From Rhizophagus irregularis (taxonomy: Eukaryota): DNA of 64,000 nt. The DNA lies in contig NC_089433.1 of the NCBI RefSeq assembly GCF_026210795.1, positions 4,464,001 through 4,528,000 of the forward strand, read 5' to 3'. How positions within the stretch are numbered: position 1 is the stretch's first letter; each line of letters begins with the position of its first letter. Shown here one piece after another: positions 1-64,000 of the stretch. The notes beneath the pieces were generated by a model. It was not told the DNA's origin, did not search any database, and saw nothing but the letters and a program-made list of their open reading frames with translations. The translations under genes were made by a program, and so were the position numbers.

Positions 1-969
1 ATCAATCTAGTATTTATTTTTACATAAATTATTTAAAGATTATAATATCAAAACAAAAATAAATTTATTAACTTACTGGAATCCCTAGAGTTCTCATTAA
101 TTCTAATTCATATTTACTTAATTGTAAACAAAATCCACAGTTAGGTTCTACAATTGATCTTTTTTTCTTTACATAATTAAGAGCTCTATTATAAGTGCAC
201 CCATATTGATTCATTAAATAAGCCAAAATTAATGAAGCAGAACGTGATACTCCCGCCCAACAATGAACCAGAACTCGCCCTCCATCTCGTTTTGCATCAT
301 ATATAAATTTATTAGAAACCTATAAATTTTATAAGAATTATTATCATCCAATCAAAAATATTTATATAAATAATCATTAAAAAATTATAAAGAGTACTTA
401 CATTAAAGAACTTTTCTATATTTTCTTCTGGTCTATCCTTAACATATAATCTTAAATATTTAGGAGATTTCCAATTGGGATACCTAATTAAAAAATAAAA
501 CTAATAAAAAAAAAAGTTAAAATAAAATTAAATATTATTATTTAATCACTTACTTTTGTAAAAGGGAAATAGGAATCTTTGATTCAAAAAAATTTCTACA
601 TGGTGAAATATTTATGATATGTGTAATTTTATTCTTAGCTAACAAATCACCATTGGCGCCTACTTTTGCTCCTGATAAATACAAGAAGTCTTTTAATATC
701 ACTGATGGCTTTCTAGCTTTATGGGCTGATGCCAAGGCAATTCGAGATAGACTTTTTTCCTAAAAAAAAAAATTAAATATTTTAATTTAAATATTTAAAT
801 CCAAATTTATGTTTGGAGTTACATTACATACATTAATAGAAGTTCTAAATCGAGGTACTGTTAATCCTCCAATAACCTGATTTGGATATATAGGTCCAAA
901 ATAAATGTTATTTGCAACCTCTTTTTTGACATTTTCAGTAGTAATAGTTTTAGTAGCAAGATCAGGCAT
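1..969 (-). CDS. Dual-specificity protein phosphatase (DSPc family), multi-exon, 3' end runs off the window
   Basis: Spliced exons (~969-832, 759-~553, ~483-402, ~319-77) give ...FLYLSGAKVGANGDLLAKNKITHIINIS...VKDRPEENIEKFFN...GGRVLVHCWAGVSRSASLILAYLM...KRSIVEPNCGFCLQL. This contains the HCxxGxSRS active-site loop and the AYLM and PNxGF motifs; GT-AG introns. Confidence 0.92.
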
Positions 970-2912
970 ACTAAAAAAATAATAATGATGATAACAATTA
1001 ATATACTAAATTATTTATTTAGTCATTTATCACAAAATAAAAATTGTTAAAACAAAGGCTTTTACCTGATTGTAAAAAAGTAAATAAATAATTGATTTTA
1101 AATATATGTATGATAAGAATAATAAAATTTCAACACTTTAATGGGAAAACTGAAAAAAGAATGGATGTTTCACAGGCACTCTATTAATAAAAAGAAAAAA
1201 GAATTATCAGTATGATTATTAAATATAAAATTTTGAGATGAAATGAAAATTGAATGAAATGCATGTATTGAATTGCAACGAATCTGATATGATAATTCTA
1301 TCTTTCTGATAAAATTAATGTTTTGAGAACATAGCGAATTGATATAAATTACTTGATATAAAAATTCATATATAACGAAAGGGAAAATCTTAAATGTAAG
1401 TATATTTAAACAAAAAGACTTGCATAAGGAAGGGATAAAATCAATTTCTAAAAAGTCATGTATGTCATGTATGTACATGATAAAGAAATTTATTTAAGAA
1501 GTGAAGAAATGAAATTTGTAGGTTGCGTTACAGAGGTTTGAATTCTATAGTAACTAGAAGAAAACCACGCGTTTTGTTTTATTGTTTTGATTATTTTGGT
1601 TAGCTGACTGAACTAAAAGGAAATAATTTACCTGCAGATTTTGCTAATATCAAAGAATTGTCCCTATTAACAGTGATAAATGAAGACAAAAATTTCATAG
1701 TAGGTTAACAAGGATATTGCAGTAATCATTACTAAATATGCGCAAAAAACATTTCTAGAAGATATTTTTGTAAAATTAATAAGGTTACAAAAATATCAGG
1801 TTACAAAAATATCATTTCATGGAAGCGTTCAAAAAATTTATATAGTTCCTTCAAATTAAGCGTTACCTAATCGTTGTTATAAGAAAGCCTAGTCGTTGTT
1901 ATAAGAAGCTATGTTATAAAAAATTTAATAAATTTATAAAAAAGGGGGAGACGTTAATTATATATTGATCTGATCATATATTGTCATTATATATTTCAGC
2001 AACCAATGGTAAACTTAGTCTATTGATGTATCTTAATAACTTAATAAATAAGCTTTTTTGAAACTTTCATATATTTGTACATTAAATGACTCATCAGGAT
2101 TGCTACTGCGCCAAAATAACAATAGAAACAAAAGCAACATATTTAAAAGTAACTACTTTTGTAAACAGTGGTAACAAACTAACAAAGAGACGGTTTCGCT
2201 TACAGTAATTGAATTACGAAACAAATATGAAAGTGTAATATGATATAACTCGCGAATTACTTAGATAAGTAAAATAATTATTATATTTTTCAATCTAACC
2301 GGGAATGAAAATAAACTATGTTACAGTATACATAACGCCTAATGTATAATCAGAAAGATTAACTATTTTTGTTATGATCAAAACATTTTGGTTAGTATGG
2401 AAAAATATATGATTTGTTGAAAATTCACTAAAATTCATTGTTAATTTCGACTATCGAATGAGTCATGCGGTATAAATTTACTACTTTGTTGCACATCATT
2501 TATCACCCATATGACTCATGAATAGATGTTTCTTTACAATATTAACCTGAATTAAAATAATATATTTTCTTCAAATGTATTATTGCTTTATTAAATGTTT
2601 AAATACATGATGGGAAAACTTATTTAAAAAGTTTACCCTCACGTGATCATTTTTCTGAAAAATTTTTTATAGGGTTATTTAATAATTCTCCTAATTATTC
2701 ACTAATCACTAATTAATGATATTTGATATATTATAAAATTTAAAAGACTCAATAGAATGATTATCGCTACATATAATATATCGGTATGTCGAATAACGAT
2801 ATACCGAGTATGGTGGTCTTCGTCTGATATAAAATTTTCTATTGCATTCTTTACAATGTTCTCCATGTCACTAAATATGGATGGTTGGCGCGCCAAAGTT
2901 TTTTTTACGTTT

Positions 2913-3320
2913 AATATTAATGCAATAGCGGTCATAAGCAACCGACTCCTCATAATTCCTAAAGTTATATAATATGTAAAGTACTGTAAATTTATGCCAT
3001 TCTTTCATTATTTCACGCCTTAACCTTCTAGGTAGTTTTTTTGAAATATAAATTTTCAAGAAGCCATTACACATTTCTCTAGAATTTTTAATTTCACCTT
3101 AGTTCTATCGAAAATTTACGCATAACAAACTATTTTGTAAGAAAAAATCGGTGTTTTGCAGCTAAAATGCATCAATCATAATAAATTATGTTTATAATTC
3201 TACACATTATCAAGGTTAGCATCACACTTAAACCTCAAAAAAATTTTAATGGTGTTGTTACTTGAATTTAGGAATTATGAGGGGCGGATAACTTATGACC
3301 ACTACTATATTATAATATTT
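2913..3320. mobile_element. Degenerate MITE-like element with ~50-bp imperfect terminal inverted repeats
   Basis: aatattaatgcaatagcggtcataagcaaccgactcctcataattcctaaa (~2913-2963) is the reverse complement, with mismatches, of tttaggaattatgaggggcggataacttatgaccactactatattataatatt (~3267-3320). Non-coding interior; no clear TSD. Confidence 0.5.
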
Positions 3321-4075
3321 TGGCCCAAATTAATATAATATATTTTTCCAATTTTTTAACCGGACTGGCACTTAAAATGATTTTTAATTTTAAATAATAA
3401 GAAAAATTACTTCACGTTAGAAAGCCTGTAATAATTTATAATAATAAAGTTCAATTCTGTATTAAAATAAAATAGATTTTGATTTTTGAGAATGAAATCA
3501 TCATCTTGTTTTAAAAAATTTAAACGGAATCATTGACTATTGATTGTTGTATAAAGTAAAAAAAAAAACAATGTATTTTTAGATCTGAAACGTTACCATC
3601 ACGTGATAATGTGCAGCTAAAACTGCATGTATACATATCATTCAAAATCACTCTAAATAAAATATATTGCATATAAAAAAATTTTCATACTTAATATTCC
3701 AATTATAAAATCCCATTTTCGGTAAAACCTTTACCGAAGTTCATTAACATGAAACTTTGAATGCATGATTGTGTACAAAAAATAAGCCTTAAATGATTAG
3801 ATCGCATTTTAATTTTAACCTATTATAGAATATTGCCGACTTATAAAGTTCCGAATAAAAATATATAAACACGGAATAATTGAAAAAATGTTTTTTTTTA
3901 AAAGAAATTAATCTTTCTTTTGGAACAGAAAATTTCAAAAAAAAAAACAAATAAAAATAAAATAAAAATAAAAATAAAAATAGAGAAAAAAATAAAATAA
4001 ATAAATAAAGTAAATACATTTTTTTAAGATACTACACTTTTTAATGACAACAATACATTAATAAATTACGTAATC

Positions 4076-5769
4076 ATGGTTAAGGTATTTTTGATCCTTT
4101 TTTTATGTTTTTTTATGACGTATATTAATATTTGCTGCGGCTAATATTAATAATTTACGTTAATTTCTCTAATATAGTGGGATAGATTAGCGGAATCAAA
4201 GTCCGTAGTATTATTTGCTACAACATCAGTAATTCAAGCTGTTGTGTTAATATGTTTACAATTAAGAATTTTCACTCGTAATGTTTATGGATGGTTGAAT
4301 CTTAATTCAGAATTAGGTGGAGCTGCTGATGCTTGTTTATATTCCGGTACCTTTGATTCGTTTATGATACTTACCTTCGAAAGTGTTATGTTTATTTTCC
4401 TATACTTGTTTCAATTATATGTTTGTATAAGCGCGGTAATGTATCTTTTAATATCTTTAATCTCTCTTGATGAAATTATTATTTTAATGATGATTTTCTT
4501 TATTCTAGGTTCTTCATAAAAATACGATCCAAGTTTTCATGATCGCATTAACAAATTTTTGTTACGTGGTTCTTGGAGTTGTAAGTATAAAATGCGATAC
4601 TGTCGTACTATAATAACTATAATGTTTAATATTCTTTCTTTTCCTCACCAGGTACAACTGATCGAAACCAAAGAAACACATAATAAAATTCTTAACGATT
4701 GTCCCATGATCGCTTTTGATCCGGAATTTATGATACGTGAAGTACCTAATATCATAATGATTACATTATTGGCATTTGTAATGGGATATTTATCATTTAA
4801 ATTATACAAACAATTTGGTTGGATCATTTATAAAAAAATTGGTGATGATATTCAAATGCAATGTAAGTAATTTATGTGATCTATGTGATCTATGTGATTT
4901 ATTTAAGATTTCTATCCTAATTATTAATCAAACTTTTTATTCTAGCGAGATATAGGACTCGATTAATATTTTTAATGTTATTAAAACTCAATTTATTGAT
5001 GATTTTATTGTTTAGTATATTAATTGTACCTTATTCAATTAATGGTTCTGAAAAGACATTAGTTTATATTGATTTTATATTTTTCATGTCAGTAAGTTTA
5101 TTTAACGCTTTGGCTTATAAATCGGTAAGTAAATTTAAATTTATTTAATTTATTTAATAAAATTCAATTAAATAAAATTGTTTACTTTCTCCTATAGATT
5201 ACGAACGAGTATAAGAATGGAATGAATTCATTTTTAACATTCTGGGTGATAGCTATGGCAGTTTATGGGTGGTTTTTTTACATTGGATTTTCTTTGACAT
5301 TCGCTTATAAGTTGTATATTGGTTCTATTTTCGGTAAGTTATTAAATAATTTGTTTCGGGTATTATCGTAGATTATTCGTTATCGCCGACTTACTTTATT
5401 ACATATTTATTCATCTTTATTCATCTTTAAGGTATTTTCTTCTTGTTACTCGGAGTGGTAAGTAAAAAAAAAAACGAATCTTTTATTTCTTCAAAAAATT
5501 AAAATTAAAATTTTGTTTTTTTTTAGTTGACATTTGTAATTGGAATATCCGTTACGAAAAATTTTGGAAAGGGATTAAAAGAATATCGTAAGTTTTTTAT
5601 TATTACATTTTCATTTTTTTTCTTTGAAAATTCCTTCGAACGATCTTATTAACGTTATTCATAAATAAATTTAGTAACAATTCATAAGAGTGGAATTAAA
5701 AAAATCGAAGAATATGAATATAAGTACGATAATAATCATAATAGTAATAGTAATAACAATAATATCTGA
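4076..5769 (+). CDS. Multi-pass membrane protein, fungal UPF0658-like family (paralog A), about 10 exons
   Basis: ATG at 4076 (MVK|WDRLAESKSVVLFATTSVIQAVV...). Several hydrophobic segments and the motifs LYKQFGWIIYKKIGDD, IFLMLLKL and KNFGKGLK; stop TGA 5767-5769. Family name is from motif recall, not a search. Confidence 0.8.
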
Positions 5770-6187
5770 TAATGATAAAGGTATTATTGATCATGATTCG
5801 AAGGATGAATGATTGAGTTTTTGGTCTAGTTTAGAAATAGATTTTTATTTTTAATGACCTTTTATTTTTATTATAATAAATTTGTCTTTAATTTCTTTAT
5901 AAAATCGATAATTTTAATTGAGACGTTAAAATTTATGTGTTCAGATTCAGAAATTCGTTCGGATTAAAAATTAATGTTCATCGAGATATGACTTATGAGA
6001 TATTCACGTTCGAAGCATAAAATAATAATAATCTTTCATTTTGAATTTTTATTTTTTTTTAAAATAAAAATGTTTTAAAAAAATATTAGGAAATATAATA
6101 ATATAAATATAAATGTTTTTTTTTTTAAAAAAAAAAATATGTACTAATAATATAAAATGAATTAATTTACGAATCCTCTTCTTTTTT

Positions 6188-8118
6188 TTAAAAATCGATA
6201 ACGAATTTATCTTTTTCAAATTTCGGATCACTAGAATCACGTTTTACCGCGCGTGATTTCGATATTAAATTGCTCTTATCATCATCCGGATGATCATCCG
6301 TGTCCGTCCGTTTTTTTACTTTTTCATTGTATTAAAATAAAAGTTTACGTTAATATATATATATTATATATAAAAGATGTATAATATACAACTTTTTTTT
6401 TTTTACTTACGATTTTTTAATCCTTTCCCAAAATTTTTATATACAAATAACGCATATATTAATGTGCTCTAAAAAAAAAATCAAAAAAAAAGGTTCAAAA
6501 TTAATAAAACAAATATAAATATGATATATATATATATATGCTAGGAATATTATAAAAACTTGCCAACGAAAATCCAAAACAAATAATCCCTATTTTAAAA
6601 AATCAAATTAATAAAATTAATAAAACAATTTTTTTTTAAAAAAAAAAAAATTAGCAATAAATAATAAATAATTGAAATTATTATTATTATAAAAAAAAAA
6701 TTAATTACCCATAATAAATCCAATATACCAACTAGTTTCTAATGATAAATTAAATACCACGACACATAATCCAGCAAAATTAAATAATGCAACTACCCAA
6801 AAAACTATAAATATCAACATCCCAGTTGCCCATTCGTTATTAAGCTATTAAAAAAAAAAATCAACATAAGTAAATTTTTTTTAAAAAAAAACAAAAAAAA
6901 ATATATATATATATTATTTTAATTATTTGAATAATTACCGATTTATACGCTAAAATTTCAAATAAAAATGATATCATCATAATAATAGTACTAACGATCA
7001 TTAAAGGTTTATTATCACCTTCAAATAATATATAAAAAACTGGTACAAGTAATCCAGCAAATAATATGATCATAAGTGCATCTAATTTTAATAACATTAT
7101 AAATATAAGCCTAGTTTTATATAATTCTATAAAATTAAAAAAAAATATGTTAATAATAGATCAGTATTTCAATTTATCGTGAAGTACAGAACGTGAATAT
7201 GCGGAATTGTAATGGATAAAGTTATAATTTACAAACAATTGAAACAATTGAAAATATTGTTATAAAACTTAACTTTGCATCTTAACGTCACTTCCAAATG
7301 CTTTATAAATATCCCAACCAAATTGACGATATAATTTATGTGATAAATATCCCATAATCATTGCTAATATTGCCAAAGCTACAATAAAAAATATCTCAAA
7401 CTTTTCAAATTGTGGATAAAATTCCAATCCTGGGCATGATTTTCTAAAGTCATTACTTGTAGTCCCAATTTCAAATAATTGCATCTATAAAAGAAATTTT
7501 CTTTTTAAAAAAAAATTATTAAGGAAAAAATAATCCTAAGAATATTTACAATTCCAATAAAGATAAACGCCAGATTGATCGATGCGATAGTAATAATTTG
7601 TATTGTATTTCGATGAAATATCTGGAAAAAAAAAAAGATAAAGCATATTTATTGAAACGAACCGTGTATTATAATAAACTCTTTTTCCTATATTATTATA
7701 AAAAAAAAATTTAAGAATGTTACCGCATTAAAACAGAAATATAATTGAAAGAAATAAAAAAAAATAAACATTAAATCTTCCATAGTTAACACATAAAGTG
7801 AAAGAAATTGTTCATCATAACATTTTTCAACTATTTCCGTTCCACTTAATTTACTTGATTTGTACATTTTTAGGAGACTACTCCCATTACGTTGCAAAAT
7901 ACGAAATTGAAGGTAAATTAAAATTAATGCTTGAGCTACTGAAATAAGAATGAAAAAAACCGTATGATTTGATGCAGTAATTCTACTCCACTAATTAAGA
8001 AAAAAAAAAGGAAAATTTTAAGTGATATCTCACATTGATCTCTTTAATATTATAAACTTTATTTTTTGCTTACTTTTTTCTTGAGATCTTGTATCAAATT
8101 CGTGATTATCCAATTCAT
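6188..8118 (-). CDS. Multi-pass membrane protein, UPF0658-like (paralog B), convergent with paralog A
   Basis: ATG at 8118 (MNWIITNLIQDLKKK|WSRITASNHTVFFILISVAQALILIYLQFRILQRN). Motifs LYRQFGWDIYKAFGSD, IFIMLLKLD and KNFGKGLK; intron positions match paralog A; stop TAA at 6190-6188. Confidence 0.8.
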
Positions 8119-9012
8119 GATTGATTTATTCTTTTATAGAAAGAAAGAAAAAAAATTTGTTAAAAATACGGGAGATTCTCCATATTTAAATAAAAAAAAA
8201 AATGATTTTTTTTAGAATGTACCGGATATAATAATTTATTTTTTTTGTTGATTTTGGATCTGGTTAATTTTCGGTTAAGATCTTGTAATACATCAAGTGT
8301 AAATTTCAATTATTTCAATTAATCAGGTTAATTACAGGTATTTGTTTTTTCGTAATTTACAAATTTTGATCGACCCGTTATGAGAATTGTAAAAGCCAGA
8401 AAAAATTTTTGCACAGCCAAATCTTCATTACTATATTGCATACCGAAGGTAAATCATTAATTATTACTTGTTAAGGAAAATCATTTTCTTTGTAACCAAT
8501 GATCCTTCCCACGAGAGAATTAAAAAAATAACCGGTCCGTACGATCACGTGACATTGTTAAATTTTGAACAAAAACATGGTGGGAACTTCATGTACTAAT
8601 TATATGGAGCTCCTGCCCTATAAACGTTCCGAATTTATATAATTTAATATTTGTGCGTCCAAATAATTTAATTTATTTCACAGATTAAAAATATTTTTTT
8701 TACTTCAAATAAATTTAATTTATAAAATACATTGATAAAGCTATTCATAGATAACATCAAAATAAGAAATATAGAATGAGAATAAATATGAAATATAAAT
8801 AAGAATAAACCACTATATATACCAAAATATAAGACTATATGAGTAAAACTAATTTAGCTACCAATCTTGGAAAACTAAATTACCCGCCCGTCCAATACAC
8901 TCTCGTACATATCGAACTGTAAACAAAATAAAGTTTTTTATTGATGTTTATTAATTTATGTATAAGATATTGTCATTCATATGAACAAAATAACAACGTA
9001 AACGATTTACCT

Positions 9013-10596
9013 TCAAGGGATCTGAGATGGTGATGTGTTCGATAAAGTTGGAAGAGCGATAATTTTATCCTCAAAATCTGTTAATTTTAAATATAATCAA
9101 TTTTTTATAAAATTATAAAATCGATTAATTATTTAGCTTACCTTTTATGTTATCATCATTAATTGATGTTGGGAGAGAAAGATCATTTTGACCAGAGTCT
9201 TCTACAAAAATTTAAAATAATAATATTATAAATCAAATTTAATAAAAAATAATTATAAACATTATTACCTAAAGTTAATTTAGCAAGATGTTCTTTAACT
9301 CTTTGAAACGATAAGAAACGACTTGTATAACAAGTACCAGGATTATTACCGGTTAGGTTCATAGTTTTAAGAAGACTATACTTTTTTCTATGTAAATTTG
9401 CTAAATAAGTTTCATTTGGTTCTTTTTCATGATTTTCTAACGTTGTTATAATTTGTTGAGCTGTTGGACGATTTTTTGGGTCTGAATCCCAACATTTTTC
9501 CATTAAATCCATGATATATTTGGAAATACCCATTTTTGGAGAAATTTCTGGACGAAGACCTCTTATAATATCAAGAATCAGAGTCGCATCATGATTTCTG
9601 TTGTTAAAAGGCTCTTCAAATGAATATATTACCCACATAATAATTCCTAAGCTGTATATATCCGATGCTGGCGTATATTGTCTACCAAGAAATATTTCAG
9701 GAGCAATATATGGAATAACACCATAAATTCCTGATGATTTAATTGATGATGATATATTTGCAGGTTGGCATAATCCAAAGTCACTTATACTAAAGTAAAT
9801 GTCTCTACCGCCGTGTTCTCCACCTTTTAGTAAAATATTGCCTATGTGCAAATCACAATGAACTAAACCTGAATTATGCATGATATTAAGTCCTCGAGAA
9901 ATATGATAAACAGTATTTTCATTGGAACTTAAATTAACATCATATACAACGCAATATGCTAATTCTGCAGGTTTCATAATATTTTGTTTTAAATTACCCT
10001 TATTAGCATATTCGGCTACTATTATAAAGTCTTGAGTAATTGGATCATATGAAATTCCGTAAAATCTGATTAAAGAACAAGTCCTAAAATTTGTTCTGTT
10101 GGATTCCATACAATGAATATAATTTTTAACCTACAATTATTATGTAATATGAATTATAAACATAAAAAATCTCATAATTTAAATGTATTGTATATGAATG
10201 CGATTATTACTATACCTCGTTAAGAAAATCCATAGTTATATTTCTTGAATTATATAATTTCTTTAAAGCAACGTCATAAATTCCTTTCCATTTAGCTTTA
10301 TAAATCTCACCAAATCCACCTTTTGCTATATATGTGATTTCACTAAATTGGTTATAAGGTATCCATTTTAAAATTTCATTTGGTTTATTACATTCTTTAA
10401 TAAAATCATCTACAATTTTGTTTCCACTTGACCAATTCGACCAATTCGGATTTTCACATTCGTTGCATAATAATAGTGTTATGCCCCAACAATTAATACA
10501 AATGGACCGAGGGTATTTGTAAATATATTCATTACATTCTTTACACCATTCGATAATTCTACAATTTTCACACAATGTCTCTAATTTTGGTATCAT
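9013..10596 (-). CDS. TKL-type protein kinase with Cys-rich (CxxC) N-terminus, copy 1; exons 10596-10216, 10130-9269, 9201-9142, 9077-9013
   Basis: GGFG, VALKKL, HCDLHIGN, SDFG, APE, DIYSLG and CWDSDPKNRP motifs; exons join in frame at GT-AG sites; stop TGA 9015-9013. Confidence 0.93.
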
Positions 10597-11625
10597 TTAT
10601 TTCTTAGTTTTATAATCAAAGTATTTGAAAAAAGAAAATGGTTAATAAAATTGTAGACATTTCTTATATAAGTATTAATATAAACATTACGTTATAAGGA
10701 AGAAATACTCCGTTGTTGTTGCACAATAATTGTATCGAAGATCACTCTAAGGAACATAGGTTCAGTTCCTGGGATGAGCAAAATAATTGGGAATTACGGG
10801 ACATGACGTCATTATCAATAGTCCCTCGTTACACTTCGGACTAATAAGTAATAAGTTATACATACCTTCTAATCTAATAATAAAAAATATACTGTATATG
10901 ACGTATCAAATCTTTATCACTTAAACACTTAAAAGCAACAATTAATGATAACCCACTTTTTTTTTAGAGTTGAATATTTTAGTCAAATGATTTACACGAG
11001 TTGAATTTGACAAGCGGTAAACATTGTTTTTAGAAATGACATTTTGATCTGATTAGTTCTTTTTATAGCATTAATCACAATCCTATTTGACTGGAAAGAA
11101 GAGATGATGGTATTGAAGTTTGATGTAAATCAAAATGTGCCGCAATCAAATTAGGACGTAATCGGTTGATATTAAATATTAAAAAACTCTTACAAGGAAA
11201 CATTTATAACAATTTTAATATACGCCAATTAATAAGTAGTTAGACAATTGTATTTGAACGTCCAAATTATGGTCATATCAATCAATGAAGAATATCAACG
11301 TAAAATATAATTTTTGAAAATTCATAACCATTTGCATGAGTATATTGACTTAACAAGGCAAATATATTATTTTATTGGGTGCGGCTCATTAAAGAATTAT
11401 TTTGTGACATTTTTAACATTAATGTACTAATTATGAAGTTCTTAAAAATAATTACAGTATATTAAAGAATTATTTGGAGTACTTTAATTATAACGTGTTA
11501 TCTTTGCGTGGCAGATTTATACAATGAGTTAAACTACCAACATGATATCATCAAAATACAAAATAAAAAGAATAAACTACTCAAAATACGGAATAATAAT
11601 AAGAATAAACTACTATATACAAAAA

Positions 11626-11690
11626 GGGAATTGCTAAACGTCGCCTGGGCAATTGTCGCCTGGGCGATCATCGCCTGGGTTTTTTTTTCG
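11626..11690. repeat. Three short GC-rich direct repeats (TCGCCTGGG), resembling a transposon subterminal repeat
   Basis: gtcgcctgggcaattgtcgcctgggcgatcatcgcctggg inside AT-rich DNA; no partner end found. Confidence 0.45.
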
Positions 11691-11799
11691 AATATGTCAC
11701 ATGATGTATAATATATAAAGAGTATCGACTGACAGCTGATTTTTTAACAGCTAATTTTTGATCGAGGTATAAATGAAAAAATTTTTACTAGGAATAGAG

Positions 11800-12701
11800 T
11801 TAAAGATCAAGATCTTCAAGTCCATAAAATGCTTTTTGTTCTTTAATAAATTTCGAATCGCATTGTTCAGCAAGCGCTTTACATATAACATAATCGTCAT
11901 CTTCATCCTCAAAAGTATCGCCTTGATTATTTTTTTTTTTTTGACAAATAAAGAGAGGATAAAATAAGCTTTAGATAATTCATGATATAATTATATTATT
12001 TCAATAAGAAATAACAGTTATTTTATGAGGTAGTGAAGTAGAAAGCAGGAAAGAGTACCTTTTTCCTTTTTCGTCATATCATTTGTGGCTGTAAAGTCAA
12101 TAACTCTGTCACGATGGATAAAAACCAGGTGTCGTTCTAGTTTACCAAAGGATCCAAATCGAGAACTATTGCAAATTGGGCACTAAACATGAAAGAAATA
12201 AAGTCAATGCAAAGTAGCAGGCAAAACTAATTCTTTGAGCCTACCTTAAATGGCATCTGTTGAGTGTGTTCACGCAAATGTTCTGCAAGAAAGCAATAAT
12301 AGATTATTACAATTCACTACAGCGTCAGGAAGTACTTAAGTACTGGCATATTATTTTTACCTTTTAATTGAGAAATATCATTCTGTCGCCTTTCACAATT
12401 TTCCCACGGACATTGATAAAATTGGCGTCCTTGATGAAACACTCTGCATAAGAACAGATCAGAAAGTAAAAACCTAATGACTCTTCTCAAGTAATAATTA
12501 GGAAACCTACCTTAAATTGGCCAAATCCTTGTGATCATTGTAGACGTGAAGCTCGAGTCCCTTCTGAGTGTAAAAGCACGGTGGTTTAGAATGAGAATCG
12601 GTCCATTTGCAGATAAATGGTGCTATGGAAGAAGACATGATAATATTGATCTCAATAAAAATTTATAAAAAATAAATTAATAAATCACAGGCTTCTTGCA
12701 T
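11800..12701 (-). CDS. Three-finger C2H2 zinc-finger protein (~163 aa) with tandem CWCH2-type fingers; exons 12701-12689, 12622-12511, 12443-12361, 12282-12245, 12182-12059, 11921-11800
   Basis: Manual splicing gives MQEASPFICKWTDSHSKPPCFYTQKGLELHVYNDHKDLANLRVFHQGRQFYQCPWENCERRQNDISQLKEHLREHTQQMPFKCPICNSSRFGSFGKLERHLVFIHRDRVIDF...EDEDDDY...LDL*. All phases are compatible. The first exon is the least certain. Confidence 0.8.
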
Positions 12702-13133
12702 AATGATTTGAAATGATTTAATGATTTAAGGGGATTGAGTCATAATTCGCTTTTTTTGGTTAATATGACGATGTCCCAGATCGTGATCCTATAGGGCTTA
12801 GTGGATAACAAATATCAATTGCGGAGATGAACTGTGACCTTAGATCATGGTCTCGTTGTTTATTTAATCTATCGACTGTGGAGAAGAATGTTAGTAGACT
12901 AGTAGGATAGAGAATTACCACGTTACCGGAAGATTAATTAGTATTAGTATGACTTCAGCGAAACTGTAAACCGTAGATTCTACTTTTTCTACAGATTGAA
13001 TTGTAAAATCACGTGAGTAGTTGTGAACTCAACAACGTGTAACTGCACCATAATTGAAAACTTTTTTTTATTTGACGAAAAAACTACAAGAATTAAACAA
13101 CCGTATATGTATGTGTATTAACGAATGAATGAT

Positions 13134-13560
13134 TTAATCTTTAATTTCTGGGGGATATTGATTTTTGTCAAATACATATTTCAACTCCTCTTTTGTTTCG
13201 TATATCATCATAATACATGTCCAATAAAAGCCATCAAGCGTACTTACTACTGTATATATCGAAATCAATAGTACAATTAAGTGAAGAATAAGCTTTAATA
13301 TGTTGATTATGTTTTTCTTGATATATCCGACGAACCGTTGAGAACGATTAGAGTTTGAGTAAGCAAGATAAAATTCGTAAAATTTTACGGTATCAGGATG
13401 CCACAAATTACGGATAGCATTTTCTGTAATACAAAGAATGATAATATATAAATCATTTGGTTGCTAATATCCCATCCTAGATTTTGTAATTTTTTCTCTA
13501 TTTGTTTTATTTGCTTCGTTTGCTTGGCCTACGAGAGGATTTTCATGATCATGGTCCGAG
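13134..13560 (-). pseudogene. Uncharacterised coding-like fragment, apparently disrupted
   Basis: 90-aa ORF with a hydrophobic stretch. The same frame extends ~19 codons upstream to an in-frame TAG; the region has higher GC than its flanks. No family recognised. Confidence 0.3.
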
Positions 13561-15144
13561 TGGTTGGAATATGAACATCAAGTAGATTGTTGTTGTCCAT
13601 TATGATCTGAGGAATTGAAAAGCAAAGTAAACCACCTTTTATATTCATCATCAAACGGTATTGCTGGAGAGATCCGGATTAGCAAAATATTTATTAACAT
13701 CATTGACATGCTAAATATATTAAGTATTTGCGTTATTGCGTTAAGTATTTAATTTAACGTAATGGTGCCATATTGATATTTGATTTGTTCTTGAACTCAC
13801 CGACTTTTTAAATCATGGCAAAACTTAGAACGTTGGGTTGCAAGTCTTCTTTTCGTAGAAATCCTACGTATTATATTTTTAACTCCGCCAACATAAAAGA
13901 TACGTTTCAGTTGTTATATGACCATTAGCTGGCATAGAAGTTATACATTTTTTTGTGACGAGTAAAACATTGTAAGAGGGAATAGTAATGATAATATACT
14001 GTATGTAAAAAAATAGAACGTTGTACTTACTAATACGCCAGCTGCAAGTGCGCATTATATTATAACACTTTAGGACATTTTTTGTTGATCAACGCCGGTT
14101 CGAATCTAGAGAAATAAAACATCAAAGCACAACCGATTTTTGATAAATTAGCTTTCACTGAAATGAGCCAAGCCTAACACATAAATTGACGTATGACCAT
14201 CTTCAAATCGTATTGGAATAATCAGACGTCTGGAGAAATCTTCGGATTGAAGCAGTCTTTCCTGTCCTGTATAATGTTAATATGGGGATGTTAGTTCGCA
14301 TATAAAGTAGTATTCGTTTTGATGTTTGTTGTAACCATGTGCTTTCACATTCTATAATCTCGGGTAATTACAAATAAACATGAATTCTATAAAACGTTTA
14401 TTCATTTATGTATTTTTTTTTTGTCTAAATTTGTCTAACATCATAATATCAAAAAAAAAAAATAATAAATAAAATATCGAAAATAAAAATCTAGTAATCT
14501 CTAATTTGACATGATTTTCTAATTCTTTTGTTATTTCACCATCTTCAGAATTTTTTTTTTGGAGCTAATACTATTAAGTGTAGAAACGATTTCGGAAATA
14601 TCTTTCAAATTCCCAACATCCTATTTAAAGATTAGATAGACTAATTCTGGCTCATTCTTGGATGTCGATCATTGGGCTGGGGTGTATCAATGATACAAAG
14701 GATCTTTTTAGTTTATTTATTTGTTTATTTAGCACTAGAAGAACACGAAGTAAAAGAGAAATCTAATCTAATAGAAAAGAGAACAATGTTGTGACACCCA
14801 GTCTTTATAACCCTCCAAGCCCCCAAAAAATGGGAAACCTTTTTGAGTTAGGTCACAAACTTAAAATCCAAAATTATATATTTGTATGCATCAATTGAAT
14901 CATGCAATGCTTTAAGATTGTTCTAACTCTCAGTTTCCGAATAAATCGAGCAATTTATAAGTTTATCAGTGTTTTTGTATCATTAAAAAGGTAATTTCTA
15001 AACCTAAAATTGGAAAACAATAACGTCTTTGCATTTACATATAATTTTTACTCCAAAATAAATGAATAAGTAAATAAAAAAAATTTAATAAATAATTCTT
15101 TATATAACATGCAAGTGAAAAAAAACAATTAACAATTTTTTAAA

Positions 15145-16110
15145 ATGAATTTATCAGATTATATTCGGTCAATCTTCTTTAAAGTCAATATTAATAATGA
15201 ACGACAAAGAACATTTGTTCTTAACCTATGTACAAAATTTTTGTCTTCAGATACCCGTTCTTTTGGAATTCAATCTAATGATCTTAGTCGTTTTGAAATT
15301 GATGAATTGTATAAATTAGTATTTCGATCAAATGATGTCAAAATGTATTTTTCTCCTAATTCTTTTATAACTTTTAACATAATTCAATATTCATTAGCGA
15401 GTATTTTACCAATTTGTAAAGTATGGTTTCAACCTTATGTTGAAAGTTTAAGGAGATTAGACAAAGAAAAAAGAAGAGAATGGAACCAAAATAGTAACAT
15501 GAATAATCAAGTAGATAATATGAAGAATGATTTAATTAATAATATTGGTCAAATTTTACCTGGTTTTAATTATCTTATTGATTTCAATTGGGATGTTTAT
15601 GAGAATCATCGACATCATGAAGTTGGTGATTTGGTTTTTGGATCAGATTATGGTGTTATTATTGTTATTGAAACTAAGTGGTTTAATACTGATACTTTAA
15701 GCAAAGCGCAAGTAAACGCTAGAAAAAAAGCTAGAAACCGAGTTAGAAAGTATAGAGGATACGCGCAAGAAAAATTTATTGCAGTAAAAGCAATTGGGGC
15801 TGTTTTTACAAATGATACAGGAAATTCCATTCAGTTTGTAGATGATCAAGATGCGGGAATCGCCAAAATTATTGAAATTCATACTCAATATCTTTATAAT
15901 TTCGACCGTGGTAGGATTTCATTAGTTAATCTGTGTTTAATCTTTTTTTTTGTTTTCGTAAACTAATGATTTTTTTATAAAATTCTAGAAGAATGGGAAG
16001 AAAGTCCAGAAAAACGGGGAATATTAAAAACCATTCTATATTATATTATAATAGTATTATTAGTCATTGTTGCTGTAATTGTAGGTTTAGCTATTTTAAC
16101 CGTTCCATAA
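15145..16110 (+). CDS. PD-(D/E)XK nuclease-like protein with C-terminal transmembrane anchor, copy 1; exons 15145-15910 and 15989-16110
   Basis: VGDLVF...IVIETKW fits the D...ExK core. Exon 2 encodes ...KRGILKTILYYIIIVLLVIVAVIVGLAILTVP*. Confidence 0.75.
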
Positions 16111-18527
16111 TCAAATTACTATTTTAAAGCACCATTAATGTATTTATACATTTGAAATGTTTATCTAATAATACTTTTGACACAATGATAAAGATCTTTT
16201 ATGACAAATTAAAGATTCAATATTTTGATATTTTAAATTAGTTTCTACGCACTCGCGCAAAATGCAGGATGTGATAAAATGGAAAAAAAATCTGTTCCTA
16301 GAGTAAACAGTAAAAATGAAAAATGAAAGGTGTGATGCATTGTAGTGATTACCAATATATTATCTCTAATCTAAACTTATTCAACTTATTCAAGCATAAC
16401 TCCGCAGCAAAACAAGTTTTGTGTTGGACGTGTAAATTAAAAATTTTTTTTTTTGACTCCTTATTAAGGAAAATCATTCGATTTTTCGTCAGGAGAATTT
16501 TATATCACATGTAGTTTACTTAGACGACGTTAATAGCCAAACTATTTTATTCGTTATTCGTATTACCCGCCATTCCGCAATTGATCCATTTGCGTCATTT
16601 TTTCTTGAAAAATTGAAATTCAAGTTATAATCAAATTATCTAATCATGAGTCCTATAAATGTCATTGATTTCCATGTTATCAATATCATGTAAAAAATCA
16701 TGTCTTGCAAAATTCGGATGACATTCTGATGAAGTGCAGAAATTTTTTAAGCATAAAGAAAAAGTTTTACAATCTTTTTTTTCCATACAACCCGTATTAA
16801 TATATATTTTGTTGAACAGGCCAAATACAAATTATGTACATACGACAAAAATTTTTAAGCCAATGATAATGTTTTTGTTTTCTAATAATTTAAAATACTT
16901 CATAACCATTCATAGAAAATTTCCTCACTTCTTCGTAAAAGTATAACTTAGGATAATTTTTATAAATTTCTAATGAACCCTACCACAAATTTTGGACCAT
17001 GTTTTGGACCATTTCCTATTGCGTGATTCACATTATTTAAAAATAAAATTAATAAAATATTTCTTACTAAGTTTTAAATGAAATATAAAACTATGACTGT
17101 CTTTACTATAACTATCAGATGGCAATAATATTATATCCACCTTCCGTTTCTTTTACTTTAATAATAGTAATAATAATTAGTTTATTATCACATAATGTAA
17201 CTTTTTAGCATTGTCCATCTCGGCTTCATCAATTCCATCAATATTAATATTTCTGGGAATTGAAATATATAATTAATCGGTTCAATTTTGGGATTCAAAT
17301 TAATAGTAAGTCTTTGTGAAGTTGATACTTTAAAAATTTTTATATGGATAAATGTTTTTAAGAATTCTCGAGAAAATAAACTAAAAATCCGACAATTTTG
17401 TAAAGTATTTAACAATAACACGTGAAATACTGTGATTTGACCCTTAATATCAAGTGCAAACTTTGTTAGGGTGATTGATATGTTTATGCATGGCATTGTA
17501 AAGCAATTTACAGGATAGTTAACTAGAGAATGTCTCAAATATAACTTAAGAAACATGCATATTATCTTGAAAGACTTCCTATACGACAAGAAAAAATGGC
17601 ATACTATGATAGCTCCTTTTCATTCTTAGTGATAATGGATATCAATACTCTTATTTCATTAGCCTAACGTTCTACGTGGTTATTTAACAGTATATCTCAC
17701 ATTCCTGTAGCATCTACTATTTAAAGAACAACTTCAACTTTTTATTGAATGTTAAAAGAAAAAAGAAAGACATATCACATATCGCTCAAAATAAATAATA
17801 TATTAATATTAATAAAATTCTACCTTACTTAATTATCATGTTGCGGCCCTATATTTAAAATCCCATTATACTTTGTTCCATAATAACGATAACAACTCTT
17901 TCGCAAGTCGATTTTTTTTTTATTAAAAGGAGCGAAAATTTTCTAGCTTTAAAAAATAAGGTTCAGATTTTAAAAAATTTAAATTGACGTATAATATATT
18001 CGAAAGATTTAAAAGCTTTGGCTCATAAAATTAGAATGATAAATTAACAATATCAATGATAAATTCAATGTCAATTTGATTCTTTCTTTATGACGTAATT
18101 CTATTACTTAACGCTTTACTGTATGTAAAATATTTAACCGAGCGTGATTTTAGAGTTAGCTAAAAACAGTTTCTTTACTTTTATTAATTCTTTATAATAT
18201 TAACTTTGAAATGTGAGACTACGCACGTTGTAAATATGTTTTTTTAACCGTATTTAATAAAGTAAATAGTTGTGCAGTACATAATATAAAAAGTAGTCAC
18301 GAACATTCTCAGTAAATTTGTTATTTAACTATTTAATCATATAATGAGATAATAAATAAAATAATAAAATAAAAAATATTTAATATAATGGTAAATTATA
18401 TAATAAAATAAAATAAATTTTTTTAGTAATCTGAATTTAATTCGTCAACATCAACACTTCTAAATTTCTTTAATACTCAGGTGTTGCTTATTTCTATACG
18501 TATATGTTAAAACATTTGTGTTTTCTT

Positions 18528-20089
18528 TCAAGAATTCTGGGGTAGTGATGTTACTGATGTATTTGGTAATGTTGGAAGAGCGATAATTTCATCTCCAAAA
18601 TCTGTTTATTTTAAAATAAAGTCAACCTTTTATAAAATCGATTAATAATTAATATTTAGTTTACCTCTTATAAAATCATCATTATTAATTGATGTTGGGA
18701 GCGAAAGATTACTCTTCCCAGAATCTTCTACAAAAATTTAGAATAATACTATTTAAATTATAAGATCAAATTTAACAAAATAGTTTATAAAAATATATTA
18801 CCTAAAGTTGATCGAGAAAGATGTTCTTTAACACTTTGAAACGACAAGAATCGACTTGTATAACAAGTACCAGGATGATTACCGATTAGATTCATAATTT
18901 TAAGAAGACAAACCTTTTTCCTGTGCGAATTTTCTAAGAAAGGTTGGTTCGGACCTTCCTTTAGCATTGTAATAATTTGTTCAGCTGTTGGACGGTTTGT
19001 TGGATCTGAATCCCAACATTTTTCCATCAATTCTTTAATATAATTAGGAATACTTAACTGAGGAGGAATTTCTGGACGAAGACCTCTTACTATAATTTCA
19101 AGAATTAAATTTGCATCATGGCATCTGTTATTATAAGGTTCTTCAAGTGAATATAATACCCAAATAATAATTCCTAAACTATAAATATCTGACGCTTGTG
19201 TATATGGTTTCCCAAGAAATATTTCGGGTGCAACATATGGAATAACACCATAAATTCCTGATGATTTGATTGATGATGATATATTTGCAGGTTGGCTTAA
19301 TCCAAAATCACTTATACAGATTGGCATTTGATGCTGATTTCTTAATAAAATATTGCCTATATGCAAATCACAATGAACTAAACCAGAGCTATGTATTATC
19401 TTAAGTCCTTGAGCAATATCGAATATAATTCTTTTATTGGTACTAAATTTGTAATAATCATTATCTCTAAAGTTATAATTTGTAAATTCTACAGGTTCCA
19501 TGATATTTTTTTTTAAATCTCCTTTATCAGCATATTCAGTTACCATTATGAAATTTTGAGTAATTGAATCATACGAAATTCCATAAAATCTAGTTAAAAA
19601 AGAAGTATCACAATTTTTTCTATTTGATTCCATAGTCTGAATGTAATTTTTAACCTACAATTATAATACAAAAGTGAGTTATTAATATAATAAATCTCGT
19701 AATTTAAATGTAGTATTATGAGATACCTCATTAAGAAAATCAACGGTTATATTTTGAGAATCATATAATTTCTTTAAGACAACATAAGCTCCTTTCCATT
19801 TAGCTTTATAAATTTCTCCAAATCCACCTTTTGCTAAATATGTAATTTCACTAAATTGGTTATAGGGTATCCATTTTAAAACTTCATTTGGTTTATTACA
19901 TTCTTTAATAAAATCATCTACAATCTTATTTCCACTTGACCAATTCGACCAATTCGGATTTTCGCATTCATTACATAATAGTAGTTTTATGGTTTTACAA
20001 TATCCACAAATAGACGGAGAGTATTTATTAGATTGAACCTTACAATACTCACACCATCCAATTACTCTACAATTTTTACATGTTTCCAT
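18528..20089 (-). CDS. TKL-type protein kinase with Cys-rich N-terminus, copy 2 (four exons, paralog of 9013-10596)
   Basis: Same kinase motifs and intron positions as copy 1; last exon DFGDEIIALPTLPNTSVTSLPQNS* ends at 18528. Confidence 0.93.
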
Positions 20090-21104
20090 TGATTTTTTGT
20101 TTATAATTAAAAGAAAAGGGTTAATAAATTGTAGGATTATTGGACAAAATATATAAGCATTACATCATTAGGGAGAAAACACTCCGTTATCGTTTCACAC
20201 AATAACGAATTTGAAAATCCATCCGTTAAGACTTACTGTAAATAGTCAAAATTGCCATTATGCAAACGTGATTTATAGTAACACTTGCCTGACATTAAGT
20301 TACACATTAAATTAATACTTTATTTTTTAGACGATTTAGTTACAATTTGGCGTTCAAATGCTTTACAGTTGAGTTGACTTTACAAGGCGATGGACATTAT
20401 TAATTAAAAATGATATTTTTTTTTGAATCAATTTTTTGAATTTATTTTTTATTTTTTTTTTTAAATTTGATCGTTTCAATCGCAAAAGATTGTGGATAAG
20501 CTGCAAAAAGTTAAGATGATGATACTTAATATTAATTAATTTTTAACATACGTTAAATACTTGAAATAAATTTATAATCCATAATGATAAAACTTAATGT
20601 ATAAAAATATTAATTATTTTTTGAAAGTTTTGCTTGCGCAATTTGCGTAATTTAAATATATTAATATATTAATTTAATTTAACTTTTTGTATAATAATTT
20701 TTTAAATAATTATTAAGTGGCACCAGATAACATGAAATATCAATAATGATAATAAATTCTTGTTTCTTGTAATATACTATACTTTTGTGTACATCCATGC
20801 TTAAAATAGAATCAGGAAAAAAATATTTACCGGCTTTTCATACTGGATCTGCTCTGATTTTTAGATTTCCGAATAAATCGAGCAATTTTTACGTTTATCA
20901 GTGTTTTGTATCATGAAAAAGGTAATTTCTAAATCTAAAGTTGGGAGACAAAGACAGCTTTGCATTTACATATGATTTTTACTCTATAAAAAAAAATAAA
21001 CAAAAAAAAAAAAAATTAAATAAAAATTCTTTATATATATACCACATGCATAACATGTAAATGAAAAAAAAATTTTTATCAATTTTTTTTAAAACTTTCG
21101 AATA

Positions 21105-22053
21105 ATGTCATTCTTCTATGGAGTTGATGTTGACGATGAACAACAAAGAATATTTGTTCTTGACATATGCACAGAAATTTTATCTTCTTCCACGGATACC
21201 TATAATTGTTTTGACATTTCTAAATATAAAGGTCTTTATATTGATAAGCTGCTTAAATTAGTATTTCAATCGAATGATGTTAACGCACATCTTCTTCATC
21301 ATTCACTTGTTCGTGTTGACTTTAATGAAAATACATTAGCGAATGTTTTAAAAATTTGTAAAGTATGGTTTCAACCTTATGTTAGAAATTTAAAGAGAAC
21401 AGACAGAGAGAAAAGAAGAGAATGGGATCAGAATAAAAATATTTATCATCCAGAAGAAAAAATGAAGAATTATTTAATTAATAATATTGACAAAATTTTC
21501 CCCGGTTTCAATTATCTTGTTGATTTCGAATGGTGTGTTAATGAAGATTATCTTCATTATGGAATCGGTGATTTGATTTTTGGATCAGATTATGGTGTTT
21601 ATATTGTTATTGAAACTAAGTGGCTTAATACTAATACTGGAAAAACTGCCCAAGTATCTAGAAATATCGCTAGAAATAAAGTTAAATACCAATCTATAAC
21701 ATATAAAAAATATGCGCAAGAAAAATTTGCGCTAAAAGTAATTGGAGCTTCAGTTACGAATGATGAAGAAAACGCTATTCAGTTTGTAGATAATCAAGAT
21801 GAAAGAATCGCCTCAATTATTAAATATTATCATTCTGGTAAGAAGTATTTCATTAATTAATCTTTTTATCTAATATTTATATTAATCTTTTTTTTTTTAA
21901 TAAACTTTATTAGAATGGGGGACATTTAAAACTATTCTATATTATGTCATAATTTTTCCAATAAAATTAGTCGTTACTGTAATTGGTGTAATAATATTTT
22001 CAGCAATTATTACTGTACTTATAGGATCAATTATGAAAAATACCATTAAATAA
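21105..22053 (+). CDS. PD-(D/E)XK nuclease-like protein with C-terminal transmembrane anchor, copy 2; exons 21105-21837 and 21914-22053
   Basis: FEW...GIGDLIF...IVIETKW...KVKYQSITY gives E, D, ExK and QxxxY motifs. Exon 2 encodes EWGTFKTILYYVIIFPIKLVVTVIGVIIFSAIITVLIGSIMKNTIK*. Confidence 0.78.
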
Positions 22054-23310
22054 TTTTTTGACGGATTAAGAAATAATATTTTATTATTTTAAATTTAGGT
22101 TTTTATTTTCTACGCACCCGCGTGAATGCAGGGTGTGCTATATATATAATGAAATAAATAAATAGCACTTTTTTTAAAAAAAAAAAATTGATAAAACAGA
22201 TGGGAGTGATAAACCTAAAACTAAATTCCGTCTACGATCATAACTTCGTAAATCTTTTAAATCTTTGAAAAAAAAAAAATTTTTTTTTTTCGCAATTACA
22301 ATGTACATCGATAAGTTTCATCCTGAAAACGGTTGCTTGGTCGACGGTTATTATTAAACATATTTAGCTTGTCATTCGTATTACCATTCCGCAGTGATCC
22401 ATCTGCGTCATATCCCAAATTATCTTAATCGCGAATCCTATAAATGTCATTAAATTAAAATTTTAGAAAAATATTCACACGTTATCCATGCCAAATACAT
22501 TCATCGATGAAAAAAAATCATGCCTTTTAAAATTTGCATTGCAAAATGTACAATCGTATGTATTATACAATATTTAGAAAATATTTATTGAATAGTTGTG
22601 TCGCTAAGAATTATAAATTATGTATATACGACACAAAATTTTAAGCCAGGTAGAATAAAAAGAATATGAAGTATTTCAATTGTTAGAAAATAATCTTCCA
22701 TAGAAAATCTGTCATCCCCATTTCTTAATTTTTTTTCGCAGGAAGTATTTACATTTTACATACAAAAACCTATAATAATTTTTATGAACTGAACATCTAA
22801 AACTTATCGCAAAATTTTGTTTAAATCATGTGACCAATTTTTTTTGGATCATTTGCTATTGCGCGGTCCGTATCTTTTACATCGTTTAGAATTATATCGC
22901 TAAGAAAATTATTTTTACTTTTTAATAAATAATAAAATACAACTATTCAATTGCTCAAGAGTTTTTTTATTAGTAATCAAATATATTAAATTTTAAAAGA
23001 AAGTATAATGAAGCATGCATTTAGCGCTAACAACTATCTTTAGTTTTACTTCAGATGACAAATTCAGTATTATTTTAGATGTCTTTTTTTATTTTTATAA
23101 CAGCAATTAGAATTATATTGTGTTATTTTTTTTTTTTAAGAAAATAAATCCAAAATAAACGCTTATTTTATTTGTCATTGATCAATAAATGGCATTATTA
23201 TGATTCAAAAAAAAGAAAAAGCAATCAAATTAACCTATTAAATCCCGGTTTCAATTTTTCTTATTTAACTTATTATACATAATAATATTTATTTATAATT
23301 TTACATGATA

Positions 23311-23522
23311 TATGGATGGGAAAAGTTCGCTGTTGAACGGTTCAAGACGGCTCGTTCCTGTTCGGTTCAGTACTTTCGGTTCCAATAAATTATTGATATG
23401 AACCGACTCAGTTTTGGACCGAACTAACCAAATCATATTGTGGAATCGGGACCGGTTTATCCATTCGAAACGGTTCACTCAATAGTATCGTTTCAGAACC
23501 GGAACGGATCGAGCGAGCCCTA
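23311..23522. mobile_element. Degenerate hAT-like MITE
   Basis: GC-richer ~210-bp island with repeated GAACCG/CGGTTC motifs in both orientations, ending in GCCCTA; left end eroded. Confidence 0.45.
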
Positions 23523-24218
23523 ATTATATATTAAAAGTTACGACTCCGTTAAATTCCATTTTAATAAAAAAAAAATTAGTTTTTTAAAGATTAAAGCACC
23601 TTATTTGTGCATGACATTTTAGTATATTAAAAAAATACAAAGGGTCAAGAGCAAACTACAGTTTTATCGTTTTCGTAGTTTCGTTAAACGTTAAATAGAA
23701 CGATCGGCTAAACGATTTTCCATTTCATAAATCTCAGATTTCGAGAATAGATACACAATTTAATGTGCGCACAAAATTTAATTAATTCATGTTCCGTACC
23801 GTTACAATGTGTTTTATTAACAATGTAGAAACTGATATCCTATAATAAAAGCATGCCTTCTATTAATCCTAGTTGTTACCATCAGGTGCAGAGGTGCTAT
23901 ATGAGACTTTTTCAGGGTCATACTATACATTATTTTTTTGTACGTAAAAACAAAATTATTACTTCTTTGAATTTGACAATCTATTATAATAATAATTATT
24001 ATCTTATATATTTATATGTGGATTAGTATTTTTCATAGAGATTAGGGACAAGTTGATCTAAAATTTATTTTTTGGGTGAAACTACTTCTTTACAGTAAAA
24101 TTTTTCGGCTTAATTATTAGAGTTTTCTTTATTTCTTAATTTATCACAAAGTAAAAATATAACATGTTAGTTATAATACTGTATTATTTTCTGACAAAAT
24201 AAATTCTTATGTTATAAG

Positions 24219-24385
24219 GGATATATTAATTTTCGCCCCAGGTTCCCATTGGAACCGACATGGAATTAGCTCGGATTTCATATAATGACGGCAGAAGACA
24301 TGATTACAAATGATTATAAATCAAAAAAATTCCAGATGTTGATCAATCGATCAATGGAACTAGGGGGCTAAAATTAGTATTATCC
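24219..24385. mobile_element. MITE, copy 1 of the GCCCC...GGGC family
   Basis: Imperfect inverted ends ggatatattaattttcgccccaggttcccattg / caatggaactagggggctaaaattagtattatcc. A near-identical core recurs at 27889-28050. Confidence 0.65.
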
Positions 24386-24429
24386 ACGTGAATTTTTTAA
24401 GAGAATGAAAAAAAAATAGGTTAATCGTC

Positions 24430-24581
24430 TAGGTATTACTAAAATTAACAAGTGGTGATGCTCACCATACCAGCATTATGATGTACTTTGGCCAGAATTA
24501 AAATCTAAAATACTGGCCGGTATTACATCATAAATTCACCACTGGTGACCGTCACCGCTGGTGATATTTAGTAATACCCTA
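24430..24581. mobile_element. Short hAT-like palindromic MITE
   Basis: taggtattactaaa ... tttagtaatacccta termini, plus internal inverted matches (tggtga/tcacca, atgatgta/tacatcat, ggccag/ctggcc). TSD not retained. Confidence 0.6.
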
Positions 24582-25768
24582 AAAAATTGCAATATTGAAA
24601 ATCATTTTTTTTTTTTATTTTGTGTAAATTTTGACCGATCATTGAAATTAACGAACGAAAATTCTTCAAACGAACGAATGGCGTAACATCTTCAAACGCT
24701 TAAATATATTATACTATATATTACAATTAATAAAAAATTTATATTTGCTTTTTTTTTAAAAAAAAAAAATGATAGCGGGTTCGAGAAAGTTGAAACGAAA
24801 AATGGACTAAATTAATTAATCATCATTTACGTAATTGCATGGACCATTCATAACGATTTGTAGAAACTTTTTTTTTTATTTGTTTAAATTAACAACTTTT
24901 TGGGCGATAAAAAAAAATTTTTTTTTCCTTTTCAACTATAATATAAATCTGTTGCCAAACCTAAAAGTCTCGATATAGTAACGAAAATTAAAAAAGGGAT
25001 AATTTTTTTTTTAAAAAATTTATTCCCAGATGAACATAGAGAAAAAAACCAATAAAATTTATAGGATATACATTACATTAAAGAAAATTTGGAAATTATA
25101 TCAGAAATGGTTCCGACAAAAAAAAATATTAACTATGACTTAAAGTTCAATTTCGGACCGAATTTGATCAATTATACTTTATGTACTACTTAATTGTTTG
25201 TTTCACGCAATCGGTGATACCTTAAAAAATCATAATTAATTTGCGGAATCGTGTAAAAATAGTAACGAATGTCGATGATTTACAAAAAGTAATAATAATA
25301 ATAATAAACCTGTAATTATGTATCCATTTTCTGTAAATTGAAAAATGTTTATAAATTTCATGAAATTTGTCAGACATTTTTTTTTAAAATAGGTTTCCGT
25401 TTTTAATAGGGGATTCTCCTCTTTAAATATTGTCAGCTAAAATTACATAAACCATTTCCCTAATCCAGTTTCTGAACACAAACCGGATTTTCTTTATCTT
25501 TATGAAACTCTATATAAAATTAACCAATTAAAATCCCGATTTTTTGATTGTAATTCCGAAATAGTCTCAAATTTTAAAAAAAATTGCCTATTTGTTATTA
25601 ATACTTTGATCGACAAAAACTAATGCGTTTCATTAATTTAATAAAATGCATGCAGTAACTTTATTAAGATTTTCACAAATATAAGAAAATATATAAAGGT
25701 CACATCTTTTATCCTGCTAAACAAAAACTTCCAATTTTTATTTGTTGAGCAAATATAAAATAATATCA

Positions 25769-26725
25769 ATGGTTGAAGAAGATTCATTAACAAAATTACT
25801 TCAATCATTACAAGATCCCGCACCTCAGTACGTATTAGGTTGCGTACCGGCTATAGCAACAATAGGAGCAGCACCAGATAACGGGTTAACAAATAAATTA
25901 TTATGGATATTACGATGTCTTGGTTGTCCATTTACCGGATTATTTTATACCTGCAACATAGGTAGTGACCCAATAGCAATGAGTACATACTGGCTCACAT
26001 CGGACCATTTTATGAAAGACGGATATAAAATTCCCTACAGACCTTTTGGTCATTATACTATGAAAATAGCGATAGATGAACAGGATAATACTGTTGTTAA
26101 ATTACTCAAGGAATGTATAGCGGAAGCATCTGTGCTAGACAGATTATCGTCATTGGCATCCGCGTACTATATATTTCTCGGTATATTTTCAGGAATAACT
26201 AAGGCGATACGTATAGGACAATGCACTGGAGAGGATTGGCCATATCTACCACTGGCATTAGCCTGGACATTTCCAGCAATTTATAGGAGGGTATCTAGAG
26301 GGAGAATGGTAGTCAACGACCCTAGACAAGTATTAGGAAACATGTATTTAGTTGTAAAAGACCTCCCACACAATGAGAGAAGTTCTCAAGATGCTCAAGT
26401 TATAATCACTTTTGTTTTATTCTCAGTGATCATCCCTTGGATGTCAGTACTTCTTGCCTATTTCACCCGTCCAGTGGGATATGGCTGTCGAGCCAAATAT
26501 CTCACAGTATTGTCTTCTATTTGGTCATTTAACAGTTTTATCGCATACATTTCCCATATTTCAGGAGAAAAATTCGTAGGGGGCAATAGATACGTTAATG
26601 GATGGTTTTGCCTTTGTGGTGTTATAATATCTATACTTTTAATTTTACTAGGTCTGCTAAGTCATACAAAATCTTGGTGGGGAGATCTATTTGGAGAAAA
26701 ATGTAGTGTTACATGTATTAATTAA
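25769..26725 (+). CDS. Intronless multi-pass membrane protein of unknown function (~318 aa)
   Basis: Long uninterrupted ORF in AT-rich DNA; first ATG at 25769 (MVEEDS...). About 5-6 hydrophobic segments and several Cys; no recognised domain. Confidence 0.8.
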   Translation: MVEEDSLTKLLQSLQDPAPQYVLGCVPAIATIGAAPDNGLTNKLLWILRCLGCPFTGLFYTCNIGSDPIAMSTYWLTSDHFMKDGYKIPYRPFGHYTMKIAIDEQDNTVVKLLKECIAEASVLDRLSSLASAYYIFLGIFSGITKAIRIGQCTGEDWPYLPLALAWTFPAIYRRVSRGRMVVNDPRQVLGNMYLVVKDLPHNERSSQDAQVIITFVLFSVIIPWMSVLLAYFTRPVGYGCRAKYLTVLSSIWSFNSFIAYISHISGEKFVGGNRYVNGWFCLCGVIISILLILLGLLSHTKSWWGDLFGEKCSVTCIN

Positions 26726-27601
26726 TACTTAGATTTTATTTTTATACATACCGGCGGATATGAAATTATGATGGATGCATAGAGCGTTTTCTATCGATTG
26801 AGGATCATTGGAGAAAAAAGACGGTTTTTAGCTCGCTTGTTATTCATAAAAATAGAAAACTAAAACCGATCATTTTAACAATTGAGGTGCCTGAGAACAC
26901 CCATACGCACACATATTGTACATACACATATTTGATTATATATAGCAAATTACCTATTTCACCATCGGTAATAGGTTAGTAAGTGAAGGAACTAATAAAA
27001 AAAACAATCGCTTTTTAATACAAACTTTCTGTATCGATTCACCACACACGATTATATTATGGTGTTATCATCAATCATTTTATATTATGATTTCAATTAT
27101 CGATGTTGGTTTGATTGAGAAAATACTATACATACTATACGTCTATATTACACAATTTTTATTTTACTGGATTAAAGAGTATGCACAGTAGCTACATTAT
27201 AAATGACGTGCTATGAACTTATTGTGCCACATTACATAATGTTTTACGTCAATATTAATCACAAAAATTAAGCAAAAAAAATTGTGGTAGCACCACGTGA
27301 TCGTTCGCTACATCCTTCCCATTATTCATTCAATAATTTTTTCGTTCACTGCTATGGCGACTAGTTTTCCATTAGTCAGTTCGTTCTAACGAAGGGTGGG
27401 TCCGCCGGTTGGATTTTGTACATTTAGTTTTAGATCAATAGTGCATGACTTTTTTGTAAAATTTCAATGTATCTTCGTATCTCACAAATGTATCTACCTT
27501 TCTAAAGTAAAAATAAAAAAATAAAAATAAATAAAACATTCAATAATTTGATAGACACAGCAGCTTTCCTCTTGGAATTAAGTGCTAATGTAATGTTAAT
27601 T

Positions 27602-27870
27602 TAGAGCTTAGAACCGGTCCAAAAAACCTTAACCGGTTAATTAACCAGTTAAACTTAATTCTGGCCGGCATTAAAATTTGACCGGAATTAATGCATTACG
27701 CCCTAATTTCAGCAAGATTAAGCTCCAACTTATAGTTAACTTTTTTTAACACTCGTTGACGTGTAATTTTATTAACTTTTTTCATGCATGATCTGCATTT
27801 TAACCGAATAAATTAACCGGTTAAATTAACCATTTTTAACTGGTTAACCTTGAACGGTAATTTCTACAAA
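27602..27870. mobile_element. Degenerate hAT MITE related to the element at 55767-56505
   Basis: tagagcttagaaccggtccaaaaaaccttaaccggttaa resembles the reverse complement of the 56505 terminus; repeated TTAACCGGTTAA palindromes. Confidence 0.55.
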
Positions 27871-27888
27871 TTAGTATAGCCATCGTAC

Positions 27889-28050
27889 GCCCCAGGTTCC
27901 CATTGGATCCGATGTGGAATTAGCTCGGATTCCATGTAATGACGACAGAAGACATGGATCCGGATGATTACAAATGATTACAAATCAAAAAATTCCAGAT
28001 GTTGATCAATCGGACCCGGTTCACCAGCCAGAATCAATGGAACTAAGGGC
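27889..28050. mobile_element. MITE, copy 2 of the GCCCC...GGGC family
   Basis: gccccaggttcccattgg...caatggaactaagggc. Colinear with 24235-24368 apart from two small indels. Confidence 0.65.
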
Positions 28051-29147
28051 CAGCCAATCTGGCAATTCTAGAAATTTAAAAAAATAGGGATTTTTTTTTG
28101 ATCGATGATAGATGCGGTTAAACTATCGTACAAATATAATTCATCAAAATGGTTTTATTTTTAATCAAATATATGATACCACAATAAAAGCGATAAAAAT
28201 TTTTGTTAATTTCGTATATACCGTTGTCTTTTCGTGATTAAACGTATTATAATATTGTAATAATTATAAAAAAAAGCAATTAATATATACATAATAACGA
28301 AGAATAAATTACTTAAATATAAAAGTACACATCAAAATACATGAAATAATAATTTATAAAAAAAAAATATGGTGATAAATAATTAATAAAAAAGAGAAAG
28401 AGGGGTGGACAAACGGACATACTAAAAGGAATATAAAAAAACTGTACGGATGGATAAAAAATAAAAAAAATTCGACCAGTCACACATCAGATATACCCTC
28501 TCGAGTATACAAACAACATTACATTCCTTCCTGAATTCCGTGTGTAAAACAATCGCAAGAAATTTAAGTGACTCTATAACTTGTTATATTTTGAACAAGA
28601 ACAAGAAATCGTTCACGAAGACGACTCTCACTGTCTAATGCCCAGATATAAAAAAAAAAAATAATCGTCCACTCTCAAGAATAAAATCAAAATTATGAAT
28701 ATTATGATATATTGTGCAAGTTGAATAAACGTCAATTTGCGGCAGTTCTTAAATAATTTCCCTTTGTTAGTAGTTGAAATGTAAAATCAAATTATCGCCT
28801 GTGGTAACTATGGTAACTATAGTAACCTTGAAAAAATTTATAATTATAGCCAGAGTGATATTTTTGACATAGCTGTAGCACAATGCAAAAGCTGTTTAAC
28901 GAAAAGAAGCGTAAAAGGAAAGTGAGAAATATAATAATTAATGGACAACTTTTTATATTGTTGCGCCATTTTTTGCATCGCAAAATATGATGATATTTTG
29001 AAATATATTACGTGTTCTTTATTAATTACTGACCCGGTTGTATAAGCACCCAATACAAATGATCGACATAGTCCATAAGCTGAAAGTCTGTGCTAGTAAG
29101 AAATTGCCAGGACTAGTGAGTAGTGATGCAGTTAGAACTGTCCCAAT

Positions 29148-29585
29148 GAACTGGCTGGCATAATGTGCCGTTAAAGTTATTAATGCCGTAACTTTACTGT
29201 GGCCAATGATTCCGTAGAGTATAAATAGCCTAAGTAGATAGCATAAAATAATTTAATAGTATACATGGCTTAACAGTATAAATTTTTTAAATCTCTCCGA
29301 ATTTGTTATAAAAATTAAGTTTTCATACTGATTTAAATAACTTCTTTGATTATAAATTTCATGGAACAACAATTTTAATAGTAATGAAGGAGAAAAAGAA
29401 TGAATAATTAGAATGATATGATATATTATAAAGTATAAAATAAAGTATGTAAATATGGTTTAAGAAAATTTAAATTTAATAAATATTACACACAAGTTAT
29501 AGTGACTATTTACGGCACATATACCAGTTACGGCAACATATACCAATTACGGCACATACACCAGTTACGGCGCATTTACCAGTTC
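29148..29585. mobile_element. Non-autonomous TIR element with GAACTGG termini and a 4-bp flanking duplication (CAAT)
   Basis: caat|gaactgg ... ccagttc|caat. Four ~19-bp TTACGGCACAT-type repeats at 29510-29580, with inverted TGCCGT copies near the left end. Confidence 0.55.
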
Positions 29586-29690
29586 CAATTTGCCGTATCT
29601 TAAAGTAAAGAGTTATAACTAGTTATAACTCAGTTGTGAATTGTAATACGGCTCATCCCAATATGTTCGAGTTCCAACTGCATCTCTAGC

Positions 29691-30236
29691 CAGGACCCAG
29701 AAATATATAGGGGACAGGTGGCAAAAATTTTTTTATTATGAGCTGTACGCAGGGACTTTTTATATAAATAGTACGCATAATTGACACCTGATATTGAAAA
29801 ACCTGCAAAAATACGCAAATAAATTCACATTATCATAATTATTTTATCATGGCTTCTATATTATTTATAAAATCAATACTAATGTGAAAAATAAAATTTA
29901 TCCTATTTTATCATTTTTTCAATAATATTTTTCAAAATAGTCAAAATTTCACTTTTCAACCCTTAGAAGTTTCCTTCAATTAATGCTAAATATTACAATA
30001 AATAAATACGTACAGTAAATATATTATATATACTGTATAAGATTAGCAAAATTTAGGCCAAAAATACGCAAACTAATTTTTTACATATAAAAATTTTGAT
30101 AAAAATTGATGACCTAACTATGGACGAAAAAATTTTCAATTGTACACAAATCAAAGCTTCACTCCGTCTAACTCCACTATGATGGCGACGCATCTGTGCA
30201 CCCTACCCTGTATACTGTATATATTCCTGGGTCCTA
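29691..30236. mobile_element. hAT-like MITE
   Basis: caggacccagaaatatata ... tatatattcctgggtccta inverted ends, similar to the termini at 50244/50524. TSD not retained. Confidence 0.55.
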
Positions 30237-30989
30237 AACTGCCCATGGGCAGATCTTACCATGGAATTTGATTGGCTAATATCTGATTGATCTAAACTGG
30301 CCAAATAAGGAAATTTTATAATTCTAGCAACATGCAAGGACTGCACTGATATGCTTTTTGTACCACCTAAAAACAAAAAAAGAAAGTCTTCTCTAGGTTA
30401 TACGGAATCCTCCGAAATTAGGAATCAGTGTGGCTAGAATTAAGGTAATTCCGGCCGAAATTAGGGAATCAGTGTGGCTAGGATTAAAGTAATTCCGTCC
30501 ATTTACTTCTATAAGAACAAATTAATTTTCTTAGGAGTACTTACGTTAATTAAGCCTTCCTTATGGTAATTAATTAGTAAAAAAAGGGTTATAGTCACGA
30601 AATTAGCTGGAAATTCTGACTGAATAAAGTATTATAAACTAGCATGGCTAAAATTAAGGTAATTCTGGCTGAACTTGTTTACTGTCTGAACAAAATTGAC
30701 CATTTACTTCTAAAATAATCAATTAAATTTCTTAGGAATACATGGAAATTCTGACTGAAATTATTTTGATTTTTGCCATAGTTTTTGTGGCACCAGTGGT
30801 GTGTTTTAGTAAAGCCATTCAAATAATTTATTTAATAAGTACAGTAATAACATTAAACCTAACATCATAAAAGTAATAAATAATAATCATAATAATAATT
30901 GACTCATTAATAATCCCAAATTAATCCAATTCAATCTTACTGAGTCTATTAGAAATGTATTTATATCAATTTTATGATCTCAAAAATGG

Positions 30990-31283
30990 AAACAAATATT
31001 TATTGGTTATGGAGTATGCTGGTTGTAAATCATTACAATTCCATTTAAAAGAGAATTTTAATAAACTCAAATGAAATGATAAATATAAATTAGTACTTCA
31101 ATTTGCAAATGCTGTAAAATGTTTGCATAATGAGGGAATTATTTATTGTAATTTAGTAATGTAATAATTTACTGTATATTGATTTTTTTAATTTGATTAT
31201 ATCAAGCAATAAATTAAATATATATCATTTTAGCATACATAAATGTACTTGTACATCAAAATAGAATAAAGTTAGCAGACTTT
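30990..31283 (+). pseudogene. TKL kinase pseudogene fragment
   Basis: KYLLVMEYAGCKSLQFHLKENFNKLK*NDKYKLVLQFANAVKCLHNEGIIYCNL, intron, then ...NVLVHQNRIKLADF. In-frame stop, degenerate catalytic loop, truncated. Confidence 0.8.
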
Positions 31284-31864
31284 ATTTTTAATATTATTTA
31301 AATATTTGGTCAATATAGGAATTAAACCAAGGATATTTACTGGATTATATGATGCATTAGTTATTTTTTGATAAATCAAAGTCAACAATATAAATTAAAT
31401 ACAATCAGTTGTTGAAATAAGTATTTTACACTATTCATTTTTAATTTATGTATTGGAAATGGGTTTATATACTTAATATTTGATAATTTATAAAAAAAAA
31501 GGTTTTTTTAAATTATGAACTAAAGAAATTGTAAAATATTTATTACTCTAGTCCTAGTGTTTAAATAATTCTGAAATGAGAATACATATATTTTAATATT
31601 TGAATAGAATATAAAAAAAGGAATTATTTAAATTACAAACTAAGAATCCTTAAAATATTTTATCTAGCTATAGTGTTTAAATAAATTTAAAAAGAATAAT
31701 GAAGAACAATTTTTGTTAAATGCATGATATCAAATATTACTATATCTTTTTTAAGACACAAGTTAATTTTCATTTGTTTTAATATCTAAATGTTAAATAA
31801 ATAAAATTAAAGTTTGTAAAATAATTTATTTATTTTATATTATACTAGCTATATTATATACACT

Positions 31865-34800
31865 TTACATACCTAATTTCTTCAAATTAAATATGCATTC
31901 ATTCAAATCTTCGCTTATTAGCATTTCACTCACTTGTACACTAGTTTGTGAATTTTTACTTTCAAGAATTTCATTCAATTGTTTACTAGTAAAATTAAGT
32001 AAGCGACTTGTATAGCAAGCCTGTGAGTGAGATTCAGTAGCAAGGTTGTTATGCCCAATTGGTGCATTTATAAATTCCATAATATTGCATTTTAATTCTT
32101 CATTAATGTCTTCAATTTTCTTACCAGAAGGAAGAAAAATCCATTCATGAATAATATTTAATACTTCTTTAGAAGATGGTCTTTTTAATGGATCTCCATC
32201 CCAACATTTTTTCATCAAATCAACATAGCATTGCGGAGTATTTTCAATAATTTCAGGACGTTCACCTTCACAAATACTTAAACTAAGTTGAATATCATGT
32301 GCTCTATTATTAAATGGTGGTATTCCAGATGTAAATTCCCACAAAATCATAGAAAAACTATATATATCACTAGCTGGAGTATAAGGTTTGCCTCTTAAAA
32401 CTTCAGGTGCCATAAATGGTACAACACCATAAATCTTATACTCTTTCAAAAATGATTTTACAGGTTGACATAATCCTAAATCACTAATATAAATTCTGTC
32501 TGCTTTATTCTCTTCATCTTTATTATTATTATTATTTAAAATATTGCCATCATGAAAATCACAATGAATAAGATTTAGTCTATGTATATCATCAAGTCCA
32601 GAAATAATTTCATACAACATGTATAATTTATGGTCCCAACCACTTTTAACTATTCTTGTTAAGTTTCTTCTTAAATTACCTTTGTTTGCATAATCCATTA
32701 CTGCCATGTATTTCAAAGTATCTGGATTTTTTGTAAATCCATAAAAATAAATAATATCATATGAATTTGAACAACTTTCATGATATTTCCACTATAAAAA
32801 ATAATAATATATTAATACAAATAAATTATAATTTAAATTAAAAGAAAAAATAAATAATATAATATCATACTTCATTTAAAAATTCATTTAAATTTTCATT
32901 TAAATTATTATGGCATTTAAGAATTACTTCTATATTATTTCCATCATTCTTTAACCAAATAGCTTTGTATATAGTACCAAATCCTCCTTCATTAAGATAT
33001 TCAACATTTTTAAATTTACTATAAGGAATCCATCTTAACTTTTTTTCAAGAATAAATTCATCTATGATTTTATTTCCACTTTTTCCATATCTATAAATTT
33101 AAATAATTAGAAGTTTATAATATAATTTACACTAAAATTTAAAGATTAAAATTAACACTTACTCTAAATTTAAATAGGAATTTAAGATAAAATACGTCAA
33201 AGTTTTGTATAAATATTTATAATAATAAGCTATATTTCATAACTTACCAACTAAAGTAATAGAAATTTAAAATAAAAAAATACAGTTAACAAATAAATAT
33301 TATATATTATATAAAATATAACAATAGAAATAACAACTTACTAGCTATATTAAATAATTTTTTAAATAAAGAATTTAGTTAGTTTTAAATATTATAACAA
33401 ATAAGTAATAATAAAATTAAATAAATACTGTAACTTACACCCTATATTATTTAAATATTTTTTTAAATAAAGAATTTAGTTAGTTTAAATTATATGTAAA
33501 TATTATAACAATAAGTAATAATAGATAATAGAATTAAATAAATAACTTACGAGCTATATTATTTAAATAATTTTTCAAACAAAGAATTTAGTTAGTTTAA
33601 ATTATATGTAAATATTATAACAATAAGTAATAATAGATAATAGAATTAAATAAATAACTTACGAGCTATATTATTTAAATAATTTTTCAAACAAAGAATT
33701 TAGTTAGTTTAAATTATATGTAGATATTATAGCAATATTAAAGTAATAATAGAATCAAATAAATAACTTACACCCTATATTATTTAAATAATTTTTTAAA
33801 TAAATAATTTAGTTAGTTTAAATTATATGTAAATATTATAACAATAAGTAATAATAGAATTAAATAAATAATTTATAACTTACGATCTATTAAATAAAGA
33901 ATTTAGTTATTTAAATTGTATGTAAATATTATAACAATAAGTAATAATAGAATTAAATAAATAACTTACACTCTATATTATTTAAATAATTTTTTAAATA
34001 AAGAATTTAGTTAGTTTAAATTATATAACAATAAGTAAGAATAGAATTAAATAAATAACTTACCCTCTATATTATTTAAATAATTTTTTAGATAAAGAAT
34101 TTAGTTAGTTTAAATTATATGTAAATATTATAACAATAAGTAATAATAGAATTAAATAAATAACTTATAACTTACCATCTATTAAATGAAGAATTTAGTT
34201 AGTTTAAATTACATGTAAATATTATAACAATAAGTAATAATAGAATTAAATAAATAAATAACTTACTAACTAAAAGAAATTACAAAATAATTTTTTAAAT
34301 AAAGAATTTAGTTAGTTTTAAATATTATAACAAATAAGTAATAATAGAATTAAATAAATAATAAAATATTTTTTAAATAAAGAATTTAGTTAGTTTAAAT
34401 TATATGTAAATATTATAACAATGAGTAATAATAGAATTAAATAAATAATTTATAACTTACGATCTATTAAATAAATAATTTAGTTAGTATAAATTATATG
34501 TAAATATTATAACAATAAGTAATAATAGAACTAAATAAATACTATAACTTACACCCTATATTATTTAAATAATTTTTTAAATAAAGAATTTAGTTAGTTT
34601 AAATTATATGTAGATATTATAGCAATATTAAAGTAATAATAGAATCAAATAAATAACTTACACTCTATATTATTTAAATAATTTTTTAAATAAAGAATTT
34701 AGTTAGTTTAAATTATATGTAAATATTGTAACAATAAGTAATAATAGAATTAAATAAATAACTTACCCTCTATATTATTTAAATAATTTTTTAGATAAAG

Positions 34801-36793
34801 AATTTAGTTAGTTTAAATTATATGTAAATATTATAACAATAAGTAATAATAGAATTAAATAAATAACTTATAACTTACCATCTATTAAATGAAGAATTTA
34901 GTTAGTTTTAAATATTATAACAAATAAGTAATAATAGAATTAAATAAATAATAAAATATTTTTTAAATAAAGAATTTAGTTAGTTTAAATTATATGTAAA
35001 TATTATAACAATAAGTAATAATAGAATTAAATAAATAATTTATAACTTACGATCTATTAAACAAATAATTTAGTTAGTATAAATTATATGTAAATATTAT
35101 AACAATAAGTAATAATAGAACTAAATAAATACTATAACTTACACCCTATATTATTTAAATAATTTTTTAAATAAAGAATTTAGTTAGTTTAAATTATATG
35201 TAGATATTATAGCAATATTAAAGTAATAATAGAATCAAATAAATAACTTACACTCTATATTATTTAAATAATTTTTTAAATAAAGAATTTAGTTAGTTTA
35301 AATTATATGTAAATATTGTAACAATAAGTAATAATAGAATTAAATAAATAACTTACCCTCTATATTATTTAAATAATTTTTTAGATAAAGAATTTAGTTA
35401 GTTTAAATTATATGTAAATATTATAACAATAAGTAATAATAGAATTAAATAAATAACTTATAACTTACCATCTATTAAATGAAGAATTTAGTTAGTTTAA
35501 ATTACATGTAAATATTATAACAATAAGTAATAATAGAATTAAATAAATAACTTATAACTTACCATCTATTAAATGAAGAATTTAGTTAGTTTAAATTACA
35601 TGTAAATATTATAAACAATAAGTAATAATAGAATTAAATAAATAACTTACAAGCTATATTATTTAAATAATTTTTTAAATAAAGAATTTAGTTTGTTTAA
35701 ATTATATGGAAATATTATAACAATAAGTAATAATAGAATTAAATAAATAACTTATAACTTACGACCTATTAAATAAAAAATTTAGTTAATTTAAATTATA
35801 TGTAAATATTATAACAACAAGTAATAATAGAATTAATAAATTATTTATAACTTACCATCTATTAAATAAAGAATCTAGTTAGTTTATATTATATGTAAAA
35901 TATTATAACAATAAGCAATATTAGAATTAAATAAATAACTTACTCCCTATATTATTTAAATAATTTTTCAAAGAAGAATTTAGTTAGTTTAAATTGCATG
36001 TAAATATTATAACAATAAGTAATAATAGAAATAAATAAATAAATAACTTACTAACTAAAAGAAATTACAAAATAATTTTTTAAATAAAGAATTTAGTTAA
36101 CTTAAATAATAGATATATAGACGTCATATAACTTACACCCTGTAGTATTATCAATTATTAATTGGTTAGATATAAATTTAATAGAAAAGTATTTACTATA
36201 ATTAATATATCACTTACAATCTATTTATTTAAATTAAAAATATGATTAGTTAGATTATATTAAAATATTAAATATTAATAAATAAACATCATATTAATAT
36301 AATATCCTTAAGGCTTAAGTAATATAACTTACCAGCTGTAAAATTATTAATTAGTTATTTAAATAAAGAATTTAGTTATTTGAATATTATATAAAATAAA
36401 TAAAGTGAAAAACTAAAAATTTAATAACTAATAACTTACAAACTATAGTATTATTAATCATTAAATGAATTATTTAGTTATATATAACATAATAAAAATA
36501 ATAATTAATATTTGCAAAATTGTTTAAACTTTTTATGGGATAATTCTAATTTTATATTCTGTATGATTACCTTTATCAATACATTGATCCATTACTATAT
36601 CAAATTCTTCCTAATTGGAAAGATAAAGTAAATATCTTTTTTTTTCTTTTTTTTTATTATTTATACTAAACGTCTTATTAGTACAGATAAATATGGTAAT
36701 AATATTTATGCAAAATGCATTGTATACAAAATGTTGATCACAAGTACAAGTATTATATGTATGACAAACAAATTTTGCATATCTGGAATGCAT
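31865..36793 (-). CDS. TKL-type protein kinase whose N-terminus is encoded by a microexon array; exons 36793-36728, 36610-36571, 31 x 3 nt (36442-33248), 1 nt (33163), 33090-32871, 32791-31865
   Basis: Kinase domain is intact (EGGFG, VILKC, HCDFHDGN, SDLG, APE, DIYSFS, CWDGDPLKRP) and certain. The 5' structure is inferred from splice signals and phase compatibility. The first ATG could instead be 36592. Confidence 0.82.
33163..36442 (-). repeat. Tandem array of ~85-115-bp intron units separated by 3-nt microexons
   Basis: Plus-strand motif ACTTAC-NNN-CT(A/G) occurs 31 times, read on the minus strand as YAG|NNN|GTAAGT. Core units carry a CTAAC branch point (aactaactaaattc). Confidence 0.9.
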
Positions 36794-39620
36794 ATCAATT
36801 ATCTAGCAAAAATCACAAAATAGAGAAACTTTTCTTAATACATATTAAATATACAAAATTTTAAAAGTCATTGAGATTATATTTGGCTACTTTACAAGTA
36901 TGCATTAAAATTATTTACAATTAACAGTTAAGTATACGCAAGATTTTTTGAAATAAAGCTAAAAAATAAGTTTATTAATTATAAAAATATTTAACTTTGA
37001 AATTAAAAGTCATGTAAGGTGAAAATTTTTGGGTGATATTGGAAACAGTATTTATATATATTATTTTTATTTTTTTTTTTTATCAAAAATTGTGGTATAA
37101 GGGCTTTTTTCATTTCATTTTCATTTTTTGGTCTCATTCCTTTTCCTTGGCCTTTTTTGTTTCATTTATTTGGTTTTTCTTATTTTTGACCCCCTCACAG
37201 GAATATAAAATTTAAATTTTTTACTGGTTTTCATTGATCAAATAAAAATTAAAAAATTAACCTGTCAAAGAATTCTGTAAAATCATATATCTGATATTGT
37301 CATATAACGAGTTGTGGATAAATGATAAATCACTATTAAAAACATTTAGCCAATCAATTTTAATTTGAAAATCATATGATAGGGCTGAAACTTATCATTT
37401 TATTATTGTATAAAGCTTAGTTTTGTGGCTATGGAAGTGGCTTTTTATAACCAATTCTCAGCTTTGATGGATATCACTTTAATTGGAATAATTATATGTT
37501 GTATTTTTATTTATATTTGGCTAGAAAATTTAAGTATAAATAAGCCTCAAATTCATGATCCCCTTTGATTTTCTTTTTTCTTTGTTTTTCAAAAATGTAA
37601 TTCAATTATACTACTACAACTTGTTATATTATAAAACACTTATTAGTTTTTTGGAAAAAACAATAAAGCAAACTTAGAATTTTACACTAAATAACTTTCC
37701 TTTTATTACAATCTAATTATAAAATATTTTAACTATATTTAAACACAAATTTCTGTATTAAAAAAATTTTGATGTTTAAAGGATTTTTAAAAGCATTCAA
37801 TGACAATTTAAACAAGTAGCCATAAAATTATTTATGCATCAAATTATTAAATTACATAAATAAAAATTGGCAAATTTAATTTGGATTTGTATTCCTTTAC
37901 TTCAGAGTACAAAAAAACAATATTTCTATTATTGACCTTTAAAGTTAATAAATCAAGATTATAAAGATTGCTCATTGATGAACTTTGATGTAATGATTGA
38001 ATAAACTTCATCCTAAATAATTTAAATATAAGAATAATTAAGCAGTATGTAATGCAGTCAGATGAAAAGAAGCTTTAAATTTGAATATTTACTGTATACT
38101 AGTTGGTTTATTGTCTCAAATCTTCTTGATTTCAGCACACATAATCAAACATAATTATATTGAATTTGTATAGTACTTTATACTTTATAAATTAAATTAA
38201 AAATATTCTAGAAAAGAATATTTTTTACTACAAATATTTGGACTTACCACCAAAAAAATGGAACTTTTGGAAAACTATAAATTATATATAGATAAAGACC
38301 AAATATTGAAACATAATACTTCAGAAATCAAAGCTAAGCAAGTAATTTCTGATGAGATTTATAGTGTTTTTAGAATTTGGCTTATAAAATTCTCAGTATA
38401 CTTCATTGAGTTAATGAGTTCAGTCTTTTTTTAAACAATGGATGAAAAAAAATTGGATGTTAGAAAGATATTTATAAAATTACAGTTAATGATCTTTCCA
38501 AAACACAAAAAGCAAATAATAGCTAGTCTATCTCTTGGATATGAAAATATTCCATATTCTAGTATATTTATATTACAAATGAATTTTCCGTTCAAATACC
38601 CAAAATAATTTTGATAAAATTAAAAAATACAAATCTAAATAATTTGTCTACTTATAATCAGTATTTATTATATTTTTTATAATTTGTAATTAATATAGAG
38701 TAGATCCACTATAGCTCGTAAACCTCATAAATCAAACTAAACAATATTTTACTGTAAATATATTAGAAATTTGGAATATTAATATCACCAAGGAAATATG
38801 AAATTGAAGTTCCAATTTGTAATGGAATTCTCAAAATTTATCAATACTCCTTTTGATAATATTCTCTTGATAAATGTTATCAATACCATCTCCAATATTT
38901 ATCTATTACTTACCTATACATTCTATTTATTTTTTTAATTATATATACAAATCTTTCTTAAAAATATACTTATTTTACTTTTTATTTAATAATTGAATGA
39001 TTAATTATAGTAAATAGTTTCCTTCAATACCTATTAGCCAAATATTGTGTTTACATCAATGGTTAAACAATGCTTAGACTTTATATATTATTTAATGTAT
39101 TAGTCTTTATAAAGAACTTCTATGCGAAGCACAGGTATCATATTTATAATTTAAGTTAATTGGTTTGTCTAAGTTTAATATTTAAATATCAGCAAAATCT
39201 ATTTCAATTCATCAAAAAATGTCATCAACTTCTAAAGATTCAAAGGTGGCATATCAACTCTCAATAAGTGATATCATTTGGATGTTCTTAACAACACATA
39301 TCAATATTCAAGGAGAAGTATTTTGGTACTAATGTTAATTTAAAAAACAAAATCTGAGCTCTAGTAAAAATTTGAAAATAAAAAGACTTCAAAAATACTT
39401 GAAGAACTGGCCAACTTTATATCTTATTTATGAAATTGTTGATAATTCTAACCTTACTTCACATACAACAAAAAACTAATTTTGGTAAATTTGAAAATTT
39501 GGGTGAGATAAATAAATTCTGGTTATATAAAATTACCTTTTATGCTTAATTAAGATTGTTCAGCAAGTAAAACATACCTGTATTTTAATTTTCATGAAGC
39601 TAAGTATGATATTTATACAA

Positions 39621-39770
39621 AATGAACCTTTACATCCAATTAAAGTAGGCCAACCCTTTGATAGACTGGAAATAGTAGTAAGGTATTCAATAGCAACTAC
39701 AATATATACATATTCCTCTTCTTGTTTTGGGTAGTGGTCCTACAATGTCCAAGTGGCCAGAAGCCCGAGC
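39621..39770 (+). mobile_element. Ty3/Gypsy-type integrase remnant with an internal micro-inversion
   Basis: NEPLHPIKVGQPFDRLEI on +, DIVGPLPKTRRG...VVAIEYLT on -, then KWPEARA on +. This is the start of an rve integrase core. Confidence 0.75.
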
Positions 39771-40898
39771 CATGTTACAGAAAAGCATATTTTTTATAAT
39801 GAGATAAAAATTCAACCCCTTATCAATAGCTTAGATTCTATTGTTATAAATAAACAAGCATTTAACAGAAGAAATGTTAAGTTTCAACAATCTTAGAATT
39901 GATTATGGAAGACTCCTATGCATTGAATCATTATTTGGCACAATTCAATATAATTTATTATTCATGAATATGTTCTCCAAAAGTATAAAAATAAATAGAA
40001 TTATTTATTTTTCATCTCACCAAAAAGTTTTAAAAAAAATAAGAAAAACAAAAAAATTCTTATTCTTTTAAAATTAAAATTTAATTATGAAACAAATTAC
40101 AAATAGTATTAAATAAATGAATCATGGGTAATTTTCATATTTTGTTGGGTTATATCCTCAATATGTTGAAGAAATAAGTTATAGTATTAAATACATCATC
40201 ATCATGTATGAAAGATGGTAAATGTCAAAAACATTATCCAAAAAACTTTCAAGAAATTAAATGATAATTATCAATTAAAACTTTTGATTGGAATTATGTA
40301 AATCATGAAAAGGAAAAATAAACTACACTATAACTGAAACTGGCATAAGCTATACATCCAGTAGTAGTACATTAGTTTTAATTTCAAATGATAGTAACAT
40401 TTTTTTATATATTCATTTATTAATAGTAAAATGTGATGGAATTTGTTATATAAACATGTTTGAATGATGATTTATCAAAGTAACAAAGTAAAAGTTTTGT
40501 ATGTCATTATTTTGGTCATGGATACAAAGAATGCCAAAATATCGATAAAACCTTTTTATCAAATGATACATGTTTTAACTCCCTATAAAAAATATGTATA
40601 CGGTTTTTATACTGTATATACGTATTTTTGATACAGTTTGCATTTTTACATACGGCATATCAGTATAATGTATACTGTTCGCAAAATGTGCTTAGTAAAA
40701 AATACAATAAAGTATACGGTAAACATACTGTGTGATACGGTATATTAAATTCATACGTCTATAACGTATATCATTTCTACTGTATATCAGTATTTTGTAT
40801 ACGGTTCACAAAAATATTGTAAATAAAGGATACGGTATTCGTATTATTCTACAGTATATTAAAATTCATACGTTTATAACATATTTTCTACAGATATA

Positions 40899-42840
40899 TA
40901 CAGGTCAAATAAATAAAAATCAGATTTTTGCCCTTTTTAATATGGCTGTCTGATTTTTTGGCAATTTTAATATAATATTTCCGATTTTAATAAATATTTC
41001 TGATTTTAATATAATATTTCTGATTTTTAACATGAAATTGCCGATTTTTGGTTATTTGTAATAGGATTTTTCAATTTTAATATGTAACATGTGATTATGT
41101 ATTACGGTTTAATATTTATTTATTAACTTAGATTTTTTTTTATTTCAGTTATAATTATTTTTTTGCCTTAAAAACTTTACTAAAATACTTTTTAAATACT
41201 TTATAAAATAGAATTAAAATATTTTTTTTCTTAAATATAAATACATTTAAATTAAATAACTCATAATTTAAAATATAAACAAATATTATATTTTTTTTAC
41301 ATATATTTCAAAGTATGGTTTGAGCATTTTGGCTGAAGTAAATCTTATTCTTTTAATTAAAAGTAGTTTAGTAAGTTTAAAACTGTTAAGATCATAAAAG
41401 TACAGTTAATATTTTTGGAATTATTTACATTTTTTATATTATACAGTAGTATTAAGTTACAAATTTTTTTACCTTCAGAGCGTATTTTGAGATCTTTAGC
41501 CAAAGTAAATCAACTTCTTATATTAATTGTAAGTTGTTCGGCAGGTTAAAATCTACTTGGATATTAATTTTCACGAAGGTACAGTTAATACTTGATGAGT
41601 TATTTACAATTTTCACAACAGTACTCATTCACGACTTTTATTTTTTTCATTTTGTCACTCCAGAGCGTATTTTGAGCACTTTATCCAAAGTAAACCAACT
41701 TCTTATATTAATTGAAAGTTGTTTAGCATGTCAAAATCTACTTGAATATTAATTTTCACGAAGGTACAGTTAATACTTGATGAGTTATTCACGATTTTCA
41801 CAATGGTACTCATTTACGAATTTTATTTTTTCCGTTTTGTCACTTCAGAGCGTATTTTGAGCACTTTAGTCAAAGCAAATCGACTTCTTTTATTAATGCA
41901 AAGTTGTTTAGCATGTCAAAATCTACTTGAATATTAATTTTCACGAAGGTACAGTTAATACTTGATGAGTTATTCACGATTTTCACAATGGTACTCATTT
42001 ACGAATTTTATTTTTTTCCGTTTTGTCACTTCAGAGCGTATTTTGAGCACTTTAGTCAAAGTAAATCGACTTCTTTTATTAATTGAAAGTTGTTTAGCAT
42101 GTCAAAATCTACTTGGATATTAATTTTTACGAAGGTACAGTTAATACCTGATGAGTTATTCACGATTTTCACAACAGTACTCATTTACGAATTTTATTTT
42201 TTTCCGTTTTGTCACTTCAGAGCTTATTTTGAGCACTTTAGTCAAAGTAAATCGACTTCTTTTATTAATTGAATGTTGTTCGGCAGGTCAAAATCTACTT
42301 GGATATTAATTTTTACGAAGGTACAGTTAATACCTGATGAGTTATTCACGATTTTCACAACGGTACTCATTTACGAATTTTATTTTTTCCATTTTGTTAC
42401 TTCAGAGCGTATTTTAAGCACTTTAGCCAAAGTAAATCGACTTCTTTTATTAATTAAAAATTGTTCAGCAGCTTAGAATCTACTTGAATATTTATTTTAA
42501 TGAAGGCACAGTTAATATTTGTGGAGTTATTAATTTTTTATAATTGTGCGTATTACATTAAATTACAAGTAAATTTATATTCTTAATGTATTTTGTTTAA
42601 AATTTAATTATTTAACATTAGTTTTTTATTTAATATTGCTTAATAAAATATTTTTTAAATTTTAATTCAATATTATAATATAATTTTTTATAAAAATATA
42701 TATTTCATAATGTATATACAATTTTTTTGTATAGTGAAAAAACTGAAAAATGTGGTTAAGAATTGGTAATACAGCTGTAAAAAGTCACAAATCGGACAAA
42801 TATAGCTAAAATCAGCCAATTTTTATTTATTTGACGTGTG
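40899..42840. mobile_element. Nested CACTA-like element inside the 5.9-kb element
   Basis: tacaggtcaaataaataaaaat ... atttttatttatttgacgtgtg inverted ends flanked by ATA on both sides; GATTTT-type subterminal repeats at 40920-41050. Confidence 0.7.
41300..42530. repeat. ~185-bp tandem repeat, about 6 copies
   Basis: gaaggtacagttaata anchor (last copy gaaggcacag) at 41575, 41760, 41945, 42131, 42317 and 42502. Confidence 0.92.
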
Positions 42841-43048
42841 ATAGAGTAAGTTTTTCTACACTTTAAAGCATCAAACAATACTAGTATCTGCTAATATATA
42901 CTACCCAAAAACTCACTGATGTAAAATCACAATTATTAAAAAATTCACAAGAATTTTTGTTAATACTGTTTAATTTTTAAGTTCAAAGTCCGATTGATAA
43001 TACTAAATTCAAAACTCAATTATAAATCATTTTTATAAATTATAATTT

Positions 43049-43840
43049 AAAAATTAAGCAGTATTAAGGAAAATTCTCATGAATTTTTCTTAATACTACT
43101 TAATTCTAATTTAACCAATTTAGTATTAAGGTTTTAATTTAAAAATTAAGCAGTATCAAGGAAAATTCTTGCGAATTTTTCTTAATACTGCTTAATTCTA
43201 ATTTAACTAATTTAGTATTAAGGTTTTAATTTAAAAATTAAGCAGTATCAAGGAAAATTCTTGCGAATTTTTCTTAATACTGCTTAATTCTAATTTAACT
43301 AATTTAGTATTAAGGCTTTAATTTAAAAATTAAGCAGTATCAAGGAAAATTCTTGCGAATTTTTCTTAATACTGCTTAATTCTAATTTAACTAATTTAGT
43401 ATTAAGGCTTTGATTTAAAAATTAAGCAGTATCAAGGAAAATTCTTGCGAATTTTCCTTGATACTGCTTAATTCTAATTTAACTAATTTAGTATTAAGGC
43501 TTTGATTTAAAAATTAAGCAGTATCAAGGAAAATTCGCAAGAATTTTTCTTAATACTGCTTAATTCTAATTTAACTAATTTAGTATTAAGGTTTTAATTT
43601 AAAAATTAAGCAGTATCAAGGAAAATTCTTGCGAATTTTTCTTAATACTGCTTAATTCTAATTTAACTAATTTAGTATTAAGGCTTTAATTTAAAAATTA
43701 AGCAGTATCAAGGAAAATTCTTGCGAATTTTTCTTAATACTGCTTAATTCTAATTTAACTAATTTAGTATTAAGGCTTTGATTTAAAAATTAAGCAGTAT
43801 CAAGGAAAATTCTTGCGAATTTTTCTTAATACTGCTTATA
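43049..43840. repeat. 92-bp tandem repeat (9 copies), each with a ~54-bp hairpin
   Basis: aaaaattaagcagtat starts at 43049, 43141, 43233, 43325, 43417, 43509, 43601, 43693 and 43785. Stem aattaagcagtatcaaggaaaattc / gaatttttcttaatactgcttaatt. Confidence 0.95.
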
Positions 43841-44937
43841 TCTGCCAATTCGTGAAATTAGCCAAACATAAAGATTTGCACATTTTAACAAGAATTATGT
43901 TTCACAAGCTTAAATTGTATGTGTTACATAATCAGATGATCTAAATCTATCAAAAAATAAAAAAAATTTTTTAACGTTTATTCAAAAATAACAATGGCAA
44001 CTACTTTCTTTTTCAATCACTTTTCAATCACTTTTCAATCAGATTTTTGTTAGGTGACTTAGAAAAGTTTATAGGCATATATAGCAGGTTTTTTTTAATC
44101 AGTAAGTAAGAAAACAAATATTAATAATTTTATTAATAAGAAAAATCTTTTTTCATTTATTTTTAACCTTATTTCCTTCTTTTTTTTAGTAAAAATATAT
44201 ACAAAATAAAAATGTGAGTTATGATTTAGAGTTTTTGAGATGTTTTTTTTTGTTTTTTACTATACTAATTTTATTCTACTTGTTAATTACTTTTTAAAAT
44301 TGATTTTATTAATTTATTCAATTTAAAACAGAAATGGCAAATAAAAACTTGTTAAGTAAAGTAAAAAGAGCCCAATAATACCTGTAAAGATCATCTTTTG
44401 GTAAGAATTATAATTTTAAAAATTTTTGTGTCAGAGTTTTATTCAATTAACAAAATCGTTAATATCTCGGCGCACATGTATGCTAAACACATATATTTAT
44501 ATTCATATGAAAGCCCAGAATCTACTCTACCTGAACGAAAAAAGATTATTCAAATCGAATTACTAGATGTGAAGATATTAACGATCAAAGTCAAAGGTTA
44601 AAAATAAATATATTGAACGTAATTATTCAGCAACTTGTGATCCAATTCATGTGATATTTGGTTTATGGATAGCTCTTGATTACCTCTTTCTAATGAATAT
44701 AAATTCATTCGTCTAGCACACATACACGTTAAGTTATTCAATATTTTGTCATGACAATTATATTTAAATTTTTTAATTTTAATGATATTATTAAAAAAAT
44801 CAAAAAATAATATAATCAAATCAATTTTATTTATATCAGCGGTGTGAATCTATCATTTTCATGTAAATTGTATTAGCATTTTCTTAATAAAGTTAGTTTT
44901 TTGAATATAAAAACTTAATTCCATAAATCAGCCCATA

Positions 44938-45200
44938 TGTTAATTCTAATTTAACTAATTTAGTAGTATTAAGGCTTTAATTTAAAAATTAAGCAGTATC
45001 AAGGAAAATTCTTGCGAATTTTTCTTAATACTGCTTAATTCTAATTTAACTAATTTAATATTAAAGCTTTAATTTAAAAATTAAGCAGTATCAAAGAAAA
45101 TTCTCACAAATTTTTCTTAATTCTAATTTAGCTAATTTAGTATTAAGGCTTTAATTTAAAAATTAAGCAGTATTAAGAAAAATTTTTACAAATTTTCTTA
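44938..45200. repeat. Further 2-3 degenerate copies of the 92-bp hairpin repeat
   Basis: Same unit resumes after ~1.1 kb of unrelated sequence. Confidence 0.85.
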
Positions 45201-48200
45201 TTAAAAAAAAGAACTTTTAAATTACTAATTAAACTTTAAAAACAATCTGTATGATTTAAATTTTAAAAAAAATACTTCTGCTTTTTAATTTTCGCATTTC
45301 TATATTTAACCAATTAAAATTCAGCTGATCGCCGATCACATGCATTAATAACACGTTATTGTTTATTTTTTGTTTATTTTTTCAAAAATATTCTTTTCTC
45401 TTCTTTTTTTTTAGAAAAAAAAAGACAATAAAAATGAATACCAAAATTATTTTAACATATAATAATAAAAATTAAATAAAAAACTTATTTTGATAATATA
45501 TAATATATATATTTGTACCAAACTACTAATTATACAAAAAGTGATATGCACGTATATCAATTAACAATTACTTTCACTAATATCTCACTGGAATTGTAAT
45601 GGTGAATTTTAACAATATTAATTAAACAACTATATATACACCGTTTTATGTTTTTATTTTTGCATTAATATTATATGTTAACATATATTAATTATATTTT
45701 TTTTTACTTTTATGTATTTTATTTAATTTTTTTAATATATTACTAACATTACTACTATCGTTTTATTACTTTTTTATATCTAACTAATATATTAATAATA
45801 TTACTAACTTTTTATTATTTCTTTTTTATATTTAAAATAATGATAATATTACTAATTAAATTTCTTTTTTTTTACTAACCTTTTATTATTCCTTTTTTAT
45901 ATTTAAAATAATGATAATATTACTAATTAAATTTCTTTTTTTTTGTTTATATTTTGCTAATATTATTTTTTTTACAAATAGTATATTATTTTATACTAGT
46001 TTTTTATTTATATTATTTATAAAAAAATATTTGTATATTTAATATTATTTAATAAAAATTTTATTGATTATAAATGCATTTTAAATTCTGTTTGCAAATA
46101 TAAAATATACGATTTAATTGAATAATATATACTATTTATCAGTACAAAATATGCAGTTTAAACTGGAAAAAAGTACTGTTTATCAGTATAAAATATACGG
46201 TTTATCCTGGAAAAGTATACTGTTCGCAATATAAAATATAAAACAATATACTGTTTATTGGTATAAAACATACGGTTTTTCTACTGTTTACAAGTATAAA
46301 ACATACGGGTGAAACTGGAAAAATATACTGTATGCAAACCGTATATATGATACGGTGTGCAGAATACCGAATATATACAGTATGTGAAAATACTGTAATT
46401 ATACGGTAATAATACTATAAATATACTGTTCGCAAAATACGAAAATACAGTATACTAACCGTATATATATTTTTTATAGGGACTGTTGGAAATGAGCAGA
46501 AAATAATTTCAAACAAGATGAGACATTTAATATTATTTAATAATAATATATTATTAGCAATTAAAGTTTAATAGAATTCAAAATCATTTTTGATTTATTT
46601 TTATTATTCCAATGAAAGAAAAATTTGAAAGTCATTGTCAACTTAAAAAATGTCAATTTATATTATTTGGCATTCTAGATTTACAATATACAGAGTTATT
46701 GTTTTCCAGATATGTAAAATGACAGAAAGTTAGAAAGTATGTAATAATAAGAATGATGATAACAATAATAATTATGCAGAATTATAGAGACTAAAGAAAC
46801 ACACAAAGTAGAAGTAGAAGATGAAGCAGAAGCAGATAGAGAATTACAAGAAAGTGAAAAAAGAAGAGGAAGACGAAATAGGAGAAGAAGAAGGCGAAGG
46901 AAATTATTATAGCACAGATAATGATATGAAAGAAAGAAATAGAATGGATTTCTGATAAAACACTACCACCATTTGTTTAATATAAATAAAATAAGCACAA
47001 ACAATTACATTACTACAATCCATAATAATAAATATTTTTATGGAATTAAATTAAAAAAAAATGCAACAAATCCAATGATAGATGCAGCAATTGGATTCAA
47101 ATCTTACAGCATTCTATATGGAAAATAACAATAAATTAAACTAAATAATACACTAAAGACTCAAATGCAGCAAGCTTCCGAAAGCAAAAATGAAGATAAT
47201 GACATATGAGTAATAATCAACAACAAGTAAAACTTAGAAAAAAATTCAAATAATTAAAATAACCAACTTATGTTCTTAATATTTTATATACAGGATGTGC
47301 TATAAAGCTATTACAGTGAGATTACCAAGTTGATTACATGGTAAAAAACCTGAAAATAATTATGACTATACATAGGTTGTGATTGTATAGAAATCTCTTA
47401 ATTAATTATAGGAAGTGTGTGTTATTATATGAGGTTTAACTGTATTCAAATTTAGTATAAATTTGAAGTTTTAAAGTTGACCAGCTTATGAATGTTGAAT
47501 TCTAGCCATAGAAGAAAGATAAAACCATTAAACTGATTAAAGTCATGGTGGAAAATAAATTCTACACAGAAATTTTACTTACTTCACTGGGAATATCCAA
47601 TTTGTCAAATTTGCAGTAGATTATTACACTTTTTCATTTATTTTGGATGATACCCTACCTATCAACAAAATCTTTATTTAAAGTATCATGATGTTAATGG
47701 ACAAATAACACAGCTCACGCTGATAATATAGGATGGCATTTATATATACAAATAAATTTAAATTTCTTGCAGCTTACTTATTCTATTGCAAGGTCAAATT
47801 TTATCATTGTTTAATGCATATTAGCAATATTATTATCAATTCTTCTAAAGTTGCTGAAAGATAGAGTGTGGAAATAAGAGTAACCAATGATGATTCTAAC
47901 ATCATGATATTGTTAAAATATATATTCTTATGATAGCAATGTGATGATTATTAAGTGGCAAGATGAGACTTTCGAAGTTGCTACAGAATGCAGAGAAATG
48001 CCTCATCTATAATTAGTATCAAGGTACACAATATTGAAAAAGACAAATCAAATGATAATACATTAAATGAAAGAATTTTACAAAATGTAATACTAAGGAG
48101 AAGGATAGCAAAGAAAAGCCTGCCAAGAAATGGATAAGGACTTGCTTTTGCATTATTTCAATTTTATATTTACAAAAAAATATTCAAAAAAAAATATCAA

Positions 48201-50243
48201 AAAATATAAAAAAATGTAATTTCAAAAAAAAGGAAAAATCAAATCTTACCAAATTATATTAAATAAAAGATATAAAATCAAATTCATAATCAAATAATTT
48301 TTTTTAATAACTCACAAACAATATAATTACTTTGAATATCAAAAATTTTTATTAAATTAACACCATTCTTTGAGATATATTTTTAAATATACTATACATT
48401 GATATAGATGACAATTATAATTTGATGGTAATGATGATGACATATCCCATAGACAAATTTTTTCCCAAAAGCAGTAAGAATCTATAGTTCCAGTTCCAAA
48501 TCCCATAAACAAATTTTCCCAAAAGTTCAACAAGGAATCTGGAAGTTCCAATTTCTCAATTGTATAAATCAATGAAGAAGTTGTTCAGCAGGCTGAAACT
48601 ACTAGTGTTGAAGTTTTCATAGAAAATCAAGATTTTAATAATGGTACCCTATTGAATTTTTCTTTTTTCCAGTTACTAACTTCAGAGTAATCACACATGT
48701 ATTTGCATAGTTAGGACTTAGGATATTAGAAAACATTAACTGAATACTTTATTTATATGGGTTTTCCTATTAAAAGTTCTCATTTATAATTTTTTTTTTA
48801 TATAAGTATTAGCTTTCCTTTATTTTTAGAATGATTTATTACATTAACTTGGGATAAAAGTGCTTAATAATGCATTTATCTTTGAGATTGCTGATTAATA
48901 GTACATAGTCTAATAAATAAATGAGTAATGTTTATGTAAACTATTACTATTTATAGATATTTATATAATTAAAAGCAAAGAGTTTAATTTAATATAAATT
49001 TATTTTGTATTTGTAACAAAAAAGTATTATAAAAATCAAAGTTATTAGCTAAATTTTTGGTCAAATAATTGGTCAAGCAGTAGGATTTAAGGTAGTTAGT
49101 CAAAGTTAATCAATCAAAGTGTCAGTCAAACTGATTCTTTTGAGGTTATTAAAAGACTTTCCTAACAAACAGTATAAAACAATTCTTAAATATTATTAAT
49201 GATTATTCCATATATACTGTAACCTTTGAGAGTAATGAATTTTGGTTATGTAAATTTTTTTTTTTGGTTTTTACAATCATCATAATTGGCATTTAACGCT
49301 TGAGCTGCCTAGTTATATTGGCAAATTGCAAAAATTAAATACCTGAGTTAATTAAATTCAAATATTAGATAGAGTACTTAATATATTATTACAAGAATAT
49401 TACGATCAAAAAGAAATAAGTCATTATATTTATAGGTTAATAAAAATCTTTTTAAAATATGAAAAATCGACGTATGATTTTTTTTTTAACAAAAAAGTAA
49501 TTCAATTATAAATCGGAAAATCACAAGTTTGAAAAAAGTGAGCAAGTTTGTAATTTTTTTGTAATAACAAAAAAATCACGAGTTTTCTATTTTATAAAAG
49601 AAATAAAATATTTAATTATTTCATCAAAATACACAAATTTTTTTCAAGTTTTAGTCTTAATTTACTATCAATTTTTATATGTTGGAACGTATTTATGAAA
49701 GTAGATTTATAAAAATGTATAAATTATAAAAATGTATAAATTAAATTAAATGAAACAGGACCAAATAGATATGTTAATATTTTGTTTTAGTGCGATAACT
49801 TTTTTTTAGGAAAAAGAGTTTATATACCCCGTTCGTCTCAAGGCAAGATTCAAATAAATATCTGAAATTAAACATTTTTCCATATTTACAATTGAATAAA
49901 TATTTCATCGAAATACGTTACAAATTATTTCTATCTTATTGTCTTTTTATCTTTATTAGAATTATAAATAGTGCTGAAATGTTGATGTTTATAATTTTTG
50001 GATATTTTCTTTATTGAATTATATCGTGATATTTAATTTATCTTTGAAAACCAAATCATAATTAAATAAAATACATATTGTATATGTAGAACAAATAAAA
50101 TATAAACAAAATAAGTTGATTTCATTATGCATAGGCAATAGTTCAGAATAAATCTTCGTTTAAATTTTCTCAAAATCGAAATTTGTGACGCATAATAAAT
50201 TCTAGTCAAAATTAAATAATAATCCAGGTGTAATCTATAGATG

Positions 50244-50524
50244 CAGGACCCGAAATATTTTTGTTTTATATTATATTTAGGCTAAAAAAAAAATATTCAA
50301 AAAATGAATCATTCCACATATTATATAGAATATCTAAATATGCAGTACAATCATTTTTTCAGGGCCGGAATTATGATAATTTCGGTCAGTATCCAAAAAA
50401 GGTAATAGCTTCCACTAGGAATTATCTATAAAAGGAAAGATTTCATGATTTTTTTTTTTTGACTGGTTGTAACGTAAATAACGCAAACTCGAACTTGACC
50501 TTTTTATGTATATTTCGGGTCCTG
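50244..50524. mobile_element. MITE with 15-bp perfect TIRs and a 6-bp TSD
   Basis: tagatg|caggacccgaaatat ... atatttcgggtcctg|tagatg. Confidence 0.85.
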
Positions 50525-51452
50525 TAGATGCGAATATGACTTTCGATAGTTTAATAAATAAATAATTATGGGGTTATGGAGGCTGATATTATTATTAAAA
50601 TTTAAAATATGTTTACGATCAGTAACGGTACCGAAATGTAACGTAACCGATTTAAGTGCTACCTTAATCATCAGAAATCAGACACCAGATTAATTTAATC
50701 AAAATCAAACGCCAAATCTGCCAAATTTTACTCTCACGGGAAGGCAGTGGAGGCAGTGCTATGCGAGATTTTTAAGCCACTTACGCAATATTAAGCCTTA
50801 TTACTACAAAATATAAAATTTATTAAAAAAAAATAATAAAATCATGTCAGCAACATACTTGTGATGATGTCTACAATATTTTTTTTTTTTTGAAAAATTT
50901 ATATGAAATTTTTTTAATGTTGACATATTCAAATTTTGCCGTTGTACCAGAATTTCTATCAGACCAATCAAAATATCATCAGATAGTTAAATTATAAATC
51001 ATTATGTTACTAAAAAGCTCATGTTAAAATAAATCTGACATGAAAATGATCGTCATTTTAATTTTGGTGATATTTTCTAAATAGAAGGTAAATATTTACA
51101 AGTGTAAACGAAGATGTACTGCTTACAGAAAAAAAAAATCGTTTAATTGTTACCAGCTTAATAAATAGACTTAATAGTGATAAAAGCCATAAGATAAAAA
51201 TAGTAAAATAAAAATAGTGCATTTTCATCCAATCGGTTGGTCCTGTGACCAAAATTACAATATGATGTAATCTAACCATAATAGTGAAAAGCGAATACTC
51301 ACGCCATTATTTTTACGGGGAGTACAGGTTTATCCAAAAATTTAGTAACACCTTTAAAGTGTTACACGACATCATGTAATTTAATAAATATATACGCCAC
51401 GATAATTTTTTTTCTTAAAAAACTCCCGTTGAATTTGTTAAAGATTAACAAA

Positions 51453-52649
51453 ATGCAACTTCCTATTGATTGCCTTAATAATATTTTTGAACATTTAGAA
51501 AGTGATAAAGTTACTTTGTATTCATGTTTATTAGTCAATCGACTTTGGTGTAAACTTTCCGTCAGAATTTTATGGAGTAAAATTAGAAATTACAATACTT
51601 TAATTTCTTGTCTTCCGAATGAATCAAAAGAAATCTTACTTAATAATGGAATTTTAATAACAAATTCAAAACCTCCAATATTTAATTATGCATCATTTTG
51701 TAAATTTCTATCAATTTATGAAGTTAATTATAATATTAAGAATATTCTTAAAAGAAGATATTTTATTTCTGTTCAAAATTTAGACGATAATATTTTTATT
51801 GTATCACAGGAAATATTTAAACTTCTTATGGGACAAATTCCTTCTTTAAGAAAAATAACATTTTTAGGTTGGTCATTAAAACATATTACAAATTTTACTT
51901 CATATTCTGGAGCTAGAGATTGTTTAAAAAATTTAACAGAATTATATTGTTATTCAAGTATTCGTACCGAATTTTTTTATCAATTATCTCAAGTATGTCA
52001 TACTTTAAAAACACTAAAAATAATATACAAAAAAGTCATTTCAAGTGGATTGGTTGATTTAGTATCCGTTCAACAAAATTTAAAATATATGTGTATGTAT
52101 CGATTTGGTCTTCATAAAGATTTGAAAGATACAATTAATTTGATATCAAAAATTCCTAATACTTTAATTTCAATAAATATTTATGGGGGAAGAATGCATC
52201 CAAATATTTCATTATCATTTATATCTAGATTCACTAAATTACAAGAACTTATATTAACATTTTATAGTAATGAACCTTATAGAGATTTTAGTAATTTACA
52301 ATACGATATTTTTCCATATTTACAACGTTTAGAATTTAAAAGAGAATGTCCTGATAATGATTCATTAGTAAATTTTTTGGAAATTAATGGAAAAAATTTA
52401 AAAGAATTTTATGTTAGAAATAGTAATAATTTATTAAATTTAGCTATAATTAAATTTTGTCCAAATCTTAGAAAACTTTCTACTAAATTTAGTAATGATG
52501 AATTAGATACGTTAAAATTTATTCTTAATACTTGTCAATATTTAGAAACTATTGATATTTTTTGTAAAGAATATATGAATGATTTAAATTTAATTGAGAT
52601 TGTTATGAAAAATGTACCTAAAATTCATTATAAAATCATTTTAATATAA
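51453..52649 (+). CDS. F-box / RNI-like leucine-rich repeat protein, intronless (~398 aa)
   Basis: MQLPIDCLNNIFEHL...LYSCLLVNRLWCKLSVRILW F-box-like start, then the PPIFNYASFCKFL motif and LxxL repeats (FCPNLRKL). First ATG at 51453. Confidence 0.9.
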   Translation: MQLPIDCLNNIFEHLESDKVTLYSCLLVNRLWCKLSVRILWSKIRNYNTLISCLPNESKEILLNNGILITNSKPPIFNYASFCKFLSIYEVNYNIKNILKRRYFISVQNLDDNIFIVSQEIFKLLMGQIPSLRKITFLGWSLKHITNFTSYSGARDCLKNLTELYCYSSIRTEFFYQLSQVCHTLKTLKIIYKKVISSGLVDLVSVQQNLKYMCMYRFGLHKDLKDTINLISKIPNTLISINIYGGRMHPNISLSFISRFTKLQELILTFYSNEPYRDFSNLQYDIFPYLQRLEFKRECPDNDSLVNFLEINGKNLKEFYVRNSNNLLNLAIIKFCPNLRKLSTKFSNDELDTLKFILNTCQYLETIDIFCKEYMNDLNLIEIVMKNVPKIHYKIILI

Positions 52650-55140
52650 ATTAAAAAATTTATTATTAATTAAAAAAAAATTTAGTATTAATATTGATTA
52701 TTATATTATCACTTTTTATAATTCTTTTTTTCGTATTTTTCAGTTAATTTTTTTAAAATAAAAAATATTCTATCGGATGGTAGCCACGACTGACGACTCC
52801 CGAGTTTCACGATTCACAAAATCATTTTGTACTCTATATAAGTAACCAAGTGGCGCATTTTGTAGATCCGAAAGTCATTTGATCATGCCATTTTGCCAAA
52901 TCAATTCTAAACTATTGTTTACAAGCAAGCACCGTTCCATCGCACAAGATACTCGGGTAATACCTGGGTTCGGAAGTTATATTGTACCTTGGAAACACCA
53001 TCTAATATCGAAAGATTAAATTTTTTTTTAACCTTTAAATATGCAGATTTTATCGAATTAAATAAATAAAAAAAAATAATCGTATAAATAAAAAAGTAAA
53101 TTGAAGAAAAATAAAAAAAAGATCGGTAAAATGATATTTCTGTAAATTATCCCCCTTTAATAAGATTTCGGCAAGTTGCGACATTTTTGGTCAAGTGACT
53201 TTCGGTAATACAGGTTCTACAATATTTATTTGTCAAAATGATGAACGAATCATAGAAATTCGTGTAACTATTTTTGGTTGATATTATCTCGTTTTTAAAA
53301 TTTTTTACTTTCTTAAATTACCGTAAATGTAAAGTATTACAAGTAACACTCAAACCACGAAGAATTCTTTGGAATGTAATACAAATAAACTTTTTTTTTT
53401 TTTAATTCGTTAATTCGATAGACAATAATTACAATAATTTAACAATTATAATTAATTGGATGGTATACATAATTCAATTTTGGCGTATATATTAAAAATT
53501 ATTGTTTTTTTCATAATATTTAATATGCTGCGGTTATTGCTTCAGCGGCTTCAGCTAGTGTTGATATGTGAAATCATTATTTGAAACCTAGTAGCGTGGC
53601 CAGTCATTTCTCTAGTCATCGTACGTCCAAATAGATATTAGATTAATTTTTTTCTCAAACCATTGATATTATGTTTGATATTTTATTGATGATTTTGGGT
53701 TGATTAAAGCAATGATAGCCTCAATTTACAGAATTATGTTTAGTTACGACTTACTCAATATCGTATAATTAACTTGTCTGATATATATAATTAGGATTAT
53801 TCTCTATGTATTTATACTGTAAGACCAGTAATATTGTTAAGAGATTTTTTTTAGTTAAAAATTGCTTACATTTACTTTTAAAATAAGAAAATTTTATTTT
53901 TTAATTAGTTAATTGATTAATTAAAAAAAATTAATTGCCCATATATTGTGGAAAGGTACAGTAACTCACCAGATCTTATATTTTAGTTTCAAATAAACAG
54001 CTACTTTTGATATTATCACAATTTCATTTATTATCACATTATTATTATTTATTTTTTATTTTTAATTCACAAAATGAAATAACAATCAATCAACATGGAG
54101 AGAGAAAATTAAAATTACTTGTTTGGAAACCGAGTTACAGTAAAAATTACCGAGTCCTACAGACTAAGACCGAAAGTAATTCGCTAAACTAATAACCAAA
54201 ACACGGCTGTACCTTACAGAAACAGGGTGTTACCACCTTGATTGGAAAAAAAAGAAAGAACAGGAGGGGGATAAACCACCTCCTGAACGAATATCACATT
54301 ATTATTGTTTTTATTATGGGGTCATATGGTCATATGGCCATGTAACACGAATTTCAAAAATTTTTATTTTTATTTTTATAGCCAAGTAACATTACAAACT
54401 AACATGTAACTCAATCAAAAATCGTTGCATAATGCGTGGCTAAATTAATAAAATTCTTCGATCATGTGATCTGTTTTATTTATCACATCGTTACGCCCCG
54501 TCCGAGTTTTTTATCTGAGGGACTTATTTTTTTCTAGTAGATGAAATCCTAATTGCCACATATTATTCATCACAAAATTTTTCGATCATGTGTCAGTGCA
54601 TAACGCCGGCCGAGTTCGATGAATTTTCTGGGTGCCGTTGGGGTAGTTGCTAAATTATGTGAATCACATGATCGAGTTTTTTTTTTTATACAAATAATCC
54701 TTTATCACGTTATCGTGAAAGCTCCTTTGCACAAAAATACACTTATTTAACTTACAATTAATTAAAAATTTCGGCTTATATTTTTCTTTTCGCGAAAATT
54801 TATTTATATTTACAACATGTAATACAAAATTGTATTACTCTTATTATGATTGCAAAATTTCAAAAAAGCTTATCTATATTTCCTATCACCCTTATCATGG
54901 TTGCAAAATCGTTTGAAATATTGTAGAAGCTTATCTATGTTTACGCGAGTAATTCAATTGTATTACCCTTATTATGCTATGCTTACAAATCGATTGGTAA
55001 ATTTGACTTTTTTTTTTGCAAAAGCTTATCTATACTTACACACAAGTATAACTTTTATTACTCCTATAAAGGCTATAAAATCGATTAAAATTTGGCGTCT
55101 TTTTTTTCTGAAAAACAGTTCATAACCTGTTTCTTTGAGA

Positions 55141-57215
55141 TAGTAATTTCAAATCAAGACAACTATGGGGCATGTAATAAATATGATGAACAATATACGA
55201 ATTTATATAATAAGCATTTATTAGTTATTATAATTAGTGAAATTCTTAAAATACACAGAATATCTCAATGTCCAAGGATGAAAGATTATATTAATGTTTT
55301 CATCACATTTTTGATTTTTCACAATAAATTTCTTTAAAAGTATACAAATGTAATTAAAGCTAAGAATGGTGTAATCATGTCAAATGGATTATTTTAAAAA
55401 AAATTTTACAAATTGAACAAGTTAAAATAAAAAAAATTGATAATCTTATTCAAGAAATACAATTAAAATCTATTTTTAAAGTCTGATATAATATTTGAGT
55501 GGATATCATTTGATCAAGTTAAGTGATATTCAAAAAATAATAAAGATGATATTTTCTGCGTTATAGAAGAATGGCCCATTATATTATTATAATAGAGAAT
55601 GGACAAGAGAATCAAATAAAACAATTACTTTAAAATATTTATAACTCACAAAGTATTATTGAATTCCTAAACAAGGTATGAAATTTTAAAAGAAGTAATT
55701 TTTTTAAAAAAATACTTTCAGTTTTTCTTAATTTTTGTTTGTAAGATTAAGGTAAATTATTTAGTTTAGGGATTGGAACCGGTTAATGTTAACCAGATAA
55801 TTAACCGGTTAAAGCGGTAAACCGGTTAAGATAATCCAAAAAATGGTTAAATATGAAGATTGTCATCAGATAATTTTTTAATTCAGAACTTCCGATATTC
55901 CTATATTGGCTAACGGCTAGCTAAAAAAATAAACTGATTGAAACTTTTTTATTGCTCAATTTTTTACGAAATTTTTTTTTAAAATTATTTTTTTATTTTT
56001 TATACAACATGGATGATATTGACTATAGAGACATATAAGAATCTCGATCTGAGTCATCAAGACAACAATCTTCTTTTTATTAAAAGAAATTCAAAGTATT
56101 TAAGTTGTTAGCACTAATAAGGTAAATAAATATCATAATTAAATACTTGAAATGTTATTTATAAAGTCTTTTTAGAGAAAATAGGTTAAGAACAACCAAT
56201 CGTTTTTGTTATTTCAATTTTTATCATTTTTACTAGTATTTATATTTACATTATTCATATAAATTATGTGTTTACAATTTATCAAATATTTATGAATAAA
56301 GTTAAAAATGTGTTTTTATCATAAATGATGCATAATTTTAAGAGTAAAATTGAAATAGATTTATAAAGTATTCAAATGGGCAAAATAAAACTTATAAACG
56401 CGTTAAACGTAAAACTTATATCTTTAACCGGTTATTATCTGGTTAAACGTTCCGATTAACCAGTTTTTAACCGGTTAAGATTTTTTTGGACGGTTCCAAT
56501 CCCTAATTTAGTTAATAAATAAAATCATGAAGACTATATTATTATTATTATTATTCCAAACGTATATTGTCAAACATGTGATGAAGAATATAAATTCGCG
56601 TTATTTATTGTATGAATGGTGTGAAATATGTCAGATTAATTATTTAAAGGATAATTTTGCAAATTGGACTAGAGGGAATGGAAAATTACTAGATTGTTTA
56701 ATTCAAGATTTAATTCAAGAAATGCAATCAGAAATCAATTCCTTTTATGATGCAATATTTGAATGACCATACAATCATTTTGATGATACTAAAGAAGTTG
56801 TCTTTACTGAAGAATATTTAGCAACATGGAAGGATAACCCATTAAAATATAACAAAAGAAATGGCAAATATATAAGAAATCCATAATGCCTATCTTAACC
56901 TAAATTATGAAAATAATTATTATATTAAAGAATATTTAAATAAATCTAATAAATTTCATACCTCATTTAAAGATTTCTTTTGTTCTGCTGGAATTTTTTA
57001 AGGCTCCATATACAAAACATTACATTATGGTTCTTCGAAATTATTATAATAATTTATGTGAAAAGTGTAATGGATCATGTCATGCAAATTATTTAAAAAA
57101 ATTATTTATTAATTGGACAAGTGGAAACAAAAAATCGATAATTTAATTCTAAAAATGCAATCAAAATCAATCAACATGTATATACAGTATTTGAATGGAT
57201 TCCATATGATCAGTT
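55141..57215 (+). pseudogene. Pseudogene of a kinase-type N-terminal repeat region (WTSGN...IQEMQ...FEWIPY modules), interrupted by a hAT MITE
   Basis: Three degenerate modules, e.g. EWCEICQINYLKDNFANWTRGNG...IQEMQ...IFE*PY and NWTSGNKK...VFEWIPYDQL, with stops and frameshifts. Confidence 0.75.
55767..56505. mobile_element. 739-bp non-autonomous hAT element
   Basis: 15-bp perfect TIRs tagggattggaaccg / cggttccaatcccta and a perfect 8-bp TSD ATTTAGTT (55759-66, 56506-13); AACCGGTT subterminal repeats. Confidence 0.93.
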
Positions 57216-57519
57216 AAAAACTTTATTGTTAATATTATAAATTCTATATATGCCACCAAAAATACTTTAGATGAAAGCCAACATTATGATATCCCAAATG
57301 TACAAATTCAAATTATTTTGTACATTACAAATCTTTTTGTACACCTGCCTCAAATTCTTTTGTAAATCCCAAATTATTTTACTTAATTTTTTGCACATAG
57401 ATTATAGAAATTAAAAAGTAGAAACTTAGAAATTATTTATTTTCAATCAATTCTGTAAATTTAATAACATTTGAATTAATTTGTGTTTCAACAAGCTTTT
57501 CTTTATCATTCTCTACCAT

Positions 57520-59770
57520 TCATTTACTTTATATTTATTATCATTATCATTAAATTCTTCATTTTCATTATTATCTTCAATATCAAAAAGTTAAGAGGTT
57601 TGAGCAATTATGTCTTGTAATTTTTGCTATGATATATCTATAGGTAATTTCAGAATTTGTATTATTTGAATATTTGAAATATAATAAGAATAAACTTTGG
57701 CCATGTTTTGTAATAAATCATAATTGAAACTAGAATTTTAAAAAAAGTTTATTATTAAATATGTTGCATAATAAATAAATTAAAAATTAATAAAATAACT
57801 TACCATAGTTGTCTTTTATTCATATACCAACCTAAAACTGAAAAGTCATGGTCACAACTTGCATTATGTAGCTTTATAGCATTGACAATTAATGCCAGTT
57901 GTTGAATATGATACTTTTTTGTTTACACATTAGCCACCAATTTTTGACATTATGAATTCCAGATACAAATTCAAAATCATGAGGTTAAATTTTAAGAGAA
58001 TAGTATGTTAATTGAGCAATTAATTTATTTGCTGAATTGCTTCCTTTTCCTAATACTTTCCAAATGAATAATGCTTTTCACAAATTATTCAAAAAGTAAT
58101 TTTGTTATAAACCTATATCTAAAAATGAACAAAATAATTCTAATTTAATTTTTAAAACTTAAAACAATTATATAATTTTTTTTAAAAATATTTACCTCTA
58201 TAATTTGGATGCAAAAAATATGCGAGTAGGTATAAGTCAAAGTTAAATTCTTGCCACTTTTTATTAAAAATTGGTTACATTTAGAATGAAAATTGATAGT
58301 TCTGATTTGAAGTAATTCTTTTATAGATGCAGCCATAGTTGCAAGACAAATAAAACAATTTGCTAATATAACTTTTTATGTTCAAGTATTATGATAGCTT
58401 TTTTAATTGGATTTAAAATTGAACAAAGATCTTCTATATCATGACCTCCAGAACCACGTACTGATGAACAAGTTCAGGTCCGGCCTCCAGTTGAGCCTTC
58501 TGATGAACAAGTTCAGATCCGGCCTCCAGAACCACGTACTGATGAACAAGTTCAGGTCCGGCCTCCAGAACCACATTAAAATTGCAACAGCAAATAATGG
58601 ATAGTATTTCAGCGCTAAATAGCTGTCTTTCATATTCTGTTAACTAAATAAAAAAAAATATAAATAAAATAAAATATATTAATAAATTATAATTGTTTTC
58701 TTGGCCAAAACTCATTTTTTGCTAATTAGAAAATAAACTATAAATATATACTTACATTTTTTAATTGATTTTATAGCATCAAACAATTGAATCAGTGCAA
58801 TTAAATGCAGTAGTCCATCAAGTTTTAACATGTTTTTTTAAACCACCGCCTGGTACCAAATTTTTAATTATATCTTTTCTTAATAATGCACACTTTTATG
58901 TGAACTAGTAAAAAAAGTAACTATTTTTCTACATTCACTAGTTAGATTAGATATCTATTCCAGGTTCATAATATCAGTGGTTAAAAGATTGATAATTATA
59001 TAGGAATGGTGAGTAATGATCATTTTTTTAGCTAATGCTACATTAGAAGCATGATCTGAGATAACAGTGCAAAATTTTTTAATACCAACATCATCCATTA
59101 TTTGTAAAATTTCATTGCTTAAAAATTCTCCTGTATGTGAATTCTTAAAAAAAATTTTAAAGAGTAAACATATTCTCAGCCTTCATCTGTCATTATTAAC
59201 CAGAGGGTGATATCTATTTATTATCAAAGCCTAAAATAATATATAATAAATATAATTATTATAATAGTAAAGATCAGCAATATATGTTTAATACAAATTA
59301 ATTAGCCTTATGTAAGTTTTGTTTCTTTATCCAATTCCTTACTAATTTCACTAAGTACATAGGTGCACTCTTTATTAACCAAAGTTGTAAAAAGTGCTGT
59401 TCTTTTTGGGAGTTGAAAATTAGGTATAATCTTTTAATAAAGTCAATAAAGAAGGGATTTTCAACTATCCAAAATGGAATACCACAGCAAATAAAAAACT
59501 TTCCATACAATGACTTTGCTTATTATCTGATATAGTTAATTTTCAGCATGCTCAGTGATTTTTGTTTTCCATTTTTTTGGTGGTTCAATTATTTTAATAA
59601 ATCTTCTTCATTACTATTTTTACTATTACATAAAATTTCATAATATTTAGCTCTAATTTCGGGTGGTGATTTTGTACAAGATATAAGCAATATGGACAAT
59701 TATATCAGAACTATTTCCACAGATCTATTATTGTTTACAATAATTGCATTTGTCTCCAGGTCATACTATT
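57520..59770 (-). pseudogene. hAT-family transposase pseudogene (BED finger, RNase H-like core, dimerisation region)
   Basis: DKCNYCKQ, FFICCGIPFWIVENPFFIDFIK, VISDHASNVALAKK, GGGLKKHVKT*WTTAF and HNASCDHDFSVLGWY; multiple stops and frameshifts; intron-like gaps. Confidence 0.82.
58445..58574. repeat. GC-rich 39-bp tandem repeat (3 copies) within the hAT pseudogene
   Basis: ctgatgaacaagttcag(g/a)tccggcctccag at 58461, 58500 and 58539 with 9-nt linkers. Confidence 0.9.
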
Positions 59771-59899
59771 TGGTAAAAAGTTAAGCTGGCTGTACAAATG
59801 TTAAATTGGCTGAGATTAGATTTAAACAAGTATTTAGCCATGATTAGGGATTGAGCGTCATGAGAAAAAATATTGTTATGAGTGCCTAAACAAAGTTGA

Positions 59900-60600
59900 G
59901 CCTGTCTACAATAAATTAAAATAGTAGTGTCTGATGGTTATTAATAATATATGCAAAGTGACTTAATTGTTGAGCATAAACCCTTGACCAAATGCTGTGC
60001 AAGTCTAGAATATTTATGTAGTGAAGAAAGGCAGTTGGGAAGCATCTGGGGAGGCCACATTTTTGTTTGGCTAAGAAAATAACAGGTTGATATGTCATTC
60101 CATTCTTGTTCAGATAAAGTAGCTAGTTGACTAATGTAAATGAGTTTTGGTAAAAGAATATGATTCACCAAATATACACTTGTTCTATAGAGATTTTCTT
60201 TTTTTTGTACATTTAATACTTTATTGAGATCAAAAAAAAGAGTGCAATATGGCATAATACAATAACTATCAATCCTAATATTGTGATTTTCTTAAATTGT
60301 AGTGGTTGAAGAAATTCATTAATAATATTGTAGTGATATTTTTATTAAAAGAGGTATAATTATTATTGATATGAAGTGTTGAAAAAATATTATTATCATT
60401 TGTAGAAGAGTTATTATAAGTGCGATATTTGAAGAATATTTTTGTCAGCATAATATAATCCTAGAATAAGTGCATTAATTGATTCAACATGTTGTGTTGA
60501 TTGCATCTCTGCAGGAAATAAATACATGGAGAAATACTCAAGGTGTGACTTCCCAGAGTAGAACATCCATAATATGTGTCCCCATCTGTATTCTATTTAT
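59900..60600 (-). mobile_element. MULE/FAR1-like transposase relic
   Basis: FPAEMQSTQHVESINALI at ~60470-60520 matches the MULE 'STQRxESxN' motif; the rest is heavily degraded. Confidence 0.6.
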
Positions 60601-60989
60601 ATATGAATAAGCCCATGAATGTTGAGTTGATTAAATAGGATTTCCTTACAAATCAATTTCAAAATCTTCCTTTTCATTGGCTTTTACAAATATTAATATT
60701 ACTTAGTTGAACTGTTATATTAATTATATGTGTGGGGCAATGATGTTATTTTTTTTTAAAGTTAATTTCTTTTTGACTACAGGTATATTTGATGAGTACA
60801 AACACAGCATTGTAACTAACAATTGCAACAATTTTATTTACTCCTACTTTGCAAATAACTTTTGATAAATACTTCACAGTGTGTGAATATCTGCCATAAT
60901 TGCCTTTTTTATATGCCATTTGCATAGTTGAATTTTATTTCATTCCACCCTAATCTATGCCTTGAAGAATCTTGTGCAGTTTGGATTAT

Positions 60990-62110
60990 CCATTTGGTAA
61001 ATAACACTGTTTTGTCTGTTAGTAAAAAGGTTAATTAATTAAAAACATAGTAATATGAAGTGGAATTTTGATTTGTTTGAAAAGCCAACTTTAAAATACT
61101 GATGTCAACCCTGTCATAGGCTTTTGAAAGATCTTGAAGAACTATTTATGGATCTTGTTTTTGGATTCTTGCCTTTAAAGTGTGTAGCATTGTCACATTG
61201 ATTTATGTGAAATCTTTATCTGTAAGATAAATTTTGGATCCAATCTTATATTGCACAATTTACTAAGAAATTTTGAAGAACAGTAGTGCATATTATTAAT
61301 TTAATTAAATGTTAATTTTTGACATTTCCTACTTTTAAATACTCTAGAAACAGTAATTGTCATCTTCTATAATTTGGTATATAATTATATTTTCATAATT
61401 AAAAATGATATGTAATTCATCTTGAATCCAATTGTCCAAAAAATAATTGGTATTTATAGTATTATTCTCCATTTAATTTATACTGTTCTTGTGAGAATGC
61501 TTTCCATTTATTGTTTGAAGATATGTTCATATTCTTATAAGAGAGTAATGACCCTTGTAAAATAAATCTGGATCTAATTAAGATTATATATCTACTTAGG
61601 ATACAAGAGAGCAAATTCCATTACTATGCTGATTTTTTTTAACAAGGTATATGGTTCTCAGCTTATTTAGGGATAATTCCAACATTTTAAGAATATTAAA
61701 TAAATTATTGGAGTGAAAATTAGGAAATGACAAGACATTATAAACTCTTAAAAATTGACTTTAATTGGGAATTATATATAAAAAAAAATAAGTAAAGCAA
61801 TGGAACTTTTTTTTATAAAATAATTAAGTAAACAATGGAACATTTTTAATAATGATAATCTCATAATTAGCCTATAGCCCCTTGTAGATCTTACTTTGGT
61901 TAATTGCACATTCCATTTCTTGTATATCATAAGCCTTTCCTTATTACTTTCAATATAGAGAAAATTTTTGGACTAATCCATTAATTTCTACATATTAATA
62001 ATGAAGCTATTCCTGCATATTTTATTATTATTAAATATCCTGAATATTATAATTCCAATATTAGATAATTGAAAAAAATAAAAGATGCCAGTTATTCTAT
62101 TCTCTGGTTG
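60990..62110 (-). mobile_element. Non-LTR (LINE) reverse transcriptase relic
   Basis: VLQDLSKAYDRVDISILKLAFQ at ~61077-61142 matches the RT 'DxxKAYD' motif; surrounding frames are broken. Confidence 0.72.
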
Positions 62111-62328
62111 TAGACAGATTTGCCATTAATTAAAAAATATGAATTTTCAGTATTCCCAAAAAATATATTTACATTTTCTAATTATCTAATTAATTGAATA
62201 TTTTTAAAAAAGATTACTATGTTTTTACATCCAAAATAAGATCAATTCTTTAAGGCCAGTTGCTTCAGCATGGCGTGCAAATCATTCAGTCCCAAATCTC
62301 CAAAAATAGATTCTGATTGAGTAATGTT

Positions 62329-62480
62329 TTATAATCCAATATATTCTTCCACAAAAGTCTTACAGAAATTAAACACCACGTGTGAGAAACGAATAACATG
62401 AATATAAGGAAGTTTTATTAAATTTTTAAAAATTTCATTAAGACAATCATCATTAAGTTGATCCGTTATGTTATTCAATA
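62329..62480 (-). pseudogene. F-box gene remnant
   Basis: QLNDDCLNEIFKNL resembles the F-box start of 51453-52649, then the frame is lost. Confidence 0.5.
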
Positions 62481-64000
62481 CTTTAAAGTCAAAAGCCGAT
62501 GAGGAGGAGGATGAGACTTTGAGTCTTAATTCAAAATCTTTTGAAAAATTTTTGGATATGTTCAAATGTTTTTACATTTTTAAATTGAAAGAAATAATAT
62601 AAATAAGAAAATTTAAATAAATAAAAAAATCTCAATGTTGTAGGATGATTACAATTTAACTTGAATACATATCATTTTTATGGATGAAAACTCAGAATAA
62701 CTTAGATTAAATACAGTATACTCTATTAAATATCAGTTTATCAGTTTTTCCATAATAACTTAAAAGTTGATTTAAATTTCAATATATTTTAGTTAGTTTA
62801 TTGAATATTAAATCAATGACTTCATTAGGTGTATTCTTTAGTCTGTTAATCTTTATTTCAAGATTCTGGACTAATATCCTCTAAATAAAGGCACTGATGT
62901 TGCAAGCATACATATGTACTTTTGATAGATTAATAAATTCATTGTGTAGATTAATCCATACAAAATGTTAAATTCATTGTATATATAAATATATATAAGT
63001 CCCTTTAATGCAATGATCTTCAATTTCATAATAAAATTAAAAGTAGTTCATTGTGTTTGATAGATTCGGACTGGGCCTATTTCAAAAATATAATAAGCAC
63101 AAATGACCATAATATAGAAATGTTCTGAGATAATATGTTTTATCTCCTTTTTTGCAATGTCTTTTTCCCAATAAGCTGTCCAAGAAAATATGAAAACTGG
63201 AATTTGCTGCAACTTTAAATAAGTTGATATATAAATGATCATAATGAATTCAGCTCTACAACATTGTACTCCCATTTTGGAATAATATGTGTTGAAGGTT
63301 CATAGTGAACTTGATGCTAAACTATTTGAAATAATTTGTGTTTCAATAGTGAGTAAGGGCCTACTAGAAAATATATGGGTGTATATTTCTTGTTCCATAA
63401 TGATGTATGTTTGATAATGGTGTATATATAATGATAAGTGTTATTATCCTCCTGATATTTAGCCAGTAAAGCTTCATGTAAATAGATGAAATTAGTGATT
63501 ATAAATCTTAATACAACGAAATCTTATCAAGCATCTCGATATTTGAAAGTATTTATTTTGAGTTTACTATTAATGGGTCTGTTCAGTATATTTATATTAC
63601 TAGGGTTTCATGATGATTTAAGATGTAGATTATCTTAATCTCCCCTAAGCCCTATGAAATTTTAGATGAACCTGTCGGAACTATATTATTAAAAGCCTGT
63701 CTAAGCTTTTCTAAGCCTACAAATATGCCAAAATTAGAAAAATTCAACCAAAACAAGTTATTTCAGAAAACTTTGCCACCGTTAGGATTATTAGAAAGAA
63801 ACCATTTTGTGGCGCAATAAGACAGGTTTGAAAATTCTGATGATAAATAACGAACCAATGATTAACTGTAATAATACAGTAGATGTCTCGTGCCAATTAC
63901 TGGTACAAGACCCATAAATAACTGTATATAAATCTGACAAAAAAAAAAATTCAACTATTAGCTGTACGTATTTTCAGGGCCGGAATTATGATAAATGTTG

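What the first reader, a model, noticed from the sequence alone, without database searches (positions are those of the whole stretch)
33163..36610. Kinase N-terminus encoded by 31 three-nucleotide exons hidden in an apparent minisatellite
Seen: every repeat junction reads YAG|NNN|GTAAGT on the minus strand with exactly 3 variable nt, and core units carry a CTAAC branch site. In transcript order (lowest coordinate given): TTT 36440, CTG 36333, ATT 36218, GGT 36137, TTA 36052, GGA 35944, ATG 35856, GTC 35763, CTT 35651, ATG 35563, ATG 35469, AGG 35357, AGT 35252, GGT 35143, ATC 35051, ATG 34879, AGG 34767, AGT 34662, GGT 34553, ATC 34461, TTA 34267, ATG 34176, AGG 34064, AGT 33970, ATC 33884, GGT 33772, CTC 33663, CTC 33551, GGT 33439, CTA 33342, TTG 33248, then a single A at 33163. 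The upstream exon (36610-36571) ends in phase 1, so the joined message reads ...MDQCIDK-VSDWFRNGPYDEEWYHEEWYLNEEYRSPRSIE-YGKSGNKIIDEFI...WIPY-kinase with no stop. The outer introns have diverged from the core repeat yet keep the exact splice-NNN-splice layout, which argues for selection. Established: microexons exist, and Schistosoma micro-exon genes use short symmetric exons for variation. I do not know of a comparable long array of 3-nt exons, but I could not search. Inference: a gene architecture in which one intron unit adds one amino acid, invisible to ORF and ab initio predictors.
Basis: partly seen in the sequence, partly recalled or inferred. Interest (0 to 1): 0.97.

Follow-up and report, generated by a model that had tools for sequence, protein, structure and literature searches.

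The report
Kinase spelled by 31 three-base exons
A 3.3-kb repeat in front of a kinase gene of the root-symbiotic fungus Rhizophagus is a chain of 31 short intron-like units separated by three variable bases each, and RNA from sister genes keeps the last of these tiny pieces, so the repeat likely adds one amino acid per unit to a fast-changing protein end that current gene annotation misses.

Summary
Observation confirmed: 31 YAG|NNN|GTAAGT junctions (none elsewhere in 64 kb) plus a one-base exon sit between a start exon and an intact kinase, and the joined frame is open. The kinase exons are identical to a Rhizophagus irregularis DAOM 197198 protein whose annotated model misses the array. Spacers are 72-191-nt intron-like tandem copies; triplets differ about eight times more per site than introns. 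Ten of 185 homologous gene models show similar runs; three soil relatives keep the one-base exon. Precedent: tens of alternatively spliced codon-sized microexons in Tuber nank genes, so this is a variant of a known design; I found none in print for Glomeromycota or kinases. This scan has noted the layout on other DNA at least ten times. 'Invisible to predictors' is only partly true.

The parts
36571..36610 (-). Predicted start exon (ATG at 36592), ends in phase 1
   Evidence: Sequence; first 7 residues match the start of homologue P0115 at 6 of 7. No RNA laid here.
33248..36442 (-). Array of 31 three-base exons (15 types) separated by 30 intron-like units of 78-191 nt
   Evidence: last triplet supported by RNA of paralogues
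34295..35498 (-). Recent block duplication inside the array: 614 nt repeated at an offset of 590 with 3 mismatches (five triplets)
   Evidence: could not be checked against DNA reads
34882..35050 (-). Double-length intron (169 nt): two repeat cores with the junction between them gone
34270..34460 (-). Double-length intron (191 nt), the copy of the same loss in the duplicated block
33163..33163 (-). One-base exon (A) that sets the frame of the kinase
   Evidence: same site in L001-L003; RNA loose ends and 7 joint reads of paralogues
32871..33090 (-). Kinase exon: glycine loop to helix C
31873..32791 (-). Main kinase exon (Pfam PF00069, 105.8 bits, cut-off 31.7)
   Evidence: intron 32870-32792 removed in 31, 36 and 21 reads
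31763..31785 (-). Last coding exon with stop
   Evidence: Matches the tail of GBC11388.2

Best explanation
The repeat is a chain of 31 three-base pieces and one single-base piece, each flanked by perfect splice signals, that is likely spliced into about 32 N-terminal residues of an intact Rhizophagus protein kinase. Inferred: (1) each 72-191-nt intron is recognised by intron definition and removed one after another, since a 3-nt exon cannot hold two spliceosomes; (2) the array grows and shrinks by duplication or loss of 'intron plus triplet' units, which always keeps the frame; (3) because the exons straddle codons, each residue is made from the last base of one exon and the first two of the next, so duplication, loss or skipping creates new residues at the joins; (4) the triplets diversify faster than the introns, giving each paralogue of this expanded kinase family its own variable N-terminal segment, most likely for partner or non-self recognition.
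For: 31 of 31 pattern matches in one array, chance mean 1.0. Triplets 43% G+C against 12% in spacers. Among 23 core units (253 pairs, not independent) introns differ at 0.08 per site and the triplets at 0.62; 14 exons with the same 14-nt upstream flank carry 6 different triplets. No donor-like site in the array lacks its acceptor three bases upstream, apart from intron-internal partial matches; the two lost junctions were removed whole. RNA (4 runs, 3 studies): depth 33-115 per direction in the three raw runs at 33060-33084, at most 2.3 at 33110-33280; loose ends at the exon's 5' edge in 119, 171 and 53 reads and 2 contigs whose consensus reads, in message sense, triplet + TTG + A + exon start in all four runs (read by hand); 2, 2 and 3 reads join the kinase exon to the single A still attached to its upstream intron. 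L001-L003 carry the same one-base exon between diverged introns, L002 also the TTG exon. Ten of 185 homologous gene models have N-terminal runs built almost only of residues with T or G as middle base (319 T/G, 40 A, 2 C), the bias of the window's triplets.
Against: Most reads are from paralogues (13 of 478, 12 of 599, 0 of 202 reads at 99% or more); the loose ends start at 33087, where paralogues differ from this copy, and no loose end at 33090 is among the 21 rows shown (43 hidden). Consensus agreement is only 0.65-0.71, so the letters beyond the first ten are a mixture. The DNA of the paralogues behind these reads was not seen. No protein returned or 77 that I read has an N-terminus in the predicted frame. 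Skipping the whole array is in frame. Stop avoidance is weak evidence: 3.7% of shuffled orders are stop-free, but block copies inflate this and only 10 of 225 type pairs make a stop. One junction in L003 has a broken acceptor. The recognition function has no direct evidence.
Confidence: 0.74

Rival explanations
1. In this copy only the outer, older microexons are used; the recently amplified core is mostly or wholly skipped as part of one long intron, so the 31-exon message is rare or absent.
For: Any skip of whole triplets keeps the frame; 399 of 435 skip joins are stop-free; skipping all 31 is open. RNA bears only on the last pieces, and of paralogues.
Against: Core triplets are the most diverged part of near-identical units while their splice sites are intact, which is hard to get without inclusion. 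Loose ends have median lengths of 38-49 bases (74 in contigs), longer than two or three triplets, though they may reach into ordinary upstream exons.
Confidence: 0.14
2. The exons are real but read one exon = one codon, with a five-base last exon using the donor four bases downstream, giving a hydrophobic Gly/Ile/Leu/Met segment that might anchor the kinase in a membrane, as several annotated models have it.
For: That frame has 0 stops in 31; 18 of 185 homologous models end their N-terminus with the residues this five-base exon would give; a middle base of T or G fits hydrophobic residues and glycine.
Against: The RNA consensus in 4 of 4 runs shows one base, not five, before the kinase exon. 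The start exon has two stops in that frame. Models with the longest runs read the upstream acidic exon in a shifted frame, as expected from a gene finder forcing an open frame.
Confidence: 0.05
3. The array is a neutral minisatellite seeded by an intron boundary; the RNA loose ends come from ordinary exons of paralogues.
For: Near-identical units and a 590-nt block duplication show amplification by a repeat process; the paralogues' DNA was not seen.
Against: A neutral repeat would not have its most variable and most G+C-rich three bases locked between invariant AG and GTAAGT, in outer units that are 18-39% diverged; the 7 joint reads show the donor behind the single A in use; relatives keep the site.
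Confidence: 0.05
4. The number of exons is inflated by an assembly error that doubled a 590-nt block (true count 26).
For: 614 nt with 3 mismatches; no DNA reads were laid on the array.
Against: The two copies differ at a few sites and end in different acceptor types. This changes the count, not the architecture.
Confidence: 0.08

Closest known systems
[quoted passage not shown] 2012; primary paper not held; known here only from passages in PMC4986451, PMC3689799, PMC10197012, PMC13449251)
   Same: Fungal, plant symbiont, expanded gene family, tens of 3-nt exons, read as a means of diversification
   Different: Here the gene is a kinase in Glomeromycota, the array is N-terminal, the introns are near-identical tandem copies still amplifying, the exons straddle codons, and a one-base exon closes the array. 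Alternative splicing is reported for nank and untested here. Whether nank introns are tandem copies I could not read.
Schistosoma micro-exon genes (MEGs) (bioRxiv 10.1101/2023.06.21.545858, passages seen)
   Same: Runs of short exons, mostly multiples of three, that allow in-frame skipping
   Different: MEGs have 10-20 exons of mostly 15 nt, introns of 0.1-5 kb, and encode secreted proteins made largely of microexons; here exons are all 3 nt, introns 72-191 nt, and the array is about 94 nt of a 1.3-kb coding sequence
Isolated 1-3-nt exons in fungi, e.g. Coprinopsis cinerea (PMC12230235, passages seen)
   Same: Shows that fungi splice 1-nt (13 exons in 13 genes) and 3-nt (27 exons in 26 genes) internal exons
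   Different: Nearly always one such exon per gene, not 32 in a row
Expanded protein kinase repertoire of R. irregularis (2,533 genes; PMC10234402, passages seen)
   Same: The catalytic exons belong to it (PF00069/PF07714; identical to GBC11388.2)
   Different: The passages seen do not mention microexons; annotated models start inside or behind the array

Membership tests
Tuber nank microexon genes | NACHT and ankyrin domains | tested here: not met
   Pfam finds only kinase families on the main exon and nothing on the 73-residue exon
Tuber nank microexon genes | Tens of codon-sized (3-nt) exons | tested here: met
   31 in DNA; RNA support only for the last pieces, in paralogues
Tuber nank microexon genes | Alternative splicing of the microexons | tested here: inconclusive
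   Loose-end agreement of 0.65-0.71 fits skipping or a mixture of paralogues
Tuber nank microexon genes | Expanded paralogous family | tested here: met
   778 proteins at E <= 1e-60 among 2163 candidates; the named ones among the 120 listed are all Rhizophagus
Schistosoma MEGs | Short exons of mostly three-fold length | tested here: met
   31 of 32 microexons are 3 nt
Schistosoma MEGs | Long introns (0.1-5 kb) between the microexons | tested here: not met
   72-191 nt, median 102: at or under the lower edge
Schistosoma MEGs | Secreted protein with signal peptide, coding region mostly microexons | tested here: not met
   Microexons are 94 nt of about 1,275 coding nt and the rest is a kinase; no signal-peptide predictor was run
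Protein kinase (PF00069) | Profile score above the curated cut-off; glycine loop, catalytic Lys, catalytic Asp, APE motif | tested here: met
   105.8 bits against 31.7; motifs read by eye (motif names recalled). Activity not tested.
Recursive (zero-length) splice sites | AG directly followed by GT, nothing kept in the message (definition recalled) | tested here: not met
   Three bases (or one) lie between AG and GT, and RNA keeps the last two pieces

The most novel reading that the evidence does not exclude
A whole subfamily of arbuscular-mycorrhizal kinases carries a codon-by-codon diversification device: tandem 'intron plus triplet' cassettes whose exons straddle codons and use only T or G at the wobble base, so that duplication, loss and combinatorial skipping yield a large in-frame library of variable N-terminal peptides per gene, a receptor-like repertoire that every Rhizophagus annotation has missed or read in the wrong frame.
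Probability: 0.3. Interest if true: 0.9.

Novelty: new variant of a known kind. Interest (0 to 1): 0.7.

Why it matters
R. irregularis is the model mycorrhizal fungus, has about 2,500 kinase genes of mostly unknown role (PMC10234402) and has public RNA data. If the arrays are spliced, a subfamily of these kinases has a hidden, fast-evolving N-terminus that annotation misses, which offers a handle on what the expansion is for. It is also a tractable natural test of how a spliceosome handles 32 consecutive exons of 1-3 bases, and of how tandem duplication of an intron-plus-codon unit creates new introns and protein sequence.

Tried and rejected
No whole genome is held, so no genome-wide count of arrays was possible. 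No RNA holder on record was listed for the kinase stretch; raw runs of the same species label were laid instead. Reads could be laid only on 32560-33280, so the array core and the start exon remain without RNA or DNA read evidence. Metagenome scan: 41 loci, of which only L001-L003 carry the one-base-exon site, with at most 335 nt upstream; the other 38 show no such site. A junction motif found 1 match in prokaryote genomes (L042, not followed, taken as chance) and 0 in viral contigs. Searches for transcript-derived proteins with the predicted N-terminus: none among the sequences read (all listed; 19 of 32 read; 25 of 150 read). ESM Atlas on the first 110 residues of P0138 gave unnamed Mucoromycota clusters, no use. 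tblastn of homologue N-termini against 36401-45000 found no further coding exon beyond the start exon. A wider donor scan found no second array in the window. Redrawing the middle base from codon usage was dropped as a test, since it also changes Trp and Tyr codons to stops. Literature searches with no paper on this in AM fungi: 3 papers listed, none on this by title or abstract; 0 each; 61 papers, 20 listed; most subscription journals are not in the library, and no supplements were read.

Full report
Observation. On the minus strand the pattern [CT]AG.{3}GTAAGT occurs 31 times, all between 36442 and 33248, and never on the plus strand; a one-base version lies at 33163. Shuffled windows give 1.0 matches on average and at most 5 in 200. 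The 33 spacers are 72-191 nt; 24 of 33 hold CTAAC and 31 of 33 a relaxed branch motif 10-50 nt before the acceptor; only 2 of 33 have another AG in the last 45 nt. A wider donor scan found no second array in the window.

The gene. The two large exons encode a kinase (PF00069, 105.8 bits). They are identical to GBC11388.2 of R. irregularis DAOM 197198 over the 73-residue exon and the first 306 residues of the next, and a last exon at 31785-31763 gives that record's tail. That model begins with five residues that match an ATG triplet of the array read on into its intron, possible at five places, so the annotation misses the array. The family is large: 778 proteins at E <= 1e-60. With the array the protein would have about 425 residues (my sum).

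Anatomy and history of the array. The core introns are tandem copies. A block of 614 nt is repeated at an offset of 590 with 3 mismatches, copying five triplets. Two introns are double-length: two repeat cores with the junction between them gone whole, one event copied by the block. The outer introns differ by 18-39% from their nearest neighbour and keep the layout. Among 23 core units (the four outermost 5' units, the last unit and the two double ones left out), introns differ at 0.082 per site and triplets at 0.62; the 253 pairs are not independent. Fourteen exons share the same 14-nt upstream flank and carry six different triplets. Triplets are 43% G+C, introns 12%, kinase exons 27%. This is the pattern expected when splice signals are kept and the exon bases diversify; it is inference, since no isolates were compared.

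RNA. Four runs from three studies were laid on 32560-33280 at 90% likeness: 478, 599 and 202 reads and 28 contigs, of which 13, 12, 0 and 16 were 99% or more alike, so most come from paralogues; two short contigs of X2 match this copy without a difference. The ordinary intron 32870-32792 is removed in 31, 36 and 21 reads, a positive control. Depth falls from 33-115 per direction at 33060-33084 to at most 2.3 upstream of 33110. At the 5' edge of the exon, 119, 171 and 53 reads and 2 contigs run on with letters that lie on nothing in the stretch. Read by hand in message sense, the consensus in all four runs is a triplet, then TTG, then a single A, then the exon start. Further up, the consensus splits into triplets that nearly all have T or G in the middle, like the window's; with agreement of 0.65-0.71 these letters are a mixture and I give them little weight. 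In 2, 2 and 3 reads the kinase exon is joined to the A with the upstream intron still attached (20-21 letters on the short side), as a partly spliced message would be.

Relatives. Of 41 metagenome loci, three are close (63-84% over this exon), and all three have the one-base exon between diverged introns; L002 also has the TTG exon, and L003 has one intact triplet junction and one with a broken acceptor. Among 185 homologous gene models from R. irregularis, R. diaphanus and R. clarus, 10 have N-terminal runs of 21-67 residues made almost only of residues with T or G as middle codon base (319 T/G, 40 A, 2 C; runs were selected for this bias), 18 end their N-terminus with the residues of a five-base version of the last exon, and 8 read through the intron before the single A. 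I infer that these are gene finders picking triplet exons as whole codons; the RNA says the true last exon has one base. No protein with the predicted N-terminus was found.

What speaks against. An open frame proves little: one exon = one codon is also stop-free (0 of 31; the third frame has 7 stops), and skipping all 31 triplets is in frame. Only 3.7% of shuffled orders are stop-free, but block copies inflate this. No single-exon skip makes a stop (0 of 29) and 36 of 435 skip joins do; with random inclusion of 0.9, 0.7 and 0.5, 97%, 80% and 61% of isoforms stay open. Skipping is therefore tolerated, but not shown. Unexplained: the middle base is T or G in 31 of 31 triplets (15 types), although it is the wobble base, A would be silent in 18 of 31 codons, and the kinase exons use A at 140 of 381 third positions.

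Mechanism. Most likely the introns are removed one at a time by intron definition (established knowledge for short fungal introns, recalled), the array changes by gain and loss of whole intron-plus-triplet units, and the product is a variable N-terminal segment on an intact kinase. A role in partner or non-self recognition is an analogy with fungal NLR genes and has no direct evidence here.

Known systems. [quoted passage not shown] Schistosoma MEGs have longer exons and introns and encode secreted proteins (passages). Coprinopsis has isolated 1- and 3-nt exons (passages). PMC11121469 (abstract and outline) describes a single regulatory microexon in Trichoderma. The gene works like the nank design but is not a member of that family. 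Searches for microexons in Rhizophagus or Glomeromycotina found nothing on this. This scan has noted the same layout on other DNA at least ten times, in fungal HET and kinase-HET genes, protists and Trichoplax; none for this genome or this protein. These notes are unchecked and are not used as support.

Verdict. Real feature; microexon splicing very likely for the family (about 0.9) and likely for this copy (about 0.74); new variant of a known kind; interest 0.7.

Noticed in passing
window 33248-36442 (-): Middle base of every triplet is T or G, never A or C, though it is the wobble position; the same bias shows in homologous gene models. Cause unknown (splice-site constraint or stop avoidance).
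   Followed up: partly
window 32928-32935: RNA reads of paralogues diverge here with Glu/Asp-rich letters; homologues P0191 and P0197 have a long acidic insertion at this loop of the kinase, a second variable site.
   Followed up: no
window 36571-36610 (-): Start exon begins Met-Asp-Gln; homologues P0055 and P0081 begin Met-Gly-Gln, a possible myristoylation start (motif recalled). Several homologues have an acidic Glu-Phe-Glu-Gly-Ser repeat exon behind the start exon that this copy lacks.
   Followed up: no
window 38913-38922 (-): A strong donor 2.3 kb upstream of the start exon; may end a 5' untranslated exon.
   Followed up: no
L003 1-250: One intact triplet junction, then a local duplication with a junction whose acceptor is broken, then the intact one-base exon: a possible decayed unit.
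   Followed up: partly
window 9183-10596 and 18785-20164 (-): Two other kinase genes with Cys-rich N-termini and no microexon array.
   Followed up: partly
window 41473-42531, 43043-43838, 44940-45202: Other tandem repeats (periods 185, 92, 82) without the strict acceptor-triplet-donor layout.
   Followed up: partly
window 15133-15966 and 21093-21860 (+); 4178-4870 (+) and 6861-7990 (-): Two pairs of similar-looking open frames, likely local gene duplicates.
   Followed up: no

What the first reader, a model, noticed from the sequence alone, without database searches (positions are those of the whole stretch)
33248..36442. Microexon array as a possible sequence-diversifying device for a kinase sensor region
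Seen: exons are 3 nt in phase 1, so each codon is built from two neighbouring exons. Skipping, duplicating or deleting any unit keeps the frame and can change the adjacent residue. The 3-nt positions are far more variable than the near-identical introns around them. 11 exons end in T and 6 start with AG, yet no such pair is adjacent, so TAG is never formed (weak evidence, since block duplication makes the pairs non-independent). The segment sits where the two other kinases in this window carry a CxxC-rich region, just before SGNxxxDxFI. Inference: alternative splicing or unequal crossover could generate many N-terminal variants, for example for non-self or partner recognition.
Basis: inference. 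Interest (0 to 1): 0.85.

Follow-up and report, generated by a model that had tools for sequence, protein, structure and literature searches.

The report
One-codon exon arrays in mycorrhizal kinases
A kinase gene of an arbuscular mycorrhizal fungus carries 31 three-base exon-like units and one single-base unit between short, mostly near-identical introns; related soil-fungal genes carry similar rows in different orders, and these likely encode a fast-changing, tryptophan- and tyrosine-rich peptide in front of the kinase that public gene models miss and that may serve recognition.

Summary
Confirmed and extended. On the minus strand, 31 AG-NNN-GTAAG units (36442-33248) and a 1-nt exon (33163) join a start exon to an intact Rhizophagus irregularis-type tyrosine-kinase-like kinase; only with the 1-nt exon is the frame open. 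The layout recurs in 55 other non-redundant metagenome loci (13 of the 62 before merging show a kinase exon downstream). There, 0 of 390 adjacent phase-1 junctions make a stop (shuffles 15.4 +/- 3.0), so the arrays code. Skip-one junctions make stops at chance rate (15 of 318; 12.4 expected), so selection shows for the all-exons-in order, not for skipped isoforms. Exon bases change about 10 times more than intron bases; a 590-bp block is duplicated and two units lost their exon; no two loci share more than 3 consecutive exons. RNA reads of paralogues run upstream into triplets of the same alphabet. Best reading: DNA-level shuffling of codon cassettes makes a hypervariable W/Y/D-rich N-terminus; alternative splicing and a sensing role are untested. 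It works like the Tuber nank mini-exons but is not an NLR. The scan noted similar arrays earlier in kinase-HET genes of other fungi.

The parts
36571..36592 (-). Predicted first coding exon (ATG, 22 nt, ends in phase 1)
   Evidence: the same start motif (MDQCIGKV) opens homologue P0114; not seen in RNA
33248..36442 (-). Array of 31 three-nt phase-1 microexons, each with a YAG acceptor and a GTAAGT donor; introns 78-191 nt
   Evidence: coding shown by comparative stop avoidance
34281..35501 (-). Recent block duplication inside the array (offset 590 bp, 631 bp with 12 mismatches, five exons per block); partial further copies at offsets 703 and 1293
34882..35050 (-). Double-length intron (169 nt) with two branch-point motifs: a unit that has likely lost its AG-NNN-GT core
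34270..34460 (-). Double-length intron (191 nt) with two branch-point motifs: same likely exon loss
33163..33163 (-). Single-nucleotide exon (A) needed to keep the frame into the kinase
   Evidence: same geometry in L067; 13 paralogue-like RNA reads use the donor right behind it
32871..33090 (-). Exon with the GKSGN-IDEF-WIPY linker, glycine-rich loop and catalytic lysine of the kinase
   Evidence: PF07714 E=0.0012, below the curated cut-off on this piece alone
32792..32870 (-). Ordinary 79-nt intron, spliced in RNA
   Evidence: joint 32791/32871 in 31, 36, 32 and 21 reads of four runs, mostly paralogues
31865..32791 (-). Last exon: rest of the tyrosine-kinase-like domain (HCDFHDGN, DLG, APE motifs) and stop
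   Evidence: 98% identical to R. irregularis P0002, which passes PF07714 and PF00069

Best explanation
The repeat is a row of 31 three-base units plus one single-base unit that are likely spliced as exons into the front of a tyrosine-kinase-like kinase mRNA, and it likely works as a DNA-level codon shuffler that keeps changing a short aromatic-acidic peptide predicted to bind other molecules. Shown: the units, their phase, an open frame, duplication of units, coding constraint and different orders across related loci. Inferred steps: (1) each short intron with its perfect GTAAGT donor is recognised on its own (intron definition), so exons of 3 and 1 nt can be joined in order; (2) near-identical introns allow unequal crossing-over and gene conversion, which add, drop or swap intron+exon cassettes without shifting the frame; (3) in phase 1 every codon is built from two neighbours, so a swap also changes the junction residue; (4) selection removes orders that make a stop and favours Trp, Tyr, Asp, Asn and Arg; (5) the peptide takes the place of the CxxC knuckle of other family members and would act as the variable input of an expanded signalling-kinase family. 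Most transcripts would include all exons; skipping may add variants but shows no sign of having been selected.
For: Open frame only with all units and the 1-nt exon. 62 of 116 fetched metagenome loci have the layout and 13 of the 62 have a kinase exon downstream. In 55 non-redundant loci: 0 of 390 adjacent phase-1 junction stops against 15.4 +/- 3.0; phase 2 gives 72 of 390; four exons are stop codons in phase 0. Across 33 loci able to form a stop the joint chance of none is about 2e-9. 432 of 442 GTAAGT donors inside arrays lie exactly 3 nt behind a YAG (about three per locus are forced by the search pattern). Conserved phase-1 acceptor 32 nt before the W-[TIS]-S motif in 10 of 11 loci. Minimum substitutions per site: exons 3.3, introns 0.32. 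Block duplication and two exon-less units. Longest shared exon run between any two of 56 loci is 3. Residues at 388 junctions: D 13%, W 12%, N 11%, Y 9%, R 8%; W 46 against 23.9 +/- 3.6 in shuffles and 1.7% in the kinases. RNA: 119, 171, 177 and 53 reads leave the large exon at 33087 with agreement of only 0.65-0.71; read by hand, all 32 consensus triplets upstream start with AT, GG, TT or CT, as 329 of 475 microexons do (42% of codons in ordinary ORFs).
Against: The RNA reads are mostly 90-95% identical, so they come from paralogues; only 31, 42, 42 and 5 of 1778, 2085, 2234 and 1544 laid reads are 99% alike, and reads were laid on 32000-33280 only, so splicing of this gene's own array is not seen. 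The loose-end lines are majority lines over mixed reads and favour common bases. No allele of this array from another isolate was compared. High exon against intron divergence also arises if conversion homogenises introns while old exon differences are merely kept. Half of the Trp excess comes from one conserved Trp at the array start (7.4% without it). In L085 the array lies upstream of a retained CxxC knuckle, so it does not always replace it. No ligand, partner or phenotype is known.
Confidence: 0.68

Rival explanations
1. Alternative splicing is the main device: one gene yields many isoforms by skipping codon-sized exons, as reported for the Tuber nank genes.
For: Every 3-nt unit is frame-neutral; in this array 0 of 29 single skips make a stop (2.0 expected, P=0.065). 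Four papers cite extensive alternative splicing of 3-bp exons in Tuber. RNA loose ends at 33087 are the least uniform of the 20 rows shown. Exons starting AA, AG or GA are 83 of 475 (17%) against 20% of ordinary codons, so most skips stay sense.
Against: In 55 other loci skip-one junctions make stops at chance rate (15 of 318 against 12.4 +/- 3.0, spread over 15 loci), as do skips of two and three (11 of 249, 10 of 195), while adjacent junctions never do. The mixed loose ends are explained by many paralogues. The test cannot exclude skipping whose few stop-bearing products are simply degraded.
Confidence: 0.2
2. The array is a coding but nearly neutral by-product: a microexon-intron unit expands like a minisatellite, and the peptide is a tolerated spacer selected only against stops.
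For: Rapid gain and loss of units; no conserved order; apart from Trp, His and stops, residue counts lie within about 2.5 sd of what the exon pool gives on shuffling.
Against: The exon pool itself is skewed (GG starts 92 of 475, 19%, against 2% of ordinary codons), T-GG junctions (Trp) are twice the shuffle value, and the costly layout is kept in two kinase subfamilies whose linker exons are only 46-60% alike. Splice-site preferences could cause part of the skew.
Confidence: 0.17
3. The repeat is non-coding satellite DNA in a 5' region or intron, and the kinase starts lower down, as in public gene models.
For: Public models of close homologues start at or near the FGKSGN motif, or read through the preceding intron. 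Tandem Repeats Finder sees it as a 94-112 bp repeat.
Against: 0 of 390 junction stops, fixed 3-nt length, matching phases at both ends, periodic spliced sequence upstream of the large exon in RNA of paralogues.
Confidence: 0.04
4. The many introns serve regulation (splicing delay, or decay of partly spliced mRNA as a rheostat) and the peptide matters little.
For: 33 introns precede the kinase; 13 reads keep the intron before the 1-nt exon while the next one is removed.
Against: It does not explain why exon bases vary ten times more than intron bases, nor the Trp excess. The 13 reads are few against 520 loose-end reads and most have short anchors.
Confidence: 0.05

Closest known systems
[quoted passage not shown] 2012, PMID 22289772; paper not held, seen only as cited in passages of PMC4986451, PMC10197012, PMC13449251, PMC9815663)
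   Same: Dozens of 3-bp exons in an expanded gene family of a mycorrhizal fungus, at a proposed recognition region.
   Different: Here the host gene is a tyrosine-kinase-like kinase of a Glomeromycota fungus, the array is N-terminal, the exons are in phase 1 with a closing 1-nt exon, and the evidence points to DNA-level shuffling; alternative splicing, reported for Tuber, is not shown. Phase and intron similarity in Tuber are not given in the passages read.
Expanded tyrosine-kinase-like family of Rhizophagus irregularis (PMC4219462, passage citing Tisserant et al. 2013)
   Same: The kinase belongs to it: 979 proteins at E<=1e-50; every species-named hit among the best 120 is Rhizophagus.
   Different: No microexon array is described in the passage or found in the searches; public models cut the gene off at the array or appear to read it in another frame.
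Fungal NLRs with high internal repeat conservation, and brown-algal exon-shuffled receptors (passages of PMC13449251, PMC9815663)
   Same: Near-identical repeats drive unequal crossing-over and reshuffling, with variation concentrated at a few coding positions.
   Different: There the repeat is a protein repeat or a whole-repeat exon; here the conserved repeat is the intron and the variable payload is three bases.
Schistosome micro-exon genes (recalled, no call)
   Same: Rows of tiny frame-neutral exons proposed to vary a protein.
   Different: Recalled as secreted proteins made mostly of 6-36 nt exons; here 3-nt exons form under a tenth of a cytoplasmic-type kinase.

Membership tests
Tuber nank-type codon-sized mini-exon genes | Tens of 3-bp exons in a row | tested here: met
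   31 in the window; up to 27 in other loci
Tuber nank-type codon-sized mini-exon genes | NACHT-ankyrin NLR architecture | tested here: not met
   Pfam finds only kinase families in the 98%-identical P0002
Tuber nank-type codon-sized mini-exon genes | Array in the C-terminal recognition region | tested here: not met
   Array lies between the start exon and the kinase; C-terminal placement in Tuber from PMC9815663 passage
Tuber nank-type codon-sized mini-exon genes | Extensive alternative splicing of the mini-exons | tested here: inconclusive
   No isoform-level reads of the array; skip junctions show no stop avoidance
Glomeromycota tyrosine-kinase-like kinases | PF07714/PF00069 kinase domain with intact catalytic motifs | tested here: met
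   Glycine loop, lysine, HCDFHDGN, DLG and APE motifs read; P0002 passes both cut-offs
Glomeromycota tyrosine-kinase-like kinases | SGN-IDxFI-WIPY linker before the kinase (motif described from the hits, not a curated family) | tested here: met
Glomeromycota tyrosine-kinase-like kinases | Kinase activity | not testable with these tools
   needs an assay
Schistosome micro-exon genes (features recalled) | Most of the coding sequence made of micro-exons | tested here: not met
   94 of about 1260 coding bases
Schistosome micro-exon genes (features recalled) | Signal peptide and secretion | not tested
   no predictor run; the predicted N-terminus has no hydrophobic stretch by eye
Introner-like elements (features recalled) | Near-identical introns dispersed over unrelated genes | tested here: inconclusive
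   In the window the units are confined to one tandem row; no genome is held to test dispersal

The most novel reading that the evidence does not exclude
Arbuscular mycorrhizal fungi carry a hidden repertoire of kinases whose N-terminal binding loop is written one codon-cassette at a time and reshuffled by recombination between repeat introns, possibly also between nuclei of one mycelium and by exon skipping. This would be an antibody-loop-like, W/Y/D-rich variable receptor system for self or non-self recognition that current genome annotations do not show.
Probability: 0.3. Interest if true: 0.9.

Novelty: new variant of a known kind. Interest (0 to 1): 0.72.

Why it matters
The kinase family is one of the noted expansions in arbuscular mycorrhizal fungi, and its variable front end appears to be missing or mis-framed in public gene models, so its diversity has not been measurable. 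The array gives a defined, amplifiable locus for asking how these fungi tell self from non-self and whether nuclei in one mycelium differ. It is also a natural test case for how a spliceosome joins 31 three-base exons and a one-base exon. With Tuber NLRs, the kinase-HET arrays noted elsewhere in this scan and the GTPase-linked array in L016, codon-sized exon rows look like a device that fungi have reached several times.

Tried and rejected
No genome is held for the window, so arrays could not be counted genome-wide. No listed holder of the stretch is on record as RNA; no evidence either way. Reads were laid on 32000-33280 only. Phase 0 is open in this array alone but was rejected on the flanking exon phases and on four stop-codon exons in two other loci; phase 2 has 7 stops in 30 junctions. 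Searches for transcript-derived proteins that hold the array peptide in phase 1 gave none I could recognise among 63, 150 and 43 hits. The pattern has 0 matches in viral contigs. An Atlas search of the neighbour's CxxC region gave only unnamed clusters under 0.9, and Pfam names nothing in either CxxC piece. The self-blastn printed nothing and was replaced by an exact-word scan. The codon background held one out-of-frame ORF and was redone. Assembly duplication was considered: the 590-bp copies differ at 12 of 631 positions, which argues against it. 54 of 116 loci were dropped as GC over 27%, off-range spacing or single-triplet repeats, and 7 more as near-identical to another. Paper searches for microexons in arbuscular mycorrhizal fungi found nothing relevant; Iotti 2012 is not held.
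Full report
Observation. The window is 12-13% GC between 33000 and 36000 and holds a 94-112 bp tandem repeat there. On the minus strand it resolves into 31 units YAG-NNN-GTAAGT from 36442 to 33248. A three-unit pattern has 19 matches in the window and none in 100 shuffles. Upstream lies a 22-nt ATG exon ending in phase 1 (36592-36571). Downstream lie a 1-nt exon (33163), a 220-nt exon (33090-32871), a 79-nt intron and a 308-codon last exon. Joined in a script, these give one open frame of about 420 codons; without the 1-nt exon the frame closes. The counts of 11 T-ending and 6 AG-starting exons are right, but their non-adjacency in this array alone is weak (0 of 30, 2.0 expected, P=0.07).

Host gene. 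The last exon is 98% identical to a Rhizophagus irregularis protein, and 979 proteins score E<=1e-50. That protein passes PF07714 and PF00069. The two other kinases in the window have CxxC-rich stretches before their SGN motif, a layout common among the 150 representatives returned. Public models of close homologues mostly start at the FGKSGN motif or read through the intron before it. 7 of 120 have an N-terminal stretch at least two-thirds I, M, G or L (0 of 120 in a control region), which is what the microexon alphabet spells in phase 0; I infer these are paralogous arrays read in the wrong frame, but their DNA was not seen.

Family. A pattern scan of about half the metagenome collection returned 119 stretches, 116 loci in the files. 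62 were AT-rich with about 100-nt spacing and varied triplets; 13 of the 62 have a kinase exon downstream on the same strand, and most of the rest are cut by contig ends. Merging near-identical loci left 55 with 475 exons, 3 to 27 per locus. The kinase of L069 has only unnamed metagenomic relatives at E<=1e-90, so at least one lineage other than the window's carries arrays; that it is a Glomeromycota fungus is inferred from the shared kinase type and introns.

Coding test. In those 55 loci 0 of 390 adjacent phase-1 junctions form a stop, against 15.4 +/- 3.0 in within-locus shuffles; phase 2 gives 72 of 390, and four exons are stops in phase 0. The joint chance over 33 informative loci is about 2e-9. 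In 10 of 11 loci of the W-T-S type the large exon starts at a phase-1 acceptor 32 nt before that motif, just behind where the CxxC knuckle ends in other members; L111 is the exception. Upstream exons end in phase 1 in the loci that keep them, often followed by a conserved Asp-Trp start. 432 of 442 GTAAGT donors in array spans follow a YAG by exactly 3 nt. L067 repeats the 1-nt exon geometry but has a stop just behind it.

RNA. Four runs (three samples, two studies) were laid on 32000-33280 at 90% likeness. Most reads are 90-95% alike and so come from paralogues; 31, 42, 42 and 5 are 99% alike. The 79-nt intron is spliced in 120 reads. At 33087, 119, 171, 177 and 53 reads run on into sequence that is not the window's intron, with agreement of 0.65-0.71, the lowest of the 20 rows shown (375 not shown). 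Read by hand on the minus strand, each 30-letter majority line ends in CTT, TTG, A before the large exon, matching this gene's last units CTA, TTG, A, and all 32 triplets start with AT, GG, TT or CT. These four starts make 329 of 475 microexons and 42% of ordinary codons. The four lines are not independent. 13 reads use the donor behind the 1-nt exon while keeping the intron before it; most have anchors under 30 letters. This supports splicing in the family. It does not show this gene's own isoforms.

How it varies. Introns 5-28 differ by a median 3.9%, the outer ones by 13-19%. In 171 unit pairs exon positions differ in 60%, 53% and 72% of cases against 4.3% for introns; the 6 pairs with under 1% intron difference have identical exons. 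Minimum substitutions per site are 3.3 for exons and 0.32 for 23 introns. A 631-bp block is duplicated at offset 590 with 12 mismatches, and two introns of 169 and 191 nt have two branch-point motifs but no exon core. Within-locus intron divergence in 27 other loci has medians of 4-21%, so the window's array is among the younger ones. No two of 56 loci share more than 3 consecutive exons.

Splicing or shuffling. If skipped isoforms were selected, non-adjacent junctions should also avoid stops. They do not: 15 of 318 skip-one junctions (12.4 +/- 3.0 expected; one each in 15 loci), 11 of 249 and 10 of 195 at larger skips. In the window 0 of 29 single skips but 36 of 435 possible skip junctions give a stop. 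This favours an all-exons-in mRNA with change at DNA level. It does not exclude skipping, because only about 5% of single skips would be lost.

What the peptide may do. At 388 junctions the residues are D 13.4%, W 11.9%, N 10.8%, Y 9.0% and R 8.2%, against 6.1, 1.7, 9.3, 4.8 and 2.6% in the kinases. Trp is 46 against 23.9 +/- 3.6 in shuffles, and 7.4% after removing the conserved first Trp. Such a make-up is typical of binding surfaces (own knowledge). With its place where a CxxC knuckle usually sits, this suggests a variable input module. Against a strict replacement, L085 keeps a knuckle downstream of its array. No partner or phenotype is known, so recognition stays inference.

Literature. 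[quoted passage not shown] 2012, which is not held. A passage of PMC4219462 notes the expansion of tyrosine-kinase-like genes in R. irregularis. Seven searches for microexons in arbuscular mycorrhizal fungi or tandem 3-nt exons in fungi found no description of these arrays (hits seen as listings only, among them PMC6142364). Subscription papers and supplements of genome papers were not seen and could mention them. Three earlier notes of this scan report codon-sized exon rows in kinase-HET and HET genes of other fungi; I did not test them.

Verdict. A real, family-wide gene structure: a new variant of the codon-sized mini-exon device, on a different protein class, in phase 1 and closed by a 1-nt exon, with evidence for DNA-level shuffling rather than selected alternative splicing. 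Interest 0.72.

Noticed in passing
L016 5271-8794 (+), overlapping L017: A separate array of about 59 three-nt exons with about 53-nt near-identical introns in a 42% GC fungal-type contig, downstream of a P-loop GTPase exon (Pfam Arf E=2e-5). It reads open in phase 0 while phase 1 gives 17 stops in 52 junctions: likely an independent origin of the device.
   Followed up: partly
L105 (16 matches) and L013 (5 in a row): More 3-nt exon rows with about 56-nt spacing; host genes not identified.
   Followed up: partly
L082, L041, L087: Short 3-nt exon-like rows in GC-rich (44-56%) contigs with 92-130 nt spacing; may be further lineages or chance repeats.
   Followed up: no
L085: Array followed by an exon that still encodes a CxxC knuckle and the WTS linker.
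   Followed up: partly
L072: Three 3-nt units upstream of an exon that looks like an SH3 domain by eye (label from own knowledge), not a kinase linker.
   Followed up: no
L004 and L037: Arrays upstream of a different kinase-like exon type without the SGN motif.
   Followed up: no
Proteins P0054, P0114, P0015, P0028, P0033, P0071: Paralogues carry an acidic Glu/Ser/Gly repeat between the start motif and the array position; the window gene lacks it.
   Followed up: no
window 41473-42531, 43043-43838, 31466-31684: Other tandem repeats: 185 bp x 5.7, 92 bp x 8.7 and 120 bp x 1.8.
   Followed up: no
window 9183-10596 and 18785-21860, with 15133-15966: Two similar CxxC kinases and two similar unknown ORFs (15133-15966, 21093-21860) suggest a local duplication; an F-box/LRR gene lies at 51288-52649.
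   Followed up: no

Follow-up and report, generated by a model that had tools for sequence, protein, structure and literature searches.

Exons of a single nucleotide have been described in Arabidopsis APC11 (PMC4674806) and Fusarium CYP621A (PMC12940212), and Coprinopsis cinerea is reported to have 13 in as many genes (PMC12230235), so that the remark in the initial annotation that such exons are very rare needs to be tempered. For APC11, intron definition with stepwise removal was proposed (PMC4674806). Codon-sized mini-exons are known from the NACHT-ANK (nank) genes of Tuber melanosporum, together with alternative splicing (Iotti et al. 2012, cited in PMC4986451, PMC10197012 and PMC13449251), while the Schistosoma MEGs have exons of mostly 15 bp, introns of 0.1-5 kb and secreted, parasite-specific products (10.1101/2023.06.21.545858). 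A search of openly accessible papers yielded no work on arrays of micro-exons in arbuscular mycorrhizal fungi (AMF) and no review of the Rhizophagus kinase family.

The window analysed here comprises 64,000 nt of Rhizophagus irregularis DNA (contig NC_089433.1, positions 4,464,001 to 4,528,000) and contains, on its minus strand, a protein kinase gene in which the A at 33163 is probably a genuine exon of one base at the end of 31 predicted three-base exons and is predicted to shift phase 1 to phase 2. As in APC11 and CYP621A, one base stands between two ordinary GT-AG introns and leads from a phase-1 end to a phase-2 start, and in all three cases gene predictors missed it; with CYP621A the locus further shares that the single base is the middle base of its codon. 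The APC11 and CYP621A exons, however, are solitary, lie within conserved motifs of housekeeping or metabolic genes and are backed by cDNA, whereas the A at 33163, an exon predicted from DNA, ends a run of 31 triplets and would belong to a codon drawn from a 3-nt, a 1-nt and a long exon. The nank genes of Tuber form an expanded family in a mycorrhizal fungus as well, and their 3-nt exons likewise follow one another by the tens, comparable to the codon-sized run of 31 units predicted here from the DNA. The nank products are nevertheless NLR-type receptors of an ascomycete, whereas the gene in the window encodes a glomeromycete protein kinase for which Pfam returned kinase families only and no NACHT-ANK receptor; the present array also differs in lying N-terminal to the kinase, in its phase 1, in its tandem-copied introns and in its predicted 1-nt closing exon. 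With the Schistosoma MEGs the locus has in common many short exons in multiples of three and an occasional one that is not, but its triplet exons are all 3 nt, its introns measure 72-191 nt and its product is a kinase, so that it does not qualify as a MEG. The array thus works like the one-base exons combined with the codon-sized arrays of Tuber, and is a member of neither the nank genes nor the MEGs. It is the array, not the single base, that forms the interesting part of the locus; the one-base exon alone is a further case of a known rarity.

The first coding exon (36571-36610, 40 nt; minus strand, as for all features of this gene) is preceded by an acceptor and contains an ATG at 36592, followed by 7 codons plus 1 nt and a phase-1 donor, GTAATC. 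Its start matches that of P0113, one of the relatives' protein models considered below, in 6 of 7 residues, and a similar short start is found in 10 models. Intron 1 (36443-36570, 128 nt) has no AG-N(0-8)-GT inside and therefore no hidden 2-nt exon. It is followed by the array (33248-36442), whose 31 predicted 3-nt exons alternate with introns of 78-191 nt that all have a GTAAGT donor, and whose last exon (TTG, 33248-33250) would contribute its G as the first base of a split Glu codon. Downstream of the predicted one-base exon, kinase exon 1 (32871-33090, 220 nt) starts in phase 2 and encodes an SGNKIIDEF motif, the Gly-rich loop and the Lys strand; kinase exon 2 (31873-32791) matches Pkinase (E 3e-30) and PK_Tyr_Ser-Thr (E 2e-28). 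The likely last coding exon (31763-31785) adds 7 codons and a stop, with the same C-terminus in models P0001, P0003 and P0006. Upstream of the first coding exon, the stretch 36611-36802 (-) is similar to the beginning of P0009, an R. diaphanus model (TCTCDQHF in both), which suggests that the 5' region is conserved and that an intron precedes the ATG.

With the first exon joined to the 31 triplets, the A and both kinase exons, the frame stays open over 418 codons, or about 425 aa with the last exon, and the micro-exons supply 94 of about 1275 coding nt. When the A is left out and acceptor 33090 is used, a stop appears within 10 codons. Frame computation bears out the initial annotation in that the upstream exon ends in phase 1, that the kinase exon at 33090 needs phase 2, and that the single A completes the frame: 31 x 3 nt plus 1 nt yields the open frame, with a GAA codon split G-A-A over three exons. 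The accompanying claim that the array must add 3n+1 nt holds for acceptor 33090 only. Within 300 nt past the donor of the last triplet there are 15 AG sites, at 4 of which the kinase frame is open without the A; the first of these is 33061, and the other three cut into the Gly-rich loop. No AG before 33061 opens the kinase frame unless the A is spliced in, and 33090 is the first AG past the CTAAY branch match.

Read directly from the window, the minus strand around 33163 is tttAG-A-GTAAGTg, the A being flanked by the AG and the GT of two complete introns of 84 nt (33164-33247) and 72 nt (33091-33162), in agreement with the earlier description. Both introns run from GTAAGT to TAG. A clear match to CTAAY/CTRAC was seen only in the downstream 72-nt intron, 20 nt before its 3' end, and none in the 84-nt intron, which has a TTGAC about 35 nt before its end. 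Neither is a copy of the array repeat: the best identity to it was 0.65 for the 84-nt intron (shuffled control 0.62) and 0.62 for the 72-nt intron (shuffled 0.62). The motif YAGNGTAAGT occurs 2 times in the window against an expectation of 0.55 +/- 0.69, and because 7 of 100 shuffles reach 2, the one-base motif alone is not significant. The other TAGAGTAAGT copy, at 42842-42851 (+), is isolated between two satellites with no adjoining array and was taken as chance.

The array stands out more clearly. YAG-NNN-GTAAG occurs 31 times on the minus strand inside these 3.5 kb, versus 2 times in the rest of the window on both strands. Among spacers of 0-9 nt between YAG and GTAAG only 3 nt (31 sites) and 1 nt (1 site) are found in the array, with 0 zero-length YAG-GTAAG sites, and each of the 32 GT[AG]NG donors from 36439 to 33162 has an AG 3 nt (31) or 1 nt (1) upstream, leaving no orphan donor. 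From the first exon to the kinase exon there are 33 introns of 72-191 nt (median 102); 32 start with GTAAGT, and all 33 end in YAG (TAG in 31, CAG in 2). The central introns are tandem copies with 86-100% identity, and this copying of units is recent. Two introns, one of 169 nt (34882-35050) and one of 191 nt (34270-34460), are of double length and contain two CTAAY matches and no internal AG; each is likely the product of two repeat units that merged when an acceptor, its exon and the following donor were lost. Within 34270-35468, five units making up a block of about 590 nt are present twice, with 99-100% intron identity, through either recent unequal crossing-over or an assembly artefact. 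The introns at both array ends, including the two around the A, carry perfect splice signals, and five of them scored 0.61-0.67 against the repeat where shuffled sequences gave 0.59-0.63 (32 of the 33 introns compared). Since these non-repeat introns keep perfect signals, the signals would not be by-products of a satellite, and we infer that they are the best sequence-internal sign of selection for splicing.

The composition of the triplets is likewise restricted. At the middle position, 19 of the 31 have T and 12 have G, never A or C, with 15 distinct triplets. In phase 1 this middle base is the wobble base, which forces the rare codons GAG, AGG and CGG: of the 7 Glu codons in the array 6 are GAG, as against 2 of 31 in the kinase exons, and G is the last base of each of its 3 Arg codons. 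This bias, which amounts to about four independent events, suggests that splicing constrains the triplets. In codon usage the array differs from the window in both readings (z -4.3 in phase 1, -4.6 in frame 0); with distinct codons only, z is -1.6 and -3.6, respectively, so that the statistics favour phase 1 only slightly. In computed skipping, all 31 single triplet skips and 449 of 496 block skips remain stop-free. The stop-free order of the triplets recurred in 3622 of 100000 free shuffles, but it is weak evidence because 11297 of 20000 shuffles (56%) give it when the duplicated block is kept whole; a further test, in which just 192 of 7102 stop-free shuffles withstood each of the single skips, is confounded by the same block duplication.

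Within Rhizophagus, the gene falls into an expanded PF07714/PF00069 kinase-like family, its kinase domain scoring above the Pfam cut-off and its close relatives lying in the same genus. A total of 1693 relatives were found, the best 120 of which are Rhizophagus models save for 9 without organism name. The best relative, P0001 (R. irregularis), is 98% identical in the large kinase exon and is modelled with the same 72-nt intron. SGNKII is also coding inside one ORF in other kinases of the window (53% identity over 47 aa, E 2e-15), and two uninterrupted window kinases align to the gene only from SGN onward. Two kinase genes of the window, at 9183-10596 (-) and 18785-20164 (-), have a Cys-rich N-terminus and SGNKIVDDFI in one ORF; no micro-exons were seen in either. 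Both have a related ORF at a distance of a few kb (15133-15966 and 21093-21860, respectively), an arrangement that suggests segmental duplication.

The junction was further compared in 139 protein models with a named organism, 9 of 148 having been dropped as nameless; two of the 139 are not kinases, and the sources name R. irregularis, R. diaphanus and R. clarus. These are automatic models and not independent, as they include alleles and repeat models of one gene. Because automatic models record the DNA where they err, the annotation errors of the relatives can reflect the same layout. The start of the kinase exon ([FYS]GxS) is present in 59 of the 139 models, with residues before it in 52, and the junction is absent in 80. 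Seven models have [NI]LE directly before [FYS]G and 3 others YLNFR, and the window yields both words when the 84-nt intron is read into AG-A. Of 69 models whose N-termini were tested (PAM30, E up to 0.01, low-complexity filter off, short or wrong-strand chance matches discarded), 7 align to the 3' end of this intron, and P0037 continues with FRVS, a read-through of AG-A-GTAAGT. A further 21 models end in xS[KN] at this point, corresponding to A plus GTAA taken as a 5-nt exon. The preceding residue is M in 11, L in 7 and W, E and A in 1 each, all compatible with a triplet ending in G; the GT that enables 'SK' belongs to any GTAAGT donor, and the 11 MSK models fit a 3+1 layout or a fused 4-nt exon alike. 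In two models, P0077 and P0075, the last TTG unit is read through (VGKL).

Runs rich in G, I, L, M and V precede LSK in 7 models. There, 125 of 140 residues have T or G as the middle codon base and 13 have A, versus 986 of 2360 with A in the kinase parts of the same models, pointing to probable triplet arrays in relatives. P0006, P0065 and P0071 translate the repeat intron itself, six models read the downstream acceptor only, and P0079, P0113 and P0144 (3 of 139) use the equivalent of acceptor 33061. P0014, P0070 and P0139 show VE before [FL]G, P0014 with an acidic, Trp-rich stretch like the predicted phase-1 linker, and these three may be correctly spliced models. Except possibly for them, none of the models compared joins first exon, array and kinase in the proposed frame, and a search with the P0113 N-terminus gave 4 matches, 2 of them not kinases, with no correctly joined model. 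P0053 and P0079 start with MGQ[CY], which we take to be a possible lipid-anchor motif; the gene in the window is without it. Taken through their errors, the models indirectly suggest that relatives in three Rhizophagus species have AG-A-GT(AAGT) at the same position.

Were the A unused, the last triplet could be spliced to the TAG acceptor at 33061 inside the kinase exon, which would fix the frame at the cost of 10 residues. The intron of 186 nt required would lie within the local range of sizes, the kinase frame is open, and three relatives are modelled in this way. On the other hand, such splicing would pass over seven other AGs at least 40 nt from the donor, including one right after CTAAY, and would remove SGNKII, which is conserved and coding in the uninterrupted kinases; the [FYS]GxS start kept in the 59 models also argues against it, and it gives no reason for the apparently conserved AG-A-GTAAGT. 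We therefore regard this route as quite unlikely. Somewhat less probable again is that the triplets are whole codons (frame 0) of a hydrophobic, membrane-like segment and that the small exon has 5 nt (AGTAA, donor 33158). Frame 0 of the array is indeed stop-free and rich in G, I, L, M and V, 21 models read xS[KN], and 19-residue hydropathy reaches 2.3-3.2 in 4 of the 7 array-bearing models; the value for the array in the window is, however, only 1.29, and a T or G middle base is enough to make such a segment hydrophobic. Moreover, 16 of 31 triplet third bases are G/C, unlike wobble positions (17% G/C). Frame 0 would also have to use the weak donor GTGTTA in place of the GTAAGT that lies 4 nt from it, and upstream the frame would have to shift by another 2 nt, for which intron 1 holds no candidate, while the corresponding register of exon 1 contains two stops and lacks an ATG. 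The preference for phase 1 rests on the phase-1 end of the first exon, the lack of a small exon in intron 1, the two stops in the shifted frame of exon 1 and the weak donor on which frame 0 depends.

A different objection is that the gene is silent or decaying, or that the array is mostly skipped or retained, its signals surviving by tandem copying. Large AMF kinase families hold many weakly expressed copies, and the central introns are copies with 86-100% identity. The non-repeat introns at both ends nevertheless keep perfect signals, the 418 codons are without a stop and the kinase motifs are intact, and the same anatomy appears in relatives of three species; we judge this possibility unlikely, although it is the most probable of the alternatives considered. 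Least probable of all is that the units serve as recursive-splicing ratchets, in which AG regenerates a donor and splicing mostly removes both the triplets and the A. The back-to-back AG..GTAAGT has the shape of a ratchet point, a model named in the work on APC11 (PMC4674806), but the spacing is 3 nt (31 times) and 1 nt (once), never 0, and the zero-length AG-GT in long introns that defines ratchet points was found at 0 sites in the array. Full removal would in addition leave phase 1 against phase 2, that is, a frameshift. Judged on DNA anatomy and comparison, the frame-restoring one-base exon of the initial annotation is accordingly supported with good, if not complete, confidence.

With the A as a one-base exon closing the triplet array, each short AT-rich intron would be recognised by its own ends (intron definition) and the introns removed one after another, and exon size would matter little because recognition depends on the ends of each intron. 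The triplets would straddle codons, the first base of each completing one codon and the other two opening its successor; translated, they would form an acidic linker of 32 residues, rich in Trp and Tyr, that connects a short N-terminal peptide to the kinase. The A would be an old, fixed adapter common to the family, whose skipping would lead to a premature stop and likely a degraded message. The linker, in turn, would vary in length and content through unequal crossing-over of units, with triplet skipping as a probable further source. More speculatively, and at a confidence that we hold to be low, the whole AMF kinase subfamily may build its N-terminal linker from codon-length exons. Because the triplets straddle codons, a skipped triplet would then create a new hybrid codon rather than a mere loss of a residue, and one gene in a multinucleate fungus could yield a combinatorial linker library, with the one-base exon as a frame gate (included, the kinase; left out, the premature stop). 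This combinatorial reading would be an independent origin of a Tuber-type diversifier on a kinase, in the main lineage of plant symbionts, hidden in the public annotations seen.

If the layout is real, splicing has to take out 33 introns to join a mere 94 exon bases, and the locus would provide a natural test of the spliceosome on back-to-back introns, concerning the order of removal, intron definition and the avoidance of A and C at the middle base. A kinase subfamily of an AMF model species would then be systematically mis-annotated at its N-terminus, and gain and loss of units at the DNA level, possibly with skipping at the RNA level, would give it a source of protein variation.

Elsewhere in the window, tandem arrays are present at 41473-42531, 43043-43838, 44940-45202 and 45733-45944, with periods of 185, 92, 82 and 52-71 nt, respectively; these four arrays (41473-45944) contain no YAG-N(0-9)-GTAAG runs. 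Two long ORFs were also seen, one at 51288-52649 (+) of 453 aa that is F-box/leucine-rich-like by eye, and one at 25721-26725 (+) of 334 aa that by eye resembles a membrane protein.
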